Shown here piece after piece: positions 1 through 64,000 of a stretch of 64,000 nucleotides of DNA. The stretch is taken from positions 185,488 through 249,487 of the forward strand of contig DLSM01000006.1 of the NCBI GenBank assembly GCA_002500135.1, in the 5' to 3' direction. Every line of letters starts with the position of its first letter. Position 1 is the first letter of the stretch. A program made the translations under genes and the position numbers. The stretch is from Christensenella sp. UBA7862 (GTDB lineage Bacteria > Bacillota > Clostridia > Christensenellales > UBA1242). The notes below the pieces were generated by a model. It was not told the DNA's origin and made no database searches. It was given only the letters and a program-made list of their open reading frames with translations.

Positions 1-3000
1 GAAAACATAAATGACGGCGGTGCAATTTCAAACTTTGGCACAACAAAAATAGAGGGTGGCACACTTCAAAGCAACATGGCAAGGAATGGCGGTGCAATAG
101 CAAACTATGGCGTGCTTGAAATAAAGAATGCAACCTTAACTCGCAACTTGGCGAATGTTAAAACGCCAGCAACTGGTGTTACATATGGCTACGGCGGTGC
201 AGTTTATCAAAAGAAATACACTTCGTTAGCTGAAACAAGCGAAACACTTAAAGTTACATTCACACAATCAACACTTTCTTACAACAGGTCGTTTGCTTAT
301 GGCGGGGCAATAGGCGTCACAGACGGCGAAGTTCAATTTGACGGCGCAACAAACGAAACTGCAACAACAATCACAAACAACTACTCTCGTGCGGGGGCAG
401 CAATTTACTCATGCGTGCAACTTTTTGTCAAATCTTTGTTTGTCGAATACAATCAAACAACCTCCGGCAAAAACAGTTCAATCTTCCTCAAAGGTCAAGG
501 GGAAATGATGAGGTTTTATGGCGGAACGGCAGCAGACACTCCAAACGCTTCGGCTCCAGCAATCACTATAAGCGGGCAAGTGGTGCTTTATGACACTTCA
601 AACTCATCTGACTATGGAACATATCCTTACATCAGACAACTCTGCAATGTTGCGGGGCAAATGTATGTTTATTCCATGAAAGAGGGCGAAAACAACTCTG
701 ACGTCATGATAAACGACATCGGCAGAGTGCTTGTCGTAGCAGAACGTGGAACAAACACAGATGTTTATGGATATAGCAGTTCAGTCAACACAAAAATTGC
801 AGTTATAACAACTCACCCAGAAGTGGCAGCGAAGTTTACAAGCGGCGAAAATGTTTCTCTTGTAGAAGTTGGTGGCGAGTTCAGTTTCTATCTTTTCAAA
901 ACAGCGGGAATTACACAACCAAGCGACACTTCAAAAGACCAAGACAACGAAGCAGATGTTACAGAAAACACTTGGGTCAAAGTTACAGCAGAATATGGTG
1001 ATATATATACAGATTATATTGAGTCCTCTGACCAAAGAAATATCAAACTTTCTTCAAACGGCGAATCTGCTAGAAGATTTGAGCAAAGCGGGCAAGCAAT
1101 AAGTGGATATGCATACATGATAGGTGGATATTCATGGAATCTTAACACTCAAGTGCGTTTTGGACTTAATATGCGTGCAGAGTGGACAATAGCAAACCCA
1201 GTGTTCACCGTTAAGGCAGAAATTCTTGACGAAAACGACGAAGTTGTGGGAACTTCAGACAACGCAGCAACTGACGAAATTGTAACAAACTATGGCAAGA
1301 GAATAAAACTTTCCATTGCCATTCAAAACAAAAATGAAAACGCAAGTGACGGCTATAAATATTCATATGAATGGAAATGGATGGACGGCTCAAGTTCAGC
1401 ACAAAATTCATTTAGCCAAAACATAAAGAATGATATTATTCAAAACGAACTCATACTAAAACACGTTTTCTCAGCACAAATTATTGTTCAAGTTATGGTC
1501 ACTGGCAAGGGAATAAATGACTTAGCAGAAAAGACAACAAATAGTTTTGTAGTTTGCAACAACATCAGAATAGACCCAGCACAACTTGGACTTTCACTTG
1601 TGGAAAAAGAATTTGTCTATAACCACAACGAAAGAAACCCACTATACAAAAACGGGCAATATGTCGCAGAAGCAGCGGACGAAAACTACAACTTGTCAAT
1701 CAGCAAACTTAACGGCGAAACCGCTTCGACGAGTGGCAACCCAATCACGCTTCCATACAACGAGCGTCTTTCAAGTTTGCAACTCAGCGGTTCAATGTTT
1801 GTTATGGCAAACGGGGTTAAGCAACCAATAACAAGTGCAATTCAAACGGGCAAATACATTGTTGACATCAATTCACAGCTTGCAGCAAGCGGCAGCATGG
1901 AAAAACCAGATGACAGCGGCTATGACTACTTTGGATATATGGACTATGTGCTTGTGGAAAACACAGACAAAGATTGGAGCATAACCCCACTTCAAGTTGA
2001 AGTTGAAAAATGGGTCTATGCACAACAAACGGGCGTAGAAAGTTTCAAAATTGTTGGCGACTACACAAACTCAATTCAAAATCTAAGTGGATATTCATTC
2101 ATTGTTTTGCCAGTGTTCAAAAACACAGCAGGAGATTATGTCCGATTTAAACTTCAAACAACATTTACCTCAGCCGCTGGCGCAACAGAAACAAAAGAAG
2201 TGATTGTTGTATATCCACAAACGGGCTTTAATGTTGGCGACACAGTCACAGTGCTTGGCGACATTGACAACTTCAGTTCAAAACCTAGTGAACTGGGCGG
2301 CTTTAGCAGCGAGGGGACACTTAAAACAGTTCTCAGCATGGTGAATGACTATGCAGAGGAAAACGGCAGCATAAGTCGTGGCAATTATGTTTGCACAAAC
2401 ACAACTCTCGATTGGGCAATCACAAGAACTCAAGCCATTGTGGCAAACTGGTTTGTCGGCTTTGTTGGCGACAACGCAACAGAAACAATAAATTACACCT
2501 ATCTTGAAGACGGTGAACTTAAAGTTAATGGCGAATATTATGATGAAGCGGAAAACAAGTTTGTTGTTGCAGACAAGTTCTCCTATGGTGGCGGAATAAA
2601 CGGCAACGGCAAACTCGGCGTGGGCGTAAACTTCTTGAACTTCGCAAACGGCACAACGGGCATTGTTTCAAGCGGACTTAGAGTTAAACTTGATGTCGTG
2701 GGACAACTTTACAGTGGGCTAAATTTCACCACAAGCAAGGAATATGTCGTCACGAGCGGTAATGTTGTAATTTCAGAAGACGCTGACTCTTTTGTCAAGT
2801 TGTATGACGGTGTGGGCAATACAAATGCAGGTGTCTATACAATAACAATTTCATTTATCTATGGCGATGATACAAGTTATGACATGGCATCGGCATATCT
2901 TTACACGCTCACTCTTGTCGTGAACAAACAAGTCCTCCACACAAATTGGGTGGGTGACCTAACAAGCGACACAAATGTCTACAACGGCAACAACAAAGCA

Positions 3001-6000
3001 GTCACAGTCGAAAACGCTTCGGGATATAGTTATTTGACTTATCTTGCTCAACTGAACGAAGACGGCGAATATATAACAGATATCAGAACTTACACCCAAA
3101 ACGGCAGTTCAAACATTCAACAAGTAAAAGACGCTGGCACATATATCACCTTTGCTTCACTCCCAGCAGCAGACCAAGCAAATTATATCTTGGAGCCAGA
3201 CTATCTCATTTGGACAGTTAAGCCAAGAACTTTGACCATTAAGAATACAAGTTTTGAAATTGAGTGGAACGGTGCAGTTCAATCTTACAGACCAACACTA
3301 GACGGCGTTTTGATACAAGACAGCGGAAAAACTATTGTTCTTTTTGATGAAACATTTGACAAATCTGACATCAACGAAACAGGCGACCCATATGTTGCAG
3401 TTATGGAAATTGCAGACAGCAACTATGCCTTCGTGTCAGCGGGAGCGTATCAAAGCGAACAAGAAGTTAGGTGGAGAATTGTCAGAAAAACACTCACTGT
3501 TTCATGGCAATTTAAAGACGGTGACGTGGTGGACGGCGAGGTTATGCCAAGCAGCAGCACAGTCAGCACCTCTCACGTCTATAGCGGCAACACCTATTAT
3601 CCAACCATCGTCCTTGGCGGCTTTGTTTCCGTTCAAAGCAAAGTCTATGACCAAGTTACAAGCACAGTGACATTTGCAAAACAAGGCATGGAAGAATACA
3701 CTGGTTCGCCAAAAGACGTTGGCACCTACACAGCAACAGCCAGCACTCTTAAGGGCTTGGGCGACAGCGAAGACTACAAATATTATAGACTTCCAACTCT
3801 CTCTAGCGGTGTTATAGACCCAGACAAAGCGTCAATATGCTGGACAATTACAACAAGGGAAATCGATATTGTGTGGGGTGAAAATTCCTTCACCTACACA
3901 GGTGGCGAGCAAGTAGTTACTGCAACTCTTGACGAACAATACAGAAACGAGGGATATTCTCTTGTCCTAAGTGGCAACAGAGGCACCGACTGCGGCTCTT
4001 ATGTTGCGATAGCAACTCTAACTAGGGCAAGCAATGGAACGATTAACTACGAAATCAGCAACCCAGAATATCCATGGGTCATTGCAGAAAAAACAGTCAA
4101 CCTCGTATTCACAAATGACGCAAAATACACTTACAACGGCAGCAAACAATTTACAAAAGCAACAATCAAGTCGGGCGACATTGCAAACGCAGACATAAAT
4201 GCAGTGGCAATCGGCGTAAAATACTTCAATCAAGACGGAACAGAAATTTCTGAAAGCGAGATTGTGAATGTAGGTAAATATTCCGCTACATACAGCCTTG
4301 TTATGATTGGAAGCGGTGACGAATGTAAAAATTATGTCTTGGACGTGGCAAGCAGAACTTGCTCATGGGAAATCACTCCATTCTCTCTTTCCGCCAGATG
4401 GCTTGACAACGACACAAAAGAAGAAGTTACAAGCGGTGAAACACGACCATTCATTTCCGCTCAATCCACAAAGTATATCTTCTATTACATCCTAAGTGGC
4501 AAGAACAATGCAACCCCACCAGACGGCATGGAAGATGTTACAGTGGAATTTGGAAAGAGAAGCGGCAGAGATGCTTCCTCACTTACAATGACACTTAAAA
4601 TGAGTGAACTGCTAAAAGACAAAGAATTCTTTGTCCAATCGGACTACTTCACAAACGCTGGCGAATATTACATTGAAATTAAGAGTATTACGGGCGATAA
4701 CGGCAAGTCAAATTACACCCTTTCAAGCGACACTATGAGAATTGACTTCAAAGTTACCCCAGCACAAATTCTTATCGGCAGAACATATGACGACAATGAC
4801 ACAACAGGCATACATGCTGAAGATTGGTGCGTTGCAAGGTCATATGGCTCAAGCACAACAACAGTCCTAAATTCACCTTGGATTTATGACACTCAAAGAA
4901 AAACAATCAACATTCTCTTAAGAGATATTTCTGGCACACAACTCGCTCCAACCAGCGACTACACCGTTTCCAACGCTCAAAGCGAAAGAGCAGGCGTATA
5001 TGACGCAGTTGTAACTTTGATAAATCCAAACTACGCACTAGGCACAATGAACAATGGCGTGTTCACAGAGGTTTCAAGTTGCAGAGTTCGTTGGTCAATC
5101 AAGCCAAAAACTGTATCATTTAACTGGCCAGACGCAAACGAGTTTGAGTTCTCTGGCTCAAATATCACAGTTTCAGTTTTGAGCATTGACGGAATTTTGG
5201 AAAACAGTGCGGGCGTTAAAGACGCAGTGGGTATAGCAAGTTATGCAATCGACATGGCAAACAACATTACAAATGTTGCAACAGACATCAACAAAAATGA
5301 CGAATATTACACCGCTCGTGTCCAAGCACTCAACAACAGCAACTACACAGTTTCTGGCTCGGCAAACACTTCCTTCCGTTGGAAAATTATCAAACGCAAA
5401 CTCGTTGTAAATTGGAGTATCAATAATTCTGACTCTATCGTTACAAGTCAAAATGGCATATTCTCAGTTGAATACGCTGGGCAAAGAAATGCAAGATATT
5501 TTGTCCCAACATTTGCCAACCTCATTGACGGCATTGATAGACCTCAACAAACTTTGCAATATGGCATAAGAGTTAATGACGGACAAACTGTTACAGACAA
5601 AGATAGCATTTTTGCCGTTGGAACATACAGATGTATCCTCTCCATTGGCGACAACGACTACTACACTCTTGACAACACCATTGGCACAGGCTATTGCGAT
5701 TGGGAAATTATTAGGAAAAATGTTAGAATAAATTGGAGTTCGCTTTCACTTATCTACACAGCCGAAGCCCAACGACCAACACTCACATTGTCGGGAATTT
5801 ATGAAAGCATTGCAGAAAACGGAATTCAACTTATATTCTACAATGCAGACAGTTCTACAATAGGAACAGCCGCTCCAAAAGAAGTTGGTGTGTATGGCGT
5901 AAAAGTTGACAAAACAGAATTTGAAAGACTATACACAAACTATCAAATTCAAGACGCAAACAATCAAATTGTTTCTTGGCAAATCACAAGAAGAAGTGTG

Positions 6001-9000
6001 TCTTTCAGCGGCTATCAACCAAACACTGCAGGTTCTATGGTCTATGACGGCAATGCTCACTATTATTATGCAGAGGGCAGAGATGCTGGTGGCACTTCGT
6101 CCATGGGGCTAGACACAGCTTCTCAACCAGAAAGTATCATAAGTGATATGGGCAGAAATCTGTTCTTGTATCCAGTTATCTCTTATGTAGATTCTGCAAG
6201 CAACGAACATATAGTTTCTTCAACATTCACTTTTAACAATAGCCTTGACGCAACTGCAATAAGAGCGTTAATTCAAGAAGTTTATGACAGTTGCACTGCA
6301 GCAGGTCTATATACATTGTCATTCAAACTTTATGACAGAAATGGTCTTGCAACAAACTACGAACTTGGCGTTTCGCAACCAACATATTCTTGGACAGTTT
6401 CTCGCCGTGTCGCAACATTCACTTGGCAAGGCGGTGACGCAGACAACTCAAATTGGAAGCGTGACGACCAAACGGGAACATGGTTTGTTACATATGACGG
6501 ACAAGAACACAGATATTCCGCCATTGTCAACAACAAAATTGGCACAGACGATGTCTATGTAAGTTCCTACGGCAACGCAACATTCAGAGCAGCAGGTAAA
6601 TACACAGCCACAGTCGAAGGACTTTCTGGCACAGCAGCAACCAACTATCAAATTGACGGCACAAGGTCGCAAAGCGATTGGATAATTGCAAAACGAGAAG
6701 TTGAAATCATTTGGAATCAAGGGGCATTATCCTCCACAAGTACGGGCTATACTGCAGTCTATTCGGGCGAAGAACTAGGGTTCACCGCTTCAATCAATGT
6801 TTATGGCGATGACGATGTTAAGCCAGTCGTCACACTTTCAAGTTCTGGCGGCTGGAGCAGTTCTATAAATGCTGGCACATACACAGCAACTGTAACTGGA
6901 CTGTCAGATACACTAGCAGCAGCCAACTACACCTTGCCAAACAGCAATAGGTCAAGAACTTGGACAATCACTCCAAAAGAAATAACTTTGTCTTTCCCAA
7001 CAGACCTAACAGTCACTGGCACAACAGTCACCGCAGTTTACACTGGCTCAGACATTGAGTTTAAGGTTAATTTCGTTGGCGTGTTCGATAGCGACATTCA
7101 CTATCTCAGCCCACAATTCAGTTATGTAAGAGTCCTCGACCGACTTTCTTCAAGCGACCAACTTATTGTGGAAAATGTTGTGTCCATTGGCTCAGCAAAA
7201 ATCAAAAACGTTAACATTGATGACGAAAGTTGGCAAAATGTAACAATTTCACTTGTGTCTTCCGAACGTCCAGAAGTCGCAGGCAACTACAGACTAAAAA
7301 CTGGCGAAGAAAGTTGTAAATTTATCGTTACAAAGAAAGCAATCACACTCACTGGCTGGAAGGTTGGCACAACAACATTCTCAGACGGCACAGCAAGAGA
7401 AAACGCTTACAGATTTAACGGCTCAGAAAATGTCCCAGAACCTCAAATTACAGGTCTTGACGGAATTGTATCACCTCTAAAATACACATATAAATATAGC
7501 AGAAATTCGTCCTTCCCAGCGGAAACTTCTTCCGATTGGCAAAACGTTGACGAAGGTTATCTTGTCCATGCAGGCAAGTTTATGGTGACAGCAGCCTTAG
7601 ACGGCAAACTTGCTCAAAACAACTTCGTTCTTCAAACGGGTTCAATTCTAAACTTCCGTTATGAAACAACACAATATACGCCAAATATAACAGTCATTCC
7701 TTTGAAAATGGGAGATATGCGCACAGACGCCACAGCGGAAGAAAAGCAAACAATAGTCTTAGTAGTTGTCAATTCAGCAAATGGAAACATTGTTGCGGGA
7801 AGTGGCACAGACTACATCTTCCCACGTGGGCAAGTTACACTTAAAAACGGCTCAAACACTCTTAATGTCCAAAATCTTGTTGTAAAAACAGCAGCAACCA
7901 CAAGCGACTATGCAAAATACACCGCTTATGACGCATTTAACATGCTTCTTGCAACGGGCGGCGACAACAACTTGATGTTTGCCATTATGACCTACACCGA
8001 AACAGCCGAAGACCAATATCACCCAACAATAACATTCTCTGCAAACGTCAGCGACCTCACAAACATGGCAGATTATGCTTCAGTTCAAGATATGGCAGTC
8101 GATTCAGACGCTTTCGTCCCACAAAACAAAGCACAAACAAGTCCAGTTGGATTGTATTACGCTTTGGGCGATAGTTATGTAAAAGTCAACGACAATTTGA
8201 CACTTCTAAACGCAAACGGTGGCGCACTTGTCTATGGCGATACAATAACACTTTATGTCTTTGGCGGAATTAGCCTTGACACAAATAGTTATGGCGTGAA
8301 ACTTTTTGGCAGAAATGACGCAATTTTGGATAGACTTTCCGCAAGCGACACAACAAAAGACGTCAACGGAATTCGTTGTGCAATTTCCATAACCTCAATG
8401 ACCGTTGCAGACGGTTTCTCGGAATTCTATACAAATTATTACAACTCACTAAGTGAAACAGAGAAGAAAATAAATGCAAGAATTGATGTTGGAACATATG
8501 TAAAAGTTGAAATCACACTATTAAGCACTGGCACATCATACATTTGGGGCTATAAGCAAGGTGGAATTTTGACCGAAAATGAGAATGTGACAAGTTACAA
8601 CGAAGCGTTGTCCCCTCGAGCAAAACTTGTTGTCGAAAAGAAAGAAATCTTGCTCAACACTCCAGACGCTCAACTTGACTATGGCGACAACTCAGCAACA
8701 TTTGTTAGGACGGGTTCAGCCATTCCATACAACTACTTTGCAATTCCAGGCACAATATATCCAAGTTCCGCCATTGGCTCAGACGGATTCACTGCGGTTG
8801 ACATCTTCGAAAACTCGGGCGTTCTTGAAAGTGACAAGGCAGAACTCGAAGCCCTAGTTTCTCCAGTTGTGGATAACATTTCAAGACTTTCCCCAGGCAA
8901 AAACAGTGGCACTGTAAGAATTAGTTTTGTCCATGACAATTATGAAATTTCTTCAACCACTGGTGCAGTTTGGGTCTTAAGCCAACTTGTCGATTCAAGT

Positions 9001-12000
9001 GACGTCACAGTGCAGTTTAAATATCGTTATGTCTATGACACAACAGAAAAACTTGTGCTAGATAGCGACATTACAGTCTATGTAAAAGGTGTATTGTTCA
9101 CAGACTATCACATCATGAGCATTGCAAACAATGTTAATGCTGGTGATGCAAAAATTTATCTTGCAATAGGTGTTGACGCAGAAGGCAATCCAAAAGCAAG
9201 CTCGTTTACATCGGGCAAAAATGCAAGCGGCGGAGCAATCTCATTTGAAAAATCTTTCACCATTGACGCCTTGAACCTTGACCAAACGTCACAAAAACAA
9301 CTTGGAACAACAGAACTTTATTATGGCGTGGCAAACAAAGCGTTGGTCTTTGACCCAGCACTCAGTGACAGCACAACTTACACTGGGGCAAATATCACAA
9401 AGACAATGCAAAATCAAATCTACATCACAAACAACACAGACATTGCCTACATTTCTTCCAGCAACTTCACAACAACATATTCAAATAACCTAAACGCTGG
9501 CACAGCAACACTCACAATTATCGGACAGGGCAACTTGACTGGACGAAAAGTAATAACATTCAGAATTTTGCCAAAGACAATTACAACAGCGGACATTGGG
9601 GAATATGAACTTACAGTTGCTGGCGAAACAAGCAAAGAGTTTACCTACACTGGCGGAAGAATTAAACCTCTTATCACCTCAGTCAAACTTAAAGACCTCA
9701 ACAAGAGCCTATCGTTTGACCCAAATTACACTTATCTTATGGCAAACGGCAGTTCCATTGTGAACTATGACGGCAACCCAGTTGACGTGGGCGAATATGT
9801 TATCAGAGTAACAATCACTGGCGACTATCCAACTCAAAACTACACTGGAACAGTAGATTTAGGTTACAAAATTGTCCAAATGAACATTGAGGGCAATAAC
9901 CTTGTCACAATCAACATAAATGACAACAGCCTCGTCTATAACGGCAACAACTTGTCGCCAATCGTCACAGTTTTAAGAAATGGAACAAATTACAATGCAG
10001 AAACAAAAACTTTTGCATGGGAAAGCAACATTTCCATTACAAACGACTTTGAACTTTCATACACTGGCGATAGAAAAAATGCTGGCGAACACGAAGTTGT
10101 AATTTCTGCCAAAGCGGGAACAAACTTCACTGGAAGTGTTACAAAAACATTTGTTATAAAGCAGAGAAATGTGGCAGATGTTAACTTTGTGGTGACACCT
10201 CAAACCTTTGCTGGTGCAAGAATAACCCCAGTTTTCCAAGACATAACAGCAACCCTCGGCGAATATATCCTCATTCAAGACGACTTTGACTATTCAGCAC
10301 TTGGCGAAAACATAAATGTTGTTATTGACGCAACGGGAACTCCAGTTTATGGCGGCAGCATAACAGTTTCTGGGCGTGGCAACTTCACTGGAACAAAATC
10401 TGTTGAATTTGTCATAACTCCACTTGAAGTCACCTCAGAAAACAGCAATATGTTCGCAGTTACTCTTGACAGAACTTCATTTGAATACACTGGCGAAGAA
10501 CTAAAACCAAATATCGAAGCAATCTCGTTTATCGTGGGCAACAGTTCATTCCCACTTGCAATCTCCAACTGGACAAGCAAAGATTATGAATATCTAAACA
10601 ACATCAACGTCCCTCAAAACTCTTCTGCAAGCCCAACAATCAGAATAACCCTCAGCGGCAACTTCACTGGCACTCTCGACAAGACCTTTGAAATTTTGCC
10701 ACAAGAAATTAAAGACGGCTTGTTCTTCATTGTTGACGACACAGATGACTTGCAAGACACAATGACATCACTTTCACTCAACTTGTCACCAACAACATAC
10801 ACTGGTGCAAGACAAAACAAAGCAGTGGCAGTGTATAGAAAGGTGACCCTCGGTGACGGAAGCGTCCAATATATTAGAATTGCAACAACAAATGAAAATA
10901 ACAACAACCTGCCAAACTTCAGAGCAGAAAGTTTAACCCGAGTTGTAGAAACTCCACAAGAAGCAGACTATGCAATATCCGCTGGCTCAGCGTATGTAAA
11001 AATCACTGGTCTTAACAACTACACAGGCTCAATCTATTCATTCTTCTCAATAGACCCACTTGACCTAAGCGTAGCCCTTGAAAATTGGCTTGCAAACGGA
11101 CAAGACGAGAACGTTGACGGCAGAATTATGCTAGACAACTACACAGGCAAGGGAACATATGGCGACACAGACACGTTTATGTTTGACGCTTCAGCCACAT
11201 ATACAGGCTCAAGCATTGTTCCAAACTTTGTCCTAAGTCTTTTAGTTGGCAACAGCAGAGTTCAACTTTCAAAACGTGCAACTCAAAACGCAAGCGGTGA
11301 CTATTATGTAGGAATTCTAAACGGCTGCATAAATGTCGCAAGCGAAAACGTGTTGTTCGTTGTGGGATATGGCAACTTTACAGGCACAGCCTATCTTCAA
11401 TTTGAAATTTCACCAATGAACATCTTGGGACTTCTTGACGGCGTGAAAATTCAAGATGTGGAATACACGGGTTCGGAAGTCAGACTAGAAAATCTTGTGT
11501 TCCTCATGGCAAATGGGAGCATTGGACTTAAGAACGGGCAAACAAGCCTTGTCCTTGGCACAGACTACATTCTTCAATATGACGGCACACAAGATAAGAC
11601 AAATGTCGGCACAAAGACTATCGTTATCATTGGACAAAACAACTATGCCTCAACTGGCGAACCAGTCAAAATGACTTTCAACATTGTCCAAAGAAATATG
11701 TCACTTTATGCTGACGAGTTTGTGTTCAACTTGACTTCACCAAAATATTATAAGGGCAAAAATGTCCCAACAACTCTTGCGGCCTCTGACTTTGAACTTA
11801 AATTTGTCTATGGCACGCATGAAGAAACCTTGAACTTGTTTGACAATCAAACAGGACTTGGCAACTTCACAATCAAGAGTTATGAAAACAATACATCTTC
11901 GGGCATTGCTACAGTTGTGTTTGAAGCAATAGGCACCTCAAACTTCACAGGAACAGTTGCAAAGCAATTTGTCATTTCACCAAAAGATATTGCAACTGCT

Positions 12001-15000
12001 GAGGACCTTTTGATAGACCTTCCAACCCCAACAAGCATTGTGGGTGGCGTATATCTCTATAGATACAACATGGGCGAAGTAAAACCTCAACTTGAAATAA
12101 CAGACGCTGGCGAAAAACTTGTGCTTGACACAGATTATCAAGTTATCTATACAAATTGTCAACGTGTGTCACACGACACAAACGGCACAATGATTTCAAG
12201 CAATATGCCAACAGCAACAGTCATCTTCAAAGGCAACTACACAGGCAGACTTGCAAAATCTTATGGCATTTCAAAAATTGCCTTGACTATGGACGATGTG
12301 ACATTTGACCTTCCAACTCCAACATACACAGGGGCGGAAATTAAGATTTCACCTTCTATGATTAAGATGAAACTTAAAGAAACATTGTTTAGCAAAGCAT
12401 ATGCGTTCACAGTCAACGACTTTGTCCTAACTCGTGACGGCTTCTTTGAAAACACAAGCGAAAACATAAACGCAACAAGCCTTGACGGACTGGGAAATTA
12501 CACCCAAGAGAATAAAGGCAAGTTTAAAGTGAAATTTGCGGGCAGTGCAAGTGACGTGTTTGCGGGAGAATTTGAAATTGAGTTTAACATTGCAAGACGA
12601 GATATCTCGCAAGCAAACTTCAACAGCAACTTCTTCACAAGCGAAACTTACACAGGCACAAACATCGGCAAAAATTATGAAGTGACATTTGGCGGTCAAA
12701 CCCTTGTCCTTGACAAAGATTACACCTTAACATATAAAGACAACAAGAACGTTGGCCAAGCAACTGTAACAGTTAAGGCAGTGGAGGGCAGTGGCGCACA
12801 CAATTTCAAAGGTTCAACAGACATCACTTTTGCAATCACTCCAAAAGACATCTCAGACGAAGACATTTCCTTTGTGGTGGCGGCAACTCCAAACTACAAC
12901 TATGGCAAGGCAATCTCACTTGAAAGTAAGGATTTGATTGTCACAATGCAAGTTGGCGGCAGCACCTACACATTCAAATATGCAACAAACGATTCTGGCG
13001 ACTTTGAAATTTCACGTTATGAAAACAACATTGACGCTGGCGTTGCAACTGTTTGGATAAAAGGTCTGGGTAATTTCACAGGCGAAAGGTCTTGCAACTT
13101 CACAATCTTGCCAGTTGCCATTACAAATGTTGTCATAAAGAACAACACCTTGGCTGGCACAAGAAGCGAAACATTTACAGGCAAACAAATTATGCTTGAC
13201 GACAGAACACTTGAAGAAATTGCAGCGGGCGAAGACTCTTACTTTGAAGTGGTCGTCAACAACATGGAAGTTTTGAAAATCTACAACTCCTATGTATCTT
13301 CAAACTATGGATATATAAACGAGTATCAAAACAATATCCACGTGGGGATTGCAACTCTTAACTTCATGTTGTCCTCAAACTATGAAGATGCAACGCAAAC
13401 TGCAACATTTGAAATCACTCCAAAAATGTATTCGCAAGATAGTTTCTTCATTCCTCACATTCGCGACCAAGTTAAGACTGATAACCCAGCAACACCTGTG
13501 TTTACACTTGACTACTGTGACGACACACTCAAATTCCTATACACAAACGAATTAGGTGAGGCGGAATGGCTAGAACTTCCAGCAGCCAGCGATAACGGCG
13601 TTGCGAACTATACATTGAGTTATGTCAACAACACAGACTATGGCATGGCAACAGTGACAATAAGATTTAATGGCGACTTTGACGGCATTGCATATGCACA
13701 ATTTGCCATTATCAAAGCCTACTCCCCAACAGACGTCACAATAACTGTAACTTTGAAAGGCAGCACAACAATCACCTACACTCGTGACCTTGTGCTTGAT
13801 GACTTGACACTTTATGCCAACACTTTGGCTACGGGTGCAAAACTTGAATGGCTAAACGGCAGCACAAAGATAACTTATGTTGGCGAACAAACCTTTGACG
13901 CTTACTACAACGAAAATCCACAAGAATACTCCGACAGCCTAATTAAGGTTACATTCAGAGTGGAACGTGGCACATTTACAGAAGCAGACAAAGCAAATAT
14001 CCAAAGCAAAGTCTATGCAGATAAAGACCAAGACAGATTTGGTGCTTACACATCGCTTTATCGTGTGCCATACTTCATGGGACTCCAACTTGCCAATGTC
14101 ACCCTTCCAATGGGTTATAGGTGGAAAGACGGCGAAGAAGATAAGTTCTTCACTGCAAGTGACAAGATAACTGGTTCAACAGAACTTGGACTTAACGAAC
14201 CTTGCAAAACTTATATTCTTCAAGCAGTTTATGACGGCGAAGAAAACTTGTTCGGCACATATGACATAACAGTCAAAGTTTGTGTCGTCAGAGGAACCCT
14301 CTTGCCAGAAAACTTTGCAAAAACTTTCTACATCACCTATTCTCCAGACACTTTCTATCGTGACCTAGAGTTCTTCAATCAAACTTCATGGCCATGGAGC
14401 ATAAAGGAAAACGGCGTGTATATTGAAGGTTGGAACGAACAAGTCGTTGTGTCAAGTGAAGGGCTTAGACTTAAAATGATTTACAACCCACTTAGAGCCA
14501 TTGACAACAAAGCGTTAAAAGAAGGTGGCTTCTTAACAGCAGTCTATGGCAACAAGCAAAACTACAACCCAGTTGAAACTTATGCAACAATTTATGTTTC
14601 ACAAGCAAAATACACAAGGGAAGAAGTGTTAAATGAAGAAAATGTTGCACAACTAGCAGTGATAGAAAGCACAAGTTACAAAGCGGCAAAAAATCTTGAC
14701 ATCTCAACACTCAATATCACCCTTCCAACGGGCTTTAGTTTCAGAACGCCAGAACAAAAATTGTATTTTGGCTCAAACGTTGTGGAACTTGTATATCACG
14801 GTCAAATTCTTGTTGACGGAGAATTGGTTGACGACCCTAACTATCAAACTTATGGCGAAGACTTGTCCGAAAGAATAACTATAACTCTTAACTTAATTGC
14901 TCCAGACTTCACATATTATCTAACAGACGAAGGTGCTGATAGCATTATCACCCTTCCAAATGGAGAAAGAGCAATCTTAAGACAAAACGGTGACGCACTC

Positions 15001-16392
15001 AACCTAAACGGCAACACTGTTTCGCTTAAAGTTGAATATTGGGATAGTTATCTTAAAGAAATGGTGGAACTTACAGGCATTGCAGAATGGGCAAACCTTG
15101 ATGACGAGCCAAGAGATGAAGTCCTGCTTCTCATAAACGGCGCTCAATATGTAAGAAGTGTTGTATTCAGTTTTGACAAAGACAGCCAAGGAATTCTTGC
15201 TGGACAAAACAGCATAAATCTTAATGTTTATGTCAAATTGGAACAAATCACCATAGACAACCCATCATCTATTGTCTATTTCCCAGCCGAAGCAGGTGAA
15301 GAGGCAGAACAAATTATGGGATATGAAAATGTTGCAACACTTTCAAGACTTGTGGGCGTAGAGTTTGCAGAAGAATTCTTGACACAATATGCAGGCAGCA
15401 TAAACACACAAGACGTGTTCTATGAATATGAACTGTGGCAACTTGACACTCAAGGCAACCCATACAAAGTTGTTGGAACAAGAAAAGAACTCTTGCCAAC
15501 AGACATTTTGGACGCTCACGGCGACAGTGACGACTACACATATTTCTATAAGGTTTATGCAATGTTCACCCGTGGCACTTGCAACAACTTCGACTTCGGC
15601 GACTACAACCCAACAAAATGGCTCAAAATTCACCGTTCAAATGTTTCGTTTGAAATTGCAAATGACATTGAAGTTGTGTATGGCAGCATTGACCCAATGA
15701 ACACAGGCGTTGCAGTCCTTGGCATAGAAAACTTGAACCGCAGCGACTACACTTTGGGCGTCTTTGACAGAAACAACAACAGAATTTCACTATCCTCAAG
15801 CACAAATGCTGGCGAATACACCATAAAATTCTTCTTGAATGAAAACAAACTTGAGAAACTTCAAGGCAACTTCATTTTTGACCAAGAATTTGTGGAAAAC
15901 GGCTACTTGCTCACAAAATCTTACACAGTTTTGAAAAAGCAAATTTCTGGCTACACCTTGTCACTTGAAGGAGTCCTAAGACAAACGGGCGAAAGGCTGA
16001 ACGACAAGGTGTCAGTGATATTTGACGAAAGTCAGTTCGTTGGCGGAAATATCCCAAGTTACACCTTAGTCTTCCGCAAAAACGGCAGTGTTGTAAGCAG
16101 CGTCATTGAGCAAGGAAATTATGAAGTTGAAATTGTCTTTGACGGCGATAACTACGAGGCCACCGAGGTGCTAAGATTTACAGTCTTGCCACCAGACGGG
16201 CAACACACTTTGGTCATTGTTGCAATAGTTTTGGGTGTTTTGGCTCTTGCTGGTGTTGCCATTGGCATAAGTGTAAGAATCGCTAGACGTAACATGAGAA
16301 AGAACATTCAAAAACAACAAATGCGAAGAATTAAGAAAGAACTTAAATCTTTGTCCAAAAGAGAAAATAACAACGATAAGAACATAAGATAA
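1..16392 (+). CDS. Giant cell-surface repeat protein, 5' end cut by the window edge (more than 5,460 aa inside the window)
   Basis: Frame 1 is open from nt 1 (ENINDGGAISNFGTTKIEGG precedes the first Met at 76) to TAA at 16390-16392. The N-terminus has GGAI/GGAV/GAAIY repeats of the polymorphic-membrane-protein beta-helix type. The body is dozens of roughly 85-100 aa Ig-like modules with a [FY]x[YF][TN]G...P core (FTYTGGEQV, YTYNGSKQF, VYNGNNLSP, FEYTGEELKP) and NxNxGxAxVxIxGxGNFTG ends. The C-terminus LVIVAIVLGVLALAGVAIGISV (about nt 16210-16275) is followed by a basic tail, RIARRNMRKNIQKQQMRRIKK. This is a TM anchor; there is no LPXTG. Confidence 0.9.
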   Translation, partial: ENINDGGAISNFGTTKIEGGTLQSNMARNGGAIANYGVLEIKNATLTRNLANVKTPATGVTYGYGGAVYQKKYTSLAETSETLKVTFTQSTLSYNRSFAYGGAIGVTDGEVQFDGATNETATTITNNYSRAGAAIYSCVQLFVKSLFVEYNQTTSGKNSSIFLKGQGEMMRFYGGTAADTPNASAPAITISGQVVLYDTSNSSDYGTYPYIRQLCNVAGQMYVYSMKEGENNSDVMINDIGRVLVVAERGTNTDVYGYSSSVNTKIAVITTHPEVAAKFTSGENVSLVEVGGEFSFYLFKTAGITQPSDTSKDQDNEADVTENTWVKVTAEYGDIYTDYIESSDQRNIKLSSNGESARRFEQSGQAISGYAYMIGGYSWNLNTQVRFGLNMRAEWTIANPVFTVKAEILDENDEVVGTSDNAATDEIVTNYGKRIKLSIAIQNKNENASDGYKYSYEWKWMDGSSSAQNSFSQNIKNDIIQNELILKHVFSAQIIVQVMVTGKGINDLAEKTTNSFVVCNNIRIDPAQLGLSLVEKEFVYNHNERNPLYKNGQYVAEAADENYNLSISKLNGETASTSGNPITLPYNERLSSLQLSGSMFVMANGVKQPITSAIQTGKYIVDINSQLAASGSMEKPDDSGYDYFGYMDYVLVENTDKDWSITPLQVEVEKWVYAQQTGVESFKIVGDYTNSIQNLSGYSFIVLPVFKNTAGDYVRFKLQTTFTSAAGATETKEVIVVYPQTGFNVGDTVTVLGDIDNFSSKPSELGGFSSEGTLKTVLSMVNDYAEENGSISRGNYVCTNTTLDWAITRTQAIVANWFVGFVGDNATETINYTYLEDGELKVNGEYYDEAENKFVVADKFSYGGGINGNGKLGVGVNFLNFANGTTGIVSSGLRVKLDVVGQLYSGLNFTTSKEYVVTSGNVVISEDADSFVKLYDGVGNTNAGVYTITISFIYGDDTSYDMASAYLYTLTLVVNKQVLHTNWVGDLTSDTNVYNGNNKAVTVENASGYSYLTYLAQLNEDGEYITDIRTYTQNGSSNIQQVKDAGTYITFASLPAADQANYILEPDYLIWTVKPRTLTIKNTSFEIEWNGAVQSYRPTLDGVLIQDSGKTIVLFDETFDKSDINETGDPYVAVMEIADSNYAFVSAGAYQSEQEVRWRIVRKTLTVSWQFKDGDVVDGEVMPSSSTVSTSHVYSGNTYYPTIVLGGFVSVQSKVYDQVTSTVTFAKQGMEEYTGSPKDVGTYTATASTLKGLGDSEDYKYYRLPTLSSGVIDPDKASICWTITTREIDIVWGENSFTYTGGEQVVTATLDEQYRNEGYSLVLSGNRGTDCGSYVAIATLTRASNGTINYEISNPEYPWVIAEKTVNLVFTNDAKYTYNGSKQFTKATIKSGDIANADINAVAIGVKYFNQDGTEISESEIVNVGKYSATYSLVMIGSGDECKNYVLDVASRTCSWEITPFSLSARWLDNDTKEEVTSGETRPFISAQSTKYIFYYILSGKNNATPPDGMEDVTVEFGKRSGRDASSLTMTLKMSELLKDKEFFVQSDYFTNAGEYYIEIKSITGDNGKSNYTLSSDTMRIDFKVTPAQILIGRTYDDNDTTGIHAEDWCVARSYGSSTTTVLNSPWIYDTQRKTINILLRDISGTQLAPTSDYTVSNAQSERAGVYDAVVTLINPNYALGTMNNGVFTEVSSCRVRWSIKPKTVSFNWPDANEFEFSGSNITVSVLSIDGILENSAGVKDAVGIASYAIDMANNITNVATDINKNDEYYTARVQALNNSNYTVSGSANTSFRWKIIKRKLVVNWSINNSDSIVTSQNGIFSVEYAGQRNARYFVPTFANLIDGIDRPQQTLQYGIRVNDGQTVTDKDSIFAVGTYRCILSIGDNDYYTLDNTIGTGYCDWEIIRKNVRINWSSLSLIYTAEAQRPTLTLSGIYESIAENGIQLIFYNADSSTIGTAAPKEVGVYGVKVDKTEFERLYTNYQIQDANNQIVSWQITRRSVSFSGYQPNTAGSMVYDGNAHYYYAEGRDAGGTSSMGLDTASQPESIISDMGRNLFLYPVISYVDSASNEHIVSSTFTFNNSLDATAIRALIQEVYDSCTAAGLYTLSFKLYDRNGLATNYELGVSQPTYSWTVSRRVATFTWQGGDADNSNWKRDDQTGTWFVTYDGQEHRYSAIVNNKIGTDDVYVSSYGNATFRAAGKYTATVEGLSGTAATNYQIDGTRSQSDWIIAKREVEIIWNQGALSSTSTGYTAVYSGEELGFTASINVYGDDDVKPVVTLSSSGGWSSSINAGTYTATVTGLSDTLAAANYTLPNSNRSRTWTITPKEITLSFPTDLTVTGTTVTAVYTGSDIEFKVNFVGVFDSDIHYLSPQFSYVRVLDRLSSSDQLIVENVVSIGSAKIKNVNIDDESWQNVTISLVSSERPEVAGNYRLKTGEESCKFIVTKKAITLTGWKVGTTTFSDGTARENAYRFNGSENVPEPQITGLDGIVSPLKYTYKYSRNSSFPAETSSDWQNVDEGYLVHAGKFMVTAALDGKLAQNNFVLQTGSILNFRYETTQYTPNITVIPLKMGDMRTDATAEEKQTIVLVVVNSANGNIVAGSGTDYIFPRGQVTLKNGSNTLNVQNLVVKTAATTSDYAKYTAYDAFNMLLATGGDNNLMFAIMTYTETAEDQYHPTITFSANVSDLTNMADYASVQDMAVDSDAFVPQNKAQTSPVGLYYALGDSYVKVNDNLTLLNANGGALVYGDTITLYVFGGISLDTNSYGVKLFGRNDAILDRLSASDTTKDVNGIRCAISITSMTVADGFSEFYTNYYNSLSETEKKINARIDVGTYVKVEITLLSTGTSYIWGYKQGGILTENENVTSYNEALSPRAKLVVEKKEILLNTPDAQLDYGDNSATFVRTGSAIPYNYFAIPGTIYPSSAIGSDGFTAVDIFENSGVLESDKAELEALVSPVVDNISRLSPGKNSGTVRISFVHDNYEISSTTGAVWVLSQLVDSSDVTVQFKYRYVYDTTEKLVLDSDITVYVKGVLFTDYHIMSIANNVNAGDAKIYLAIGVDAEGNPKASSFTSGKNASGGAISFEKSFTIDALNLDQTSQKQLGTTELYYGVANKALVFDPALSDSTTYTGANITKTMQNQIYITNNTDIAYISSSNFTTTYSNNLNAGTATLTIIGQGNLTGRKVITFRILPKTITTADIGEYELTVAGETSKEFTYTGGRIKPLITSVKLKDLNKSLSFDPNYTYLMANGSSIVNYDGNPVDVGEYVIRVTITGDYPTQNYTGTVDLGYKIVQMNIEGNNLVTININDNSLVYNGNNLSPIVTVLRNGTNYNAETKTFAWESNISITNDFELSYTGDRKNAGEHEVVISAKAGTNFTGSVTKTFVIKQRNVADVNFVVTPQTFAGARITPVFQDITATLGEYILIQDDFDYSALGENINVVIDATGTPVYGGSITVSGRGNFTGTKSVEFVITPLEVTSENSNMFAVTLDRTSFEYTGEELKPNIEAISFIVGNSSFPLAISNWTSKDYEYLNNINVPQNSSASPTIRITLSGNFTGTLDKTFEILPQEIKDGLFFIVDDTDDLQDTMTSLSLNLSPTTYTGARQNKAVAVYRKVTLGDGSVQYIRIATTNENNNNLPNFRAESLTRVVETPQEADYAISAGSAYVKITGLNNYTGSIYSFFSIDPLDLSVALENWLANGQDENVDGRIMLDNYTGKGTYGDTDTFMFDASATYTGSSIVPNFVLSLLVGNSRVQLSKRATQNASGDYYVGILNGCINVASENVLFVVGYGNFTGTAYLQFEISPMNILGLLDGVKIQDVEYTGSEVRLENLVFLMANGSIGLKNGQTSLVLGTDYILQYDGTQDKTNVGTKTIVIIGQNNYASTGEPVKMTFNIVQRNMSLYADEFVFNLTSPKYYKGKNVPTTLAASDFELKFVYGTHEETLNLFDNQTGLGNFTIKSYENNTSSGIATVVFEAIGTSNFTGTVAKQFVISPKDIATAEDLLIDLPTPTSIVGGVYLYRYNMGEVKPQLEITDAGEKLVLDTDYQVIYTNCQRVSHDTNGTMISSNMPTATVIFKGNYTGRLAKSYGISKIALTMDDVTFDLPTPTYTGAEIKISPSMIKMKLKETLFSKAYAFTVNDFVLTRDGFFENTSENINATSLDGLGNYTQENKGKFKVKFAGSASDVFAGEFEIEFNIARRDISQANFNSNFFTSETYTGTNIGKNYEVTFGGQTLVLDKDYTLTYKDNKNVGQATVTVKAVEGSGAHNFKGSTDITFAITPKDISDEDISFVVAATPNYNYGKAISLESKDLIVTMQVGGSTYTFKYATNDSGDFEISRYENNIDAGVATVWIKGLGNFTGERSCNFTILPVAITNVVIKNNTLAGTRSETFTGKQIMLDDRTLEEIAAGEDSYFEVVVNNMEVLKIYNSYVSSNYGYINEYQNNIHVGIATLNFMLSSNYEDATQTATFEITPKMYSQDSFFIPHIRDQVKTDNPATPVFTLDYCDDTLKFLYTNELGEAEWLELPAASDNGVANYTLSYVNNTDYGMATVTIRFNGDFDGIAYAQFAIIKAYSPTDVTITVTLKGSTTITYTRDLVLDDLTLYANTLATGAKLEWLNGSTKITYVGEQTFDAYYNENPQEYSDSLIKVTFRVERGTFTEADKANIQSKVYADKDQDRFGAYTSLYRVPYFMGLQLANVTLPMGYRWKDGEEDKFFTASDKITGSTELGLNEPCKTYILQAVYDGEENLFGTYDITVKVCVVRGTLLPENFAKTFYITYSPDTFYRDLEFFNQTSWPWSIKENGVYIEGWNEQVVVSSEGLRLKMIYNPLRAIDNKALKEGGFLTAVYGNKQNYNPVETYATIYVSQAKYTREEVLNEENVAQLAVIESTSYKAAKNLDISTLNITLPTGFSFRTPEQKLYFGSNVVELVYHGQILVDGELVDDPNYQTYGEDLSERITITLNLIAPDFTYYLTDEGADSIITLPNGERAILRQNGDALNLNGNTVSLKVEYWDSYLKEMVELTGIAEWANLDDEPRDEVLLLINGAQYVRSVVFSFDKDSQGILAGQNSINLNVYVKLEQITIDNPSSIVYFPAEAGEEAEQIMGYENVATLSRLVGVEFAEEFLTQYAGSINTQDVFYEYELWQLDTQGNPYKVVGTRKELLPTDILDAHGDSDDYTYFYKVYAMFTRGTCNNFDFGDYNPTKWLKIHRSNVSFEIANDIEVVYGSIDPMNTGVAVLGIENLNRSDYTLGVFDRNNNRISLSSSTNAGEYTIKFFLNENKLEKLQGNFIFDQEFVENGYLLTKSYTVLKKQISGYTLSLEGVLRQTGERLNDKVSVIFDESQFVGGNIPSYTLVFRKNGSVVSSVIEQGNYEVEIVFDGDNYEATEVLRFTVLPPDGQHTLVIVAIVLGVLALAGVAIGISVRIARRNMRKNIQKQQMRRIKKELKSLSKRENNNDKNIR

Positions 16393-16427
16393 AAAAGTGG
16401 GAGAATGATTTTTCTCCCATTTTTTTG
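16392..16427 (+). terminator. Rho-independent terminator of the giant gene
   Basis: TGGGAGAA (16398-16405) pairs with TTCTCCCA (16412-16419). The loop is 6 nt and a T7 run follows at 16420-16426, directly after the stop codon. Confidence 0.8.
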
Positions 16428-16455
16428 GTCAAAATGCCAAAAGTATGCAGGCCTA

Positions 16456-16484
16456 TTGACAAACGAACTTTTTGGATATATAAT
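16456..16484 (+). promoter_or_regulatory. Perfect-consensus sigma-70/SigA promoter for the GLUG protein gene
   Basis: TTGACA (16456-16461), exactly 17 nt, then TATAAT (16479-16484). It lies about 28 nt upstream of the ATG at 16512. Confidence 0.75.
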
Positions 16485-16511
16485 ATGGACAACAAAAACG
16501 GAGGGAAAACT

Positions 16512-19500
16512 ATGAAGAAATTTTTATGGTTTATTGTGGTTGCAATAGCAGTTGTAAGTTTTGGTCTTACAATTTACTATTTCTCTGCAGACAACGAGGT
16601 TATTTATGTCCGCAGTTCATATCTCGTTGTGGAAGAAGGGGAGTATATTTCAACCAACAGTTTGCTTGAATTTAAAAACAGAGGCAAAGACACAACCTTG
16701 TCTTTCTCAAGCGGAAATGAAGAAATTTTAAGTTTTGAGGCAGAAGGCAATTCTTTTGAAGCAAAGAAAGGTGGTCAAAGCCAAATCGTTGTCAAAACAA
16801 GCAACAAACGTTATTCAACATTTGTTATTGACGTTCTTGTGTGTGACGGCTCGGCAGAATATCCATTTGTCATAACAACAGAAGCAGCACTCAAAAAGAT
16901 TGGCGACAATACAATAGAGAATAATAAATATACGGTGGACAAAAATTATAGACTTGGCTCAGACATCACCCTTGAAGAAGTGGAAGGCGGCAACTGGACA
17001 CCAATCGCAGGTTTTAGCGGAATGTTTGACGGCAACTTCTATACAATTTCAAACGTTCACATCACAGACCAGACTGTGGCAGAAGGTCAAGATACTGTAG
17101 GCTTCTTTGCAAATATCACTAACTCGGCAGTTGTCAAAAACCTTGTTCTTTCAAATTTGAAAATTGAACTCACAAACGGAGCATTCGTTGGTTCAGTTGC
17201 TGGCATAAGCCAAGGCATAATTCAAACAACTCTTGTTGACGGCTCAATCAAAGTTGATACTTATGATTCAACTTCCATGATTGGCGGTGTTGTGGGAATT
17301 GCTGAAAGAAGTACAGAAGCAGATTCAGTCTTGCCAAAAATTGACCGTTGCGGATTTGAAGGTTCAATCTCTTTGCCACATGACGGCAGCAAAAATCTTG
17401 CAGAATATGGCGGCATTGTAGGCAGACTTGGATGCGCACAACTTTCAGAGAGTTATTTCAGAGCAACTGGTCTTGGTGTTCAAAATTATGATAACAACTT
17501 TGGCGGAATTGCTGGCGGCTTTGTTTATGGCTTAGCAAATGGCGATGCAAGAGCATATGACAACTATGCATTCTTCGCTTCAGAAAATCTTGAAAACGTT
17601 GACTACACAAAAATCGCTGGACTTATTGCAAGAAATTATGAAATAAGACAAGATGTAATTAACAAAAGAATTCTTGGCAACTACTTTGGCGGAAACGAAA
17701 ACTTGACACAAGCAGTTGTTGACGGAACAAGTGTTAATTCAACAAACAACAGATATCTTACAAACGAAGAATTTTCAAATCAAGAAAACTTTGTAACTTA
17801 CAAGAGTTCAAACGGAGAAGAAGACAGACTTTGGAACTTCTATTCAGTTTGGGAATACACAGACGGATATATCTATCCAGTTCTCAACATCTTCTCATCA
17901 GTCGGCTCAACATATCTTGACGACCCAGACATTGTCACAGACGGCTCAGTTACAACAGCAGACGAACTTTATGAAGCACTAACTGGCACTGGCAAATATG
18001 CAGACATCGTTGGCATTGACATTCAAGGAACATATGACGCAGAAAGCGGAAAAAATATCCTTGACATGAACCCAGAAGTTATCGGCTGGACATGGGGCGA
18101 TGAAAACCACCCAATCCCAGCAATGTTTGACAAGACTATCACTTCAAGCACAAATTGCATTATAAGAAATCTTGTTATAACAAACACAGACACAACAGCA
18201 ACAGAAAATGTTGGACTTGTGAAAGTTCTTGGCAGCAACGCAATCGTCAATGGCCTTACCTTTGACAAAGTTCAAATTACAGGCAACCCAGCACAATATG
18301 TCGGCGTACTTTGTGGCGAAGATAAAGGTGCAGCAATATCTTACATCGTTATCCAAGACGTTTCAGTCGACCTTTCAACTGGACTTATTCCAGTAAGTTC
18401 ATGGACTGGTGTTGACTTTTCTCAAGGTTGGGCAAATGTCACAACTGTCAGAACAATCACTGCTTCTGGTCGTGCATTCGGCACAGTGGCAGGCAGGGCA
18501 TATGCAAGCGAAACAAAAGGTATTCAATATGTTGTAATTTCACTTGTTGACTTTGGAAACTCATACTTCTTGTATGGCGGCGGCGTAGTTGGCTACAATA
18601 GTGCAGTCATCACAAAAGGACTCAGAAGCAACAGCGTCAACACAATCAAACTCAACGCAACCTATGCAGGCGGCTTTGTTGGAAATAATTTTGGCAAAGT
18701 TGAATTTGCAAGTGCAGACAATGTTGAATTTAAACAACACATTACAGACAGCAACAAAAACACATTGTTCAAAACAAACCTCTTTGTAGGCGGAATTGCT
18801 GGCACAAACAACGGCGACATCGCAAATTCTTATGTGGCATACTTCGCTGCAGATATTCAAACTGGTTCAAACTTCTATATTTCAATTGGTGGCGTGGCTG
18901 GTGCAAACAACGGTGCAATCAACAACACAAAAGTAACCCTTCCAGTTATCAAAACAACTGGCAAATATTATGCAATGGCTGGCGGACTTGTTGGCAAAAA
19001 TAGCACAATTTCAAACGGCAATTCAACCAATGGTACAATCGCCAATTCATCAGTCACTGGCGGAACAATCGACCTTGACTTTGCAACAAACGGAAAATCT
19101 GCAAACAACAACAAAAATGTTTCAATTATAGCAACTGGCTCAATGGCTGGCGGACTTGTTGGCTTTGACGACAGAACAACCGCAGCATATTCAATCAGAA
19201 ATTGCTCAACAACATTGGCAAAAATTTCTGGCTTCTTCGCAGGCGGCATCTCTGGACTTTCATACGGTAAAGTTTCAAATGTTTCAGTTGGCAATCCAGC
19301 AAACCTTGAAGAAAAAACAGAAATCACAGGCTTCCACGCTGGTGGCTTTGCAGCAGGCATTGCAGATGGCTTTATCAAAAACAGTTTTGTTATCGCAACA
19401 GTAAAATCTTGCCCAACAACTGGCAGTTACAACGGAGTTTCCTCAGTTGTAAATATGGAAGTTTCAGCAAGTGCAGGATATGCAGTTATCATTTCAAACA

Positions 19501-19787
19501 ATGCACAACTTGCCGGCAACTATGCAGTTGTCACATTCGGCGGAGAGGGCGTAAGTTTCTCAACAACAGCCGACCTTGAAGACAAATATGTCGGTGGCAA
19601 GTTTACTGGAAATATCTATCAAGAATCTGGTGCAGTTACTGCTCCAAACATTGGAACAAAACTTACACAAGAACAAATTACAGGTGTTGGCGGCGACTTC
19701 TCAAACTTCACTCGCAACATTGGCTGCGAAGGCAACGCACACGACATTTGGAACCTTGTCGCTGGACAATATCCAACACTCAGATAA
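16512..19787 (+). CDS. GLUG-motif repeat surface protein with an N-terminal signal anchor and a Big_2-like domain (1,091 aa)
   Basis: The likely start is ATG 16512, preceded by GGAGGGA. The ORF-track start at 16425 would cover the promoter. MKKFLWFIVVAIAVVSFGLTIYYF is a TM/signal anchor. An Ig-like segment follows (VIYVRSS...GGQSQIVVKT). After it come many GGIAG/GGVVG/GGLVG/GGFVG...NSY(V) repeats, typical of the GLUG beta-helix motif. Confidence 0.85.
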   Translation: MKKFLWFIVVAIAVVSFGLTIYYFSADNEVIYVRSSYLVVEEGEYISTNSLLEFKNRGKDTTLSFSSGNEEILSFEAEGNSFEAKKGGQSQIVVKTSNKRYSTFVIDVLVCDGSAEYPFVITTEAALKKIGDNTIENNKYTVDKNYRLGSDITLEEVEGGNWTPIAGFSGMFDGNFYTISNVHITDQTVAEGQDTVGFFANITNSAVVKNLVLSNLKIELTNGAFVGSVAGISQGIIQTTLVDGSIKVDTYDSTSMIGGVVGIAERSTEADSVLPKIDRCGFEGSISLPHDGSKNLAEYGGIVGRLGCAQLSESYFRATGLGVQNYDNNFGGIAGGFVYGLANGDARAYDNYAFFASENLENVDYTKIAGLIARNYEIRQDVINKRILGNYFGGNENLTQAVVDGTSVNSTNNRYLTNEEFSNQENFVTYKSSNGEEDRLWNFYSVWEYTDGYIYPVLNIFSSVGSTYLDDPDIVTDGSVTTADELYEALTGTGKYADIVGIDIQGTYDAESGKNILDMNPEVIGWTWGDENHPIPAMFDKTITSSTNCIIRNLVITNTDTTATENVGLVKVLGSNAIVNGLTFDKVQITGNPAQYVGVLCGEDKGAAISYIVIQDVSVDLSTGLIPVSSWTGVDFSQGWANVTTVRTITASGRAFGTVAGRAYASETKGIQYVVISLVDFGNSYFLYGGGVVGYNSAVITKGLRSNSVNTIKLNATYAGGFVGNNFGKVEFASADNVEFKQHITDSNKNTLFKTNLFVGGIAGTNNGDIANSYVAYFAADIQTGSNFYISIGGVAGANNGAINNTKVTLPVIKTTGKYYAMAGGLVGKNSTISNGNSTNGTIANSSVTGGTIDLDFATNGKSANNNKNVSIIATGSMAGGLVGFDDRTTAAYSIRNCSTTLAKISGFFAGGISGLSYGKVSNVSVGNPANLEEKTEITGFHAGGFAAGIADGFIKNSFVIATVKSCPTTGSYNGVSSVVNMEVSASAGYAVIISNNAQLAGNYAVVTFGGEGVSFSTTADLEDKYVGGKFTGNIYQESGAVTAPNIGTKLTQEQITGVGGDFSNFTRNIGCEGNAHDIWNLVAGQYPTLR

Positions 19788-19799
19788 AATTATTCACAA

Positions 19800-19832
19800 A
19801 AAAAAACAAGTCAATTATTTGACTTGTTTTTT
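19800..19832 (+). terminator. Rho-independent terminator of the GLUG gene
   Basis: ACAAGTCAA (19806-19814) pairs with TTGACTTGT (19819-19827). The stem is 9 bp with a TTAT loop, an A-run before it and a T-run after it. Confidence 0.85.
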
Positions 19833-19995
19833 CATAAAACTAATTAAAGTGTGTGTCTTCCATAAGAATAACTACTTTATTGTCTTGAAGCAATAGAATG
19901 ATGAATTGAAAAAAGGAAACCGAGAAGGTTTCCTTTTTTGTAATATAAAACCACCAGATAGTCTGGTGGTTCATTTTAGGTTTACCGATGAGTAG

Positions 19996-20060
19996 ATTTA
20001 ATTTTCTCTTTTATGGTATATTTGTTTGAGCCTAACAAATATAAAAGGAGAAAATTAAAT
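19996..20060 (+). promoter_or_regulatory. RBS/start-codon-occluding stem in the tnpA 5' UTR
   Basis: ATTTAATTTTCTC (19996-20008) is the exact reverse complement of GAGAAAATTAAAT (20048-20060). The pairing extends through CTTTT/AAAAG with one bulged G. The 3' arm contains the SD AAGGAG (20045-20050) and the first two nt of the ATG at 20059. Confidence 0.7.
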
Positions 20061-20523
20061 GAAAAACAAACCGGAAAACAATTTTAGTTTAGCACATACG
20101 ACTTGGAATTGCAAATATCACATTGTATTTGCTCCAAAATATAGGAGAAAAGTATTCTTTAGTGAGAAGCGTTTAGAGATTGGGGCAATTCTAAGGTCGT
20201 TGTGCGAATGGAAAGAAGTAGAAATAATTGAGGCAGAAGTATGCCCGGACCATATACATATGTTGGTATGTATTCCACCAAAATTAAGCGTTAGCGGTTT
20301 TATGGGGTATCTAAAGGGTAAGAGTAGTATACTCATATATCAAAAGTACGCAAACATGAAATTTAAATATAGGAATAGAGAGTTTTGGTGCCGAGGCTAT
20401 TATGTAGATACAGTTGGTAAAAACAAAAAAGCTATTCAAGAATACATTGCGAATCAGCTGAAAGAAGATAAGGAAATGGAACAAATGACAATATATGAAT
20501 TGAATGACCCATTTAAGAAATAA
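20059..20523 (+). CDS. tnpA: IS200/IS605-family Y1 (HUH) transposase TnpA (154 aa)
   Basis: HTTWNCKYHIVFAPKYRRKVF, the HUH motif PDHIHMLVCIPP, and the catalytic-Tyr region RGYYVDTVG. Confidence 0.95.
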   Translation: MKNKPENNFSLAHTTWNCKYHIVFAPKYRRKVFFSEKRLEIGAILRSLCEWKEVEIIEAEVCPDHIHMLVCIPPKLSVSGFMGYLKGKSSILIYQKYANMKFKYRNREFWCRGYYVDTVGKNKKAIQEYIANQLKEDKEMEQMTIYELNDPFKK

Positions 20524-20692
20524 CGGAAAGATTCGCAATAGGCAATGTTAGGCTTAGCACGATTTCGTGCTGCCTTTAAAGTAGGGTTTTACCCGTTATA
20601 TGAAAAACCACCAGGTTCACTGGTGGATTTTTATTGATACAAGATGTAGTTCTGAGAAATATATATTTTCCTACAAAACCAAGCCAAAACTA

Positions 20693-20968
20693 TTATTCTG
20701 CTTTCATTGCTTTTTCAAATTCTGCAAGAATAAGAGATTTGATGTGTTCTCTTGTTTCTGTGTCCAATGGATGCACAATGTCCTTATGGCCGCCATCAAG
20801 AGTTTTTCTGCTTGGCATTGCGATAAAGTATTCGCCGTTGCCTTCGTTGCTTTCAATAATCTTGATGTCGTGGACAACAAAACAATCGTCAATTGTCATG
20901 CTAGCAACTGCTTTAAGTTTTGTGTCTTCTTTCTTGATAATCCTAATTCTGATGTCTGAAATCTTCAA
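20693..20968 (-). CDS. spoVG: Septation protein SpoVG (about 91 aa)
   Basis: (L/M)KISDIRIRIIKKEDTKLKAVASMTIDDCFVVHDIKIIE...FIAMPSRKTLDGGHKDIVHP matches the SpoVG fold signature. The probable start is TTG at 20968, preceded by AGGAAGG. The ORF-track start at 21007 adds 13 atypical residues. Confidence 0.9.
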   Translation of the reverse strand: MKISDIRIRIIKKEDTKLKAVASMTIDDCFVVHDIKIIESNEGNGEYFIAMPSRKTLDGGHKDIVHPLDTETREHIKSLILAEFEKAMKAE

Positions 20969-21079
20969 AGTCTTATACCTTCCTTTTTTATTGCCGTGAT
21001 TTTTCACTGGCTAGAATAAGTTTATATTAAACTGACAAAAAAAGCAAACAATTTAACACACTTTTTCATATTTAATATT

Positions 21080-22435
21080 ATGGTTCAAATATTCGAGAAA
21101 TATAACAAAATATTTTTTGTTGGCATTGGCGGCATAAGCATGAGCGCTTTGGCAACTTTTTGCAAAAAAAATGGGGCAGAAGTGACGGGCAGTGATAGCA
21201 CGGGGTCAAGCATAACCTCAAACCTCAAAAAGCAAGGGATAAAGATATTTCTAAAACACAAGGCGAAAAACATTGCGGGAGCGAACCTCATTGTCTTTTC
21301 GGGAGCAATTTCAGGGAACAACCCAGAACTGGCGGAAGCACGCAAACTTAACATTCCCACCATGGAACGTTCGGAGTTTTTGGGCAAAATTTGTGAAGGC
21401 TTTGAGCAAGTTATCGCCGTTTCTGGCACACATGGAAAAACAACCACAACAAGCATGATTGCCCACATTTTTATGGTCGCAAATCTAAACCCCACTGTCC
21501 ACGTTGGCGGCATAGAACCACAACTTGGCGGCAACTTACATATGGGCGGAAATAAGTATTTTATAACAGAAGCCTGTGAATTTAGAGATAGTTTTCTCAA
21601 ACTGAAGCCCACCGTTTCCGTTGTGACAAATGTCGAATTTGAACATGTTGATTATTTCAAAACGTTCTCTCGTGAATGTCAATCTTTTTCCCAATTTGCA
21701 AAATTAACAAAGGAAGTCTGTTTTGCCTCAAAATCTGCAAAAAAATGCTTTTTAGACAACAAAAACACCCGTTTTGTTGGGGATAAAACGGGTTTTAATG
21801 TTCAGAACATTGTTTTAAACGATGACGGCAAATACTCCTTTGACTTGTATTGCAAAAAGAAGTTTTTGTGCAATTTCAAACTAAATGTCTATGGAAAATA
21901 TAACATCCAAAATGCACTTTTGGCCATTGCCGTTGCAAGATATTTTGGAATTGACATGAGCATAATTCAACTTGCAATGAAAACTTATGAGCCAGTGCAA
22001 AGACGCTTTGAGCAAATAGGATTTTTTGGCAGCAATATTGTTGTGCAAGACTATGCCCATCACCCAACGGAAATTGCTTGCTCCATAAACACTTGCAAAG
22101 AGGTCTTTGGCAGAAAAATAGTGTGCGTCTTTCAACCACACACCTATTCCAGAACCAAATGCCTAATTGACAATTTCACCAAGTGTTTTGACGGATTGGA
22201 CTCGCTTGTGCTGCTTGAAACATATCCCGCAAGAGAGCGTTTTGAGTATCTTGGCAGTGCCGAATTTTTAAAAAAGAAAATTGAACTGTCAAGCCCCACC
22301 TTTGCCGTTCAAGGAGTGTTCAACTTCAAAGAATTTTTATCTTACATAAAGTTCATGCAAATTTCAAACAGCGTCCTACTCTTTCTCGGAGCAGGGAGTA
22401 TAGAAAAATTGGCACGAGAAATTGTAAAGAAATAG
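21080..22435 (+). CDS. murC: UDP-N-acetylmuramate--L-alanine ligase
   Basis: FVGIGGISMSALA, the P-loop VSGTHGKTTTTSMIA, and a Mur ligase middle and C-terminal layout. Length is 451 aa. Confidence 0.95.
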   Translation: MVQIFEKYNKIFFVGIGGISMSALATFCKKNGAEVTGSDSTGSSITSNLKKQGIKIFLKHKAKNIAGANLIVFSGAISGNNPELAEARKLNIPTMERSEFLGKICEGFEQVIAVSGTHGKTTTTSMIAHIFMVANLNPTVHVGGIEPQLGGNLHMGGNKYFITEACEFRDSFLKLKPTVSVVTNVEFEHVDYFKTFSRECQSFSQFAKLTKEVCFASKSAKKCFLDNKNTRFVGDKTGFNVQNIVLNDDGKYSFDLYCKKKFLCNFKLNVYGKYNIQNALLAIAVARYFGIDMSIIQLAMKTYEPVQRRFEQIGFFGSNIVVQDYAHHPTEIACSINTCKEVFGRKIVCVFQPHTYSRTKCLIDNFTKCFDGLDSLVLLETYPARERFEYLGSAEFLKKKIELSSPTFAVQGVFNFKEFLSYIKFMQISNSVLLFLGAGSIEKLAREIVKK

Positions 22436-22476
22436 AGATGGTCACAATAAATTATCAAAAAGGTAATTTTTAAAAT

Positions 22477-22510
22477 AAAAATATGGCTTGATTACAAGCC
22501 ATATTTTTTT
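22477..22510. terminator. Bidirectional terminator shared by murC (+) and rpmE (-)
   Basis: AAAAATATGGCTTG-ATTA-CAAGCCATATTTTT is a 14-bp stem with A-runs and T-runs on both sides. The right arm is formed by the last rpmE codons. Confidence 0.85.
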
Positions 22511-22695
22511 TGGAATTTTTCAACCTTTCCGCTGGCGTCAACAATTTTTTGTTTTCCAGTGAAGAAAGGATGACATTTGCTGCAAATATCAACTTTGATT
22601 GTTTCGCCTGGTTTTGTAGATCTAGTTTTAAATTTTTCACCACAAGCACAAACCACTTCCACTTCATGGTAATTTGGTTGAATATCTTTGTTCAT
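22492..22695 (-). CDS. rpmE: 50S ribosomal protein L31 (zinc-ribbon type A)
   Basis: [27 protein letters not shown]...[15 protein letters not shown], 67 aa. Confidence 0.97.
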
Positions 22696-22734
22696 TTCGG
22701 CCTCCTACATTTCTTTTCTCTATTGGTCTATGCT

Positions 22735-22763
22735 AGTATAAAACAAAAAGTCAATTAAGTCAA
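22735..22763 (-). promoter_or_regulatory. rpmE promoter
   Basis: On the minus strand: TTGACT (22763-22758), 17 nt, then TATACT (22740-22735). It lies about 40 nt upstream of the rpmE ATG. Confidence 0.65.
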
Positions 22764-22835
22764 CATTTTTTTTTGCCCAAAATGACTTTTCCAAAATGTT
22801 TTTGCGTATTTTTGAATGAAAATGGCAATACTTAT

Positions 22836-22864
22836 TTGACTTTATTTGCAGATATAAATATAAT
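22836..22864 (+). promoter_or_regulatory. Promoter of the SHOCT membrane protein gene
   Basis: TTGACT (22836-22841), 17 nt, then TATAAT (22859-22864). Confidence 0.65.
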
Positions 22865-22937
22865 AAGTATATAAATATAAGTTTGTGACCAAAATACAGA
22901 CGAAAAAGCATAATGTCACATTCTTTGGGGAGGAAAA

Positions 22938-24011
22938 ATGAAAAAAGGCGGTGCAAGAGTTTCTGGAATATTAACATTGCTTCTATCTGTGCTTGTTCTT
23001 CTTTGCACAGTGCTATTTTTAGGCAAAGTATTTTCCATCGCTTTTTTGCAAAACTTACTAGAAAATCAAACTGTCGCCATAATTTATATGGTCTATGACG
23101 CAATATTTGTCATGCCATTTTCGGCCATTCTCAACAACTCTTTTGGTGTAGATTATGACATGGTGCAAAAAATTATGGTATTCTTTAATTTGGCATTTTA
23201 TGCCATTGGTGCCTTTTGGGGAATTAAGGAAATTACACTTGCCAAAAAGACAGACGAAAAATACGCCAAATGCCATCGCACTTGTGCCTTTGCTCTTGTT
23301 ATGAAAATTCTCGTTGTGGTCTATTTCCTTTATGTCTTCACTGGAAGTTTCTACGACCAAACATTCATTGCAACCTTTGACGCAGTGGACATCTATGTCA
23401 CATTCATTCCAAATTTCACTGCAACCCTGAGTGTTGTCCTAGCGGCAATCGCACTTGTATTGTATCTCATTCCACAAATCAGTTTCATTAAAGCCAAAAG
23501 AAAATATCAAGAAGACAAGGACTACGAAGACTTTATGTCCGAGCAAGGCAACGTTCCTGTAGGGCAAGCGGAAGCACAAGACGGGCAATATCAAGAGCAA
23601 AATTATCAATATGACGGGCAGTATCAAAACTCTCAAAATTATAACAACGGCTATACAGAACAAAATTATGTTGACCCAAATGCTCAAGGGCAATATGACG
23701 CAAACTACAATCAAAATGTAAATTACAACCAAGCCCCACAAAACAACTATGGCGGGCAAGGTGTAAATGTTCAAACTCAATATGCCCAGAACACCGTTGA
23801 GCCATTGAATCCTCAAACCTTCACTCAAAACCCAAATAGGTCGGGCGTGAGCATTATTCCAGGGCAAAACGGCGTGCCATATAACATCACTCCAAAGGGA
23901 ATTGAAGACCTAGCGAGACTAGAGCGACTTCGCGCTAGCGGCGCTATCGACGAGCAAAACTATTTTGCAATGCGTAAAAAAGTTTGCCAAATCAACGTGT
24001 CGTCAAACTAA
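22938..24011 (+). CDS. Multi-pass membrane protein with a Q/N/Y-rich linker and a C-terminal SHOCT-like domain (357 aa)
   Basis: Several hydrophobic helices are present. A low-complexity QYQEQNYQYDGQYQNSQNYNNGYTEQNY tract follows. The C-terminus GIEDLARLERLRASGAIDEQNYFAMRKKV resembles the SHOCT motif. The RBS is GGGGAGG. Confidence 0.7.
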   Translation: MKKGGARVSGILTLLLSVLVLLCTVLFLGKVFSIAFLQNLLENQTVAIIYMVYDAIFVMPFSAILNNSFGVDYDMVQKIMVFFNLAFYAIGAFWGIKEITLAKKTDEKYAKCHRTCAFALVMKILVVVYFLYVFTGSFYDQTFIATFDAVDIYVTFIPNFTATLSVVLAAIALVLYLIPQISFIKAKRKYQEDKDYEDFMSEQGNVPVGQAEAQDGQYQEQNYQYDGQYQNSQNYNNGYTEQNYVDPNAQGQYDANYNQNVNYNQAPQNNYGGQGVNVQTQYAQNTVEPLNPQTFTQNPNRSGVSIIPGQNGVPYNITPKGIEDLARLERLRASGAIDEQNYFAMRKKVCQINVSSN

Positions 24012-24048
24012 GATATATAAAAAAAGGGATACAATTTTGTATCTCTTT

Positions 24049-24513
24049 TTAGTTGTCATAAATTCCATAAATCGTAGCACTGTCAAGAACTTTTCCTTGC
24101 ATTTCGCTGTCTAAAAGTGCCTTTGAAAAGTCCCCACGAAGATTAAGGTCACTTTTTAAGGCATAAACAGTCAGCCTATATTTGTGTGGCTTGTCTGGTG
24201 GGCAAGGACCGCCATAACTGTTGTCGTGCCAACTATTTTTCCCTTGAACAAAGTCAAAACAAGTTTCGCTTGCATTCTCTTCAAGTGTTGTGCGGTGCAA
24301 ATTGGCAACCAGCCAATGTATCCACACAAAGTTGCACACTGGCACACTGTCTGGGTCGTCAAAGATAACTACAAAACTCTGCGTCCCCTTTGGTGCGTCT
24401 TCAATTTTAATGGGCAAAGACAAAGTTGGCATGCCAAAGCGTTGTTCACTCCCCCGTTTGCCATATTTGTCCAAAATTTTGCCGTTTACAATTCCGTCAC
24501 TAGATATCTTCAT
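24049..24513 (-). CDS. YbhB/YbcL-family PEBP (Raf-kinase-inhibitor-like) protein
   Basis: FVVIFDDPD...WIHWLV...YGGPCPPDKPHKYRLTVYAL, 154 aa. Confidence 0.85.
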   Translation of the reverse strand: MKISSDGIVNGKILDKYGKRGSEQRFGMPTLSLPIKIEDAPKGTQSFVVIFDDPDSVPVCNFVWIHWLVANLHRTTLEENASETCFDFVQGKNSWHDNSYGGPCPPDKPHKYRLTVYALKSDLNLRGDFSKALLDSEMQGKVLDSATIYGIYDN

Positions 24514-24591
24514 TTTTTCACCAACTATATTATATCACACAAAACAAAGTTTGTTAAGTGCTTCAAAGTATTTTCTTTTTTCATAAAAATT

Positions 24592-26565
24592 ATGTATAAT
24601 ATTTATATGAATACACATGTAATGTTTGACAAATTATCCACAAAAGATTTTGACCAAATATCAATGCTAAAAGTCGTTATCTTCGACTTTGACAACACAC
24701 TTTATGACAACGTTGACTGGGGCAAGGAATGGGCAGAGTTTGTTATAAAAAAGATTGAAGGTTTGCTATCTTTTTTGCCAAAAAACAAGGTCAAAAAACT
24801 TATGGAAAAATATGGCCTGCACAGCACAAACGGACGACTTTTTGAAAAAGCGTTCAAACTTTTTGCGTCTGATGACATTCCTCTTACGACAAAAGACTTT
24901 CGCAACTTGACGGCAACTTTTCTGTATGAACCAGATTGGACTGGTGCAAAAACAATCCCAAATGAACTTTTAAGAGAACTTGCAAAAAAATATAAACTGT
25001 ATATTGTGTCAAACTCAAGCGAAAGCGTCATTCGCTTCGATTGCGAAAAGCTTGGCATAGACACCACAGTTTTTTCGGACATTATCCAAAACCGATTTGA
25101 CCCAAAAGACCTCTCCAAAAAAGCAGACTATCTTGCCGTTATGAAAAGGGAAAACGCAACCGCAGGTGAAACTTTGGTCGTGGGCGACAGCGACTTTTAT
25201 GACATTGACCCAGCAAAAGAAGTCGGCACGCACACCATTTTGCTATGCGGAACATATAACAAATGCCCAAATATGCAGCGGGCGGAAGATATGCAAAATA
25301 AAAATGTGAATAAAACAGAAAACGAGCAAAAAACAAATATACAGAGTGCGGAAAGTGAACAAAACTCCCAAAGTTTGACTAGGAAAGAACCGCTAACCCA
25401 AGTGAATGACTTTAATCAAACGGAAGAAGTTTTATCAGAACTTGAAAAGAAAAACAAGCGAATGATTGCCGCCTTTGCCCCAAGTGTGCGAGTATCCATT
25501 GGGGAAATGTTTGGCGCAAAAGTTGGGCAGAATTTGGAAAAGAAAATTGTCACCGCACTAAAACTTCTCGGCTTTGACGATGTGTTTGATATTGACTATG
25601 GGGCAGACTTGACCATCGTTGAAGAAGCGGAAGAATTTGCACAATTTATGCAAAAAAAGTGGACAACTGATGATGAAAAAGTTAGAAAATCCACATTCTT
25701 CACATCTTGCTGCCCAGCGTGGGTGAAGTTTGTTCAAAAAGCGTTTCCACAATTTAAAGACAGCATTTCAACTTGCAAATCGCCACAAGAAATAACTTCC
25801 ACCATTGCAAAAACTTATTATGCAAAAAAACTCAATTTGAAGGCGGACGACATATATTTTGTTGCCATTATGCCATGTGTTGCAAAGAAGTTTGAAAGAC
25901 TTACAAACAAGTTTGTTACAGATATGGGCGAGCAAAAATGTTACACGGACGCAGTTTTAACTGTTCGAGAGTTTGGCGAAATTTTGAAAAGCAAAAATAT
26001 AAACCTCATAGAACTTGATGACGGAAAATTCGACCTCCCAATGGGTGTATCCAGCGGAGCGGGGGTGATTTTTGGCACTGCGGGCGGTGTTATGGAGTCG
26101 GCACTCAGAACACTTGAAGCAAAGTTTTCAAAGGGGAAAAATATAAAGACAGAAATTCCGGGACTAGAATTTTTGCTTGAAAAAGGGAAGAACGGAATTA
26201 AAGAAGGTGCTGTTCAAATAGCGGGCAAGAATGTAAACATCGCCGTTGCCAGCGGACTTGTCGCAGCGGGAGAACTTTTGCGAGCAATCGCCAGCGGACA
26301 AAAACAATATGATTTTGTGGAAGTTATGGCTTGCTCGGGCGGGTGCGTAAACGGAAGCGGCATGCCACTTTGCACTCTTTCTCAAGAAGCAAAAGAAGAA
26401 CTGGTCGCTCAAAGAGCCATGGGACTAAGAACCAGCGACAAAAAAAATAAGTTGCGAAAATCTATCGACAACCCAGAAGTTGCTGACCTTTACAAAAATT
26501 ATCTTGGAGAGGTGGGCGGAATTAAAGCCCACAAACTTCTTCATACGTGCCATGAACGAGGTTAA
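24592..26565 (+). CDS. Fusion protein: N-terminal HAD-superfamily hydrolase plus a C-terminal [FeFe]-hydrogenase H-cluster domain (about 657 aa)
   Basis: HAD motifs are present: FDFDNTLYD (DxDxT), IVSNSSES and VVGDSDFYD. After an N/Q/E-rich linker comes the H-domain, AFAPSVRVSIGEMFG...GADLTIVEE. The three H-cluster cysteine motifs are FTSCCPAWV, MPCVAKKFE and EVMACSGGCVNGSG. The small-subunit-like tail is NPEVADLYKNYLGEVGGIKAHKLLHT. The start is uncertain (ATG at 24592, 24607 or 24622). The ORF-track start at 24184 overlaps the PEBP gene on the other strand. Confidence 0.8.
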   Translation: MYNIYMNTHVMFDKLSTKDFDQISMLKVVIFDFDNTLYDNVDWGKEWAEFVIKKIEGLLSFLPKNKVKKLMEKYGLHSTNGRLFEKAFKLFASDDIPLTTKDFRNLTATFLYEPDWTGAKTIPNELLRELAKKYKLYIVSNSSESVIRFDCEKLGIDTTVFSDIIQNRFDPKDLSKKADYLAVMKRENATAGETLVVGDSDFYDIDPAKEVGTHTILLCGTYNKCPNMQRAEDMQNKNVNKTENEQKTNIQSAESEQNSQSLTRKEPLTQVNDFNQTEEVLSELEKKNKRMIAAFAPSVRVSIGEMFGAKVGQNLEKKIVTALKLLGFDDVFDIDYGADLTIVEEAEEFAQFMQKKWTTDDEKVRKSTFFTSCCPAWVKFVQKAFPQFKDSISTCKSPQEITSTIAKTYYAKKLNLKADDIYFVAIMPCVAKKFERLTNKFVTDMGEQKCYTDAVLTVREFGEILKSKNINLIELDDGKFDLPMGVSSGAGVIFGTAGGVMESALRTLEAKFSKGKNIKTEIPGLEFLLEKGKNGIKEGAVQIAGKNVNIAVASGLVAAGELLRAIASGQKQYDFVEVMACSGGCVNGSGMPLCTLSQEAKEELVAQRAMGLRTSDKKNKLRKSIDNPEVADLYKNYLGEVGGIKAHKLLHTCHERG

Positions 26566-26567
26566 AC

Positions 26568-26601
26568 AAAAAACGGTGTTGCAAAATGCAACACCGTTTT
26601 T
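26568..26601. terminator. Bidirectional terminator (hydrogenase-fusion gene / metG)
   Basis: AAAAACGGTGTTGCA-AAA-TGCAACACCGTTTTT is a 15-bp stem. Confidence 0.85.
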
Positions 26602-26621
26602 ATATTTTACTTAATAATATT

Positions 26622-28343
26622 TTACTTTTTAAAGAATTCCTTTATATCAAATGGGGTGGACATAAAGTCACGGAGTTCTTTAAGTTTGATGTCGTCAAAG
26701 CGTTCAAAGATTGGTTGTGGGGTGCCGATTGTGTGTGGGGTTGGGATATTAAGTTTGCTTGCGTTTTCCCAGAAATTATTTGATGTTGGGTCGCCAGATA
26801 GCCCCAGTTGGTCTTGCCAAAGTGTTTTTGTTTTTTGTGGAATAAATGGCGAAGCCACAATGCAAAGGCTTGCGCAAAGGTTAAGGGCAAGTCGCAAAAC
26901 TTTTTGTGCTTCGGCAGTTTTTTCTTGTTTCATAAGTGCCCATGGAGCAGATTTTTCCACATAGCCGTTGCCCACTGTTGCATAACTCATAACAAGTTTA
27001 TATGCTTCACGCAGTTCTGCACGTTCAAAGGCGTCAGAAATTTTTTGTGGATATTCTTTTATCGCTTGCAAAACTTCTTTGTCCAAATCGTTAAGTTCAT
27101 TTTCGCTTGGAAGGGGCAAGTCAAGTGTGCCACCGAAATAACTTTTCACCATGTTAAGACTTCTGTTAAATAGGTTGCCAAATTTTCCAACAAGTTCAGA
27201 GTTGCAGTTGTTCTTGTAATCTTCCCACTTGAAGTCTGTATCTCTATTTTCTGGAATAATTGTTGCTAGATATGCTCTTAGTGTGTCGATGTCAATTTGC
27301 TTGGAGCCATCAATAAGCGAATTGCAGAACACGCCAATTTTCTTGCTTTTGCTAAATTTTTGCCCCTCAAAATTAAGGAAGTTTAGCCCAACGACATTGT
27401 GTGCAAGGTTATATTCGCCATTTTCAAGAAGCATTGTTGGGAAGAAAACTGTGTGAAATTGAATGTTGTCTTTGCCCACAAAATTATATATTTTTGCGTC
27501 TTTTTTGCACCATAAATCAATATATTTTTGCTCGTCAAGTTCTTTTGTTATGGAAATGTAGCCGATTGGTGCGTCAAACCAAACATAGAAAACTTTGTTT
27601 TCAAACCCTTCAAGAGGAATAGGGAAGCCCCACTTGTTGTCACGAGAAATACATCTTTCTTTAAGTCCTTCTTGCACCCATTTTTTTGCTTCTGCATAAA
27701 CGTGTGGACGCCAAACATCTTTTTTGCTTTCAATGTATTTGTCAAGCATTTCAGTCCCTTTGTCAAGGCGAAGGAAAATGTGTTTTGTTCTTTTCAAAGT
27801 TGCTGGTCTGCCACAAGTCTTGCATTTGGCGTTTACAAGTTCGCCAGAGGACAAAAGACTGTCGCATTTTTCGCATTGGTCGCCGTTTGCCGCTTCATAT
27901 CCGCATTTTGGGCAAGTGCCAACAACATACCTATCTGGCAAAAACATATTGCAATGGTCGCAATAATACACGTCAGTTTCGCCTTGCGAAATGTAGCCAT
28001 TTTTGTTAAGTGTCAAGAAGAAATCTGTTGTGACTTCTTTGTGAATGTCTGTGTGAGTGTTGGAATATATGTCATAACTAATTTCCAACTTTTCATAAAT
28101 TTGTTTGTGAATTTGGTGTAATTTTTCTGTAAGTTCCTCAACTGGAAGTCCCACTTCTTGGGCGGTGACAAGACTTGGTGTTCCGTGCATATCCGACCCA
28201 CCAACAAATGTTGTGTCATAGCCAAAACTTCTGCAATATCTTGCAAAAATGTCTGCTGGCAGGTGACAACCAACAATGTGTCCCACGTGTGGAATGTTGT
28301 TTACATATGTAAGTGCTGAGGTTATAAGTCGTTTTTCTTTCAT
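26622..28343 (-). CDS. metG: Methionine--tRNA ligase (short form, no C-terminal tRNA-binding domain)
   Basis: The HIGH-type motif is NIPHVGHIVG. The zinc knuckles are CPKCG...CEKC. The KMSKS-type motif is KFSKSK. The start is ATG at 28343, preceded by AGGAG. The ORF-track start at 28397 adds 18 aa. Confidence 0.95.
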   Translation of the reverse strand: MKEKRLITSALTYVNNIPHVGHIVGCHLPADIFARYCRSFGYDTTFVGGSDMHGTPSLVTAQEVGLPVEELTEKLHQIHKQIYEKLEISYDIYSNTHTDIHKEVTTDFFLTLNKNGYISQGETDVYYCDHCNMFLPDRYVVGTCPKCGYEAANGDQCEKCDSLLSSGELVNAKCKTCGRPATLKRTKHIFLRLDKGTEMLDKYIESKKDVWRPHVYAEAKKWVQEGLKERCISRDNKWGFPIPLEGFENKVFYVWFDAPIGYISITKELDEQKYIDLWCKKDAKIYNFVGKDNIQFHTVFFPTMLLENGEYNLAHNVVGLNFLNFEGQKFSKSKKIGVFCNSLIDGSKQIDIDTLRAYLATIIPENRDTDFKWEDYKNNCNSELVGKFGNLFNRSLNMVKSYFGGTLDLPLPSENELNDLDKEVLQAIKEYPQKISDAFERAELREAYKLVMSYATVGNGYVEKSAPWALMKQEKTAEAQKVLRLALNLCASLCIVASPFIPQKTKTLWQDQLGLSGDPTSNNFWENASKLNIPTPHTIGTPQPIFERFDDIKLKELRDFMSTPFDIKEFFKK

Positions 28344-28397
28344 ATTTTCTCCTATTTTATATTTTATACTTTCCGCTTGTAGCATGAGATGTAGCAA

Positions 28398-28856
28398 TTA
28401 TCTTTTGCAGTCGGACGAGTCAATAATTATTGTTATTGGTCCATTGTTTTTGACGTCAACATGCATCTCTGCTCCAAATATTCCTGTGTTAATTTTCTTA
28501 AAAACCTTTTGTTCCTCGCAGCGGGAAACAAATTTGTCAATCATAATTTTCGCCTCTTGCGGAGGCATGCTTTCAAAAAAGGCTGGGCGGAAGCCATGAG
28601 AAGTGTTGGCATACAAAGTGAAGTTGCTAATGACCAAAAGTTCTGCCCCTATGTCTTTTGGAGCGAGGTTCATTTTGTCATTTTCATCACAAAATATTCT
28701 AAGCCCGCAAATTTTACGCACAAGATATTCAAGGTCTTTGTCTGTGTCGCCTTTTTTGACCCCAACAAAGCACACGAAGCCGTTTCCAATTTTTCCAACA
28801 ACATTGTCGCTGACTGTAACTTGTGCTTCGTGACATCGCTGAACAACTGCTCTCAT
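28398..28856 (-). CDS. dtd: D-aminoacyl-tRNA deacylase
   Basis: MRAVVQRCHEAQVTV...SNFTLYANTSHGFRPAF...GIFGAEMHVDVKNNGPITIIID, 152 aa. It lies 54 nt upstream of metG on the same strand. Confidence 0.93.
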   Translation of the reverse strand: MRAVVQRCHEAQVTVSDNVVGKIGNGFVCFVGVKKGDTDKDLEYLVRKICGLRIFCDENDKMNLAPKDIGAELLVISNFTLYANTSHGFRPAFFESMPPQEAKIMIDKFVSRCEEQKVFKKINTGIFGAEMHVDVKNNGPITIIIDSSDCKR

Positions 28857-29064
28857 ATTCCCTCCATTATACGGCTATTATACACCGAGATTAAAATTTT
28901 TCAAACACTTTTTTGCCATTGCACCTCGTTTTGGGCGAAAAGTGGAACAAAATTGCGAAATTGTGCGTAAAATTGAATTTTTTGTTTTGAAAGAATAACA
29001 ATATATTATATAATAACTTTAATTTATGGGCTTGTTTTTGTAGCAAAATTTATATGGTGGGAAA

Positions 29065-32000
29065 ATGAAAAAGAAACTTTTATGTCTTTTGTTTGTGCTG
29101 CCGCTCGTGTTTGCATCAATATTCATGCTGTCCTCTTGCTCTTGCAGTGAGGAGCGGTTAAGTTCTATCACGCTTTCTCTATCGGGGCAAGATGTTACGC
29201 CAACGGGCAAAAACACTTGGACGGTCCTCAAACGAAACAAGCCTTATCAGGTGGAAGTGAAAATAGTTCCAGACAAATACACTGCCGAAGACCTAACTTG
29301 GAAATGTTCGCCAAGCAATGTCGCCACAATAACTTCTCGTGGGGCGTTGTCGGCAAAAAGTGAAGGCTGGGCAGATGTTTCGGCGCAATACAAAAACTCA
29401 AACGGCGAACTTGTATATTATGCGATAAAAGTTTATGTTTCTGAAACCAAGTTGCCAAGTTTTTCCTCAAGTGATGTAGATTTAACTTACGAGGGCATGA
29501 ACCTTTTGGAAAGTGAAAGTGCCACAAAACTTGTGCCAAACAACATGAGTGACAATTATGAGTGCAAATATTATGAAATTTCCACAATCAATGGCAAAAA
29601 AACAGTTGTTGAAACAACTGAAATTGTGAACGCTGGTGAATATGTTGTGGAATGTACAAGACGCTCGACCCAAACTTTAATTTGCAGTTTGAATGTCCAT
29701 GTTTTGCCAGCCGCTATTCCAACCTTGATAGACGTTCCAAATGTAACAAGCGTCTATGGCGATGAAAGTTTTGACAAAGTCTTTGCAAATGGTGACGAAG
29801 TTGACTTTGAAAACGGCACGTTACTATTTGGCATTGGGGCAGACAGTGACAGAGAAATTGGCAAATGTGTTTTTGTAACAAAGGCAACACTTACAAGCGG
29901 GGTCGGAAGTTACGCAGTTGAAACACAAGTTAAATATTCCACCGAGCAAGACGAAAAGAACTATAAGTTTGTTTACACAAAAGGAACCCACACAATTACT
30001 CCAAGAAAACTTGCAGTGAAAGTGCTTAATAAGACAATTTCCTATGGTGAGGAAATTGATAGAATTGAATATGAACTTTATGACAACAAAGAATACATAG
30101 AAAATGGCAACTCGTTTGACGGCTTGAACAAAATTTCAAGCAGCCTTGTGTCCTATGCACAAAATATCTCGTCATCAAGTTTTGTCCTTAAAATTGGAAA
30201 CAAAACCGTGGCGAAAAACGCATACAATCAATATGACGTTTTGTGGAATGAAGATGTTGTTGCAGAATATGACCTTGTGGCAAACTTTGTGTGCAGCGGC
30301 AATGTGCAAGTGGAAAACTCGTCACCCAGCAAACTTAAAATTAACCCAAAAGACATAACAGTCACCCCAACTTCAAGAAGCAAAATCTATGGCGAAAAAG
30401 ATGAGGCGGAATATTACACGGGCAGTTATTCAAGTGGTGTTGTTGACGAAAACGAAATTGTGCCATTTGTGTTTGTCAGTTTTAATACAACACTTAATCT
30501 TGGCGAAGGGAATATGCTTGCCCCAGTTGGAACATATTATTATTCCATCGACAACACAAAAAACAAAAACTACAATTTCACCCTCACCTCGGACGCAAAG
30601 CCTACATCGACGGGTGCAAGAATTGTTTATGAAGTGACACCTGTGGAAATTGTTTTGCAGTTTAAAGACGTGTCGGACGTTTATTACATAGCAACGGAAA
30701 ACGTGGGACTTGACGGTGACGGATACATCCTTGAAAAGGTGGAAATCCTTGTCGTGTCTGAAGAACTGGTGGCTCAAAATGAAGACTGCTCACAAGTCTT
30801 CACAGACGGCAAACTTTCGCTTGTCGGTGATGATAAAATGGAGTTTAGATTTAGGCTTGACGAAGTGGCAAACAGCGATAAGAATAGTTATAAGAAATTT
30901 AAACTTGCAATGAGAGAATACACCTTCTCAGACGCAAATTCTAAAAAGGAAAATTATAGAGTAACGCTTAGAGATTCCTACATCACAACAAAGCGAGAAA
31001 AGTTGACCGTTACGCCAAATATAAAGCCATATTTTGAAACTGGCTACACTGCAACAAGAGTTTATGATGGCACAAATGTAACGCTTGATGACGAATTCTA
31101 TAAATCTTTCACCTTGAAAGGCAACTTCATAAACGGCGAAACTGCACAAGACGTTTTGCCACAAGATACAAAACTTCTCACTTTGCAAAGTGACGGGCAG
31201 TATGTAAAAGCGCTTCCTTCGGGTGAAATTTTGGTCGGGGAAATGAAAGACTGCGGCAAATATAAAATTATGCTTGACGGCACCGTCACAGTCAATGCTG
31301 GAATGGAACATTATGAACTTGTGTTTGACACTTCAAGGACCTACTTCTTTGAAATCACTCAAAAACAAGTGCATGTAACACTAAACTCAAGTACAACTGT
31401 CACAATAGACGGTGTTCCATATCCTTCCATTTCAAAAATCTATGGGCAAGACGACCCAGTGTTTGAATTCAAAGTTTTGGAAGAAATAACGGGCAGCGGC
31501 TCGGGAACTCTCGGCAGAACAAGAACGGGCAAAGATAGCGAAGTTGTTGGAAATTACACTTTGTCCTTGGGCGATGTGAGTTTGGGTGAAAACTATTCAG
31601 TTGTGCTTGACACTTGCTACCTCGTCATCTTGCCAAGAGAAGTTTTAGTTACGCCTACAAGCCCAGTTGTAACTTACGGCTCAGACATTGAACTCAATCA
31701 ATATTCTTATGAAATCTCTCACTCTGTTCCATTTGACGAAAATTTGACAAATATCCCAACCTTTGCGGGAATGTTTATTTTGCAAAAAGACGATGAAAAC
31801 GTTACAAGAAAAACATGCTACAAAGTTGGAACTTATGACATCGCACAGGGAACTTTTGATTGCACTTCAAGCAACTACACATTAACTTTTGTTTCGGGTT
31901 CAACCTACACAGTTAATGCTAAAAAAGCAGTGTTAGACATTTTGCCAACTTCCAATGCGGACAAAAATTCTACTCCAATTCAAAATGCAACGCTTGGGGA

Positions 32001-35000
32001 TAGCCAACTTAAACTTAAACAAGCAGTGGGAGACGTGACACTTGCGGCAACAGTTGCAACATTCAAAGACGGCGTGGACAATTATTATATTGAAAGCAAA
32101 GGCGATATTACACTTAGTATAATCCTTGACGGCGAAGACGTGACCGATTGCTACGAATGGGCTTTGGGACGAAATGTGGCATATTATTTTGGTAAGAGTG
32201 TTATTGAAGTTAAAGTTGTGAAAAAGGGAGAAGATGTAACAACCGCCACAACAACTTACACTGGTGATGAAGTTGCGGACTTGTTTGAGCTTGTTTGCAC
32301 AAATGACACTTATTCAATAAGCAGCAAGAGCAACATTTCTTTCTATTATATTGACGAGCTGGGACAAGTTCTAACCTCAGCCCCAGCCAATGCGGGCAGT
32401 TACAGTGTTTTGCCAAAAGTAGATAGCGACCACAAACTTGTAATTGAGTATATCCTTGACGGCGAAACAAAAATAGTCGAGTTTTCCGAACTTCCACAAA
32501 CATCAAATCTATTTGTCGCAAGACTTCAAGAAGAAGGCTATTTGACAATTAGGAAAGCAGAAATTACAGTTGCAACGGATAAAGTGAAATTTGAAAACAC
32601 CTTGACTTATGGTGCAACAACTTTGCCAGACATTATGCTTGATTATCTTGATGGTGTTATATCAAAATATGTGTTCTCCGTCACCGAAAAGGGCGTTATA
32701 AAAGAAGCAGTGCTTAAAGAGTTTGACGGCAAGCACTACAAGGTTGCGGAAGGCGTTGAGGAAATTGCAACATTAAATGTTGGTCAATATACCTACACTC
32801 TGATTGTCCAGCCAGAAAGTGCAAACTACAACCCAGCAACCATTTATGCAACCCTCAGTATTGTGGCAAAAGAAGTCAAACTGACGGGCGGCTCGGCTGA
32901 AATTCCAGAAGACTTAATATATGACGGAACGACTAAAAATTGTGTTATAACTCCAACGTTTGACCTTGGAAATGTGCCTTATCGTTTGTCATACAGATAC
33001 TTAAGGCTTAAGCCAGAAAGCAGCGTTGACGGCGTTGACATAAAACTTAAAGTTTATGACTATGCAAACGGCAGTGTAAATCTTGAAAACTCATCACTCC
33101 TTGACGCCTCGGCAATTTCAAGTTCCGCAAACGAAGTGTCATATATGACAGTTGTCGTTGACGGCACAACATATGTCGTTCTAAACGGCACAAAGGCTGT
33201 GGAACTTGAGTCAAGCAATGTTTCTCCACAAGGGGCGGGTGTCTATCTTTGCGTGGCAACAATAAGTTCAGACGGTAACAACTATTCCATAACAAGAAAT
33301 GGCGGAAGTTGTGAAATTGCATTCTTGTATGAGATAAAGAAAAACGGCAATCTGACTTTTACATTTGGAAATAACGAATTCTTCTATGGCACAAACTTCA
33401 ATTTGATAGACCAAACCCGTGCAGACTTCCCATTTGAGTGTTCCGTTTCGCCAAACATAGGAGATTCACTTTTGTTTGTTGCAACAGACGGCTGGGGCGG
33501 CAACGACATTCTAGGCGTTGGGACTTATCAAGTGAAAGTCAAAGCAGTCACTCCAAACTTTTACAAAGACGAAACATTTGAATTCAAAGTCAAACCCTGT
33601 GTTGCAGAAATTGAGTTTCCACAAATAAACTCTTACGCTTACACGGGATACAAAATTGATTCATTCTTCTCAAATATCAAAATTAAACTCTACAACCACC
33701 GTGGCGAACTTTCATCAACCACAACACTTGCTGCGGCCATTGCGGATAATGATTTCCCTTGCCCAATTACAACCTCATTCTTTATGTTCAATGACGCTAT
33801 GGGCGACTATAGCATAAGCCTTGCAGAAAATAAGCAAGTTGACCTTGCAGGCAATGAGAACGTTGTTCCAGTTCTTGTAGGGAAATATCTTTTGGCTCTA
33901 ACAGTTGGCGGTGAAAACGCGAACTATTATGGCGTGTCAAATTATGAATATTCCATTTCAAAACCAGCATACACAGGCGAAATTACTGTCGTTACGAAAG
34001 AGGTGACTTACAATCCAAACATTTCACCACTTGGGCTATATAACATCATAAGATATGGCGATGAGTCCAAACTTTCTACCACAAATGGAATGTTCCGAAT
34101 TGACCTTACAGAGTCGCAATACACCTTGAATATCTATGTAAACGTGAACGGCACAGACATTGAACTTGACCCAGAAGCAACTGACGAAAACAGTTGGGTT
34201 AAATATGTTATGACTTGCCAAAACGGCGGCGTTGATCTTAAATTTGTGGTGACTTTTGACCCAGACCTCAACTTTGCCCCAGCGGAAGTTACAAGAAAAC
34301 TCGCCGTTGCAAAAAGAACAATATCAAAAGACAGCTTCTCTGAGCCTTCGGGCGTTACGGGATATTATTACAACGGACGTGAAGTTTATCATTCACTAAA
34401 ATACAGAGGCTTTGCTTCGCTTGACAAATTGTTAAGCCATGATACTCCTCGTGAATTTGTAAACGGCAGCGAAAAAGTCTATGTAAGTTACTATGACCAC
34501 ATGAAAATAGGCACCGACTATGCCTATGCTGTAGAAATAACAGACAAACTTGGCAACCTGATTGGACTTGTAGGCTTTATGTATTCTGACAACGGTGTCA
34601 AAATGGACAAGTGTCCAATAGTCCCAAGCGAAACTTACAGAGTTAAATATTACATCTCCATAAACGGCGACAACTATGCCAGTGCAGACGACATAAACCC
34701 AGATATCCCTGAATCATCTTGGGAAAGTACTTTTAGAATTAACAAAATTAGCCTTAGCATCCAAATTGAACGAAAAACAAAAGAATATTCAAATAGTTCG
34801 TTCTCCATTGAAGATTTCAAGTTGGAAGATAAAGACCTAAATGAAAACAATATTAAAATTACAGTTTCAAGCAAAGATGTTACAGACCTAAATGTTATAA
34901 TGTTGACCAGTGGAGATGTTCCAGTGTTTAATGGTTCAAGCAATATCGTTATTCTCGTTCGACTTTTGCTTGGCTCGGAAGTTATCTCGATTGAAAAAGG

Positions 35001-36198
35001 CAGCCCATCAGTTCTTGCCGTGGGTGATTACACTGTCCAAGTGTCACTTATCAACAGCACTAGTTACGACATAACAAAATTCTTCAACACAGTGACATTG
35101 TTTGAAAATGGCGCAGCCACAGAACGCACAGCCCAAGAAATTAAGGGCAGTGGTGGCAATGACGGAATGTTCACCTCTTGTGCTTCACAACTTCTGACAG
35201 TCAAACCAGTCAATTTCCAATATGAAACACTGGAAGACATGGTTAAGGCAAACAAAACAAATAGAGATAATAAAGACCCAGAACCAGTCGCCTACATTTT
35301 GCAAAACGGAAGAAAATATTTTTACTCAAAAGATGAAAATAAATTCATGCTTGAAAATGAAAATGGCGAGGGTTACACTGAGGCTAGCGATTTTGTTTCC
35401 AATAACATTGTAAAACTTGACAAGTTCACTACCATTGAACTCTCAGACGCTTACAAGGATACATACAAACTTGAATTTTACAAAAGGAATCCTGCATGGG
35501 AAACTACAAACGACCTCACAGCATACTCCTCACTTCAAGCACTTATCAAATCGCTTAAGGACAACATAAACGATGGTGTGACAGACGCAAACTGTGTCGT
35601 TAAATTTGTTGCAAAGAATGGCAACTTTGAAAGTAGCAACGAACTTAGATTCTTCCGCATAAAACTCTGCCCATGGAAGCCCGAAGATAATATAACTCAA
35701 GATTTTGAGTTAACAGAATACAATTCTGGCATACGCAGTGCCATTTGGAATGCAAGAAATGACACTCTCTTAAGCGGTGACGATTCGGATATCCAAACAG
35801 TGGAAGGTGGAGTGGCAACGAACTATATCGTCAAGCGTGTGAAATTCTATAACGTAGAAGGCATCAGACGCTTTGAATCTGACTTCTACAGAGTTAACAG
35901 AAATAATAAGGATGATAGCCAATCAGTCGATGCCTTTATGTTGCTATTCAAATGCACTACAGAAGAATCTATTGACGAATCTACTGGCAACGTAAATACA
36001 ACTATAACATTATCCTATGCTGGCTACGCAGATGACGAAGGCTCAGATATTGGTGGCCAATTTAACAAAGAAATCTCTGTTATAGGTGGAAATTCCTCTA
36101 ATGTTGATTACTTCATTGTCATTGGAACAAATTCCGTTGACGGCAATTACGCCTATTATTATAATCTTAAAATCACCAACTTAAACAAAACAAGTTAA
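29065..36198 (+). CDS. Giant surface lipoprotein with a Big_2-like domain and many Ig-like repeat modules (2,377 aa)
   Basis: The signal peptide plus lipobox is MKKKLLCLLFVLPLVFASIFMLSSC. The Big_2-like segment is VKIVPDKYTAEDLTWKCSPSNVATITSRGAL. Repeated YG(E/D/Q)... and Y(D/T)GT modules follow, related to those of the first giant protein. Confidence 0.88.
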   Translation: MKKKLLCLLFVLPLVFASIFMLSSCSCSEERLSSITLSLSGQDVTPTGKNTWTVLKRNKPYQVEVKIVPDKYTAEDLTWKCSPSNVATITSRGALSAKSEGWADVSAQYKNSNGELVYYAIKVYVSETKLPSFSSSDVDLTYEGMNLLESESATKLVPNNMSDNYECKYYEISTINGKKTVVETTEIVNAGEYVVECTRRSTQTLICSLNVHVLPAAIPTLIDVPNVTSVYGDESFDKVFANGDEVDFENGTLLFGIGADSDREIGKCVFVTKATLTSGVGSYAVETQVKYSTEQDEKNYKFVYTKGTHTITPRKLAVKVLNKTISYGEEIDRIEYELYDNKEYIENGNSFDGLNKISSSLVSYAQNISSSSFVLKIGNKTVAKNAYNQYDVLWNEDVVAEYDLVANFVCSGNVQVENSSPSKLKINPKDITVTPTSRSKIYGEKDEAEYYTGSYSSGVVDENEIVPFVFVSFNTTLNLGEGNMLAPVGTYYYSIDNTKNKNYNFTLTSDAKPTSTGARIVYEVTPVEIVLQFKDVSDVYYIATENVGLDGDGYILEKVEILVVSEELVAQNEDCSQVFTDGKLSLVGDDKMEFRFRLDEVANSDKNSYKKFKLAMREYTFSDANSKKENYRVTLRDSYITTKREKLTVTPNIKPYFETGYTATRVYDGTNVTLDDEFYKSFTLKGNFINGETAQDVLPQDTKLLTLQSDGQYVKALPSGEILVGEMKDCGKYKIMLDGTVTVNAGMEHYELVFDTSRTYFFEITQKQVHVTLNSSTTVTIDGVPYPSISKIYGQDDPVFEFKVLEEITGSGSGTLGRTRTGKDSEVVGNYTLSLGDVSLGENYSVVLDTCYLVILPREVLVTPTSPVVTYGSDIELNQYSYEISHSVPFDENLTNIPTFAGMFILQKDDENVTRKTCYKVGTYDIAQGTFDCTSSNYTLTFVSGSTYTVNAKKAVLDILPTSNADKNSTPIQNATLGDSQLKLKQAVGDVTLAATVATFKDGVDNYYIESKGDITLSIILDGEDVTDCYEWALGRNVAYYFGKSVIEVKVVKKGEDVTTATTTYTGDEVADLFELVCTNDTYSISSKSNISFYYIDELGQVLTSAPANAGSYSVLPKVDSDHKLVIEYILDGETKIVEFSELPQTSNLFVARLQEEGYLTIRKAEITVATDKVKFENTLTYGATTLPDIMLDYLDGVISKYVFSVTEKGVIKEAVLKEFDGKHYKVAEGVEEIATLNVGQYTYTLIVQPESANYNPATIYATLSIVAKEVKLTGGSAEIPEDLIYDGTTKNCVITPTFDLGNVPYRLSYRYLRLKPESSVDGVDIKLKVYDYANGSVNLENSSLLDASAISSSANEVSYMTVVVDGTTYVVLNGTKAVELESSNVSPQGAGVYLCVATISSDGNNYSITRNGGSCEIAFLYEIKKNGNLTFTFGNNEFFYGTNFNLIDQTRADFPFECSVSPNIGDSLLFVATDGWGGNDILGVGTYQVKVKAVTPNFYKDETFEFKVKPCVAEIEFPQINSYAYTGYKIDSFFSNIKIKLYNHRGELSSTTTLAAAIADNDFPCPITTSFFMFNDAMGDYSISLAENKQVDLAGNENVVPVLVGKYLLALTVGGENANYYGVSNYEYSISKPAYTGEITVVTKEVTYNPNISPLGLYNIIRYGDESKLSTTNGMFRIDLTESQYTLNIYVNVNGTDIELDPEATDENSWVKYVMTCQNGGVDLKFVVTFDPDLNFAPAEVTRKLAVAKRTISKDSFSEPSGVTGYYYNGREVYHSLKYRGFASLDKLLSHDTPREFVNGSEKVYVSYYDHMKIGTDYAYAVEITDKLGNLIGLVGFMYSDNGVKMDKCPIVPSETYRVKYYISINGDNYASADDINPDIPESSWESTFRINKISLSIQIERKTKEYSNSSFSIEDFKLEDKDLNENNIKITVSSKDVTDLNVIMLTSGDVPVFNGSSNIVILVRLLLGSEVISIEKGSPSVLAVGDYTVQVSLINSTSYDITKFFNTVTLFENGAATERTAQEIKGSGGNDGMFTSCASQLLTVKPVNFQYETLEDMVKANKTNRDNKDPEPVAYILQNGRKYFYSKDENKFMLENENGEGYTEASDFVSNNIVKLDKFTTIELSDAYKDTYKLEFYKRNPAWETTNDLTAYSSLQALIKSLKDNINDGVTDANCVVKFVAKNGNFESSNELRFFRIKLCPWKPEDNITQDFELTEYNSGIRSAIWNARNDTLLSGDDSDIQTVEGGVATNYIVKRVKFYNVEGIRRFESDFYRVNRNNKDDSQSVDAFMLLFKCTTEESIDESTGNVNTTITLSYAGYADDEGSDIGGQFNKEISVIGGNSSNVDYFIVIGTNSVDGNYAYYYNLKITNLNKTS

Positions 36199-36211
36199 TA
36201 GAATTCGCTTC

Positions 36212-36246
36212 AAAAAACTCACTACTCAAACGAGGGTGAGTTTTTT
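36212..36246. terminator. Bidirectional terminator between the lipoprotein gene (+) and the collagen-like gene (-)
   Basis: AAAAAACTCAC...GTGAGTTTTTT, with an inner CTC/GAG extension and A-runs and T-runs on both sides. Confidence 0.7.
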
Positions 36247-36250
36247 GTTG

Positions 36251-36285
36251 GGTTTGACGATGAGTAGATTTAATTTTCTTTTTTA
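36251..36285 (+). repeat. Orphan 35-nt copy (32/35 identical) of the IS200 5'-UTR segment
   Basis: GGTTTGACGATGAGTAGATTTAATTTTCTTTTTTA here versus GGTTTACCGATGAGTAGATTTAATTTTCTCTTTTA at 19979-20013. No transposase ORF is adjacent. Confidence 0.7.
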
Positions 36286-36321
36286 CTGCTATAGATAAAT
36301 GTTTGCAAACGGCTTTATATC

Positions 36322-37464
36322 TTAGAACAATCTGATAATAACCAGCGACACCATAGGCACTGTAAAATAGGAGTTTGAAACCGTCTGAGTTACGTCCGCT
36401 CCGTTTATATAAATGCTCCTCTTGTGAGTGTTTACAAGTTCATAAAGACTTGTCGTGTCGTTCACGACCAGCAGCCCTTGCCCAGAAATGTTGTGTGCCA
36501 CTTCTTCATTGCTCCAAGTGTTCGCCGAGGCAATAATTCTGTCCGTGCCATTTTCCCGAAATGACACCGCCACAAAATCTACTTGCGGGTTGAAATCGGC
36601 GTCTGCTTTTTTGATATATGCGTTTGTTACAAAGGACACATAATAAAGCCCCGTTTGCTTGAATTGAATTGTGTTTTGGTCGCTGTCCAAGGTGATAATG
36701 TCTTCGTGATGAGCCTCCATTCTATTCAGCGGCAACCTTGCATTGCTTGTAATTTCCATGCCCGCAACGGGGAAGGTGTTTGGGTCGTCATTGTAGGACA
36801 AAACAAACGCACAAGGAATGGACAACGGACCCGCGGGACCTTGCTCGCCTCTGTCACCCTTTGCCCCTTGAGGACCAACATCACCTGTGTCACCTTTGTC
36901 CCCTCGTTCGCCGGGGAAGCCTTGAGGACCACGCTCGCCCGTGTCACCCTTGTCACCGGGGAAGCCTCGTGGAATTTTGAAATCAAACACAAGAGTGTCG
37001 TCAAGCGTTCTGCTGGTGACTTCGGCTGCGTCTTCGGGGTTGAGTGTTGTCACGTCACCCGCTTGAATTTTCTGAGAGTTGCCAGTTTCGCCTTTTGGAA
37101 TAAAGAAGTCAAGAAAAATGCGGTCACCCTCTTTGGAAGAAACAACTTTTGCGTCTTCGTCTGGACCCATTGTCACCGTTGACCTAACTTCAAGTTCGCT
37201 TGCGTCCGCTCCACTAGGTCCCGTAGGACCAGTTGGACCCGTAGGACCAGTCGCACCAGTTAGCCCCATAGCCCCTTGCGCTCCACGCTCCCCAGGCACA
37301 CCCGTTGCCCCTTGTGGACCAATAGGACCTGTTGGGCCTGTTGGACCACGCATACCCATAGGACCTGTTGGACCCGTGGCACCCCCGCCACTTTGCGTTG
37401 CCCCAGGGCATATTGTCCCACTTGTTGTGGACAGTTCGCAACATTCTTTATACATATCTGCCAT
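36322..37464 (-). CDS. Collagen-like triple-helix-repeat protein with a C-terminal globular (BclA/C1q-like) domain (380 aa)
   Basis: Two G-X-Y tracts are present: GPTGPMGMRGPTGPTGPIGPQGATGVPGERGAQGAMGLTGATGPTGPTGPTGPSG and GFPGDKGDTGERGPQGFPGERGDKGDTGDVGPQGAKGDRGEQGPAGP. They are separated by a spacer carrying the duplicated motif IFLDFFIPKGETG / LVFDFKIPRGFPG. The C-terminal domain of about 165 aa is beta-rich. The N-terminus is Cys-rich (MADMYKECCELSTTSGTIC). Confidence 0.9.
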   Translation of the reverse strand: MADMYKECCELSTTSGTICPGATQSGGGATGPTGPMGMRGPTGPTGPIGPQGATGVPGERGAQGAMGLTGATGPTGPTGPTGPSGADASELEVRSTVTMGPDEDAKVVSSKEGDRIFLDFFIPKGETGNSQKIQAGDVTTLNPEDAAEVTSRTLDDTLVFDFKIPRGFPGDKGDTGERGPQGFPGERGDKGDTGDVGPQGAKGDRGEQGPAGPLSIPCAFVLSYNDDPNTFPVAGMEITSNARLPLNRMEAHHEDIITLDSDQNTIQFKQTGLYYVSFVTNAYIKKADADFNPQVDFVAVSFRENGTDRIIASANTWSNEEVAHNISGQGLLVVNDTTSLYELVNTHKRSIYINGADVTQTVSNSYFTVPMVSLVIIRLF

Positions 37465-37613
37465 AGCAATCTCCTAAACTTTCTATGGCATTATATTTCC
37501 ACCCCGCATTTTTTGTGAATTTCTAAAATAACCAATATATATTAAGTTGCAATTCCTTCAAAACAATTCACATTTTCGCCCCGTGAAGTCTATTATAATG
37601 TAAAGGAGATATT

Positions 37614-38396
37614 ATGGCAAAAATAGAAAACCAGTCCAAAGTGACATCAAAATATCAACTTCCAGACATGACGGAAAAACAATCGGAAACAATGAGCAAT
37701 GTGTCCACAACGGAGAACATGACAACCTCATTTTTGAAAACACGGCTCTCGGCAAAAGAAGTCGCAGAACCAGGTGGGGAAGTGCAGCAAACAATCACAC
37801 TCACAAACAACTCAGAGTTTCAGATTTTTGATATTTTAGTTAAGGAAACTATTAACGATTTAGGCGGCAGCAAGCAGAAAGAAAACAGTCTTATGATTGA
37901 TGGCGTTTCAAAACCGGGCGAAGATATTTTTACGGGCATAGGGCTTGACCCAATAGAAAAAAATACATCACGAACAATCACATATACCCTAGTCATTCCC
38001 GACCAACCCACCCAAGATATGCTAAAACTTAAAACAGAAATAACTTACTCCGTCAATGAAGTTTCAAACCTAAAAGAATACACCAACGAGAGTGATATAT
38101 CAGTTGTCGAAGCGGCAATAACCATAAATAAAACAAGTGACGTGACAGCAGTTATCGAGGGCGGAACAATAACCTTTATGCACGAAATTAAAAATGAAGG
38201 CAACACCAAACACACCGACCTTTTCTTCACCGACCAGTTGCCACAAGGTGTAACTTTTGTTCCAGGAAGTGTTACAGTTGATGATGTAGAAAAGGAGGAC
38301 TTTGACCCAGTGGCAGGCTTCAACTTGGGTGAACTTGACGTGTTTAAGACAATCGTTGTTAAGTTCGATGTCACAGTCAACAAGTCGCAAGTGTGA
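37614..38396 (+). CDS. DUF11-like (conserved repeat domain) protein, two repeats, no obvious signal peptide (260 aa)
   Basis: GGEVQQTITLTNNSEFQIFDILVKETIN and ITINKTSDVTAVIEGGTITFMHEIKNEGNTKHTDLFFTDQLPQGVTFVPGSVTVDD resemble the DUF11/CARDB-type repeat. The RBS is AAAGGAG. Confidence 0.65.
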   Translation: MAKIENQSKVTSKYQLPDMTEKQSETMSNVSTTENMTTSFLKTRLSAKEVAEPGGEVQQTITLTNNSEFQIFDILVKETINDLGGSKQKENSLMIDGVSKPGEDIFTGIGLDPIEKNTSRTITYTLVIPDQPTQDMLKLKTEITYSVNEVSNLKEYTNESDISVVEAAITINKTSDVTAVIEGGTITFMHEIKNEGNTKHTDLFFTDQLPQGVTFVPGSVTVDDVEKEDFDPVAGFNLGELDVFKTIVVKFDVTVNKSQV

Positions 38397-38397
38397 T

Positions 38398-38757
38398 ATG
38401 GAAAACAATTTTAAAATTCTCACTTTCCAATCAAAAATTTCATGCAAGCGTGACGGAATCCCCGTTATGTATTTTTCAAACATTGTGGAAATAAAATGCT
38501 ACGACATAACAAGAACTTCCTCAGATTTTGAGATAAAAAAGCAACCAACATGTGCCACCTATCCACCATGCTTTTGCGACAAAAAGAGAACTCCTTGCAG
38601 TTTCCCACAACAACGCAAGTCATGCGACTCAGCGGGCAGACAGACAAAAAGTTGCACCAAGAAACCTACACGTATGCTTCCATCATATCCACAAAAGAGT
38701 GAATATATCTCTAGCACCCCTCGCATTGTACAAAAGCCTAACCATTGCAAGAAATAA
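38398..38757 (+). CDS. Small basic Cys/Pro/Lys-rich hypothetical protein (119 aa)
   Basis: The ATG lies 1 nt after the DUF11-like stop (TGATATG). The C-terminal half, TCATYPPCFCDKKRTPCSFPQQRKSCDSAGRQTKSCTKKPTR, has 9 Cys. No family was recognised. Confidence 0.45.
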   Translation: MENNFKILTFQSKISCKRDGIPVMYFSNIVEIKCYDITRTSSDFEIKKQPTCATYPPCFCDKKRTPCSFPQQRKSCDSAGRQTKSCTKKPTRMLPSYPQKSEYISSTPRIVQKPNHCKK

Positions 38758-38980
38758 GAAGATATTTGCCTTATTCGACCGTATGGTCGAGGAAAAATAT
38801 TGCCATATATCGCAATATAAATGTTGGTCAAAATATATATAATTGCACGTCAGACTATGCGTTCGGAAGTTAAAAATATTTGCCGATTATTAAATATTCA
38901 AGCGATATACAAGTGATTATTCCTCATAGTTACATAATTACGAACAGTCGGACTGCAACCCGAATAATAAGTCGAAAATA

Positions 38981-39012
38981 AAACAAAAAACAAGCCAAAT
39001 TTAGGCTTGTCT
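38981..39012 (-). terminator. tsaC terminator
   Basis: On the minus strand: ACAAGCC-TAAATTT-GGCTTGT followed by TTTTTGTTTT, starting 9 nt after the stop. Confidence 0.75.
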
Positions 39013-39020
39013 TTATCATA

Positions 39021-40025
39021 TTAAACCAATCTTCCACTTGCAGATTTTATCATTCTGTTAAAAAGTGCGTCTTGCATATCGCCCTCTGCAATGAACTCTG
39101 CCAAGATTATGTCATAGTCATTTTCCACATTGCGAAGTGTCTTAAAGATATTTTTGCATGCGTCTTCAGACGTCTTGCCAAGAATAACTTTGTCCTTTCC
39201 GTCAAGATGTTTTGCCGTGTCCTTTGAGCAAAGTATAATAGGCTTTTTGCCTTGCGACACGAAGTTTTCATAAAGAGTATTTATGTTTTTCACCACATCA
39301 TTTTTAATCAAAATCATTTCGCACTTTGGACAATAATGAGTGTATTTTGTCCCAGGGCTTTCGGCAACTTTTGTTTCGGTGGTGTTCAGTTTGTCAACAA
39401 CGGGAACTTTCAAAATTTTGGTTAACGCTCGAGCGGAAAACTTCCCAGGACGGAGAATATACACTATGTTATTTTCCACCTTGCACACCGTGCTTTCAAC
39501 GCCAATCTTGCAACTTCCGCCGTCAATAATCGCAGGAATTTTTCCGTCCATGTCAGCAAGCACGTCCTTGGCTCTTGTTGGACTTGGGCGTTTTGAAGTG
39601 TTTGCACTTGGGGCACAAATAGGGAGTTTTGTTGCACGAATGAATTTTCTTGCAGTCTTGTTTATCGGAATTCTGATGGCCACCGTGGACAAGCCGCACG
39701 TCACCACATCGCTAATATTTTCACGCTTGTGAAGTATCAAACTAATAGGCCCAGGCATGCACTTTTTTATAATCATTCTTTCAATGTCGTTCGACACCAC
39801 AGCAAAATTTTCAATCTGCTTCCTATCCGCCAAATGTACAATCAGCGGATTATCTTGCGGACGACCTTTCACCTCAAAAATCTTCTTCACCGCCGCCGCA
39901 TTTGTCGCATCAGCCCCCAACCCATACACCGTTTCAGTAGGGAACGACACCAGCCCGCCATTTTTCACAATCTCCACACATTCCCCACAAAACTTCCTCG
40001 TCAACTTCTCAACTTTTGTTTCCAT
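39021..40025 (-). CDS. tsaC: L-threonylcarbamoyladenylate synthase (Sua5/YwlC-type: YrdC domain plus Sua5 C-terminal domain)
   Basis: GGLVSFPTETVYGLGADATN, IFEVKGRPQDNPLIVH, SAPSANTS. Length is 334 aa. Confidence 0.9.
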   Translation of the reverse strand: METKVEKLTRKFCGECVEIVKNGGLVSFPTETVYGLGADATNAAAVKKIFEVKGRPQDNPLIVHLADRKQIENFAVVSNDIERMIIKKCMPGPISLILHKRENISDVVTCGLSTVAIRIPINKTARKFIRATKLPICAPSANTSKRPSPTRAKDVLADMDGKIPAIIDGGSCKIGVESTVCKVENNIVYILRPGKFSARALTKILKVPVVDKLNTTETKVAESPGTKYTHYCPKCEMILIKNDVVKNINTLYENFVSQGKKPIILCSKDTAKHLDGKDKVILGKTSEDACKNIFKTLRNVENDYDIILAEFIAEGDMQDALFNRMIKSASGRLV

Positions 40026-40309
40026 TTTTTTCTCCTATCATATTTCTGTAATTTTAAGCCTCTTCAAAATATTCCTTTCTTTTAAATATCTTACTCAGAC
40101 GACCAAATCTATTCTTAAAGTCGTGTAAAAGCCATTTCCCCTATTTCTCAAAACTTATTAAAATTAAATTCATCAAGATTATATCACATAAAATATTTTT
40201 TGTATCCTTTTCTTGATAAAAAGAATGTGACGGCAGTATGGATGTTTTATTTTCTAAATATCTGTGTATAAAAAGTTGTGTAATATTATGTATTATTTTG
40301 TCGAATAGG

Positions 40310-40337
40310 TTGAGAATGTGTAGATTTATGTTATACT
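40310..40337 (+). promoter_or_regulatory. Candidate cas9 promoter (upstream of, and convergent with, the tracrRNA gene)
   Basis: TTGAGA (40310-40315), 16 nt, then the extended -10 TGtTATACT (40329-40337). It is the only good rightward sigma-70 match between tsaC and cas9. Confidence 0.4.
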
Positions 40338-40394
40338 ACATGTGATATTTGGAAAAATATGGGAAATTTATGCGATAAAACAACAAATTTTTTT

Positions 40395-40483
40395 AAAACA
40401 AAAAAAGGCTTTCGCCTTTTCATGCTCTTCACGCTGAAGAATGCTTAGAATAACATTTATTTGAACTCGTTATGTTATTTTGC
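40395..40483 (-). ncRNA. tracrRNA: tracrRNA (predicted, about 89 nt)
   Basis: Minus-strand sequence: CAAAAUAACAUAAC-GAGU-UCAAAU (40482-40459). It pairs with crRNA repeat nt 1-22 (GUUUGA-GA-GUUAUGUUAUUUUG). The duplex has a 6-bp lower stem with a terminal G-U, a 2-nt/4-nt bulge and a 14-bp upper stem, the same architecture as the S. pyogenes duplex. Downstream come an AUGUUA-UUC-UAAGCAU nexus-like hairpin, a UCUUCA-GCG-UGAAGA hairpin, and a terminator AAAAGGC-GAAA-GCCUUUUUUU (40420-40400). Confidence 0.8.
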
Positions 40484-40489
40484 AATGTT

Positions 40490-40518
40490 AGTTTATCACA
40501 GACAAAGGAGGTTGTCAA
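40490..40518 (-). promoter_or_regulatory. tracrRNA promoter
   Basis: On the minus strand: TTGACA (40518-40513), 17 nt, then TAAACT (40495-40490). The predicted TSS near 40483 is immediately 5' of the anti-repeat. The -35 lies between the cas9 SD and its ATG on the opposite strand. Confidence 0.6.
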
Positions 40519-40523
40519 CTAAA

Positions 40524-43500
40524 ATGGATAAAGTGGACAAAAATTTTTATTTAGGATTGGATATCGGGACGGACAGCTGTGGTTGGGCTCTTACAGATGA
40601 GGATTATAATGTCGTCAGAGTGAAAGGGAAAAAGGCCTGGGGTGTTAGGCTTTTTGATGATGCCGAAGTGGCAAAAGAGAGAAGAACAAAACGAACAGCA
40701 AGAAGGCGTCTTCAAAGAAAAATACTTCAAGCGGAATGGCTGAGAGAGATTTTTTCGAATGAAGTTGAAAAGACTGACCCGAAATTTTTTGATAGGCTTA
40801 AATATAGTAATCTTTTTAGAGAAGATAAAGAGTTGATGGGAATAAACAGTAAGTATTCGCTGTTTAATGATGTGTTAAAACAAGTTTACACAGACAAAGA
40901 ATATTATGCAAAATATAGAACAGTTTATCACTTGCGAGAAGAGTTATTGGAAAAACCTGCAGATGATATAAGACTTTTGTATCTTGCTGTTCATAGCTTT
41001 CTGACACACAGGGGGCACTTCTTATATGAAACGGCGGAAGCGGATAAAATAGATATAACAGCAATGTATAACGATGTCCTTTCAAAACTTAACGAACTAG
41101 AATTTGAAAATGGACAAATTTTTAGCTTGAGCGAGGTTGAAGAAAAGGTATTTACCGATTTATTGGAGAACTTTAAGGAAGGGCTATCTCTAAGAGAAAT
41201 TAAAGAAAATTTTTCCAATAATATTGGGGCGAAAAACAAAAGAGAAAAAGACCTTGCAAAAATTATTATCTCTGGCAAGTTCAAGTTGAAGGACTTGTTT
41301 GAAGTGGATAAGGAAGATAATATTGATGTTGATTTTTCAAGTGAAAAATATGAACAAGAAACTTATGGAAAAATCTCGGAAATTCTGGGTGATGATGAGA
41401 AACTTGCTATAGTGGACAAGTTCCAAAATATTTACTCATCTATTCAACTTAAAAAACTTCTTGGAGAACATAAGTATATAAGTCAAGCAATGGTTGCGAA
41501 ATATGAACTTCACAACAAACAACTCAAAGAATTCAAGAATTTTATTTCAAAATATTATCCTTCAAAAAAGTCATACATATTTAGAAATGCTGGCAATGGT
41601 GATAAACTTGTTGTAAACAACTATGCTCATTATGTTTATCAGACATTAACTGGTGGGAAGAAACAAGTAATGCAAAAACGAGCAGCAAAGGACAATTTCT
41701 ATTCATTTGTAAAAAAGATTTTGGAGCAAGAGCCAGAAATCCCTGTTGATCAAAATTTTGAGGAATATAAAGAATATGTTATAAGCCTTATGGATAAGGG
41801 TGAATTTTTGCAAAAAATTCGCAGCCATGATAATACAGTTTTGCCAAATAGTCTTTATATGTCTGAACTGAAAAAGATACTTGAGGTTAGTTTCCAAAAA
41901 TTTGATTTTTTAAAAACTATAGACGAAACAGGACTCAGTGGAAAGGAAAAGATTTTGCAAATTATATCCTTTAGAGTGCCATATTTTGTTGGACCTATAG
42001 GGGATTCAAAACCAGAATTTAGTTGGGCGGAAAGGAAAGAAGATATGTCGCTTCGTCCATGGAATTTAAGCAAAATTATTGACTTAAACAAGGCGGAAGA
42101 TGGGTTTATCCAGAGAATGACAAATAAATGCACTTATTTAAAGGATAAAGATGTTTTGCCAAAAGATTCTATTTTGTATTCCAAGTTTAGAGTTCTTAAC
42201 GAACTAAATAACTTGAAAATAGATGGCAATTCAATTTCGGTCGCAGTTAAGCAATCTATATTTAACAATTTATTTAAAAAAGAAAAGAAAGTTTCGACTA
42301 AAAAACTTTTGAACTTTTTAGCAGCAGAGAATGTAATTTCTGCTGATGATATTAAAAATGTTTCCATAACTGGGATAGATAAAGAATTTGCAAACAATTA
42401 TGCAAGTTTTGTTACATTTTCAAATAGATTCGGAGAGGAATTTGTTGAGAAAAATATTGATATCTTTGAAAAAATTATCAAATATCACACAATTATATCC
42501 GATAAATCTCGGCTGCAAGAAAGAATAAAAAGAGAGTTTGATATTTTCACTGATGACGATATAAAGTGGCTGAAGTCGCTTAACTTTTCGAAATGGGGCA
42601 GACTATCAAGAGAGTTTTTGGAGGAAATACTTTTTGCCGATAGGAGAAAGCAAGAAGACTTGACTGTAAAAGAAAATTTTAGTGATAGATATGTTGAAAA
42701 ACTTGATAATGGTGAAGTCTATTCCGTTATTGAAGCATTGTGGGAAACAAATAATAACTTGCAACAGTTGTTTGATAGAACCAACTATACACTTGGAGAT
42801 ATGATTGAGCAGACTGAGCAAAAGCTTGGACGGGATTTGACTTATTTGGATGTTGATGAAATGTATTGTTCGCCAGCAGTAAAAAGGGGTGCGTGGCAAG
42901 CAATAAAGATAATAAATGAAATAAAATCTGCGATTGGAAAATATCCAGATAAAATATTTGTTGAGGTAACGAGGCATGACAGTGTAAAGGGAGAAAAGGG
43001 TCGAAAAGATTCCAGAAAGAGAAACCTTGAGAAATTATATAACGATTCGAAACTTAAAGAAATGTGCAAACAGTTTAGTCTTGAATACAACACGCTTATA
43101 AATGAACTTAACAAAAGTGATGTATCAAATCTTCGCAGCGACAAATTGTTCCTTTATTTCTTGCAACTTGGCAAATGTATGTATACTGGTGAGCCAATAG
43201 AAATTGCCGATTTATATGATGACAATAAATATAACGTGGACCACATTATTCCACAAAGTAAAATTAAAGATGATAGTCTTAACAATAAAGTTCTTGTTAA
43301 AATGATTGCCAATAAGGAAAAGGATAACTATTATCCAATAAGTGATATAAAACCAGAGTGGCAAATTAGACAAAAACATTTTTGGCATATGTTAAAAGAT
43401 AGGGGGTTGTTGTCTGCTGAAAAACTTTCGAGACTGGAAAGAACAGAGCCATTTAATGAGAGGGAAGAGATTGATTTTGTTAATAGGCAGTTGGTCGAAA

Positions 43501-44789
43501 CCAATCAAGAATCAAAAGCAGTCATAGACCTTTTAAGAAAAGTTGTTGATAATCCAACAGATATTATTTTCTCAAAGGCAAATGCTGTAAGTGATTTTAG
43601 AAAAAAATACGAAATATATAAATCAAGAGAAGTAAACTCTTTGCACCATGCAAAAGACGCTTATCTTAATGTAGTCGTGGGGAATGTTATATATAACAGA
43701 TTTACAGCAAGATTTTGGGATAGAAGAGATAATGATAAAAATTCAAGAGAACATGTAACAAGAAATTATACTAAATTATTCGAAGGAAATGTTTGGTCAT
43801 GCAGAGGAGATAATCTTGTATGGAACAAGGATAGAGATCTTACTAGAGTTAAAGCTCAATGCGAACAAAATAACTGTATAGTATCTGTGATGCCATATGT
43901 AAACAGCAATGGAAAATTCTACAATGATACAGTTTATAAGAGTAAGAAAAAAGACCCAAATACAAGTGCAAGTTTTGCTTTGAAAGGTGAAGGAAAACTT
44001 TTGAGTGATATAGAAAAGTATGGTGGCTACAACAGCCTTAGCGGAGCATACTTCATGGTTGTCGAAAGTGAAGGGAAAAATGGGAAAATAAAGAAAACTA
44101 TTGAAACTGTGCCTATCATAATTGAATATAAATATAGAAATGACCCAGACAAGCAAGAAAAAATAATAAAATACCTTGAGGAACAGAATAACATAAAAAT
44201 CACAAAAGTCATTATGTCTGTCCTTAAATACAAATCAACTCTTAATATAGGTGGCGGACTTTATACATTGACGGGAAAGACCAACAATTCGCTTATGATT
44301 TCAAATCAAATTCAATGGCACATTAACAATAAAAATACAGCATATGTTAAAACTCTCGAAAAATATCTCTCAATGTCTGACTCAACCAAGGAGAAACTTG
44401 CAAAAGCTGATGACTACATTGTTGTTTCCCCAGGCATCAAAGATAAAACTCAAGAGGTTAGAATTACAAGACAGGAGAATATTGAGCTATATGACCTTGT
44501 CATTAGACAACTTAAGAAAAAAATATATAACATAAGTTCCATCAAAGGAGTGCTGAATACTTTGGAAAATTCAAGGAGAAAATTTAATCTTTTGAATTTA
44601 GACGAACAAGTAAAGCAGTTAAACAATATTATCCGGTATCTTGGCGGGAGTTATTCAGTCGATTTGATTCTTCTTGGCGGAGTTGGGCGAGCGGGGGCAA
44701 CGACAATAGGTAAAAACATCACTGACCTAGATGTAAAGGTGATTGTTCAATCGGCATCAGGATTAAAAAGAAAGGAAATAAAGTTATAA
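40524..44789 (+). CDS. cas9: Type II-A Cas9 (1,421 aa)
   Basis: RuvC-I is LGLDIGTDSCGWAL. The Arg-rich bridge helix is RRTKRTARRRLQRK. HNH is YNVDHIIPQSKIKDDSLNNKVLV. RuvC-III is LHHAKDAYLNVVVG. The start is taken at ATG 40524, 12 nt after AAGGAGG. The ORF-track start at 40461 would translate the anti-repeat. Confidence 0.97.
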   Translation: MDKVDKNFYLGLDIGTDSCGWALTDEDYNVVRVKGKKAWGVRLFDDAEVAKERRTKRTARRRLQRKILQAEWLREIFSNEVEKTDPKFFDRLKYSNLFREDKELMGINSKYSLFNDVLKQVYTDKEYYAKYRTVYHLREELLEKPADDIRLLYLAVHSFLTHRGHFLYETAEADKIDITAMYNDVLSKLNELEFENGQIFSLSEVEEKVFTDLLENFKEGLSLREIKENFSNNIGAKNKREKDLAKIIISGKFKLKDLFEVDKEDNIDVDFSSEKYEQETYGKISEILGDDEKLAIVDKFQNIYSSIQLKKLLGEHKYISQAMVAKYELHNKQLKEFKNFISKYYPSKKSYIFRNAGNGDKLVVNNYAHYVYQTLTGGKKQVMQKRAAKDNFYSFVKKILEQEPEIPVDQNFEEYKEYVISLMDKGEFLQKIRSHDNTVLPNSLYMSELKKILEVSFQKFDFLKTIDETGLSGKEKILQIISFRVPYFVGPIGDSKPEFSWAERKEDMSLRPWNLSKIIDLNKAEDGFIQRMTNKCTYLKDKDVLPKDSILYSKFRVLNELNNLKIDGNSISVAVKQSIFNNLFKKEKKVSTKKLLNFLAAENVISADDIKNVSITGIDKEFANNYASFVTFSNRFGEEFVEKNIDIFEKIIKYHTIISDKSRLQERIKREFDIFTDDDIKWLKSLNFSKWGRLSREFLEEILFADRRKQEDLTVKENFSDRYVEKLDNGEVYSVIEALWETNNNLQQLFDRTNYTLGDMIEQTEQKLGRDLTYLDVDEMYCSPAVKRGAWQAIKIINEIKSAIGKYPDKIFVEVTRHDSVKGEKGRKDSRKRNLEKLYNDSKLKEMCKQFSLEYNTLINELNKSDVSNLRSDKLFLYFLQLGKCMYTGEPIEIADLYDDNKYNVDHIIPQSKIKDDSLNNKVLVKMIANKEKDNYYPISDIKPEWQIRQKHFWHMLKDRGLLSAEKLSRLERTEPFNEREEIDFVNRQLVETNQESKAVIDLLRKVVDNPTDIIFSKANAVSDFRKKYEIYKSREVNSLHHAKDAYLNVVVGNVIYNRFTARFWDRRDNDKNSREHVTRNYTKLFEGNVWSCRGDNLVWNKDRDLTRVKAQCEQNNCIVSVMPYVNSNGKFYNDTVYKSKKKDPNTSASFALKGEGKLLSDIEKYGGYNSLSGAYFMVVESEGKNGKIKKTIETVPIIIEYKYRNDPDKQEKIIKYLEEQNNIKITKVIMSVLKYKSTLNIGGGLYTLTGKTNNSLMISNQIQWHINNKNTAYVKTLEKYLSMSDSTKEKLAKADDYIVVSPGIKDKTQEVRITRQENIELYDLVIRQLKKKIYNISSIKGVLNTLENSRRKFNLLNLDEQVKQLNNIIRYLGGSYSVDLILLGGVGRAGATTIGKNITDLDVKVIVQSASGLKRKEIKL

Positions 44790-45649
44790 TGAGTTTTAGA
44801 ACAGTTGTTATAAAAAACCGCTCAAAACTTGACTTAAATTTAAACTATCTCGTGTGCAGAAGTGAGGACGAGAAAAAGGTTTATATTCCAGAAATATCAG
44901 TCCTAATTTTGGAATCAACTGCAATTTCGCTCACGACTGCACTCATAAGCGAACTTGTAAAGAACAATGTAAAAATAATCTTTTGTGACGAAAAGCACAA
45001 TCCAGAAAGTGAGTTAGCCCCATATTATGGGGCTCATAACTCACCCAGTGTTGTGTCAAGGCAGATTAACTGGAATGTCTTTAATAAACAGAAGATTTGG
45101 ACAAGCATTGTGAAAAGCAAAATTTCAAAACAACGCAATTTTCTTATGATTCTTGGATATGATGAGGAAGCAAATATGCTTGATGAATATATAAACGAAT
45201 TGCAACTCAATGACAGCACAAATAGGGAAGGACATGCTGCAAAAGTATATTTTAATGCTGTATGGGGTATGGATTTCTCTCGCCGTGTTGAAGGTTATGT
45301 AAACAGTGCATTAAATTATGGATATGCAGTCTTGTTGTCTTGCTTTAATAGAGCAATTGTGGCAAAGGGCTATCTTACTCAACTTGGAATTTGGCATAAA
45401 AATGAATTCAATGAGTTTAACCTCGCTTGCGACCTTATGGAGCCGTTTAGAATTTTAATTGATAAAATGGTTTGTCTTCTGGAGCCAAGTGCAAAAGATT
45501 ATAAAAGAAAGATTTTAGAGATTTTTGATTTGAAACTAAAAATCGATGGAAAGGAACAGTTCTTTGAAAATGCAATTTCAATTTATGTGCAATCAGTTTT
45601 TGATGCAATAGAAAGTGGAGATGAAAGACTAATTAAAATGTATGAGTAA
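44789..45649 (+). CDS. cas1: CRISPR-associated integrase Cas1 (II-A type, 286 aa)
   Basis: Its position, size and start overlapping the cas9 stop (TAATG) support the call. So does the C-terminal alpha-helical region with NYGYAVLLSCF...GIWH...FNLACDLMEPFR. Confidence 0.93.
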   Translation: MSFRTVVIKNRSKLDLNLNYLVCRSEDEKKVYIPEISVLILESTAISLTTALISELVKNNVKIIFCDEKHNPESELAPYYGAHNSPSVVSRQINWNVFNKQKIWTSIVKSKISKQRNFLMILGYDEEANMLDEYINELQLNDSTNREGHAAKVYFNAVWGMDFSRRVEGYVNSALNYGYAVLLSCFNRAIVAKGYLTQLGIWHKNEFNEFNLACDLMEPFRILIDKMVCLLEPSAKDYKRKILEIFDLKLKIDGKEQFFENAISIYVQSVFDAIESGDERLIKMYE

Positions 45650-45962
45650 CAGATTTATGAGAATTATGATTTTTTTTGATTTGCCAACCCTTACGGCAAA
45701 AGACCTTGTTGACTATAGAAGATTTAGAAAATTTTTAATAAAAAATGGATTTATTATGATGCAAGAATCCATTTATTCTAGGCTTGTCATAAACAGAAAC
45801 TCTCTTTCATTGGTCAAAAAGAAAGTAAAAGATAATTTACCTTCAAGCGGAAATGTTCAACTTCTGGAGGTGACGGAAAAACAGTTTGCAAGCATTGAAT
45901 ATTTGCGCGGGAAATCTCAGAAGAAAATTGTGGATAGCGAAGATAGGGTGGTGGAATTATGA
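45642..45962 (+). CDS. cas2: Cas2 (106 aa)
   Basis: MRIMIFFDLPT...ESIYSRLV ferredoxin-like Cas2 pattern. It overlaps cas1 by 8 nt. Confidence 0.9.
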   Translation: MSNRFMRIMIFFDLPTLTAKDLVDYRRFRKFLIKNGFIMMQESIYSRLVINRNSLSLVKKKVKDNLPSSGNVQLLEVTEKQFASIEYLRGKSQKKIVDSEDRVVEL

Positions 45963-46624
45963 AACTTATCAATAACCGATATTCCTTTAAAATGGATTTT
46001 GATATAACAAATAACTATCTTTTTGTCATAGAAAATGCAAAAGAATATAGAAGAGTATGCTTTGAATTGTTTGACGAGTTCAATGGGGTACAAAATAGTG
46101 ATTTTGTCCTTTCTGAAAATGCAAATATTTTGGCGATGACAAAAAACATGCTGTTATTCTGCGATTATTTCTCTCTTGATATAAATAATAAAAAAAATAT
46201 AAACGAAATAAATAACAGAATTCAAGAGCAACTTCAGACTTATGATTTCGCAGAAAAAATGTGCCAGATAAACAAACTCATTTTGGAAATAAACGATGAA
46301 ATTTTAGATAACTTTGATTTTAAAATTACATATGACGAAGAGTTTGGAACAGATAAACTTATAAAAATCTCTAACTATAGAATTTCTGAATCAAATGACT
46401 TTTTAGAGAAAATAATCGCGTATATAAAGATTTACTCAAGCTTAAAGCCCATAAAATTTGTTATTTTTATAGGGCTGATGCAATTTTTAACAAAAGACGA
46501 AATCCAAACTCTTGCCAAAAATATTGAGTATCTTGGACTTGGGCTTTTGCTTGTCGAAAGAAATGATTGTAAACTGGAAAATTTCAAAAGAATTCTCATT
46601 GACAACGACCTTTGTGAAATTTGA
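45959..46624 (+). CDS. csn2: Csn2 (short, about 220-aa family), the type II-A signature
   Basis: An ATGA overlap with cas2, a length of 221 aa, and its position as the last cas gene before the leader support the call. The sequence is very AT-rich and Lys/Asn/Ile-rich, as in Csn2 family 1. Confidence 0.8.
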   Translation: MKLINNRYSFKMDFDITNNYLFVIENAKEYRRVCFELFDEFNGVQNSDFVLSENANILAMTKNMLLFCDYFSLDINNKKNINEINNRIQEQLQTYDFAEKMCQINKLILEINDEILDNFDFKITYDEEFGTDKLIKISNYRISESNDFLEKIIAYIKIYSSLKPIKFVIFIGLMQFLTKDEIQTLAKNIEYLGLGLLLVERNDCKLENFKRILIDNDLCEI

Positions 46625-46729
46625 TGATTATATTAGTTGCAAAAGATGAAAGACCGTGATATAATAAAATTATCAATAACTTATTGACAAAATAAAATGT
46701 TGATAGCATAAATAATTCTTTAATTTGAG
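46625..46729 (+). promoter_or_regulatory. CRISPR leader with a pre-crRNA promoter
   Basis: TTGCAA (46637-46642), 17 nt, then TATAAT (46660-46665). A second candidate is TTGACA (46684-46689), 18 nt, then ATAAAT. The leader ends in ATTTGAG directly abutting repeat 1. Confidence 0.7.
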
Positions 46730-47689
46730 GTTTGAGAGTTATGTTATTTTGTCTATAAGTAAAACAAAAATGAATTTTTATATGCAGAATATTATGTTTG
46801 AGAGTTATGTTATTTTGTCTATAAGTAAAACAACACGAAAAGCAACCCCGCCAGCAACTGCGTTTGAGAGTTATGTTATTTTGTCTATAAGTAAAACGGG
46901 ACGGCAACCCGCTTGTAGCAGCTCCATGTTTGAGAGTTATGTTATTTTGTCTATAAGTAAAACCGCCAATAAGTTATATATATATAACTTAACGTTTGAG
47001 AGTTATGTTATTTTGTCTATAAGTAAAACCGATTGAGTTATCAAAACTTTATAACTCAAGTTTGAGAGTTATGTTATTTTGTCTATAAGTAAAACTTAGC
47101 GTGTTACAAAAACGACACGACCGCCGTTTGAGAGTTATGTTATTTTGTCTATAAGTAAAACTCTATATTAAAGATAAAGACTATAAAATGTGTTTGAGAG
47201 TTATGTTATTTTGTCTATAAGTAAAACCATCACATTAACGCAGGATGACTTACAACTGTTTGAGAGTTATGTTATTTTGTCTATAAGTAAAACCAAGATG
47301 TTGAGAGAAAAGAAAAGCAAAACGTTTGAGAGTTATGTTATTTTGTCTATAAGTAAAACATATAACTATTTTTTGTCGTTATTTTGTCAGTTTGAGAGTT
47401 ATGTTATTTTGTCTATAAGTAAAACTTTAAAACAATGAGCAATATTGCTATCTATGTTTGAGAGTTATGTTATTTTGTCTATAAGTAAAACAAGGTGACC
47501 CTTCGGCAGGGTCTTCGGTGTGTTTGAGAGTTATGTTATTTTGTCTATAAGTAAAACTGAGGGAATAAAATATGGAACTCTTTTGTAGTTTGAGAGTTAT
47601 GTTATTTTGTCTATAAGTAAAACTGAAGAGTTATTATTATTTATTAAAGCAAGGTTTGAGAGTTATGTTATTTTGTCTATAAGTAAAAC
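46730..47689 (+). CRISPR. Type II-A CRISPR array: 15 repeats x 36 nt and 14 spacers x 30 nt
   Basis: The repeat is GTTTGAGAGTTATGTTATTTTGTCTATAAGTAAAAC, at 46730 + 66n (n = 0-14). All 15 copies are identical, including the terminal one. Every spacer is exactly 30 nt. Confidence 0.99.
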
Positions 47690-47749
47690 ATTTGCTAATA
47701 CAATATCACCATACAAAATTTTTTTACGAAAAATATTGAAGAATAGATA

Positions 47750-47790
47750 AAAAAAGTTTAAGGGATTGTAACCTTAGACTTTTTATTTTT
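47750..47790 (+). terminator. Terminator downstream of the array
   Basis: AGTTTAAGG (47755-47763) pairs with CCTTAGACT (47772-47780). The stem is 9 bp including one G-U, flanked by an A-run and TTTTATTTTT. Confidence 0.65.
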
Positions 47791-47856
47791 CCAAAACCTT
47801 TCAAAAATATTGATTATTTGATTGCAGAAAAAGTGTGAGGGTGATATAATTTAGAT

Positions 47857-48684
47857 ATGAAGAGATGCATGGGAAGAATAATGGACAAGAGAAAGTACAG
47901 AGGGCTGTGTGCGGCGAAGCGGGTGAGGACTCAGTTTATGTTTGCTGACTATGACACCATGACTGACGTGCAAGCCGTCACGCTTATGCTTTCTTTTGTG
48001 ACACCATGCAATGATTGCAGCGAAATTGCTGAAAGGTTGATAGCAAAATTTGGCTCATTGGCGAAGGTTCTTGAAGCGGATAAAGAAGAATTGAAAACTG
48101 TGAATGGCACCAGCAGCCATGTTGCAGAATTCATTAAATTTTGTTCCAGTTTGCCAGAGTTATATGCTGAATGTGACGACCGAAGACGAATAGTGTTTGA
48201 CAGCATAACAGCAGCTGTCGACTATGCCAGTGACATTCTCAACCTTGAGGAAGAGGGCTATTATTATTTCTGCTTAAACGCAAAAAATGAACTTTTGTAT
48301 TTCAATTCCATGGGAGATTTTCCAATTGGGAAAATGTTCACAACGAATAGGGAAATGTTTAAACAAATATTAAAATTCCCAACCAAAAACGTCCTCATTT
48401 GCCATGTGCTCCCTAAAGGTGAACCAAAACCAAAAACATGGGAAATTAGATTTACAAGAGAACTGAGAGATTTGCTCGCAACAGTCAGAATAGGACTAAC
48501 CGACCACATCATCATAACAAAAGATAAGCACTTCAGCTTCTACAGAATAGGGCTATTAAAACCCGATTGCCCGAAATCTCTTGATGACGAGTTCTTTGAC
48601 ATAAACGCCGAACTATTTGGTGACGATCTCCGCTGCCAAGCCTACAGCGAAAAACGAAACAAAAAGAAGAAAAAGGTGATGTGA
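47857..48684 (+). CDS. RadC-like (UPF0758) protein with a degenerate JAB/JAMM motif (275 aa; start uncertain at 47857, 47869 or 47881)
   Basis: The N-terminal HhH-type segment is IAERLIAKFGSLAKVLEADKEELKTVNG. In the C-terminal JAB region, VLICHVLPKGEPKPKTWEIRFTRELRDLLATVRIGLTDHIIIT, the canonical HNHPSG...S..D is replaced by CHVLPKG...KTWE. TTGCAG-17-TATAAT (47821-47849) ends only 7 nt before the first ATG. Confidence 0.7.
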   Translation: MKRCMGRIMDKRKYRGLCAAKRVRTQFMFADYDTMTDVQAVTLMLSFVTPCNDCSEIAERLIAKFGSLAKVLEADKEELKTVNGTSSHVAEFIKFCSSLPELYAECDDRRRIVFDSITAAVDYASDILNLEEEGYYYFCLNAKNELLYFNSMGDFPIGKMFTTNREMFKQILKFPTKNVLICHVLPKGEPKPKTWEIRFTRELRDLLATVRIGLTDHIIITKDKHFSFYRIGLLKPDCPKSLDDEFFDINAELFGDDLRCQAYSEKRNKKKKKVM

Positions 48685-48722
48685 AAAAACAAACTCTACC
48701 AATAGTAGAGTTTGTTTTTTTT
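48684..48722 (+). terminator. Terminator of the radC-like gene
   Basis: ACAAACTCTAC-CAATA-GTAGAGTTTGT is an 11-bp stem followed by a T7 run. Confidence 0.85.
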
Positions 48723-48770
48723 GTGTATTAGGATATGTTTGTAAAGGAATAGATTTATTTCATTTTATAA

Positions 48771-48825
48771 AATAATACAACACTTTGTGTTGTAAGTCAA
48801 GAATAATACATCACTTTGTGGTATA
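48771..48825 (+). promoter_or_regulatory. Tandem operator-like repeats overlapping the XRE gene promoter
   Basis: AATAATACAACACTTTGTGTTGTA (48771-48794) contains the perfect 19-bp palindrome TACAACAC-TTT-GTGTTGTA. A second copy, AATAATACATCACTTTGTGGTATA (48802-48825), matches at 21/24 and lies 31 bp away. The second copy overlaps the extended -10 TGgTATAAA (48819-48827). Confidence 0.6.
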
Positions 48826-48832
48826 AAATAAA

Positions 48833-49048
48833 GTGATGAATATTTCGGAAAAGATTGGAAAAAATTTGAAATATGCACGCAAAAATTCGGGACTTACACA
48901 AGCACAAGTCGCCGAAAGTTTACACATGGCACAGCAACAATACAGTCGTTTTGAAACTGGAAAATTTGAATTGAATTATGAGCAAATTCTCTTTCTTTGC
49001 AAACTTCTTGACGTAACGCCCAATGAAATTTTTGGTTATGAATTTTAA
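48833..49048 (+). CDS. XRE-family helix-turn-helix transcriptional regulator (70-71 aa)
   Basis: IGKNLKYARKNSGLTQAQVAESLHMAQQQYSRFETGK is a Cro/C1-type HTH. The start is GTG at 48833 or ATG at 48836. No SD is present, and the start lies 6-9 nt after the -10 element, so the mRNA is probably leaderless. Confidence 0.85.
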   Translation: MMNISEKIGKNLKYARKNSGLTQAQVAESLHMAQQQYSRFETGKFELNYEQILFLCKLLDVTPNEIFGYEF

Positions 49049-49056
49049 TTTATTGT

Positions 49057-49086
49057 AAAAAAGGATAGTCGTTTGACTATCCTTTT
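49057..49086. terminator. Bidirectional terminator (XRE gene / transglutaminase-like gene)
   Basis: AAAAAGGATAGTC-GTTT-GACTATCCTTTT. Confidence 0.8.
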
Positions 49087-49098
49087 GTTTGTATTGAT

Positions 49099-51726
49099 TT
49101 ATTTCGCTGCGGATTTTTTCTTTTTGATGGCGATTGGGACGCAGAGGGCTACAATTACTGGAATTGTGAAGCAAAGGGCTAGGATAACTGGAAGGTTGTT
49201 TTTGGAAGTGGCTGGTTGTTGTGGGGTTATGACGATTTCGTTTGCAAGCATTGTAGAGTTAAGGGAACTTTCGCCGTTTGCTTCTTCTTTTGCTGCGACT
49301 GAAGTTGAAACGTAGGCAATTTTAAGTTCGTTGTTTGCTTCAAGTTCTGCATAGGTGAAGTCTATTTGGTCGTCAACCACTGTCAGTTTTCTTCTTCCAA
49401 GCATTGCATAATCCACTTTGTATCCGTCTTCTGGAATAATGTGATAGGTTATTGTTTCGGTTGATTTGACTTTTGCGACTGCTTTTTGAGTGGTAGCAAC
49501 ATTGCCTTCATAAGTTGTGCAAAGGAATCTTCCGCCCTCGGTAATGTTTCTTGCATAAATGCTTTTTGTTGAAACTTCTTCATTTTTGACTGCTGCAACA
49601 AGGAATGGGCTGAAGTCGCTGATTGTGACCACAATGCCATATTCTGTTACGACACACTCAAGTTCTTCTGTAGCTCCTGGGACAATATATCCAAGATCGT
49701 TCTTTTTGTAGTGGAAAACTTTGAATGTCACGCCTTTGTCTTCTGGTCCATAGCCTTCTGGGAAGCCGAATGCAACTTTCACATAAGAGCCACTTGGAAT
49801 TGTTGCAACGCCGCCGCAAATGTTAAGGTCAATTTCATAAGTTGCACTTTTTTCTATTGTTCCAGATGAAACAAGTTCTGTTGCGTCTTCCTCCATTCTG
49901 CTTGAAAGCTCTTCACTTGGTTTTTTGGCAACAAGCACAAGTTGGCTGCGTTGATTTTGAGCAACTGGATTGCCGTCTTCGTCAAGGAAGTTTGTTAGGC
50001 TTAGGTCACGCCCGTCAATAAGCACTGGGGAACCATAAGAATTGATATACAATCTGCCGTCATTATATATCTTGCTGCAAACCGTCCATGGTCTTGCAAA
50101 GGTTAGTGTTGCTGGGCTTGGCACAAGTTCGCCTACGCTACTTACGATGTTTGTTGGAACAAAGTTGTAGGCTTGGTTGTCATGTTCAAACATTTTGCTT
50201 GGGGTGAAGTAGAATATTATTGTGTTTCCTGAAAGTTGAACACTATCACATTTTACATATTTTGAAAGGTTGCTAGATTTTGAACTGAAAACGTTAATTT
50301 CAATTGGCTTTGAGTTGTCGACCTTTTTAATCGCCTTGTCATAGGTTATGGAAACTGTATAAGTTTGGTCAACCGCCAAAACACTTGTTGGACTTGGGGT
50401 TATTGATTGAACCTTTGGGGCAGCAGTTTCTGGTGCATATTTTTCATTCACAATTACATCACTTTTTGCAACAATTTGAGTTTCGTCAATGGTTGGATAA
50501 ACATTTCCACCAGCAAGCATTTGCTTTGTTATGAACATTTGGGAACTATACCAGTTTTTGTTGATGTTTATTATATTTGAATTTAGGTTGTCACCAGTAA
50601 CCCTGTAGAACCCAGACCAGCCTTTATATTCGTTTGTATCCGTGTCGAAGTATTCGTGATTTATCATAAGATAAAGTGAATTTTCTTCGAGTTTTGTAAT
50701 TGTTTCATAATTCATATAGCCAAATGTTATATATTGGCTGTCATCGTCATAAGAAATTGTTGTCTTAAGTTCCTCTTTGCCATAGTCATAGGTTGCAAGG
50801 GCTGGATATTTCACTTCATAACCACTGTTTGAAATTTCACCACTCTCAACATGGTCTTTGCTGTTTTCGCTTCCCAAAAGGAAATACTTTGTCTGAGAGG
50901 TGGCAGAACTGTTTAGTGTTGAATCTACAAGATACCATTTTGAGTTAAGTTGAACATAATTCCAAGCGTGGCTTTCATATCCGCCGTTATCGTTTGCAAC
51001 ATATCCCACAACTTCCACGCAAGGAATGTTTTGTGTGTCCATAATTGCTTTAAACGCACGGGCAAAGCCTTCGCAAACGGCATATTTTTTTACAATCGCA
51101 CCATATGTTGTGCGAATTTGCTTTTTTCCAAGTTCCGTTCCGTCTGCGTCAAAGGAATAGGTAACGTTTTCACATAGATAAGTGTTTGCCATTAAGATTT
51201 TTGTGTAGTTGTCGGTGGCGGAAGAAAGTCTTGTTTTAATGGCTTCCAATGCGGCGTTATATTCTGTAACGGCGGCAAGGATATCTGCTTGAGTTTTAAA
51301 CCCAGTTGCAAGATAACTATCGCTCCTGCCTGCGTCAATGCTGGCAACAAATTCTGCCCCCTTGCTCTTTAGACTGAGAGTGGCTTGGTCAAAGTTTACA
51401 TAAAAGAGTTCTGGGTGGTCAAGATAGAACAAATCTCTTCCCGCTCCAAAAGACCTTAAAAGGGAAGTGTCCCCGTTTTGAAAACTTCTTACATCTGCAT
51501 TAGATATAACCCCATTTTTCAAAAGGTCATACGACTTGCCTTGTGCAAAAGAATTATCCTCTGCCATTTTTTCAAACGCCTTATAAAACTTTTTGGCATT
51601 TGTGTCTAAGTCTTGTATGTAATATGTGTGTATGCTCTCCGTTGCGGCGTAGGCTTCTTGAGTCATCTGCGGAACGCAAACTAACGCACAACACAGCGCA
51701 ATAAAAAATACAATAAATTTTTTCAT
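49099..51726 (-). CDS. Secreted transglutaminase-like (cysteine protease fold) protein with Ig-like C-terminal domains and a C-terminal TM anchor (875 aa)
   Basis: The signal peptide is MKKFIVFFIALCCALVCVPQMTQEAYA. The transglutaminase core is AVCEGFARAFKAIMD...GYESHAWNYVQLNSKWYLVDST (Cys-His-Asp). The C-terminal VILALCFTIPVIVALCVPIAIKKKK is a TM anchor. Confidence 0.85.
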   Translation of the reverse strand: MKKFIVFFIALCCALVCVPQMTQEAYAATESIHTYYIQDLDTNAKKFYKAFEKMAEDNSFAQGKSYDLLKNGVISNADVRSFQNGDTSLLRSFGAGRDLFYLDHPELFYVNFDQATLSLKSKGAEFVASIDAGRSDSYLATGFKTQADILAAVTEYNAALEAIKTRLSSATDNYTKILMANTYLCENVTYSFDADGTELGKKQIRTTYGAIVKKYAVCEGFARAFKAIMDTQNIPCVEVVGYVANDNGGYESHAWNYVQLNSKWYLVDSTLNSSATSQTKYFLLGSENSKDHVESGEISNSGYEVKYPALATYDYGKEELKTTISYDDDSQYITFGYMNYETITKLEENSLYLMINHEYFDTDTNEYKGWSGFYRVTGDNLNSNIININKNWYSSQMFITKQMLAGGNVYPTIDETQIVAKSDVIVNEKYAPETAAPKVQSITPSPTSVLAVDQTYTVSITYDKAIKKVDNSKPIEINVFSSKSSNLSKYVKCDSVQLSGNTIIFYFTPSKMFEHDNQAYNFVPTNIVSSVGELVPSPATLTFARPWTVCSKIYNDGRLYINSYGSPVLIDGRDLSLTNFLDEDGNPVAQNQRSQLVLVAKKPSEELSSRMEEDATELVSSGTIEKSATYEIDLNICGGVATIPSGSYVKVAFGFPEGYGPEDKGVTFKVFHYKKNDLGYIVPGATEELECVVTEYGIVVTISDFSPFLVAAVKNEEVSTKSIYARNITEGGRFLCTTYEGNVATTQKAVAKVKSTETITYHIIPEDGYKVDYAMLGRRKLTVVDDQIDFTYAELEANNELKIAYVSTSVAAKEEANGESSLNSTMLANEIVITPQQPATSKNNLPVILALCFTIPVIVALCVPIAIKKKKSAAK

Positions 51727-51867
51727 AAAAACTCCTCCTATATTTTTATTAGATTATATCCAAAAAATTGCACGTCTGTCAAATGATACTTTCGTGATAT
51801 TTGCACAAAGAAATTAACCAACTTTTTCCACTCAACATAAATTAAATAAAAAGGGGAGTGTGTGGTT

Positions 51868-53703
51868 ATGGCGACAGAAGTGGCTAGTTTTTCGGAACTT
51901 AAAACATTGGTTGAGGACAGTGTCACAACAGATATTTTAGTTGCGCAAGACATAACTTTTTCGTCTGGCGGGATAAATATAAATGTTTCAAAACCATCGC
52001 TTGTAATAGATTTTGGCGGTCATAAAGTCACCGACTACACTTCAAGCACGTTTACGGACACCTTGCACGTGTCTTCCACCACAAATACCATTTCTGTAAC
52101 TGTAAAAAACGCCGAGTGGAGCGGCAGAAATTATTATGGCGTTGTTGGCGTATATAACGGCAACACAAACACCACTGTCACCTTGCAAAATATATCCTAC
52201 ACTGGCCCTCAGTTTATGTATAACAAAAACGGCGTGACAAATATTATAGATTGCACCATAATCCTAAGCAGTAACGGCACTTCAACAAACCCGCAAGAAT
52301 GCTTAGAAGCAAACAGAGTTTCAGTTTCGGGCAATGTGCAAGTGACGTCAAACTCCACAAGTGACGCCGTCATTTGGTTCACGGGACAAAACGCAAGTTT
52401 GACGGTGCAAGAGAATGCAACATTTATTGTTAAAGCAGAACTCACTTATCTTTTATACACCGACTCATCTCCCGACATTCTCTGTAAAAAGAATTCATCA
52501 ACCACAATCACCACCCAAAGAGGACTATTCTACGCCTCGGGCAGCGGCTCGCATATCGCAAAGTCTTTTACGCTTGAGGAAGGTGCAAGTTTTGTCGCAT
52601 ACAAAAACGCCAGCAACTCTGTGCCAATGTTCAAGTGCCAATCAAACTTCACCATAAATAAAAATTCCACTTTCAGATTGTTTTCCGAGATGATAAGCAG
52701 CACCGCTCTTGTGTATTTCGGTCAAGCGGCAAACATCCAAATAAACTCCCCAAAAAATGTCGTTTTATACAATCGTGGCGGAGATATTTTCAGTTTCCAA
52801 ACGGGAACAGCGTCAAACCCGAATATAATAAACATCTCAACAGAAATGTTACGTCTTTGGGACGTGGCAAAAAGTCCAATAACAGACGCTGGAACTTTTG
52901 ACAACCCTCCAAGCAGCGAGTTTTACAAAGCGAACTACGCAAACGACCTAACTTTAAACATAAAATCAACAACCTCACAAATGACTGGACTTACAAGTAA
53001 CCTTGAAGAGGGCGACAAGGGCTATCCGTTTTCTTCCACCTCACTCAAGCTTTTCACATCAAAAGTCATAAGCCTAGGCTCATTGCCACTAAATGTTGTC
53101 ACCATAAACGATTTGTCCACAGAAATAACTGGAACAACAGAACCACTTGCAACTGTAGGTGTGTCACTAAACGGAACTCAAATCACCACTGCCGACAGTG
53201 AAGGAGATTTTATAGTTGCAATCGACCCACCCGCAGTTGACACCCCAGTAACTATCGCAGCCAACATTAACTTTTTGACCAAGGAAATATCAACACAAAC
53301 AGAAGGCTCTGTGTCTGTTTCTCATGTTGACGACTTGAAATTTAAAACATTTACAACAAAGTCCAATATGAGCATTATCTTGCGAGATAACACCGACTTT
53401 ACAATAGAAATAAAAGACACCCGCACATCGGGCGGGAATTGGACGCTATATTGCTTTTTTGAACAGCCCCTTACAAGTGGTGAAAATAAACTGGAGAACA
53501 ACCTAGTCTTCAACACTGAAGGTGCCTCAAACATAATCTCCACTGCCCTCTTTCAAGTCCACAGCGGCACATGGGACGCCTCCACTCAAACAACCACCCT
53601 CACATGGCCGTCCGCCCAAGGCTTCCTCCTATCCCTCACTCCCCAAGCAGAATACCCCGCCGGAACCTACACCACCACCCTCCACTGGGAAATTGTGTAT
53701 TAA
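51868..53703 (+). CDS. Pectate-lyase-like adhesive domain / WxL-like C-terminal domain protein without a signal peptide (611 aa)
   Basis: The N-terminus is ATEVASFSELKTLVEDSVTTDILVAQDITFS. Beta-helix-like repeats follow. The C-terminus has FTIEIKDTRTSGGNWTLYCF and PAGTYTTTLHWEIVY, which resemble the two WxL motifs. The ATG at 51868 follows AAAGGGGAG. No hydrophobic N-terminal segment is present. Confidence 0.6.
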   Translation: MATEVASFSELKTLVEDSVTTDILVAQDITFSSGGININVSKPSLVIDFGGHKVTDYTSSTFTDTLHVSSTTNTISVTVKNAEWSGRNYYGVVGVYNGNTNTTVTLQNISYTGPQFMYNKNGVTNIIDCTIILSSNGTSTNPQECLEANRVSVSGNVQVTSNSTSDAVIWFTGQNASLTVQENATFIVKAELTYLLYTDSSPDILCKKNSSTTITTQRGLFYASGSGSHIAKSFTLEEGASFVAYKNASNSVPMFKCQSNFTINKNSTFRLFSEMISSTALVYFGQAANIQINSPKNVVLYNRGGDIFSFQTGTASNPNIINISTEMLRLWDVAKSPITDAGTFDNPPSSEFYKANYANDLTLNIKSTTSQMTGLTSNLEEGDKGYPFSSTSLKLFTSKVISLGSLPLNVVTINDLSTEITGTTEPLATVGVSLNGTQITTADSEGDFIVAIDPPAVDTPVTIAANINFLTKEISTQTEGSVSVSHVDDLKFKTFTTKSNMSIILRDNTDFTIEIKDTRTSGGNWTLYCFFEQPLTSGENKLENNLVFNTEGASNIISTALFQVHSGTWDASTQTTTLTWPSAQGFLLSLTPQAEYPAGTYTTTLHWEIVY

Positions 53704-53746
53704 ATGTGAAATCCATTGCCAGAAATATAGATATTTTAGAAATAGT

Positions 53747-53773
53747 AAAAGTGCCTAAAAATTGGCACTTTTT
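53747..53773. terminator. Bidirectional terminator (WxL-like gene / recombinase gene)
   Basis: AAAAGTGCC-TAAAAATT-GGCACTTTT. Confidence 0.75.
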
Positions 53774-53779
53774 ATGTTT

Positions 53780-54385
53780 TTAAGCAGTAAACTTTTTTCG
53801 TTCTAAACTTAGATATTTAAAGAAAGTCGAAATGGGCATATTAGCCATTTTTGCGGCAATGCTACAAGTTATTTCCTTGGCTAGATATAGTTTCAAAACA
53901 TCATAGAAATTGTCAGGTAAAACCAATTTTGGTCGCCCCATGTGAACACCTTTTTCCTTGGCAATTCGTATGCCTTCTGCTTGCCTTGACTTAATATTTT
54001 CTCTTTCAGTTTCAGCAACGAAAGAAAGGATTTGCAACACAATATCAGCAATAAATCTACCAACTAAATTTTGTGGGGTAGAACGAGTGTCTAAAAGTGG
54101 CATATCAATAACAAAAACATCGCACTCAACAATCTTAGTGATATAATACCATTCATCTAAAATCATTTTATAATTACGACCGAGGCGGTCTATTGATTTA
54201 ATAATCAGTAGGTCACCCTTTTTTATTTTAGCCCTTAAAATTTGATAATTTTCACGATTAAAATCCTTGCCACTTTGCTTATCAATAAAAACATTCTCAT
54301 TTGGAATTTTTAGCCTTGCCATTTCTTCAGTTTGTCTTTCAATATTTTGTGTGGTTGATGAAACACGCACATATCCATAAATCAT
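53780..54385 (-). CDS. Small serine recombinase (resolvase/invertase family, Hin/Gin/Pin-like; 201 aa)
   Basis: MIYGYVRVSSTTQNIERQ contains the catalytic Ser. Also present are GDLLIIKSIDRLGRN, ERENIKSRQAEGI and a C-terminal HTH (CSIAAKMANMPISTFFKYL). The start is taken at ATG 54385 after GGAGG. The ORF-track start at 54457 adds 24 atypical aa. Confidence 0.92.
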   Translation of the reverse strand: MIYGYVRVSSTTQNIERQTEEMARLKIPNENVFIDKQSGKDFNRENYQILRAKIKKGDLLIIKSIDRLGRNYKMILDEWYYITKIVECDVFVIDMPLLDTRSTPQNLVGRFIADIVLQILSFVAETERENIKSRQAEGIRIAKEKGVHMGRPKLVLPDNFYDVLKLYLAKEITCSIAAKMANMPISTFFKYLSLERKKFTA

Positions 54386-54405
54386 AAAATACACCTCCAG
54401 CATAC

Positions 54406-54434
54406 ATTTTAAAATATTTTTTTCATCATGGCAA
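54406..54434 (-). promoter_or_regulatory. Candidate recombinase promoter
   Basis: On the minus strand: TTGCCA (54434-54429), 17 nt, then TAAAAT (54411-54406). Confidence 0.5.
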
Positions 54435-54460
54435 TACTGACAAAGAGATCTATACAAAAA

Positions 54461-54476
54461 TACACGTTGGTGTAGT
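54461..54476. repeat. Left arm of a 16-bp perfect inverted repeat (candidate recombinase crossover site)
   Basis: TACACGTTGGTGTAGT. It contains the internal dyad TACAC-GTTG-GTGTA. Confidence 0.9.
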
Positions 54477-54528
54477 AATTTAATCCAAACGATTTATTAG
54501 GTGTAGTATATCATATTTCTTCAAAAAA

Positions 54529-54557
54529 TGGACATAATTTTACTAATTTTTTAATAT
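54529..54557 (+). promoter_or_regulatory. Promoter-like element inside the IR-bracketed segment, currently facing the helicase operon
   Basis: TGGACA (54529-54534), 17 nt, then TAATAT (54552-54557). The segment is AT-rich, so other weaker matches exist, for example minus-strand TTGCAT-17-TAAAAA. Confidence 0.45.
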
Positions 54558-54606
54558 TTTTTGCATTTTCATGCAATTCTGCTTCTCAAAGCCTTTTTTT
54601 AGCTTA

Positions 54607-54622
54607 ACTACACCAACGTGTA
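54607..54622. repeat. Right arm of the 16-bp perfect inverted repeat
   Basis: ACTACACCAACGTGTA is the exact reverse complement of 54461-54476. It lies 76 nt upstream of the helicase ATG. Confidence 0.9.
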
Positions 54623-54697
54623 CCTTTAAGTAGTAAAAAACTTAATAATCTGAACTTGATTTTGATAATGTTTGTATTCAACAGAAGAGAGGAAAGG

Positions 54698-57600
54698 ATG
54701 ATGTTTGAAAATATAGATAACAGGATAAGGTTCCTTGGAGATGATCTAAAGAAGGAGTTAAAAGAGAACTCAAAAATTAGGATTGCAGCATCCTGTTTTT
54801 CTATGTATGCCTTTAAGGAACTGAAAGAAGAATTTAAAAAGATTGACGAGTTAAAATTTCTATTCACTTCGCCCACATTTACAAAAGAAAAAATTGTGGA
54901 AGATATGAAAAGTGAAAAAAGAGAATTCTATATACCTAAATTAAATAGAGAAAATTGCCTGTATGGAACAGATTTTGAAATAAGGCTTCGCAATGAAATG
55001 ACTCTTAAAGCGGTGGCAAGGGAATGTGCTGAATGGGTAAAAGAGAAGGTTAGATTTAAAAGTAACATAACTGAGTCCTACATTCCAAATTTTATAGGAA
55101 TAGAAAAATCTCAACAACCAAGTATAGTTTACAATCCAATAGATGGCTTTACAGCAAGCGACTTGGGGTATCAACAAGGGAGGGCTATATTTTCAGCCAC
55201 AATGAAGACTGACTTTGCCGAGCAGAGTAAATTTTTATTATCCATGTTTGACGAAGTTTGGAACGACAAGTCAAGGGTTGAAGATATAACAGATTCAGTT
55301 ATTGAAATGATTAGTTCTGCGTATCAAGAAAACAGCCCAGAATTTATTTATTACATAGTTCTATACAATGTTTTTGCCGATTTTCTTGATGAAATCAGTG
55401 ACGATCATATGCCAAATGAAGCAACTGGGTTCAAGAATACAAAAATTTGGAACACCTTGTATGACTTTCAGAAAAATGGCGCAATAAGCATAATTCAAAA
55501 ACTTGAAAAACATAACGGTTGCGTATTGGCAGATAGTGTTGGACTGGGTAAAACTTTTACTGCACTTGCAGTTATGGCGTATTATTCTTTGAGAAATAAA
55601 AGCATTTTGGTGTTATGTCCAAAAAGGCTTGGTCAAAATTGGATGCAATATTGTGGGAATGAAGTAACAAACATTTTTTATCAAGACAGAATTAGATACG
55701 ATGTCCTCTATCACACAGACCTAGGAAGATCTGGAATGTCTCATGACGGCAGAGACATTAAATATATTAACTGGGGAAATTATGATCTTGTAGTTTTAGA
55801 TGAATCTCATAACTTTAGGAACAACTATGCGGCGGAAGGTAAAGAATCTCGATACAACTTTCTTGTAAATAAAGTTTTAAGACCGGGGGTGAAAACCAAG
55901 ATTTTAATGCTTTCTGCAACACCAGTAAACAACAGATATGCTGACTTAAAAAACCAACTAGCACTTGCTTATGCACAAGATTATGATGCTTTTGAGGCGA
56001 GTTTGGACACAAAAAGTAGCATTGCTTCAATATTCAGAAATGCTCAATCTGTCTTTAATGAATGGTCAAGGAAGCCGATATACAAAAGAAAAACAATAGA
56101 CTTGGTGAACAATTTAAGCATGGATTTTAAAACGCTTCTTGACAGTGTGACAATAGCAAGAAGCAGAAAGAAGATTCTAAAGTATTATAAAGACAACAGT
56201 ATAGGTAACTTCCCAGAAAGACTGCCGCCTCAGTCATATTTCCCAGAACTAACCGAATTGCAAGGGGTATCATCTTACGAAGAAATCTATGAAAAAATCG
56301 CTTTGATGAATATGGCTGTTTATGGCGTTTTTGACTATGTCCTTGAAAGTAAAAAAGAAAAATATGAAATGAAAACTACTCTCGAAGAAAATTTTGGTGG
56401 AATATCCAGAGGTGGACGAACGGCAGGAATAAAGAGATTGATGACTATAAATCTGTTGAAAAGATTGGAATCGAGTGTAGAGGCTTTCAGTCTGACAATG
56501 GACAAAATTCTTAAACAGAATTTAGCAGAACTAGATAGATTGCAACAATACGAAGATGGATTGCTTGACCCCGATGCTACAATAGATAAAAAAGTTTTTA
56601 GTTATGAAGCAATAGATATGGATGATGAAACATTTTCCTTTTTCAGAACGGATAAAGGAAGAACAATTTCTATTAAATATGCAGATGTAGATAGAAGATC
56701 GTGGAAAAGGGCAATGCAAGAGGATATAAATGAATTGACATTGCTTTTGAACGAGATGAACAAAATAACACCCGAGCATGACAACAAATTGCAAACATTA
56801 AAGGATGTTATAAAAGATAAAATTCAAAATCCAATAAACCCAGGCAATCATAAAGTTTTAATTTTTTCAGCTTTCGCCGATACCGCAAATTATCTTTATG
56901 ACAATTTAAAGAATTGCCTAAAAGAGAATTATGGAATAGAGTCCGCTTTAATAGTAGGACAAAAGAATAGAACTACCATTAGCGATTGCTCAAACAGAAC
57001 AGATGCCTTGCTAACTATGTTCAGCCCAATAAGCAAAAATAGAGATGAGACTTTTAATAGGATTGAATGTCATGGCAAGTCCACTGAGATAGATATCCTC
57101 ATAGCCACAGATTGCATTTCAGAAGGTCAAAACTTGCAAGATTGTGATATGTGCTTAAATTACGACATCCATTGGAACCCTGTTAGGATAGTCCAACGTT
57201 ATGGACGTGTGGACAGATTGGGGAGCAAAAATGAAAAAATAAGGCTTATAAATTTCTGGCCACCAATATCACTTAACGAATACCTTAATCTTACAGAAAG
57301 AGTAAGTAGCAGAATGACAATAGTCAACCAAACTGCAACTGCTGATGACAATATTCTTGACCCAGATGAACAGCTTGATGATTATAGAGAAATTCAAATT
57401 AAAAAACTTCAAGAAGGTGAAAATATAGACCTAGATGACCAAGAAACTGGTGTTTCAATTTCAGATTTGGGGCTAAACGACTTCCGAATGGATATGTCGG
57501 AATTGCTTAAAACATATGGCAAATCAAAACAACTTCCAAAAGGTCTTCATTGTGTTGTCCCAGCAGATGAAAAGAATGGAATTGCTCCAGGGGTTATTTA

Positions 57601-58006
57601 TGTTTTGAAAAACCAAAATCAAAATCTCAGTTTAGTAAAGAGAAATAGATTGTATCCATATTTCTTGGTGTATGTGGACAAGTCTGGAAAGGTTATTGAG
57701 GACTACACTCAAGTCCATCAAATTTTGGAAATATTAAAACGGGCATGCTCTGGACGGAAAGAACCAATCGCTGAAGTTTACAAAAAGTTTAACCTAGAAA
57801 CAGATGACGGGAAGGACATGCATATATATTCTGGCTTACTTAAAGACGCAATTCAGTCAATGATCAGTGAGAAAAACACAAGCGATTTGCAATATTTGTT
57901 TAAATTCGGAAGTGAAGTTTTAAATGAAGTTGGAATTAAGGGGTTGGACGATTTTGAACTCATAACCTTTGTCGTAATCGAACAAAAGGAGGGGGAGAAT
58001 GTTTAA
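54698..58006 (+). CDS. SNF2-family helicase/translocase with unassigned N-terminal (about 270 aa) and C-terminal (about 230 aa) regions (about 1,102 aa)
   Basis: Helicase motifs: I LADSVGLGKTFTALAV; II DLVVLDESHNFRN; III LMLSATPVNN; V/VI ILIATDCISEGQNLQDCDMCLNYDIHWNPVRIVQRYGRVDRLGS. The start is ATG at 54698 or 54701, after GAGAGGAAAGG. Confidence 0.9.
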   Translation: MMFENIDNRIRFLGDDLKKELKENSKIRIAASCFSMYAFKELKEEFKKIDELKFLFTSPTFTKEKIVEDMKSEKREFYIPKLNRENCLYGTDFEIRLRNEMTLKAVARECAEWVKEKVRFKSNITESYIPNFIGIEKSQQPSIVYNPIDGFTASDLGYQQGRAIFSATMKTDFAEQSKFLLSMFDEVWNDKSRVEDITDSVIEMISSAYQENSPEFIYYIVLYNVFADFLDEISDDHMPNEATGFKNTKIWNTLYDFQKNGAISIIQKLEKHNGCVLADSVGLGKTFTALAVMAYYSLRNKSILVLCPKRLGQNWMQYCGNEVTNIFYQDRIRYDVLYHTDLGRSGMSHDGRDIKYINWGNYDLVVLDESHNFRNNYAAEGKESRYNFLVNKVLRPGVKTKILMLSATPVNNRYADLKNQLALAYAQDYDAFEASLDTKSSIASIFRNAQSVFNEWSRKPIYKRKTIDLVNNLSMDFKTLLDSVTIARSRKKILKYYKDNSIGNFPERLPPQSYFPELTELQGVSSYEEIYEKIALMNMAVYGVFDYVLESKKEKYEMKTTLEENFGGISRGGRTAGIKRLMTINLLKRLESSVEAFSLTMDKILKQNLAELDRLQQYEDGLLDPDATIDKKVFSYEAIDMDDETFSFFRTDKGRTISIKYADVDRRSWKRAMQEDINELTLLLNEMNKITPEHDNKLQTLKDVIKDKIQNPINPGNHKVLIFSAFADTANYLYDNLKNCLKENYGIESALIVGQKNRTTISDCSNRTDALLTMFSPISKNRDETFNRIECHGKSTEIDILIATDCISEGQNLQDCDMCLNYDIHWNPVRIVQRYGRVDRLGSKNEKIRLINFWPPISLNEYLNLTERVSSRMTIVNQTATADDNILDPDEQLDDYREIQIKKLQEGENIDLDDQETGVSISDLGLNDFRMDMSELLKTYGKSKQLPKGLHCVVPADEKNGIAPGVIYVLKNQNQNLSLVKRNRLYPYFLVYVDKSGKVIEDYTQVHQILEILKRACSGRKEPIAEVYKKFNLETDDGKDMHIYSGLLKDAIQSMISEKNTSDLQYLFKFGSEVLNEVGIKGLDDFELITFVVIEQKEGENV

Positions 58007-58631
58007 ATATAACGAAAGAACTGAAGTAAATTTAGACTTAAAACTAGCGGAACTATTCAAAGTAATCAAGGCGAATAAGCAAATTCAATCAGATGCAAGT
58101 ATAGTTTCAAAGGTAATATTAACAAACATATTGTCACCAGATAGAACGAACCTAGAACCAAGCGAAAATGTGAAAGAAATATACATAATGGACATTGTTC
58201 TTAACAAAGCAGCAGCCCCAACAAAGTTTATAGATGCACTGAATAAATACATAAACTTTCAAATACTTTTTAGATTGCGATATGAAGTAGAGGTCAAATA
58301 TATCACATCACTAAAAGCATTTACTGAAGATAAAACCAAGGTTTTGAAAACTTGCGAAAGTGATTGGCAAAAAGAAAATAAAGAGGAACTTCCAAGCACT
58401 AGTAAATTAGAAAATGTTTTCAAAGCAATGGTAAGTTACATCACGAAAATAAAGTTCAGACAAGATGAAACTTTTGATGAATACACAGACCGAACCAACC
58501 AAATAAAAAAACACAAAACAGAGATTGAGAAGCTAACAAAAACTCGTGATGCAGAAAAACAACCAAACACAAAAATGGCGATAAACAGCCAAATAAAAGA
58601 ACTCAAAAGAGAATTGGAGGAAATGTTATGA
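57999..58631 (+). CDS. DUF4391-like protein (210 aa)
   Basis: It overlaps the SNF2 stop by 8 nt. The pattern VKEIYIMDIVLNKAAAPTKFIDALNKYINFQILFRL, followed by a Lys/Glu-rich coiled-coil tail, matches my recollection of the DUF4391 (PF14335) family. That family is often found beside SNF2 helicase and methyltransferase genes. An HMM search is needed. Confidence 0.5.
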   Translation: MFKYNERTEVNLDLKLAELFKVIKANKQIQSDASIVSKVILTNILSPDRTNLEPSENVKEIYIMDIVLNKAAAPTKFIDALNKYINFQILFRLRYEVEVKYITSLKAFTEDKTKVLKTCESDWQKENKEELPSTSKLENVFKAMVSYITKIKFRQDETFDEYTDRTNQIKKHKTEIEKLTKTRDAEKQPNTKMAINSQIKELKRELEEML

Positions 58632-59122
58632 AAAAAGAAATGAATTTAGAGGAAAACAATGATTTGATATGTGAATTATCTTATATTAGTGATGATGAGA
58701 AAGATAATCTCAAATCATCAATCATAAAGTTTGTTTGTTATTTTAACTTATTTGAAAGTTATTTAAACGAAAGAGGCATAGATCATTGGTATGATTTTTT
58801 TGATAAATACACAGTTGATGAAAGTTTGATAAATAAATATTTTGAATTTTTCTATAAGAGATATGTAAAAGATGATGAAGTAAATGATCAATTTAATAGT
58901 TTTTATGGCGTTGTTAAAGAAAATTATCTAAATCAATTAAAAAATGATTTAATTCAAAAACAAAATAAACCTAAATCGGTGTTATCAATTTCTTATTATT
59001 TTAGGAACAATCTATTTCACGGACATAAAGCTATATGTCAGTTGAAAAAGTATGTTGCTTGTTTTGAAAAAATCACGGAATTTTTATTAAAAATAATGGA
59101 AAATGCAAAGGAGAAAAAATAA
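58628..59122 (+). CDS. Small all-alpha protein with an Rx4H motif: putative HEPN-domain protein (164 aa)
   Basis: It has an ATGA overlap with the upstream gene and a TAATG overlap with mod. SISYYFRNNLFHGHKA contains R-N-x3-H, with the polar residue after Arg typical of HEPN RNase motifs. The size suits a minimal HEPN domain. It is the most AT-rich gene of the operon. Confidence 0.4.
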   Translation: MKKEMNLEENNDLICELSYISDDEKDNLKSSIIKFVCYFNLFESYLNERGIDHWYDFFDKYTVDESLINKYFEFFYKRYVKDDEVNDQFNSFYGVVKENYLNQLKNDLIQKQNKPKSVLSISYYFRNNLFHGHKAICQLKKYVACFEKITEFLLKIMENAKEKK

Positions 59123-60981
59123 TGGATAAATTACAAATGCGAAGTAAAAATTTGGTGGATGAAAATATTAGTAAAATTGCAGAGTTATTCCCTAACTGTA
59201 TTACTGAGGGAAAAGATGAAAATGGACAAGTTGTTAAACTTGTTGATTTTGACTTGCTTAAACAAGAATTGTCGAAAGAAATTGTTGAGGGTAATGATGA
59301 AAGATATACACTTAATTGGGCAGGTAAAAAACAAGCAATTTTAACTGCAAATTCACCTATCAATGCAACACTACGCCCTTGCAGAGAAGAAAGTGTTGAT
59401 TTTGATAGCACAAAAAACCTTTACATTGAGGGAGACAACCTTGACGTCCTTAAACTTCTGCGTGAAACTTACTTGAACAAAGTTAAAATGATTTATATTG
59501 ACCCACCTTACAATACTGGTAATGATTTTGTGTATGAAGATGATTTTGCTAGTAGTACTGAAGATTATTTGCAAGCAAGTAAGAGTTATGATGATCAAGG
59601 CAATAGAATGTTCCAAAACAACGATTCAAATGGTAGATTTCATTCTGATTGGCTTTCAATGATGTATTCAAGACTGAAATTAGCAAAAGATTTATTAACT
59701 GATGATGGTGTAATTTTTATTTCTATTGATGACAATGAACAAGAGAATTTAAAGAAAATTTGTAATGAAATATTTGGTGAATTAAATTTTATTGGCACAC
59801 ATATACGAAAAACAGTATCCCAAAGAGCAATGGCAAAAAATTATAATACACAACACGAATATTGCTTAATCTATACTAAAAATAATAATAATTTTGATTT
59901 ATGTGGCGACGAAAAAAACTTTAATGTTTACAGTAATCCAGATAATGATCCACGAGGAGATTGGAAAACATCTGATCCCACTATGAGTGGATCTAAAAAT
60001 AATTTCGAGATTATCAATCCATATAACGGAAAAATAGATTTTCCACCAAAAGGAAGAGGTTGGGCTTTTACTAAAGAAAAATTTGATTGTTTAGTAGATG
60101 AAGGGATAGTTATTTTCAAGAAAGATTGCAAGGAATCGGAAAGAGGTTTTATTTACAAAGCTTATAAAAAAGATTTAAGAAGTCAGAATTTGCTTTTAAA
60201 TTCTCTAGACGTTTGCGAAAATCAATATATGAATCAAGTTTCGACAAAAGAAATGATAGAATTATTTGATGAACGAATGTTTGACTATGCCAAACCAGTT
60301 TCATTTGTAAGGAAAATATTAAGTTATGATAAAAATAAAGAATCAATTATATTAGATTTTTTCTCGGGCTCAGCAACAACTGCTCAAGCGGTCATGCAAT
60401 TGAATGTTGAAGATGGCGAAAATAGAAAATACATAATGGTTCAACTTCCTGAAATAACTGACGAAAACAGTGAAGCATATAAAGCTGGGTATAAGACAAT
60501 TTGTGAAATAGGCAAAGAAAGAATTCGTAGAGCAGGGAAAAATATAAAGGATGAAAATCCTGGCAAAAAAATTGATGTTGGTTTCCGTGTATTTAAACTT
60601 GACAGTAGTTGTATGAAAGACATTTATTATTCTCCAAATAAAACGACACAAGATTTGCTCACTCAATTTGAAGATAACATCAAAGAAGATAGAACCCCAG
60701 AAGATTTGTTATTCCAAGTAATGCTTGATATGGGTGTTATGCTTTCAAGTGAAATAAAGACCTTAGAGATCAATGGCAAAAAAGTATTCAATGTAAACGA
60801 TGGCGACCTAGTTTGCTGTTTTGATAAAGACCTTAACGATGATGTCGTTACAGCAATAGCAAAAATGCAACCATTGTATGCCGTATTTAGAGATGCAAGT
60901 ATGTCAACTGACAGTGTAGCAGTAAACTTTGACCAAATTTTTGAGACATATTCGCCAACTACAACAAGGAAAATAATATAG
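59122..60981 (+). CDS. mod: Type III-style N6-adenine DNA methyltransferase (Mod; beta-class, N6_N4_Mtase) (619 aa)
   Basis: Motif IV, MIYIDPPYNTGNDFVYEDDF, precedes motif I, LDFFSGSATTAQAV. A variable middle (TRD) region separates them. The N-terminus ERYTLNWAGKKQA is typical of Mod proteins. Confidence 0.88.
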   Translation: MDKLQMRSKNLVDENISKIAELFPNCITEGKDENGQVVKLVDFDLLKQELSKEIVEGNDERYTLNWAGKKQAILTANSPINATLRPCREESVDFDSTKNLYIEGDNLDVLKLLRETYLNKVKMIYIDPPYNTGNDFVYEDDFASSTEDYLQASKSYDDQGNRMFQNNDSNGRFHSDWLSMMYSRLKLAKDLLTDDGVIFISIDDNEQENLKKICNEIFGELNFIGTHIRKTVSQRAMAKNYNTQHEYCLIYTKNNNNFDLCGDEKNFNVYSNPDNDPRGDWKTSDPTMSGSKNNFEIINPYNGKIDFPPKGRGWAFTKEKFDCLVDEGIVIFKKDCKESERGFIYKAYKKDLRSQNLLLNSLDVCENQYMNQVSTKEMIELFDERMFDYAKPVSFVRKILSYDKNKESIILDFFSGSATTAQAVMQLNVEDGENRKYIMVQLPEITDENSEAYKAGYKTICEIGKERIRRAGKNIKDENPGKKIDVGFRVFKLDSSCMKDIYYSPNKTTQDLLTQFEDNIKEDRTPEDLLFQVMLDMGVMLSSEIKTLEINGKKVFNVNDGDLVCCFDKDLNDDVVTAIAKMQPLYAVFRDASMSTDSVAVNFDQIFETYSPTTTRKII

Positions 60982-61108
60982 GATTAGTGTTACTAAAGAT
61001 ATAAATTTATTGAATAATTTAAACATTTATGACCAAATAAAAATTTCAAACCTATAGTAAAACTTGATTTTAAAATAAATTGTCAAAATCTTAAAAAAGG
61101 AGAAATAA

Positions 61109-61873
61109 ATGACAAACAAAGTTAAAGAAATAAAGTATTTTTGTGCTAAATGTTATCAAGATTACACACAAGATATTAGTATTTGTCCGTTTTGTAAGAA
61201 TAGATTAATTAAAAAAGAAATTTATTGGGATTTAGAAGCACATGGATATTTTATAAAAATTTCAAGTTTGATTGCTTTAAAAAATATGAGAAAAGGTGCA
61301 ATATGGTTCAGACCACCTGTTTATTTTAATAGATATGAACAAGATGATGTCATTGGAGACAGCCAAGAGTTTTTAGTTCAAGTTGATCCAGATGATAAAA
61401 AGTTTGATCCTAATATAAACAAGAAATTAATATTTTGTATGTACTTTTTGACAACAGATAAAAATGGTAATTATTCTATTCCAGAGCAAGATAAAGATAA
61501 TTTGCAAAAATTTGGTAATTCAGTTTCTTTTATTAGTTTTGCAAAGTTCAAAAAATTAATTGAAAAGTATGTTATTAGAGAGGCTAATAAAATAGTTGGT
61601 AACCATGTTTCTTATTATACAGATAAGATGTGTGGGGCTATTAACCCATTCTTTAAAAGAATAAAATATAACTATCAAAACGAGTATAGATTTATTTTAG
61701 AAGATGAAAGGTTTCTTAGTCTATATAACGAAGATGGTTCATTAAAGGAAGACAAATTTGTTTATAAACATAGAAGAAATCTAAAAAAAGTTTTTAGCAA
61801 GCCAATCGATTTAGAAATTATTCTTAATAGCCAAAACGAAAAGGATTGGGATCATTTGATTAAGATGTATTAA
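61109..61873 (+). CDS. Zinc-ribbon protein with a DUF2971-like body (254 aa), inserted between mod and res
   Basis: It has its own RBS, AAAGGAG. YFCAKCYQDYTQDISICPFCKNRL is a CxxC-x12-CxxC ribbon. GAIWFRPPVYFNRYEQDDVIGDSQE and YQNEYRFIL resemble the DUF2971 signatures from memory. The gene is very AT-rich. Confidence 0.4.
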   Translation: MTNKVKEIKYFCAKCYQDYTQDISICPFCKNRLIKKEIYWDLEAHGYFIKISSLIALKNMRKGAIWFRPPVYFNRYEQDDVIGDSQEFLVQVDPDDKKFDPNINKKLIFCMYFLTTDKNGNYSIPEQDKDNLQKFGNSVSFISFAKFKKLIEKYVIREANKIVGNHVSYYTDKMCGAINPFFKRIKYNYQNEYRFILEDERFLSLYNEDGSLKEDKFVYKHRRNLKKVFSKPIDLEIILNSQNEKDWDHLIKMY

Positions 61874-61884
61874 GGAGAACACAA

Positions 61885-64000
61885 ATGAAATTTAGATTTA
61901 AGACACAGTCGTATCAGCAAGATGCTGTAATAAATATTTGCAAGGTATTTAAAGGGCAGCCAAAGTTGGATATGATTAGATACACAAGAGATTTGGGTAT
62001 TAGGAGAAAGGAGACTGGAAAGCCTCAATTTGGAATGTTTGACGCCTATGAAGAAAATGATGATGGTTTCGAAAATGCTAAAATACTGCTTGATGAAACT
62101 GACATTTTGCAAAACATAAAGCATATTCAACAAGATTGCAACTACAAAGAGTCAGAAGAATTGGTTAAAGGTCTTGGCAAATGTTCGCTTGACATTGAAA
62201 TGGAAACAGGCACAGGCAAAACATATGTATATATCAACACCATTTTTGATTTGAACGAAAGATATGGTTGGAGTAAATTCATAGTTGTTGTTCCTAGCAT
62301 TGCTATTCGTGAAGGTGTTAAAAAGTCATTCCAGATGATGGAAGATCACTTCATGGATCGTTATCACAAAAAGGCAAGATATTTTGTTTACAACAGCAAA
62401 AGGCTTAGTGAATTAGATAGTTTTGCTTCATCTAGTGATATCAATGTAATGATCATTAACACGCAAGCATTCAATGCTCGTGGCACTGATGCCAGAAGAA
62501 TTGATATGGTTCTTGATGAATTTCAATCAAGAAAACCAATTGATGTTGTAGCAAAAACAAGACCAATACTGATCCTTGATGAACCACAAAAGATGGGCGA
62601 TGAAAAGAGTGCAACACAACTTTCACTTCGCAAATTTAATCCACTATTTTGTATGAACTTCTCAGCAACACACAAAAAGCAACACAACCTTGTATATTGC
62701 TTGGATGCAGTGGATGCATACAATAAATGCTTGGTTAAAAAGATTCAAGTCAAGGGCTTTGAGATTAAGAATTTGCGTGGAACAGATAAATACTTGTATT
62801 TGCAAGACATCGTGCTTTCACCAAACAAACCACCAATGTGTAAGTTAGAGTTTGAAATAAACTATAACAAGTCAATCAATAGAGAGACAAGAATCCTTGG
62901 CAAAGGCGACAACTTGTATCACAAGTCTAACCAAATGGAACAATACAAGAACGATTATATAATCTCAGACATCAATCCATTTAACAACACAATCACTTTC
63001 CTAAATGGACAAGTATTGCACATTGGCGAAGTGCTAGGGGATGTTTCAGATAAAGACCTTAGAAGAATACAAATAAGAGAAACAATTCGTTCACACTTTG
63101 AAAAAGAAGAGAAGCTTTACGATAAAGGAATTAAATGCTTGTCATTGTTCTTCATTGATGAGGTTGTAAAGTATAGAGATTACAACGAGCCAGATGAAAA
63201 AGGCGAATATGCAAGAATGTTTGAAGAAGAGTACACAAAGGCACTCAACGAAAAGATAACACTATTCGAAACACCTTACATTCGCTACTTGAAAGGCATT
63301 GATGTTAAAGACACACACAAAGGTTATTTCTCAATAGATAAAAAGACCGGAAGAATGATCGATTCAAAGGAAAGCAAAGGCGAAGGCTCAGATGATATTT
63401 CAGCATACGACCTTATTTTGAAAAACAAAGAGAGATTGCTTTCAAAGGAAGAACCAACAAGATTCATATTCTCACACTCAGCACTTCGTGAAGGTTGGGA
63501 TAACCCTAACATCTTCCAAATTTGTGCATTGAAACCCGGTGGCGACAGTGCAATTGCAAAGCGACAAGAGGTCGGTCGTGGACTTCGTATTGCTGTAAAT
63601 ATGATAGGGGATAGAACAGACCTTCACTATTTCAAGAATGAGAGATCATCATTCCATAATGTCAACACTTTAACAGTTATTGCAACTGACAGTTATAAAG
63701 ACTTTGTTGGTTCAATACAAAAAGTGCTTAAAGAAAACCTTGCAGACAGACCTACAAGGGCAACAATTGAATATTTCCGTGGCAAGTTCGTTAGCGATGG
63801 AAAAGAGAGAATTCAGGTCAACAACGATATGGCAAGTGATATTCAAAGTTATTTGAGATTTAACGGTTATGCCGATAAAGATAACAAAATCACTCAAAAA
63901 TACTTTGATGACAAGGCAAACAACACGCTTGCCGCAATGCCAGAAATCCTTGCGCCATACACAGAAAGTGTGCATAAACTTGTTGAAAGCATTTACAATG
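61885..64000 (+). CDS. res: Type III restriction endonuclease Res subunit (helicase part; 3' end beyond the window)
   Basis: This ORF is not in the supplied track because it has no stop inside the window. I translated it by hand from ATG 61885 (RBS AAGGAG) and found no stop to nt 64000 (705 codons). Motifs: DIEMETGTGKTYVY (I), ILILDEPQKM (II), NFSATH (III), ALREGWDNPNIFQICALK and QEVGRGLRIAV (VI). The C-terminal nuclease domain is not in the window. Confidence 0.88.
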   Translation, partial: MKFRFKTQSYQQDAVINICKVFKGQPKLDMIRYTRDLGIRRKETGKPQFGMFDAYEENDDGFENAKILLDETDILQNIKHIQQDCNYKESEELVKGLGKCSLDIEMETGTGKTYVYINTIFDLNERYGWSKFIVVVPSIAIREGVKKSFQMMEDHFMDRYHKKARYFVYNSKRLSELDSFASSSDINVMIINTQAFNARGTDARRIDMVLDEFQSRKPIDVVAKTRPILILDEPQKMGDEKSATQLSLRKFNPLFCMNFSATHKKQHNLVYCLDAVDAYNKCLVKKIQVKGFEIKNLRGTDKYLYLQDIVLSPNKPPMCKLEFEINYNKSINRETRILGKGDNLYHKSNQMEQYKNDYIISDINPFNNTITFLNGQVLHIGEVLGDVSDKDLRRIQIRETIRSHFEKEEKLYDKGIKCLSLFFIDEVVKYRDYNEPDEKGEYARMFEEEYTKALNEKITLFETPYIRYLKGIDVKDTHKGYFSIDKKTGRMIDSKESKGEGSDDISAYDLILKNKERLLSKEEPTRFIFSHSALREGWDNPNIFQICALKPGGDSAIAKRQEVGRGLRIAVNMIGDRTDLHYFKNERSSFHNVNTLTVIATDSYKDFVGSIQKVLKENLADRPTRATIEYFRGKFVSDGKERIQVNNDMASDIQSYLRFNGYADKDNKITQKYFDDKANNTLAAMPEILAPYTESVHKLVESIYN

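What the first reader, a model, noticed from the sequence alone, without database searches (positions are those of the whole stretch)
54461..54622. Candidate invertible promoter (inverton) between a Hin-type serine recombinase and the SNF2/type III restriction operon
A perfect 16-bp inverted repeat brackets a 130-bp AT-rich segment: TACACGTTGGTGTAGT (54461-54476) and ACTACACCAACGTGTA (54607-54622). The segment sits exactly between a small serine recombinase gene (53780-54385, minus strand) and the first gene of the restriction operon (ATG 54698). Each arm is itself a dyad (TACAC-GTTG-GTGTA). That is two half-sites around an asymmetric centre, the layout of serine-recombinase crossover sites. 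An extra half-site copy, GGTGTAGTA, lies inside the segment at 54500-54508. In the present orientation the best promoter match, TGGACA-17-TAATAT (54529-54557), points into the helicase operon. After inversion it would read into the recombinase gene in sense. This would be ON/OFF phase variation of a whole multi-gene restriction island. It differs from hsdS shuffling in type I systems and from simple-repeat slippage in type III mod genes.
Basis: partly seen in the sequence, partly recalled or inferred. Interest (0 to 1): 0.8.

Follow-up and report, generated by a model that had tools for sequence, protein, structure and literature searches.

The report
Invertible promoter switch for restriction operon
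A 156-bp piece of DNA between a small recombinase gene and a six-gene restriction/helicase defence operon is found flipped in either direction in otherwise identical bacteria from different samples, so it is a real genetic flip-switch that most likely turns the defence operon on and off.

Summary
The 16-bp perfect inverted repeat is real, and the DNA between its arms does invert in nature. Public contigs from four lineages of this module (recombinases 78-100 % identical) carry the segment in both orientations: 28 contigs one way, 21 the other. The rest of the sequence is identical: 0 differences over 2,009 nt in one set, and exact 155-nt reverse complements in others. Six contigs from six samples stop on the last base shared by the two orientations.

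Comparing lineages refines the anatomy. Each arm is part of a 26-bp imperfect dyad, 12-AC-12. The exchanged DNA is 54464-54619, and the centre-to-centre distance is held at 157-158 bp.

The only promoter element conserved in all lineages is an extended -10, TATGnTATAAT (window 54505-54515, minus strand). The recombinase is closer to Sin/Bin3 than to Hin/Gin.

This is a new member of the inverton class, controlling a type III restriction / SNF2 / DUF4391 operon. Promoter activity and ON/OFF expression are inferred, not measured.

The parts
53780..54385 (-). Small serine recombinase gene (201 aa plus stop), the presumed invertase
   Evidence: PF00239 Resolvase, E 4.8e-25. Aligns over its full length to gamma-delta resolvase, including the C-terminal DNA-binding part; best solved relative is Sin/Bin3 2r0q, E 3.9e-31. 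NCBIfam best hit is the Mpi invertase family, 54.6 bits against a cut-off of 272. Stays linked to the operon in four lineages with different chromosomal neighbours.
54406..54434 (-). Promoter-like site for the recombinase, outside the invertible segment (TTGCCA-17-TAAAAT)
   Evidence: 10 of 12 match. Prediction only. The region as a whole is not enriched for promoter-like sites (7 found against 5.1 expected).
54450..54475 (+). Left crossover site, 12-AC-12 imperfect dyad: CTATACAAAAAT-AC-ACGTTGGTGTAG; centre AC at 54462-54463
   Evidence: Dyad 8 of 12. The same architecture with an AC centre is present in all lineages. The exchange point is confined to T-A-C by combining lineages.
54461..54476 (+).
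   Evidence: Three contigs from three samples end on base 54476.
54464..54619 (.). Invertible (exchanged) segment, 156 bp
   Evidence: L013 is collinear with the window on both sides, but 54461-54622 aligns on the opposite strand at 94.5 %. Exact reverse-complement pairs occur in three other lineages. Length is 155-156 bp in all lineages.
54505..54515 (-). Conserved extended -10 promoter element TATGATATACT (-10 hexamer TATACT is the reverse complement of 54505-54510); in the window it points toward the recombinase gene
   Evidence: The only promoter-like element conserved in all lineages (TATGTTATAAT or TATGCTATAAT elsewhere), always 41-42 nt from the downstream site centre. Function is inferred.
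54529..54557 (+).
   Evidence: 9 of 12. Present only in the window and L013, absent at that position in the other lineages.
54607..54622 (+). Right arm of the perfect 16-bp inverted repeat
54608..54633 (-). Right crossover site; read on the minus strand it is CTACTTAAAGGT-AC-ACGTTGGTGTAG; centre GT on the + strand at 54620-54621
54698..58006 (+). First operon gene: SNF2-family helicase (1102 aa)
   Evidence: PF00176, PF00271, PF04851. PADLOC C3a139 'HKD+Snf2', E 2.5e-104. DrmD only 142 bits against a cut-off of 610.
57999..58631 (+). DUF4391 protein
   Evidence: PF14335, E 1.7e-22. Overlaps the helicase gene by 8 nt.
58628..59122 (+). 164-aa protein with no family match
59122..60981 (+). Type III Mod DNA methyltransferase
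   Evidence: PF01555. PADLOC MTase_III, 772 bits.
61109..61873 (+). 254-aa protein with no family match
61885..64000 (+). Type III Res endonuclease, cut off by the window end
   Evidence: ORF runs off the window end. NF012027 type III endonuclease, E 6.3e-83, 279 bits, below the cut-off of 564 as expected for a truncated protein. No intrinsic terminator predicted in 57900-62000.

Best explanation
This is a site-specific DNA inversion switch (inverton). Two 26-bp imperfect-dyad sites (12-AC-12; 54450-54475 and 54608-54633) lie in inverted orientation, 158 bp centre to centre. The adjacent 201-aa serine recombinase most likely binds them as dimers, synapses them, makes 2-bp staggered double-strand cuts at AC/GT (54462-63 and 54620-21), rotates one pair of half-sites and religates. 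That flips the 156-bp segment 54464-54619. The segment carries one conserved extended -10 promoter (TATGATATACT, reverse complement of 54505-54515). In the window's orientation this promoter fires toward the recombinase gene and away from the operon, which is the operon-OFF state. In the flipped orientation it fires across the right site, through a leader of about 110-150 nt, into the SNF2 helicase - DUF4391 - ORF164 - Mod - ORF254 - Res operon, which is the ON state. The population is therefore a reversible mixture of cells with and without this defence island expressed. Shown: the inversion polymorphism, its exact breakpoints, its recurrence, the site architecture, and the conservation of the promoter element. 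Inferred: that this recombinase is the catalyst, that AC is the exact crossover dinucleotide, that the promoter is active, and the ON/OFF phenotype.
For: (1) Both orientations exist with exact breakpoints. L013 versus the window. L014 versus L015: 480 nt identical except an exact 145-nt reverse complement. L044 versus L047, L048 and L049: exact 155-nt reverse complement. L055 versus L057: the same, with identical flanks. (2) Tally of spanning contigs: promoter toward helicase 28, toward recombinase 21, with both states in all four lineages. (3) Recurrence: over 2,009 nt, L014 and L018 differ by 0 nt from L019, L020 and L023 of the opposite orientation, and orientation is interspersed among haplotype clusters. 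(4) Six contigs from six samples end on the last base shared by the two orientations: L006-8, L022, L043, L050. (5) Crossover: the arms share only AAAGGTAC in two lineages, while the outer flanks differ up to TAC in the window lineage, so exchange falls within T-A-C; all sites are 12-AC-12 dyads (5-10 of 12 matches), and spacing is fixed at 157-158 bp. (6) The recombinase stays linked to the operon across four different chromosomal contexts. (7) The extended -10 element is conserved in sequence and position; no conserved promoter lies outside the segment on the operon side. (8) Operon genes overlap or abut, and no terminator is predicted.
Against: There are no expression data: promoter identity and the ON/OFF assignment rest on a consensus match plus conservation. 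In the window lineage the -10 is TATACT (5 of 6) and a second promoter-like site faces the operon. Seven of eight spanning contigs of that lineage are in the state I call OFF, which is unexpected if defence is usually on. Weak, non-conserved promoter-like matches exist between the right site and the helicase start, and a 128-nt gap before ORF254/Res could hold an internal promoter, so OFF may not be complete for every gene. No reads were available, so mixed orientation within one sample is inferred from contig breaks only. That the neighbouring recombinase is the catalyst is inferred from linkage and site type.
Confidence: 0.75

Rival explanations
1. Same inversion switch, but: the active promoter is TGGACA-17-TAATAT (54529-54557, + strand), so the window's orientation is ON and the flipped one is OFF.
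For: 9 of 12 match with a 17-nt spacer, facing the operon. Seven of eight spanning contigs of the window lineage are in this orientation, which would fit a usually-ON defence system.
Against: The hexamers are not conserved in the sister, 78 % and 82 % lineages, whereas the opposite-strand extended -10 is conserved in sequence and position in all. Promoter-like matches in this AT-rich region are no more frequent than in shuffles (7 against 5.1). In other lineages the opposite orientation dominates (19:10, 5:1).
Confidence: 0.1
2. The segment carries two back-to-back promoters, at least in the window lineage. Inversion then does not silence the operon but swaps which promoter drives the operon and which drives the recombinase, giving two expression levels and an orientation-dependent switching rate.
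For: Both promoter-like elements are present in the window and in L013. In the window no terminator is predicted between the left site and the recombinase ATG, so the outward promoter could read into the recombinase gene in sense.
Against: The second promoter is absent in the other lineages. The 78 % and 82 % lineages have terminator-like hairpins between the left site and the recombinase gene, so read-through into the recombinase is not a conserved feature.
Confidence: 0.15
3. The inversion is real but is catalysed by something else: RecA-dependent homologous recombination between the repeats, or a recombinase encoded elsewhere. The neighbouring recombinase would then serve mobility or resolution of the island.
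For: Catalysis was not tested. Serine recombinases next to defence systems have been proposed to mobilise them (PMC12632615). The module sits in four different chromosomal contexts.
Against: In two lineages the arms share only 8 identical bases, far too few for homologous recombination, yet inversion is exact. The exchange point coincides with the centre of a 12-2-12 dyad with an asymmetric central dinucleotide, the layout of serine-recombinase sites. Recombinase and sites are retained together in every lineage. Only two sites occur in the 64-kb window.
Confidence: 0.05
4. The repeats are static protein-binding operators or a resolvase res site, and the segment does not switch.
For: Each arm is dyad-symmetric, and the region lies upstream of a resolvase-family gene, as res sites do.
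Against: Both orientations are observed on identical haplotypes in four lineages. The sites are inverted rather than direct, and inversion products are what is seen.
Confidence: 0.01

Closest known systems
Mpi serine invertase and the invertible capsular-polysaccharide promoters of Bacteroides fragilis
   Same: A small serine recombinase flips short promoter-bearing segments to switch operons on and off (Mpi role quoted in PMC11761130). NCBIfam's best match for the window recombinase is the Mpi family, aligned over the full length.
   Different: The score is far below the family cut-off (54.6 against 272 bits). Mpi is a 'master' invertase acting on many distant loci (own knowledge), whereas this recombinase sits next to its single site pair and only two sites occur in 64 kb. 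The host is a Clostridia lineage, and the cargo is a restriction/helicase defence operon, not a surface polysaccharide.
Hin/hix (Salmonella flagellar switch) and the Gin/Cin/Pin invertases
   Same: Serine recombinase; inverted 26-bp sites built as 12-2-12 imperfect dyads with an asymmetric central dinucleotide (own knowledge for hix/gix; shown here); in Hin, a promoter inside the invertible segment; recombinase gene adjacent.
   Different: Lower sequence similarity to Gin (50 bits) than to Sin/Bin3 (111 bits) or gamma-delta resolvase (73 bits). The segment is 156 bp rather than about 1-3 kb. The recombinase gene lies outside the segment. Hin/Gin need a Fis-bound enhancer (own knowledge); none could be tested, and Fis is not expected in Clostridia.
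Sin / Bin3 / beta-type small serine recombinases of Gram-positive plasmids and transposons
   Same: Closest solved relatives by sequence (2r0q, E 3.9e-31); the same domain layout.
   Different: Those enzymes mainly resolve directly repeated res sites with accessory sites. Here the sites are inverted, no accessory site was recognised, and the observed products are inversions. The nearest plasmid-borne recombinases are at most 51 % identical.
Phase-variable restriction-modification: hsdS shufflons (type I), simple-repeat slippage in type III mod genes, and coding-sequence inversions in BREX / DISARM-like methyltransferases
   Same: Stochastic, reversible variation of a restriction or defence system (PMC7672463; PMC9881135; PMC11868660).
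   Different: Those mechanisms change specificity or the reading frame of one gene. Here no coding sequence is touched: a promoter is turned round upstream of the whole operon.
Defence-linked serine recombinases (RADS; EF_B0058 of Enterococcus faecalis)
   Same: A small serine recombinase genetically linked to a nucleic-acid restriction system in Bacillota. The authors state its function is unknown and speculate that inversion might regulate defence genes (PMC12632615).
   Different: EF_B0058 is co-transcribed with its type IV enzyme. Here the recombinase is divergent from the operon, and an inversion substrate is identified and seen in both states. Identity to plasmid recombinases of that kind is at most 51 %, below the RADS 65 % criterion.

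Membership tests
Invertible promoter switch (inverton) | Segment flanked by inverted repeats | tested here: met
   16-bp perfect repeat, part of 26-bp sites.
Invertible promoter switch (inverton) | Both orientations occur in natural populations, with breakpoints in the repeats | tested here: met
   Exact reverse-complement pairs in four lineages; 28 against 21 contigs; identical haplotypes with opposite orientation.
Invertible promoter switch (inverton) | Mixed orientations within one population or sample | tested here: inconclusive
   Six contigs from six samples end on the last base shared by both orientations, as expected for an assembly-graph branch. No reads were available to count orientations.
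Invertible promoter switch (inverton) | Site-specific recombinase encoded nearby | tested here: met
   PF00239 gene 76 nt from the left site centre, linked in all lineages.
Invertible promoter switch (inverton) | A promoter inside the segment | tested here: inconclusive
   An extended -10 element is conserved in sequence and position, but this is a consensus match with no transcript data.
Invertible promoter switch (inverton) | Orientation-dependent expression of the adjacent operon | not testable with these tools
   Needs RNA-seq, 5'-RACE, reporters or a methylome.
Hin/Gin/Cin/Pin DNA invertases | Small serine recombinase with an N-terminal catalytic domain and a C-terminal DNA-binding domain | tested here: met
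   PF00239 over residues 2-147; full-length alignment to gamma-delta resolvase and Gin.
Hin/Gin/Cin/Pin DNA invertases | Closest sequence relatives are the Hin/Gin invertases | tested here: not met
   Gin 50 bits, against Sin/Bin3 111 bits and gamma-delta resolvase 73 bits.
Hin/Gin/Cin/Pin DNA invertases | Inverted 12-2-12 crossover sites with an asymmetric central dinucleotide | tested here: met
   12-AC-12 dyads; exchange mapped to T-A-C. The choice of AC over TA is inferred from dyad symmetry.
Hin/Gin/Cin/Pin DNA invertases | Dependence on a Fis-bound recombinational enhancer | not testable with these tools
   No enhancer model was available; needs biochemistry.
Mpi-family master DNA invertase (NF009949) | Score at or above the curated family cut-off | tested here: not met
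   54.6 bits against a cut-off of 272.
Type III restriction-modification system | Mod methyltransferase | tested here: met
   PADLOC MTase_III, 772 bits, full length; PF01555.
Type III restriction-modification system | Res helicase-nuclease subunit | tested here: inconclusive
   NF012027, E 6.3e-83, but 279 bits is below the cut-off of 564. The gene is cut by the window end, with 705 aa seen.
DISARM | DrmA and DrmB (DUF1998) core genes alongside the SNF2 DrmD | tested here: not met
   No DrmA or DrmB match among the operon proteins. The helicase reaches only 142 bits against the DrmD cut-off of 610.
Resolvase/res cointegrate-resolution system | Directly repeated sites giving deletion or resolution | tested here: not met
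   The sites are inverted, and only inversion products are seen.

The most novel reading that the evidence does not exclude
Dedicated small serine recombinases next to defence systems, a linkage recently reported across phyla with 'unknown function' (PMC12632615), may commonly be phase-variation switches. They would flip a short promoter cassette to turn a whole defence island on or off, letting a lineage hedge between phage protection and the costs of restriction (autoimmunity, blocked gene uptake). This locus would be the first worked example, with a crossover site mapped to three nucleotides by natural variation alone. The window-lineage geometry would add a twist: the same promoter drives the recombinase in the OFF state, making OFF self-limiting.
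Probability: 0.3. Interest if true: 0.8.

Novelty: new member of a known kind. Interest (0 to 1): 0.55.

Why it matters
Restriction and other anti-phage systems are costly and block useful incoming DNA, and how bacteria regulate them is largely unknown. Known phase variation of restriction systems changes specificity (hsdS shuffling, methyltransferase-gene inversions) or breaks one reading frame (repeat slippage). Here a promoter flip appears to govern an entire six-gene type III / SNF2 / DUF4391 operon in uncultured gut Clostridia. It also gives a concrete, testable role to one family of the 'defence-associated serine recombinases', whose function a 2025 preprint leaves open. The compact system (a 201-aa recombinase and two 26-bp sites 158 bp apart) could also be useful as a small genetic switch. 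Finally, any metagenomic estimate of 'defence repertoire' for these organisms should take orientation into account.

Tried and rejected
(1) My first crossover model, a central TT in TACACG-TT-GGTGTA (54467-68), was suggested by L014 versus L015. The 78 % and 82 % lineages refuted it: the two arms differ at that position (AT against TT) and the swapped DNA begins directly after AAAGGTAC.
(2) The extra half-site GGTGTAGTA (54500-08) as an accessory recombinase site: not conserved outside the window lineage, and it overlaps the -10 element.
(3) A conserved constitutive operon promoter outside the segment: none found. Each lineage has a different weak match or none.
(4) Correlation between the called helicase length (1082/1117/1136 aa) and orientation: none. 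The differences come from start-codon calls.
(5) The metagenome scan for the flipped junction found nothing. The second scan, with the inverton signature, found only two more copies of the same module, so no other cargo type was found.
(6) The 68 % recombinase homologue P0112 has many contigs breaking upstream of the gene. It has no such sites and a non-defence context, so it is not the same system.
(7) The nearest plasmid recombinase (E. faecalis pGTC3, 51 %) showed no informative context.
(8) The PhaseFinder paper (Science 2019) is not held, so I could not check whether this locus type is in its tables.
(9) The second perfect repeat in the window (14 bp, 28710/28961) has one arm inside the dtd coding sequence, so it is not a switch.

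Full report
OBSERVATION. The sequence is as described. TACACGTTGGTGTAGT (54461-54476) and its exact reverse complement (54607-54622) bracket 130 nt of AT-rich DNA. The region lies between a minus-strand gene for a 201-aa protein with a Resolvase catalytic domain (ATG 54385) and a plus-strand SNF2 helicase gene (ATG 54698). It is the only perfect inverted repeat of 16 nt or more with arms within 2 kb in the window. In 100 shuffles the mean count was 0.10, and 7 of 100 gave at least one. The repeat alone is therefore suggestive, not compelling. The weight of evidence comes from comparison with other genomes.

THE SEGMENT INVERTS IN NATURE. Looking up contigs that encode exactly the same recombinase gave nine places. 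Those spanning the region have the window's orientation. Three contigs from three independent assemblies stop on base 54476, the last base of the left arm. A genome-collection scan for a junction that exists only in the flipped state (outer flank, left arm, then the reverse complement of the interior) found a Clostridia MAG contig, L013. L013 is collinear with the window on both sides at about 90 % identity. Only the stretch corresponding to 54461-54622 aligns on the opposite strand, at 94.5 %, and both arms are intact.

The recombinase has many alleles that are 93-96 % identical. Their contigs carry the same module in another chromosomal neighbourhood, in both orientations. L014 and L015 encode the identical recombinase, come from different samples, and are identical over 480 nt except for a 145-nt block that is an exact reverse complement. 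The 78 % and 82 % homologues again sit divergently from an SNF2-DUF4391-small ORF-Mod operon, in yet other neighbourhoods. They show the same polymorphism. L044 versus L047, L048 and L049 gives an exact 155-nt reverse complement. L055 versus L057 gives the same, with identical flanks.

Counting contigs that span both sites, 28 have one orientation and 21 the other, and both states occur in all four lineages. Over 2,009 nt of recombinase gene, intergenic region and helicase 5' end, L014 and L018 have 0 differences from L019, L020 and L023 of the opposite orientation. Orientation is scattered among haplotype clusters. The inversion is therefore recent and recurrent, not a single old rearrangement. 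Six contigs from six samples end on the last base common to the two orientations: 13, 5 or 0 nt past the site centre, depending on how far the arms of that lineage are identical. That is what an assembly graph does when both orientations are present in one sample. It is indirect evidence, because I had no reads.

ANATOMY OF THE SITES. Imperfect arms in other lineages locate the exchange. In the window lineage the outer flanks differ right up to TAC (AAAAA|TAC on the left, AAAGG|TAC on the right) and stay in place after inversion. In the 78 % and 82 % lineages the arms are identical only through AAAGGTAC, and the swapped DNA starts immediately after it. If the position is homologous across these closely related systems, exchange occurs within T-A-C (window 54461-54463).

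Around that point every site reads as a 12-2-12 imperfect dyad centred on AC, with 5-10 of 12 symmetric positions. AAAGGT-AC-ACCTTT is a perfect core in two lineages. The window sites are CTATACAAAAAT-AC-ACGTTGGTGTAG (54450-54475) and, on the minus strand, CTACTTAAAGGT-AC-ACGTTGGTGTAG (54608-54633). AC is not palindromic, so it gives the site a polarity, as serine-recombinase inversion requires (own knowledge of Hin/Gin sites). The exchanged DNA is 54464-54619, 156 bp. The centre-to-centre distance is 157-158 bp in every lineage although the interior sequence diverges. This suggests a constraint on loop length or helical phase (inference). A degenerate site pattern finds only these two sites in the 64-kb window.

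WHICH WAY IS ON? It also finds a better match for the recombinase outside the segment, TTGCCA-17-TAAAAT (10 of 12). However, promoter-like sites in this region are no more frequent than in shuffles (7 against 5.1). Footprinting across lineages is more informative. The one block conserved inside the segment is TATGnTATAAT, an extended -10 promoter: TATGATATACT in the window, TATGTTATAAT or TATGCTATAAT elsewhere. It always lies 41-42 nt from the site it points toward. Between the right site and the helicase start no promoter-like match is conserved, and one lineage has none.

In the window the conserved element is the reverse complement of 54505-54515. It points at the recombinase gene, away from the operon. 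My best reading is therefore that the window shows the OFF state and that L013 shows ON. This is inference. The window lineage does carry a second, operon-facing promoter-like site, and seven of its eight spanning contigs are in the state I call OFF. In the window nothing terminator-like separates the left site from the recombinase ATG, so the invertible promoter may boost the recombinase in the OFF state. The 78 % and 82 % lineages have terminator-like hairpins there, so this feedback, if real, is not general.

THE CARGO. The operon comprises six genes. They are an SNF2 helicase (PADLOC candidate family 'HKD+Snf2', E 2.5e-104), a DUF4391 protein, a 164-aa ORF, a type III Mod methyltransferase (772 bits), a 254-aa ORF, and a type III Res that runs off the window end (E 6.3e-83). 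Genes overlap or abut, apart from one 128-nt gap, and no intrinsic terminator is predicted. One transcription unit is plausible but unproven. The operon is not DISARM: no DrmA or DrmB is present, and the DrmD score is far below the cut-off. Switching a complete restriction system on in a cell with unmethylated DNA risks self-cutting. How this is avoided is unknown. For type III enzymes, Res activity depends on Mod (own knowledge), which may soften the transition.

THE RECOMBINASE. It is a small serine recombinase with a catalytic domain and a C-terminal DNA-binding region, aligning over its full length to gamma-delta resolvase. Among solved structures it is closest to Sin/Bin3 (111 bits), then gamma-delta and Tn3 resolvases (about 70 bits), then Gin invertase (50 bits). 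NCBIfam's best hit is the Mpi master-invertase family, far below the cut-off (54.6 against 272). The nearest plasmid-borne recombinases are at most 51 % identical. 'Hin-type' describes how it seems to work, not what it is most closely related to. That it catalyses this inversion is inferred from three things: linkage retained across four genomic contexts, the serine-recombinase-type site layout, and arms too short (8 identical bases) for homologous recombination.

COMPARISON WITH WHAT IS KNOWN. Invertible promoters are a well-known class: fimS, hin, the Mpi-controlled polysaccharide promoters, C. difficile switches, and thousands more from PhaseFinder and DeepInverton surveys (PMC11868660, PMC11602134). 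Phase variation of restriction and defence systems is also known. It occurs through hsdS shuffling (PMC7672463), repeat slippage in type III mod genes (PMC11868660) and coding-sequence inversions in BREX or DISARM-like methyltransferases (PMC9881135). One preprint lists PhaseFinder invertons within 2 kb of type I, II or III systems without dissecting promoter switches (PMC11741434). A 2025 preprint shows that small serine recombinases are markers of defence systems. It leaves their role open and only speculates that inversion might regulate defence genes (PMC12632615). I found no description of this module: DUF4391 appears in two unrelated papers. The original PhaseFinder paper is not held, so I cannot exclude that the locus type appears in a supplementary table. 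I therefore class it as a new member of a known kind. The mechanism is classical. The cargo, the lineage and the link to the recombinase-defence association are new.

VERDICT. Interest is 0.55: solid and useful rather than startling. It would rise if the arrangement proves general for defence-linked serine recombinases.

Noticed in passing
window 51862-53703; L013 3040-3536: The 613-aa adhesin-like gene (Pectate_lyase_5 and Big_6 domains) next to the recombinase is missing in the related strain L013, where about 500 bp replace about 1.9 kb. The recombinase-operon module also sits beside quite different genes in other lineages: LOR/SpoIVA, or WYL/PemK/FtsK_gamma. The module therefore behaves as a mobile island; its boundaries were not mapped.
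   Followed up: partly
window 28710-28723 and 28961-28974: A second perfect inverted repeat (14 bp, AATTTTACGCACAA), 237 nt apart, lies upstream of a 2,377-aa ORF. Its left arm is inside the D-Tyr-tRNA deacylase coding sequence (28398-28856, minus strand), so inversion would destroy that gene. It is most likely chance: 51 of 100 shuffles give a 14-mer repeat.
   Followed up: yes
L058-L065 (contigs encoding the 68 % recombinase homologue P0112): This homologue lies between an arginase and a pyridine-nucleotide disulfide oxidoreductase gene, not next to a defence operon. Five of eight contigs end 61-111 nt upstream of its start in a very AT-rich stretch, and one (L063) continues into different sequence. 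No AAAGGTAC-type sites are present. The cause of the breaks is unexplained.
   Followed up: partly
L044 and L052, between the left site and the recombinase ATG: Terminator-like hairpins followed by T-runs (for example GGTTCAAGGTATTTGAAGCC-TTTTTTT in L044) lie between the invertible segment and the recombinase gene in the 78 % and 82 % lineages, but not in the window. They may insulate the recombinase from the invertible promoter in those lineages.
   Followed up: partly
window 53747-53772: A bidirectional terminator-like hairpin (9-bp stem, T-runs on both strands) lies between the convergent adhesin and recombinase genes.
   Followed up: no
window 54623-54697 and homologous leaders: The leader between the right site and the helicase start keeps short conserved blocks (AGTAAAAAAA next to the site, and CTTGATTTTGA about 35 nt further on) across lineages that are otherwise diverged. 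Their function is unknown; they could be an accessory protein-binding site or an mRNA leader element.
   Followed up: no
window 47857-48684 and 49099-51726: A RadC-like JAB-domain gene and an 875-aa transglutaminase-like protein lie upstream of the adhesin gene. They were not examined further.
   Followed up: no

Follow-up and report, generated by a model that had tools for sequence, protein, structure and literature searches.

A conserved SNF2-DUF4391-Mod-Res module in Christensenella, a probable four-component relative of type III restriction-modification

SNF2, DUF4391, Mod and Res constitute one conserved gene module, in that order, which is widespread and functionally unstudied. The module was found at the end of a 64,000-nucleotide stretch of DNA from Christensenella sp. 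UBA7862, referred to here as the window. In this stretch it probably forms a single operon that is a four-component relative of type III restriction-modification (R-M) systems, in which the SNF2-DUF4391 pair would act as an adaptor or loader, accessory genes are carried as cargo, and a putative switch lies upstream.

The ORF list of the window showed six co-directional genes on the plus strand at 54656/54698-64000. Their spans were 54656/54698-58006 (SNF2), 57999-58631 (DUF4391), 58628-59122 (ORF3), 59122-60981 (mod), 61109-61873 (ORF5) and 61885 to beyond the window end (res). The junctions were read directly from the sequence. The SNF2 and DUF4391 genes overlapped by 8 nt (ATGTTTAA) with AGGAGG located 5′ of the overlap, DUF4391 and ORF3 overlapped at ATGA with GGAGG 5′ of it, and ORF3 and mod met at TAATG with AAGGAG 5′ of it. 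ORF5 and res were separated by a gap of 11 nt, and AAGGAG was present 5′ of res. These ribosome-binding sites were strong and preceded the overlapping or abutting genes of the operon. A sequence-only reading had proposed a co-directional and tightly coupled unit, and this was confirmed by the overlaps and ribosome-binding sites. The ATGA overlap is likely but uncertain, because some gene callers placed the start of ORF3 at Met5 (160 aa). The gap of 127 nt between mod and ORF5, together with a promoter-like site before ORF5, counted against a single operon. The scan predicted no terminator in this gap, and promoter-like sites in the region showed no excess over shuffled sequence. The same reading had described the island as AT-rich. 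This was correct, since G+C was 0.29-0.36 over 54-64 kb compared with 0.39-0.45 between 1 and 40 kb. The region at 54-64 kb was matched in AT-richness by the CRISPR-Cas block (40-48 kb).

The mod gene (59122-60981, plus strand) encoded a type III-like N6-adenine methyltransferase of 619 aa, which matched PADLOC MTase_III (1.5e-232) and Pfam N6_N4_Mtase (7e-32, PF01555) and contained the DPPY and FSGSATT motifs. Its central target-recognition region was variable, and DNA homology to relatives was lost over about 59800-60280/60590. The res gene (61885-64000, plus strand, open at the window end after 705 aa) encoded a type III-like SF2 ATPase with matches to PADLOC REase_III (6.5e-211), Pfam ResIII (1.5e-15) and NCBIfam PRK15483 (6e-83). 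In a contig of the same species (L039), the Res product was 1031 aa long and carried the C-terminal RE_endonuc domain PF19778. The NCBIfam type III equivalog scored 279 bits against a cut-off of 564, a shortfall that came partly from truncation at the window end. In canonical type III systems such as EcoP1I and EcoP15I, Mod uses its variable target-recognition region to read a short asymmetric site, of which it methylates one strand. Mod also loads Res, which combines an SF2 ATPase with a PD-(D/E)xK nuclease and cleaves DNA that lacks the modification. The operon resembled these systems in its PF01555 Mod, in the order of mod before res, and in a Res with ResIII/SF2 motifs and, in full-length copies, a C-terminal RE_endonuc domain. 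However, Res shared only about 32% identity with P1-type Res, SNF2-DUF4391 preceded mod-res, and cargo slots interrupted the operon.

The SNF2-family ATPase (54698-58006, plus strand, 1102 aa) was identified by Pfam, PADLOC and NCBIfam profiles. It matched SNF2-rel_dom (5e-12) and Helicase_C (4e-14), and over its full length the PADLOC model 'HKD+Snf2' C3a139 (2.5e-104). The Walker A (GLGKT) and DESH motifs were intact. The ATPase lobes lay between a conserved N-terminal domain (about 240 aa) that could be assigned to no known family and a C-terminal extension (about 200 aa). The PLD-type HxK motif was absent from the N-terminal domain, with a conserved xKFKSN in its place, and this domain gave no match to PDB sequences. 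Only the ATPase lobes matched PDB sequences (SNF2, STH1, CHD1L and RapA). The small conserved partner of SNF2 was a DUF4391 protein of 210 aa (57999-58631, plus strand; PF14335, 1.7e-22, 80.9 bits against a cut-off of 29.9). Its AlphaFold2 model (pLDDT 95.5) showed an alpha/beta domain followed by a long C-terminal helical hairpin. Foldseek searches of the model against the PDB and BFVD gave nothing at E<=1e-3 and no match to a nuclease-like fold. The DUF4391 profile search yielded 948 representative clusters at E<=1e-3, and DUF4391 was also found fused to the SNF2 N-lobe and to ASCH. No functional description of DUF4391 was found in the literature searched.

Conservation of the module was examined in 21 Christensenellales/Clostridia genome loci found through DUF4391. 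The order SNF2-DUF4391-...-Mod-...-Res was kept wherever the contig was long enough, with the exception of L017, where DUF4391 was present with no Mod within 10 kb. In almost every locus examined, DUF4391 was located directly 3′ of SNF2; IS elements lay between them in a few. Plasmids from Methylotuvimicrobium, Raoultella, Aeromonas, Citrobacter and Photobacterium showed the same module order, as did 54 of 5,426 complete E. coli genomes; Sphingobium carried an IS-disrupted copy. Plasmids carrying the module came from Proteobacteria, Bacilli and Lactobacillales. SNF2 and DUF4391 were co-conserved with mod and res in every phylum sampled. The sequence-only reading had associated this co-occurrence with Firmicute genomes; the co-occurrence was found, and it extended beyond Firmicutes to Proteobacteria.

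These data bear on whether the region is two independent defence systems, SNF2-DUF4391 and an ordinary type III R-M pair, that became adjacent by chance within a defence island. Mod and Res alone are sufficient in canonical type III enzymes, and a canonical P1-type mod-res pair (Res 32%) occurred without SNF2-DUF4391. Res and SNF2 also differed strongly in conservation. Comparison of the window with its nearest relatives gave amino-acid identities of 97% for Res and 70% for SNF2 and DNA identities of 92% and 73-77%, respectively, which showed different rates or recombination between the operon halves. Independence would further fit the L017 locus and the Mod-Res pairs of the clade in Chryseobacterium and Clostridium taeniosporum, which lacked an SNF2 gene. 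However, C. taeniosporum retained a DUF4391 remnant just 5′ of mod, and this pointed to decay of a four-gene ancestor. Gene order and strand were constant across Bacillota and Alpha-, Beta- and Gammaproteobacteria, and translational coupling extended to mod. When 15 plasmid loci were sampled through Res (>=34% identity), SNF2-DUF4391 was present in 13, a DUF4391 remnant in one and neither in one. No SNF2-DUF4391 pair without an adjacent methyltransferase was found among the complete loci examined. The identities of SNF2, DUF4391 and Res to the window co-varied (Spearman 0.78-0.87, 12 loci). Chance adjacency was judged to be quite improbable.

We inferred a role for the SNF2-DUF4391 pair within a single four-component system from synteny, gene fusions and analogy. 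The pair would be a second ATP-driven module in addition to Mod-Res. DUF4391 may be a non-catalytic adaptor through which the large accessory enzyme docks onto Mod-Res, and the SNF2 motor would load or activate Mod on DNA, or clear and translocate on target DNA to enable restriction. An action on Mod would parallel MANTIS (formerly Gao_RL/Gao_29), where MtsA, an ATPase, and the small protein MtsB load and activate an N6-adenine methyltransferase whose asymmetric target sites become hemimethylated (bioRxiv 10.64898/2026.09.23.753747). Both systems follow a four-part logic, in which a large ATPase and a small protein of unknown family accompany an N6-adenine methyltransferase and a helicase-nuclease. 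However, they have no family in common: MtsA belongs to the DUF499 AAA+ proteins, MtsB to DUF3870, and MtsD is a PLD-helicase. None of the PADLOC models of MANTIS scored against the operon proteins. MANTIS is the closest functional analogue, by resemblance in a possible mode of action and not by membership.

The pair may be dispensable for restriction because canonical type III systems need Mod and Res alone, which counts against the four-component reading. In another reading, the pair would be a counter-counter-defence module with no part in routine methylation or cleavage. It would remove anti-restriction proteins of phages or roadblocks bound to DNA, or sense inhibition of Mod-Res. SNF2 enzymes remodel protein-DNA complexes, the PDB matches were chromatin remodellers and RapA, and abortive-type cargo in the operon would fit a layered defence. 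However, a sensor or effector domain was identifiable in neither protein, and the SNF2 N-terminal domain lacked PLD catalytic residues. No observation here tells this reading apart from the loader model, and we considered it unlikely.

The other two genes occupied slots between core genes. ORF3 (58628-59122, plus strand) encoded an all-alpha, HEPN-like protein of 164 aa with an invariant RNNxxH motif. ORF5 (61109-61873, plus strand) encoded a protein of 254 aa with an N-terminal CxxC...CxxC zinc ribbon, indicated by weak hits, and an uncharacterised domain. Neither matched Pfam, PADLOC or NCBIfam, and neither had a homologue in the 21 related loci. The fixed six-gene composite island that had been proposed was therefore not supported, as ORF3 and ORF5 were not core genes. 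Across these loci, the DUF4391|mod and mod|res positions were hypervariable and held about 40 unrelated protein clusters, including Abi_C, HEPN_Apea, HEPN_AbiU2, HEPN_Cthe2314, DUF2971, RhuM, SieB, DUF3800 and DUF4238. Proteobacterial slots contained OLD-like, UvrD-like and AAA+DUF4276 genes. DNA homology to relatives stopped exactly at the stop and start codons of the cargo genes. The two positions would act as exchange slots for accessory genes.

The ORF3 family had 14 members with an invariant LSISYYFRNN.(Y/F)HG motif, and among six contexts looked up it was directly 5′ of mod in other SNF2-DUF4391 operons in four and beyond any R-M locus in two. The HEPN-like assignment stood in part, in that RNNxxH was invariant and five of 14 members matched HEPN_DZIP3 below threshold; however, the ORF3 model (pLDDT 85) gave no significant fold match. 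ORF5 had only three relatives among 5.8 billion clusters, one of which (36% identity) occupied the mod|res slot of another SNF2-DUF4391 operon. Its earlier assignment as DUF2971-like was not supported, with no PF11185 match and an hhalign E of 0.11. Most likely, the HEPN-like and zinc-ribbon proteins are independent back-up effectors of abortive type, co-expressed with the operon. Variable defence genes are likewise inserted between the conserved genes of the methylation-associated hmaABC operon (PMC11232893). In contrast to that hotspot, two defined slots in a type III-like operon were bounded here by stop and start codons, and at least some cargo families recurred in the same slot of other such operons.

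A recombinase and an invertible element, absent from the sequence-only reading, were located directly 5′ of the operon. The gene at 53780-54385 on the minus strand encoded a small serine recombinase of the resolvase/invertase family (Pfam Resolvase, 6.7e-25). Its likely start was MIYGYVRVSS at 54385, the mechanical ORF reached 54457, and it was called as a 201-aa gene in contigs of the same species. Orthologues (62-93% identity) lay 5′ of SNF2 in L001, L010, L016, L020 and L026. The 172-bp element (54456-54627) consisted of inverted-repeat arms of 21 nt (54456-54476 and 54607-54627; 90% complementary) around a 130-bp segment. Compared with L020, L016 and the window, one related genome (L001) had the homologous element in reverse complement, with both flanks collinear, and equivalent repeats with a AAAGGTAC core were present in L010 and L026. 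Promoter-like sites, whose activity is predicted from sequence, were located within it on the plus strand (TGGACA-17-TAATAT) and the minus strand (TGATATACT). The recombinase would flip the element and make expression of the operon phase-variable. However, all four same-species contigs had the orientation of the window, so ON/OFF control is no more than putative. Inverton promoter switches similarly have a short segment flanked by inverted repeats beside a small serine recombinase gene, with both orientations in nature. Here, a whole type III-like R-M operon lies downstream instead of surface structures or hsdS, and expression control is putative.

Finally, the operon was compared with class 1 DISARM and the DISARM-related ARMADA, which likewise combine an SNF2-type ATPase, an adenine methyltransferase and a helicase-nuclease. 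DrmD was the best match of the SNF2 protein among named defence-system models (PADLOC 7e-34, NCBIfam 1.7e-41). If the operon were class 1 DISARM in a reduced or variant form, the SNF2 protein would correspond to DrmD and Mod to DrmMI, and Res would take the place of DrmABC as helicase-nuclease effector. However, the NCBIfam DrmD equivalog scored 142.5 bits against a cut-off of 610. DUF4391 does not feature among the genes in published accounts of class 1 DISARM, which assign DrmMI to pfam13659, whereas Mod is PF01555. The ARMADA methyltransferase is PglX-like, and DUF4391 is unmentioned in the ARMADA paper. The DISARM hallmarks had been noted as missing, and indeed the YprA/DrmA helicase, DrmB (DUF1998) and the PLD gene drmC were absent from the window region, and none of the 21 Christensenellales loci or the examined proteobacterial loci carried them. 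A reduced or variant DISARM was judged to be highly improbable. The analogy itself was apt, since plasmid pJ1_1 of Bacillus cereus carried a contiguous drmA-drmB-SNF2-DUF4391-MTase-Res block, in which SNF2 was 40% identical to that of the window over its full length. A PglZ::DUF4391 fusion was also found directly 5′ of Mod-Res on a single metagenomic contig. The DrmA-DrmB-linked variant and this fusion connect the four-gene module to DISARM and BREX.

An ORF scan of the window recovered the six co-directional plus-strand ORFs that the sequence-only reading had described as one composite restriction island: an SNF2 gene (54698-58006), a DUF4391 gene (57999-58631), ORF3 (58628-59122), mod (59122-60981), ORF5 (61109-61873), and res (61885-64000, the window end). 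The overlaps said to chain the first four genes agreed with the sequence at the junctions, which were read as ATGTTTAA with an overlap of 8 nt (SNF2/DUF4391), an ATGA overlap (DUF4391/ORF3), and TAATG (ORF3/mod). ORF5 and res were spaced by 11 nt, and a GGAGG-type ribosome-binding site was found 5' of every start codon. The spacing between mod and ORF5 was 127 nt, where a terminator scan predicted none. Domain searches (Pfam, PADLOC, NCBIfam) backed four of the six gene identities, namely SNF2, DUF4391, Mod, and Res, and gave no match for ORF3 and ORF5. The G+C content of the island was 0.29-0.36, which bore out the earlier claim that it is more AT-rich than the upstream surface-protein genes. 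The very large upstream ORFs that were given this name lie at 76-16392 (5438 aa), 16425-19787 (1120 aa), and 29065-36198 (2377 aa), and close by are a minus-strand gene for a collagen-repeat protein (36322-37464) and a gene for a DUF11 protein (37614-38396). The window also carries a type II-A CRISPR-Cas locus (40461-47689) with cas9 (40461-44789), cas1 (44789-45649), csn2 (45959-46624), and a repeat array (46730-47689) in which the 36-nt unit GTTTGAGAGTTATGTTATTTTGTCTATAAGTAAAAC occurs about 15 times. A RadC-like gene is located at 47857-48684. The CRISPR-Cas block is AT-rich, like the restriction-modification island.

The functions of Mod and Res were assigned from what is established for type III enzymes, in which the two genes are sufficient, asymmetric sites are hemimethylated, and cleavage requires inverted pairs of sites. 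Mod matched N6-adenine methyltransferases (PF01555, 7e-32; PADLOC MTase_III, 1.5e-232). DPPY and FSGSATT motifs were seen in its translation, the type III Mod motifs being DPPY and FxGxG. Res matched ResIII (1.5e-15) and PADLOC REase_III (6.5e-211). Its C-terminal endonuclease domain, PF19778, falls past the window end and was found in a same-species contig with complete res (L039) and in relatives. By these features, Mod and Res qualify as type III subunits, that is, a methyltransferase and an SF2 ATPase with a C-terminal PD-(D/E)xK endonuclease.

Conservation of the island was monitored in 21 loci from species-representative genomes, which were retrieved by alignment of DUF4391 relatives and carried source labels that were nearly all Christensenellales, Clostridia, or related uncultured gut Firmicutes. 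The six window proteins were run against these loci by tblastn. The order SNF2, DUF4391, Mod, Res was kept in every sufficiently long locus except L017, the sole such exception among the 21. L017 (1-10566) carries DUF4391 and RhuM-type cargo, followed by unrelated minus-strand genes, with no Mod or Res within 10 kb. Canonical type III enzymes need only Mod and Res; in this clade, the constant neighbourhood of SNF2-DUF4391 speaks for additional components. ORF3 and ORF5 homologues were absent from all 21 loci by tblastn. The position between DUF4391 and mod (slot 1) held one to four other plus-strand genes in every locus, and that between mod and res (slot 2) held one or two genes in most loci, with mod and res adjacent in L002 and L006. 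The slot proteins formed about 40 unrelated clusters, many of them unannotated. Pfam families in slot 1 were SieB, RhuM, Bro-N, DUF2971, HEPN_Cthe2314, GHKL ATPase, and small zinc-ribbon proteins, and those in slot 2 were Abi_C, HEPN_Apea, HEPN_AbiU2, DUF2971, DUF3800, DUF4238, and GHKL ATPase. DNA homology to relatives ended at the DUF4391 stop codon and restarted at the mod ribosome-binding site, was lost over the central target-recognition region of mod, and again ended at the mod stop codon to restart at the res ribosome-binding site. Because the homology breaks at the slot boundaries, ORF3 and ORF5 are best regarded as exchangeable cargo and not as core. The proposal of a fixed six-gene unit was not sustained, given the lack of ORF3 and ORF5 homologues and the variety of slot contents.

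The two halves of the operon gave different degrees of conservation. Between the window and the relatives of the L001 group, Res (61885-64000) showed 97% protein identity vs only 70% for SNF2 (54698-58006), and DNA identity was 92% for res and 73-77% for the SNF2 gene. These values indicated that the halves differ strongly in evolutionary rate or have recombined. Variation of mod itself was also considered. Simple-repeat phase variation was rejected because no such tract was detected in mod, and invertible mod segments were rejected because the operon has no long inverted repeats. Tandem mod pairs were found in three related loci (L001 11611-15956, L003 3946-8468, and L020 11453-15750), with the duplicated genes all on the same strand and a small coiled-coil/zinc-ribbon gene between the copies. 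This gene family also occurs as slot 1 cargo elsewhere.

The reach of the core module was then judged through Res-first sampling because tblastn with the window DUF4391 against plasmids under-detected the family (8 records vs 278 records via Res). This sampling was an independent test in which Res identity to the window Res and the upstream content were recorded. At 60.7%, Clostridium taeniosporum had Mod-Res with a DUF4391 remnant just 5' of mod and no SNF2. At 45.9-54%, the full four-gene module, with some copies IS-disrupted, was found in Aeromonas, Raoultella, Citrobacter, Acinetobacter, Photobacterium, Methylotuvimicrobium, Lactococcus, Enterococcus, Listeria, and an E. coli plasmid on which phage-type replication genes are also present. 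Chryseobacterium (38.8%) had only Mod and Res with PDDEXK cargo between them, Latilactobacillus (37.8%) the full module, Bacillus cereus pJ1_1 (36.1%) drmA-drmB-SNF2-DUF4391-methyltransferase-Res, Vibrio (34.2%) the full module, and a P1-type locus of E. coli (32.4%) canonical mod-res only. SNF2-DUF4391 was thus present in 13 of the 15 sampled loci with Res identity of at least 34%, and identity to the window co-varied among SNF2, DUF4391, and Res, in a context sampling of dozens of loci out of the whole family. The sequence-only reading had itself named a lack of co-conservation of the pair with mod/res as a ground against it, and on these two results it was not refuted. The Res proteins tied to SNF2-DUF4391 make up a separate clade of type III Res. 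On annotated plasmids of Methylotuvimicrobium, Raoultella, Aeromonas, Citrobacter, and Photobacterium, the order was SNF2-DUF4391-(cargo)-methyltransferase-(cargo)-Res, and a Sphingobium plasmid copy was IS-disrupted. A WYL or HTH regulator was often located 5' of the plasmid modules, and their slots contained UvrD-like ATPases, an OLD-like endonuclease with DUF2130, and an AAA ATPase with DUF4276. Among 5,426 complete E. coli genomes, 54 carried the enterobacterial form on the chromosome.

The SNF2 protein gave its best match to the full-length PADLOC model C3a139 'HKD+Snf2', a name that originates in a survey of genes near type III CRISPR loci. Its N-lobe matched PF00176 with 46 bits (cut-off 24.9) and its C-terminal helicase domain PF00271 with 53 bits, and Walker A (GLGKT) and DESH were intact and conserved, which placed it in the SNF2 ATPase family. 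The N-terminal 240 residues were strongly conserved between Firmicute and proteobacterial versions. This domain gave no PLDc match at E<=0.1 and no match to any Pfam family, and a search of the PDB with its sequence and profile gave no match. The PLD motif HxK(x)4D was also sought, and the His-x-Lys was not conserved; xKFKSN was conserved instead. With no HKD motif, Pfam match, or PDB match, the N-terminus does not appear to be a PLD/HKD nuclease, and the 'HKD' label was not confirmed for the window protein. The DUF4391 protein matched PF14335 with 80.9 bits (gathering cut-off 29.9). In its confidently predicted structure (pLDDT 95.5), a long helical hairpin follows an alpha/beta domain. At E<=1e-3, Foldseek matched this model to no PDB or BFVD entry, and a PD-(D/E)xK nuclease identity was not supported. 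A profile search returned 948 representative clusters, several being fusions. Tandem DUF4391 genes (310 aa and 212 aa) were observed between SNF2 and the ORF3 homologue in two loci (L025 3395-4980 and L026 6103-7688). PADLOC-DB 2.0.0 held no model recognising the DUF4391 protein.

The window ORF3 belongs to a family of 14 clusters with the invariant motif LSISYYFRNN.(Y/F)HG, which contains an Rx4H motif. RNN..H was invariant in all 14 members, in agreement with the HEPN Rx4-6H pattern, and corresponds to R126-N-N-L-F-H131 in the window. The model of ORF3 was confidently predicted as all-alpha; Foldseek gave no significant PDB match, with the best HEPN match, 2hsb, at E=3.1. HEPN_DZIP3 matched below threshold in five of the 14 members (best E 0.0039) and did not match the window protein itself. 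On this evidence, HEPN superfamily membership is no more than plausible: the invariant motif favoured the 'HEPN-like' assignment, the profile matches of relatives were subthreshold, and no fold match was significant. In four of six contexts looked up, the family was directly 5' of mod in other SNF2-DUF4391 operons, and in the other two it was outside a restriction-modification locus, once adjoining a RhuM gene. In that locus (L028 7100-8564), the ORF3-family gene overlaps the end of the RhuM-family gene; the same RhuM family is slot 1 cargo in L011, L012, and L017. For ORF5, only three relatives were found, and a 36%-identical one occupies the same mod/res slot in another SNF2-DUF4391 operon. 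The N-terminus of ORF5 has a CxxC...CxxC zinc ribbon. The suggestion that ORF5 is DUF2971-like was rejected: PF11185 did not match any of the three family members even at E<=10, and hhalign against true DUF2971 cargo proteins gave E=0.11 and 0.19. The resemblance was limited to the order of motifs (WF..D..EF; YQxEYR).

The analogy with DISARM that had been drawn was well founded, because a contiguous drmA-drmB(DUF1998)-SNF2-DUF4391-methyltransferase-Res block (L057 1-11970; B. cereus pJ1_1, NZ_AP022922.1 230095-243837) joins drmA-drmB to the module. The SNF2 of pJ1_1 was 40% identical to that of the window over its full length. The reported absence of the DISARM hallmarks also held, as no drmA, drmB (DUF1998), or drmC (PLD) was found among the six genes or in the related Christensenellales loci; drmA/drmB were seen only in the B. 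cereus variant. The window SNF2 was rejected as DrmD, with 142.5 bits for NCBIfam DISARM_DrmD (cut-off 610) and 93.5 for DrmD_b (cut-off 950). A 795-aa PglZ::DUF4391 fusion was found on a single metagenomic contig (L045 1940-9585), with Mod-Res directly 3'. On its 5' side were a bAvd-like gene and the 3' end of a gene that may be PglX-like, judging by a conserved C-terminal motif. L045 is possibly a BREX/type III hybrid. Together, the DrmAB-linked block and this fusion pointed to DUF4391 as the element coupling a large partner enzyme to Mod-Res.

The SNF2, methyltransferase, and helicase-nuclease logic of the operon is common to ARMADA and DISARM class 1, and DUF4391 was not mentioned in the ARMADA paper. 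MANTIS is the closest functional precedent, although its parts are not homologous: domains of the DUF499 AAA+ MtsA, DUF3870 MtsB, and PLD-helicase MtsD were absent from the six proteins in Pfam and PADLOC searches. In MANTIS, the adenine methyltransferase, which hemimethylates asymmetric sites, is loaded and activated by a large ATPase together with a small protein, and DNA with inverted unmodified sites is restricted by a helicase-nuclease; the only DUF families named in that paper are DUF499 and DUF3870 (bioRxiv 10.64898/2026.09.23.753747). By this functional precedent, SNF2-DUF4391 would contribute to Mod-Res. The methylation-associated operon of Hma has also been reported to contain insertion hotspots (PMC11232893).

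Upstream of the operon, a domain search identified a serine recombinase gene (201 aa; 53780-54385, minus strand). Between it and the SNF2 gene, 21-nt inverted repeats (54456-54476 and 54607-54627) bound a 172-bp element, and the SNF2 start codon (54698) lies about 70 nt past the right-hand repeat. The homologous element had the orientation of the window in the close relatives L020 and L016. In L001, the element, together with the inner parts of its repeats, was the exact reverse complement, with both flanks collinear, so inversion was established between two different genomes. L010 and L026 had the same recombinase and repeats with a AAAGGTAC core. Both orientations were looked for within the window's own species, and all four other contigs matched the window. 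With its flanking repeats, the recombinase gene beside it, and its two orientations, the element appears to be an inverton, the orientations coming from two MAGs (L001 vs L020), not one population, and the inverted state from one assembly. An extended -10 motif (TGnTATA[A/C]T) in the element was directed toward the recombinase gene in the window, L020, L016, L010, and L026, and toward SNF2 in L001. A weaker -35/-10 pair was seen on the opposite strand; the promoter-like motifs on both strands were not enriched over shuffled sequence. We infer that the orientation of the element may control operon expression.

On these results, the operon is read as a type III-like restriction-modification system that also comprises a second ATPase module, two cargo slots, and an upstream inverton. 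In the literature searched, neither DUF4391/PF14335 nor the four-gene module had been treated functionally; two papers contained the name DUF4391, one of them as a misprint for DUF7941, and none contained PF14335. We propose tentatively, with doubt outweighing confidence, that SNF2-DUF4391-Mod-Res might be a distinct and widespread defence class. SNF2 and a DUF4391 adaptor would be ATP-dependent partners that the type III-like methyltransferase/nuclease requires, DUF4391 would be a dock shared with DISARM (DrmAB) and BREX (PglZ), and the operon would be a dedicated two-slot carrier of exchangeable abortive-infection genes, inverton-switched in gut Clostridia. If SNF2-DUF4391 is needed for methylation or restriction, DISARM, ARMADA, and MANTIS would be joined by a fourth 'dual-ATPase' design, and the DUF4391 family of about 950 representative clusters would gain a function. 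Because E. coli, Listeria, Enterococcus, Lactococcus, and Acinetobacter all carry the module, as do gut Clostridia, it is directly testable in easy hosts. The two cargo slots provide a catalogue of candidate anti-phage effectors, mostly unannotated. The variants linked to DrmAB or fused to PglZ hint at how methylation-based systems swap modules, and in clinical and dairy strains the module may affect the movement of plasmids and phages.
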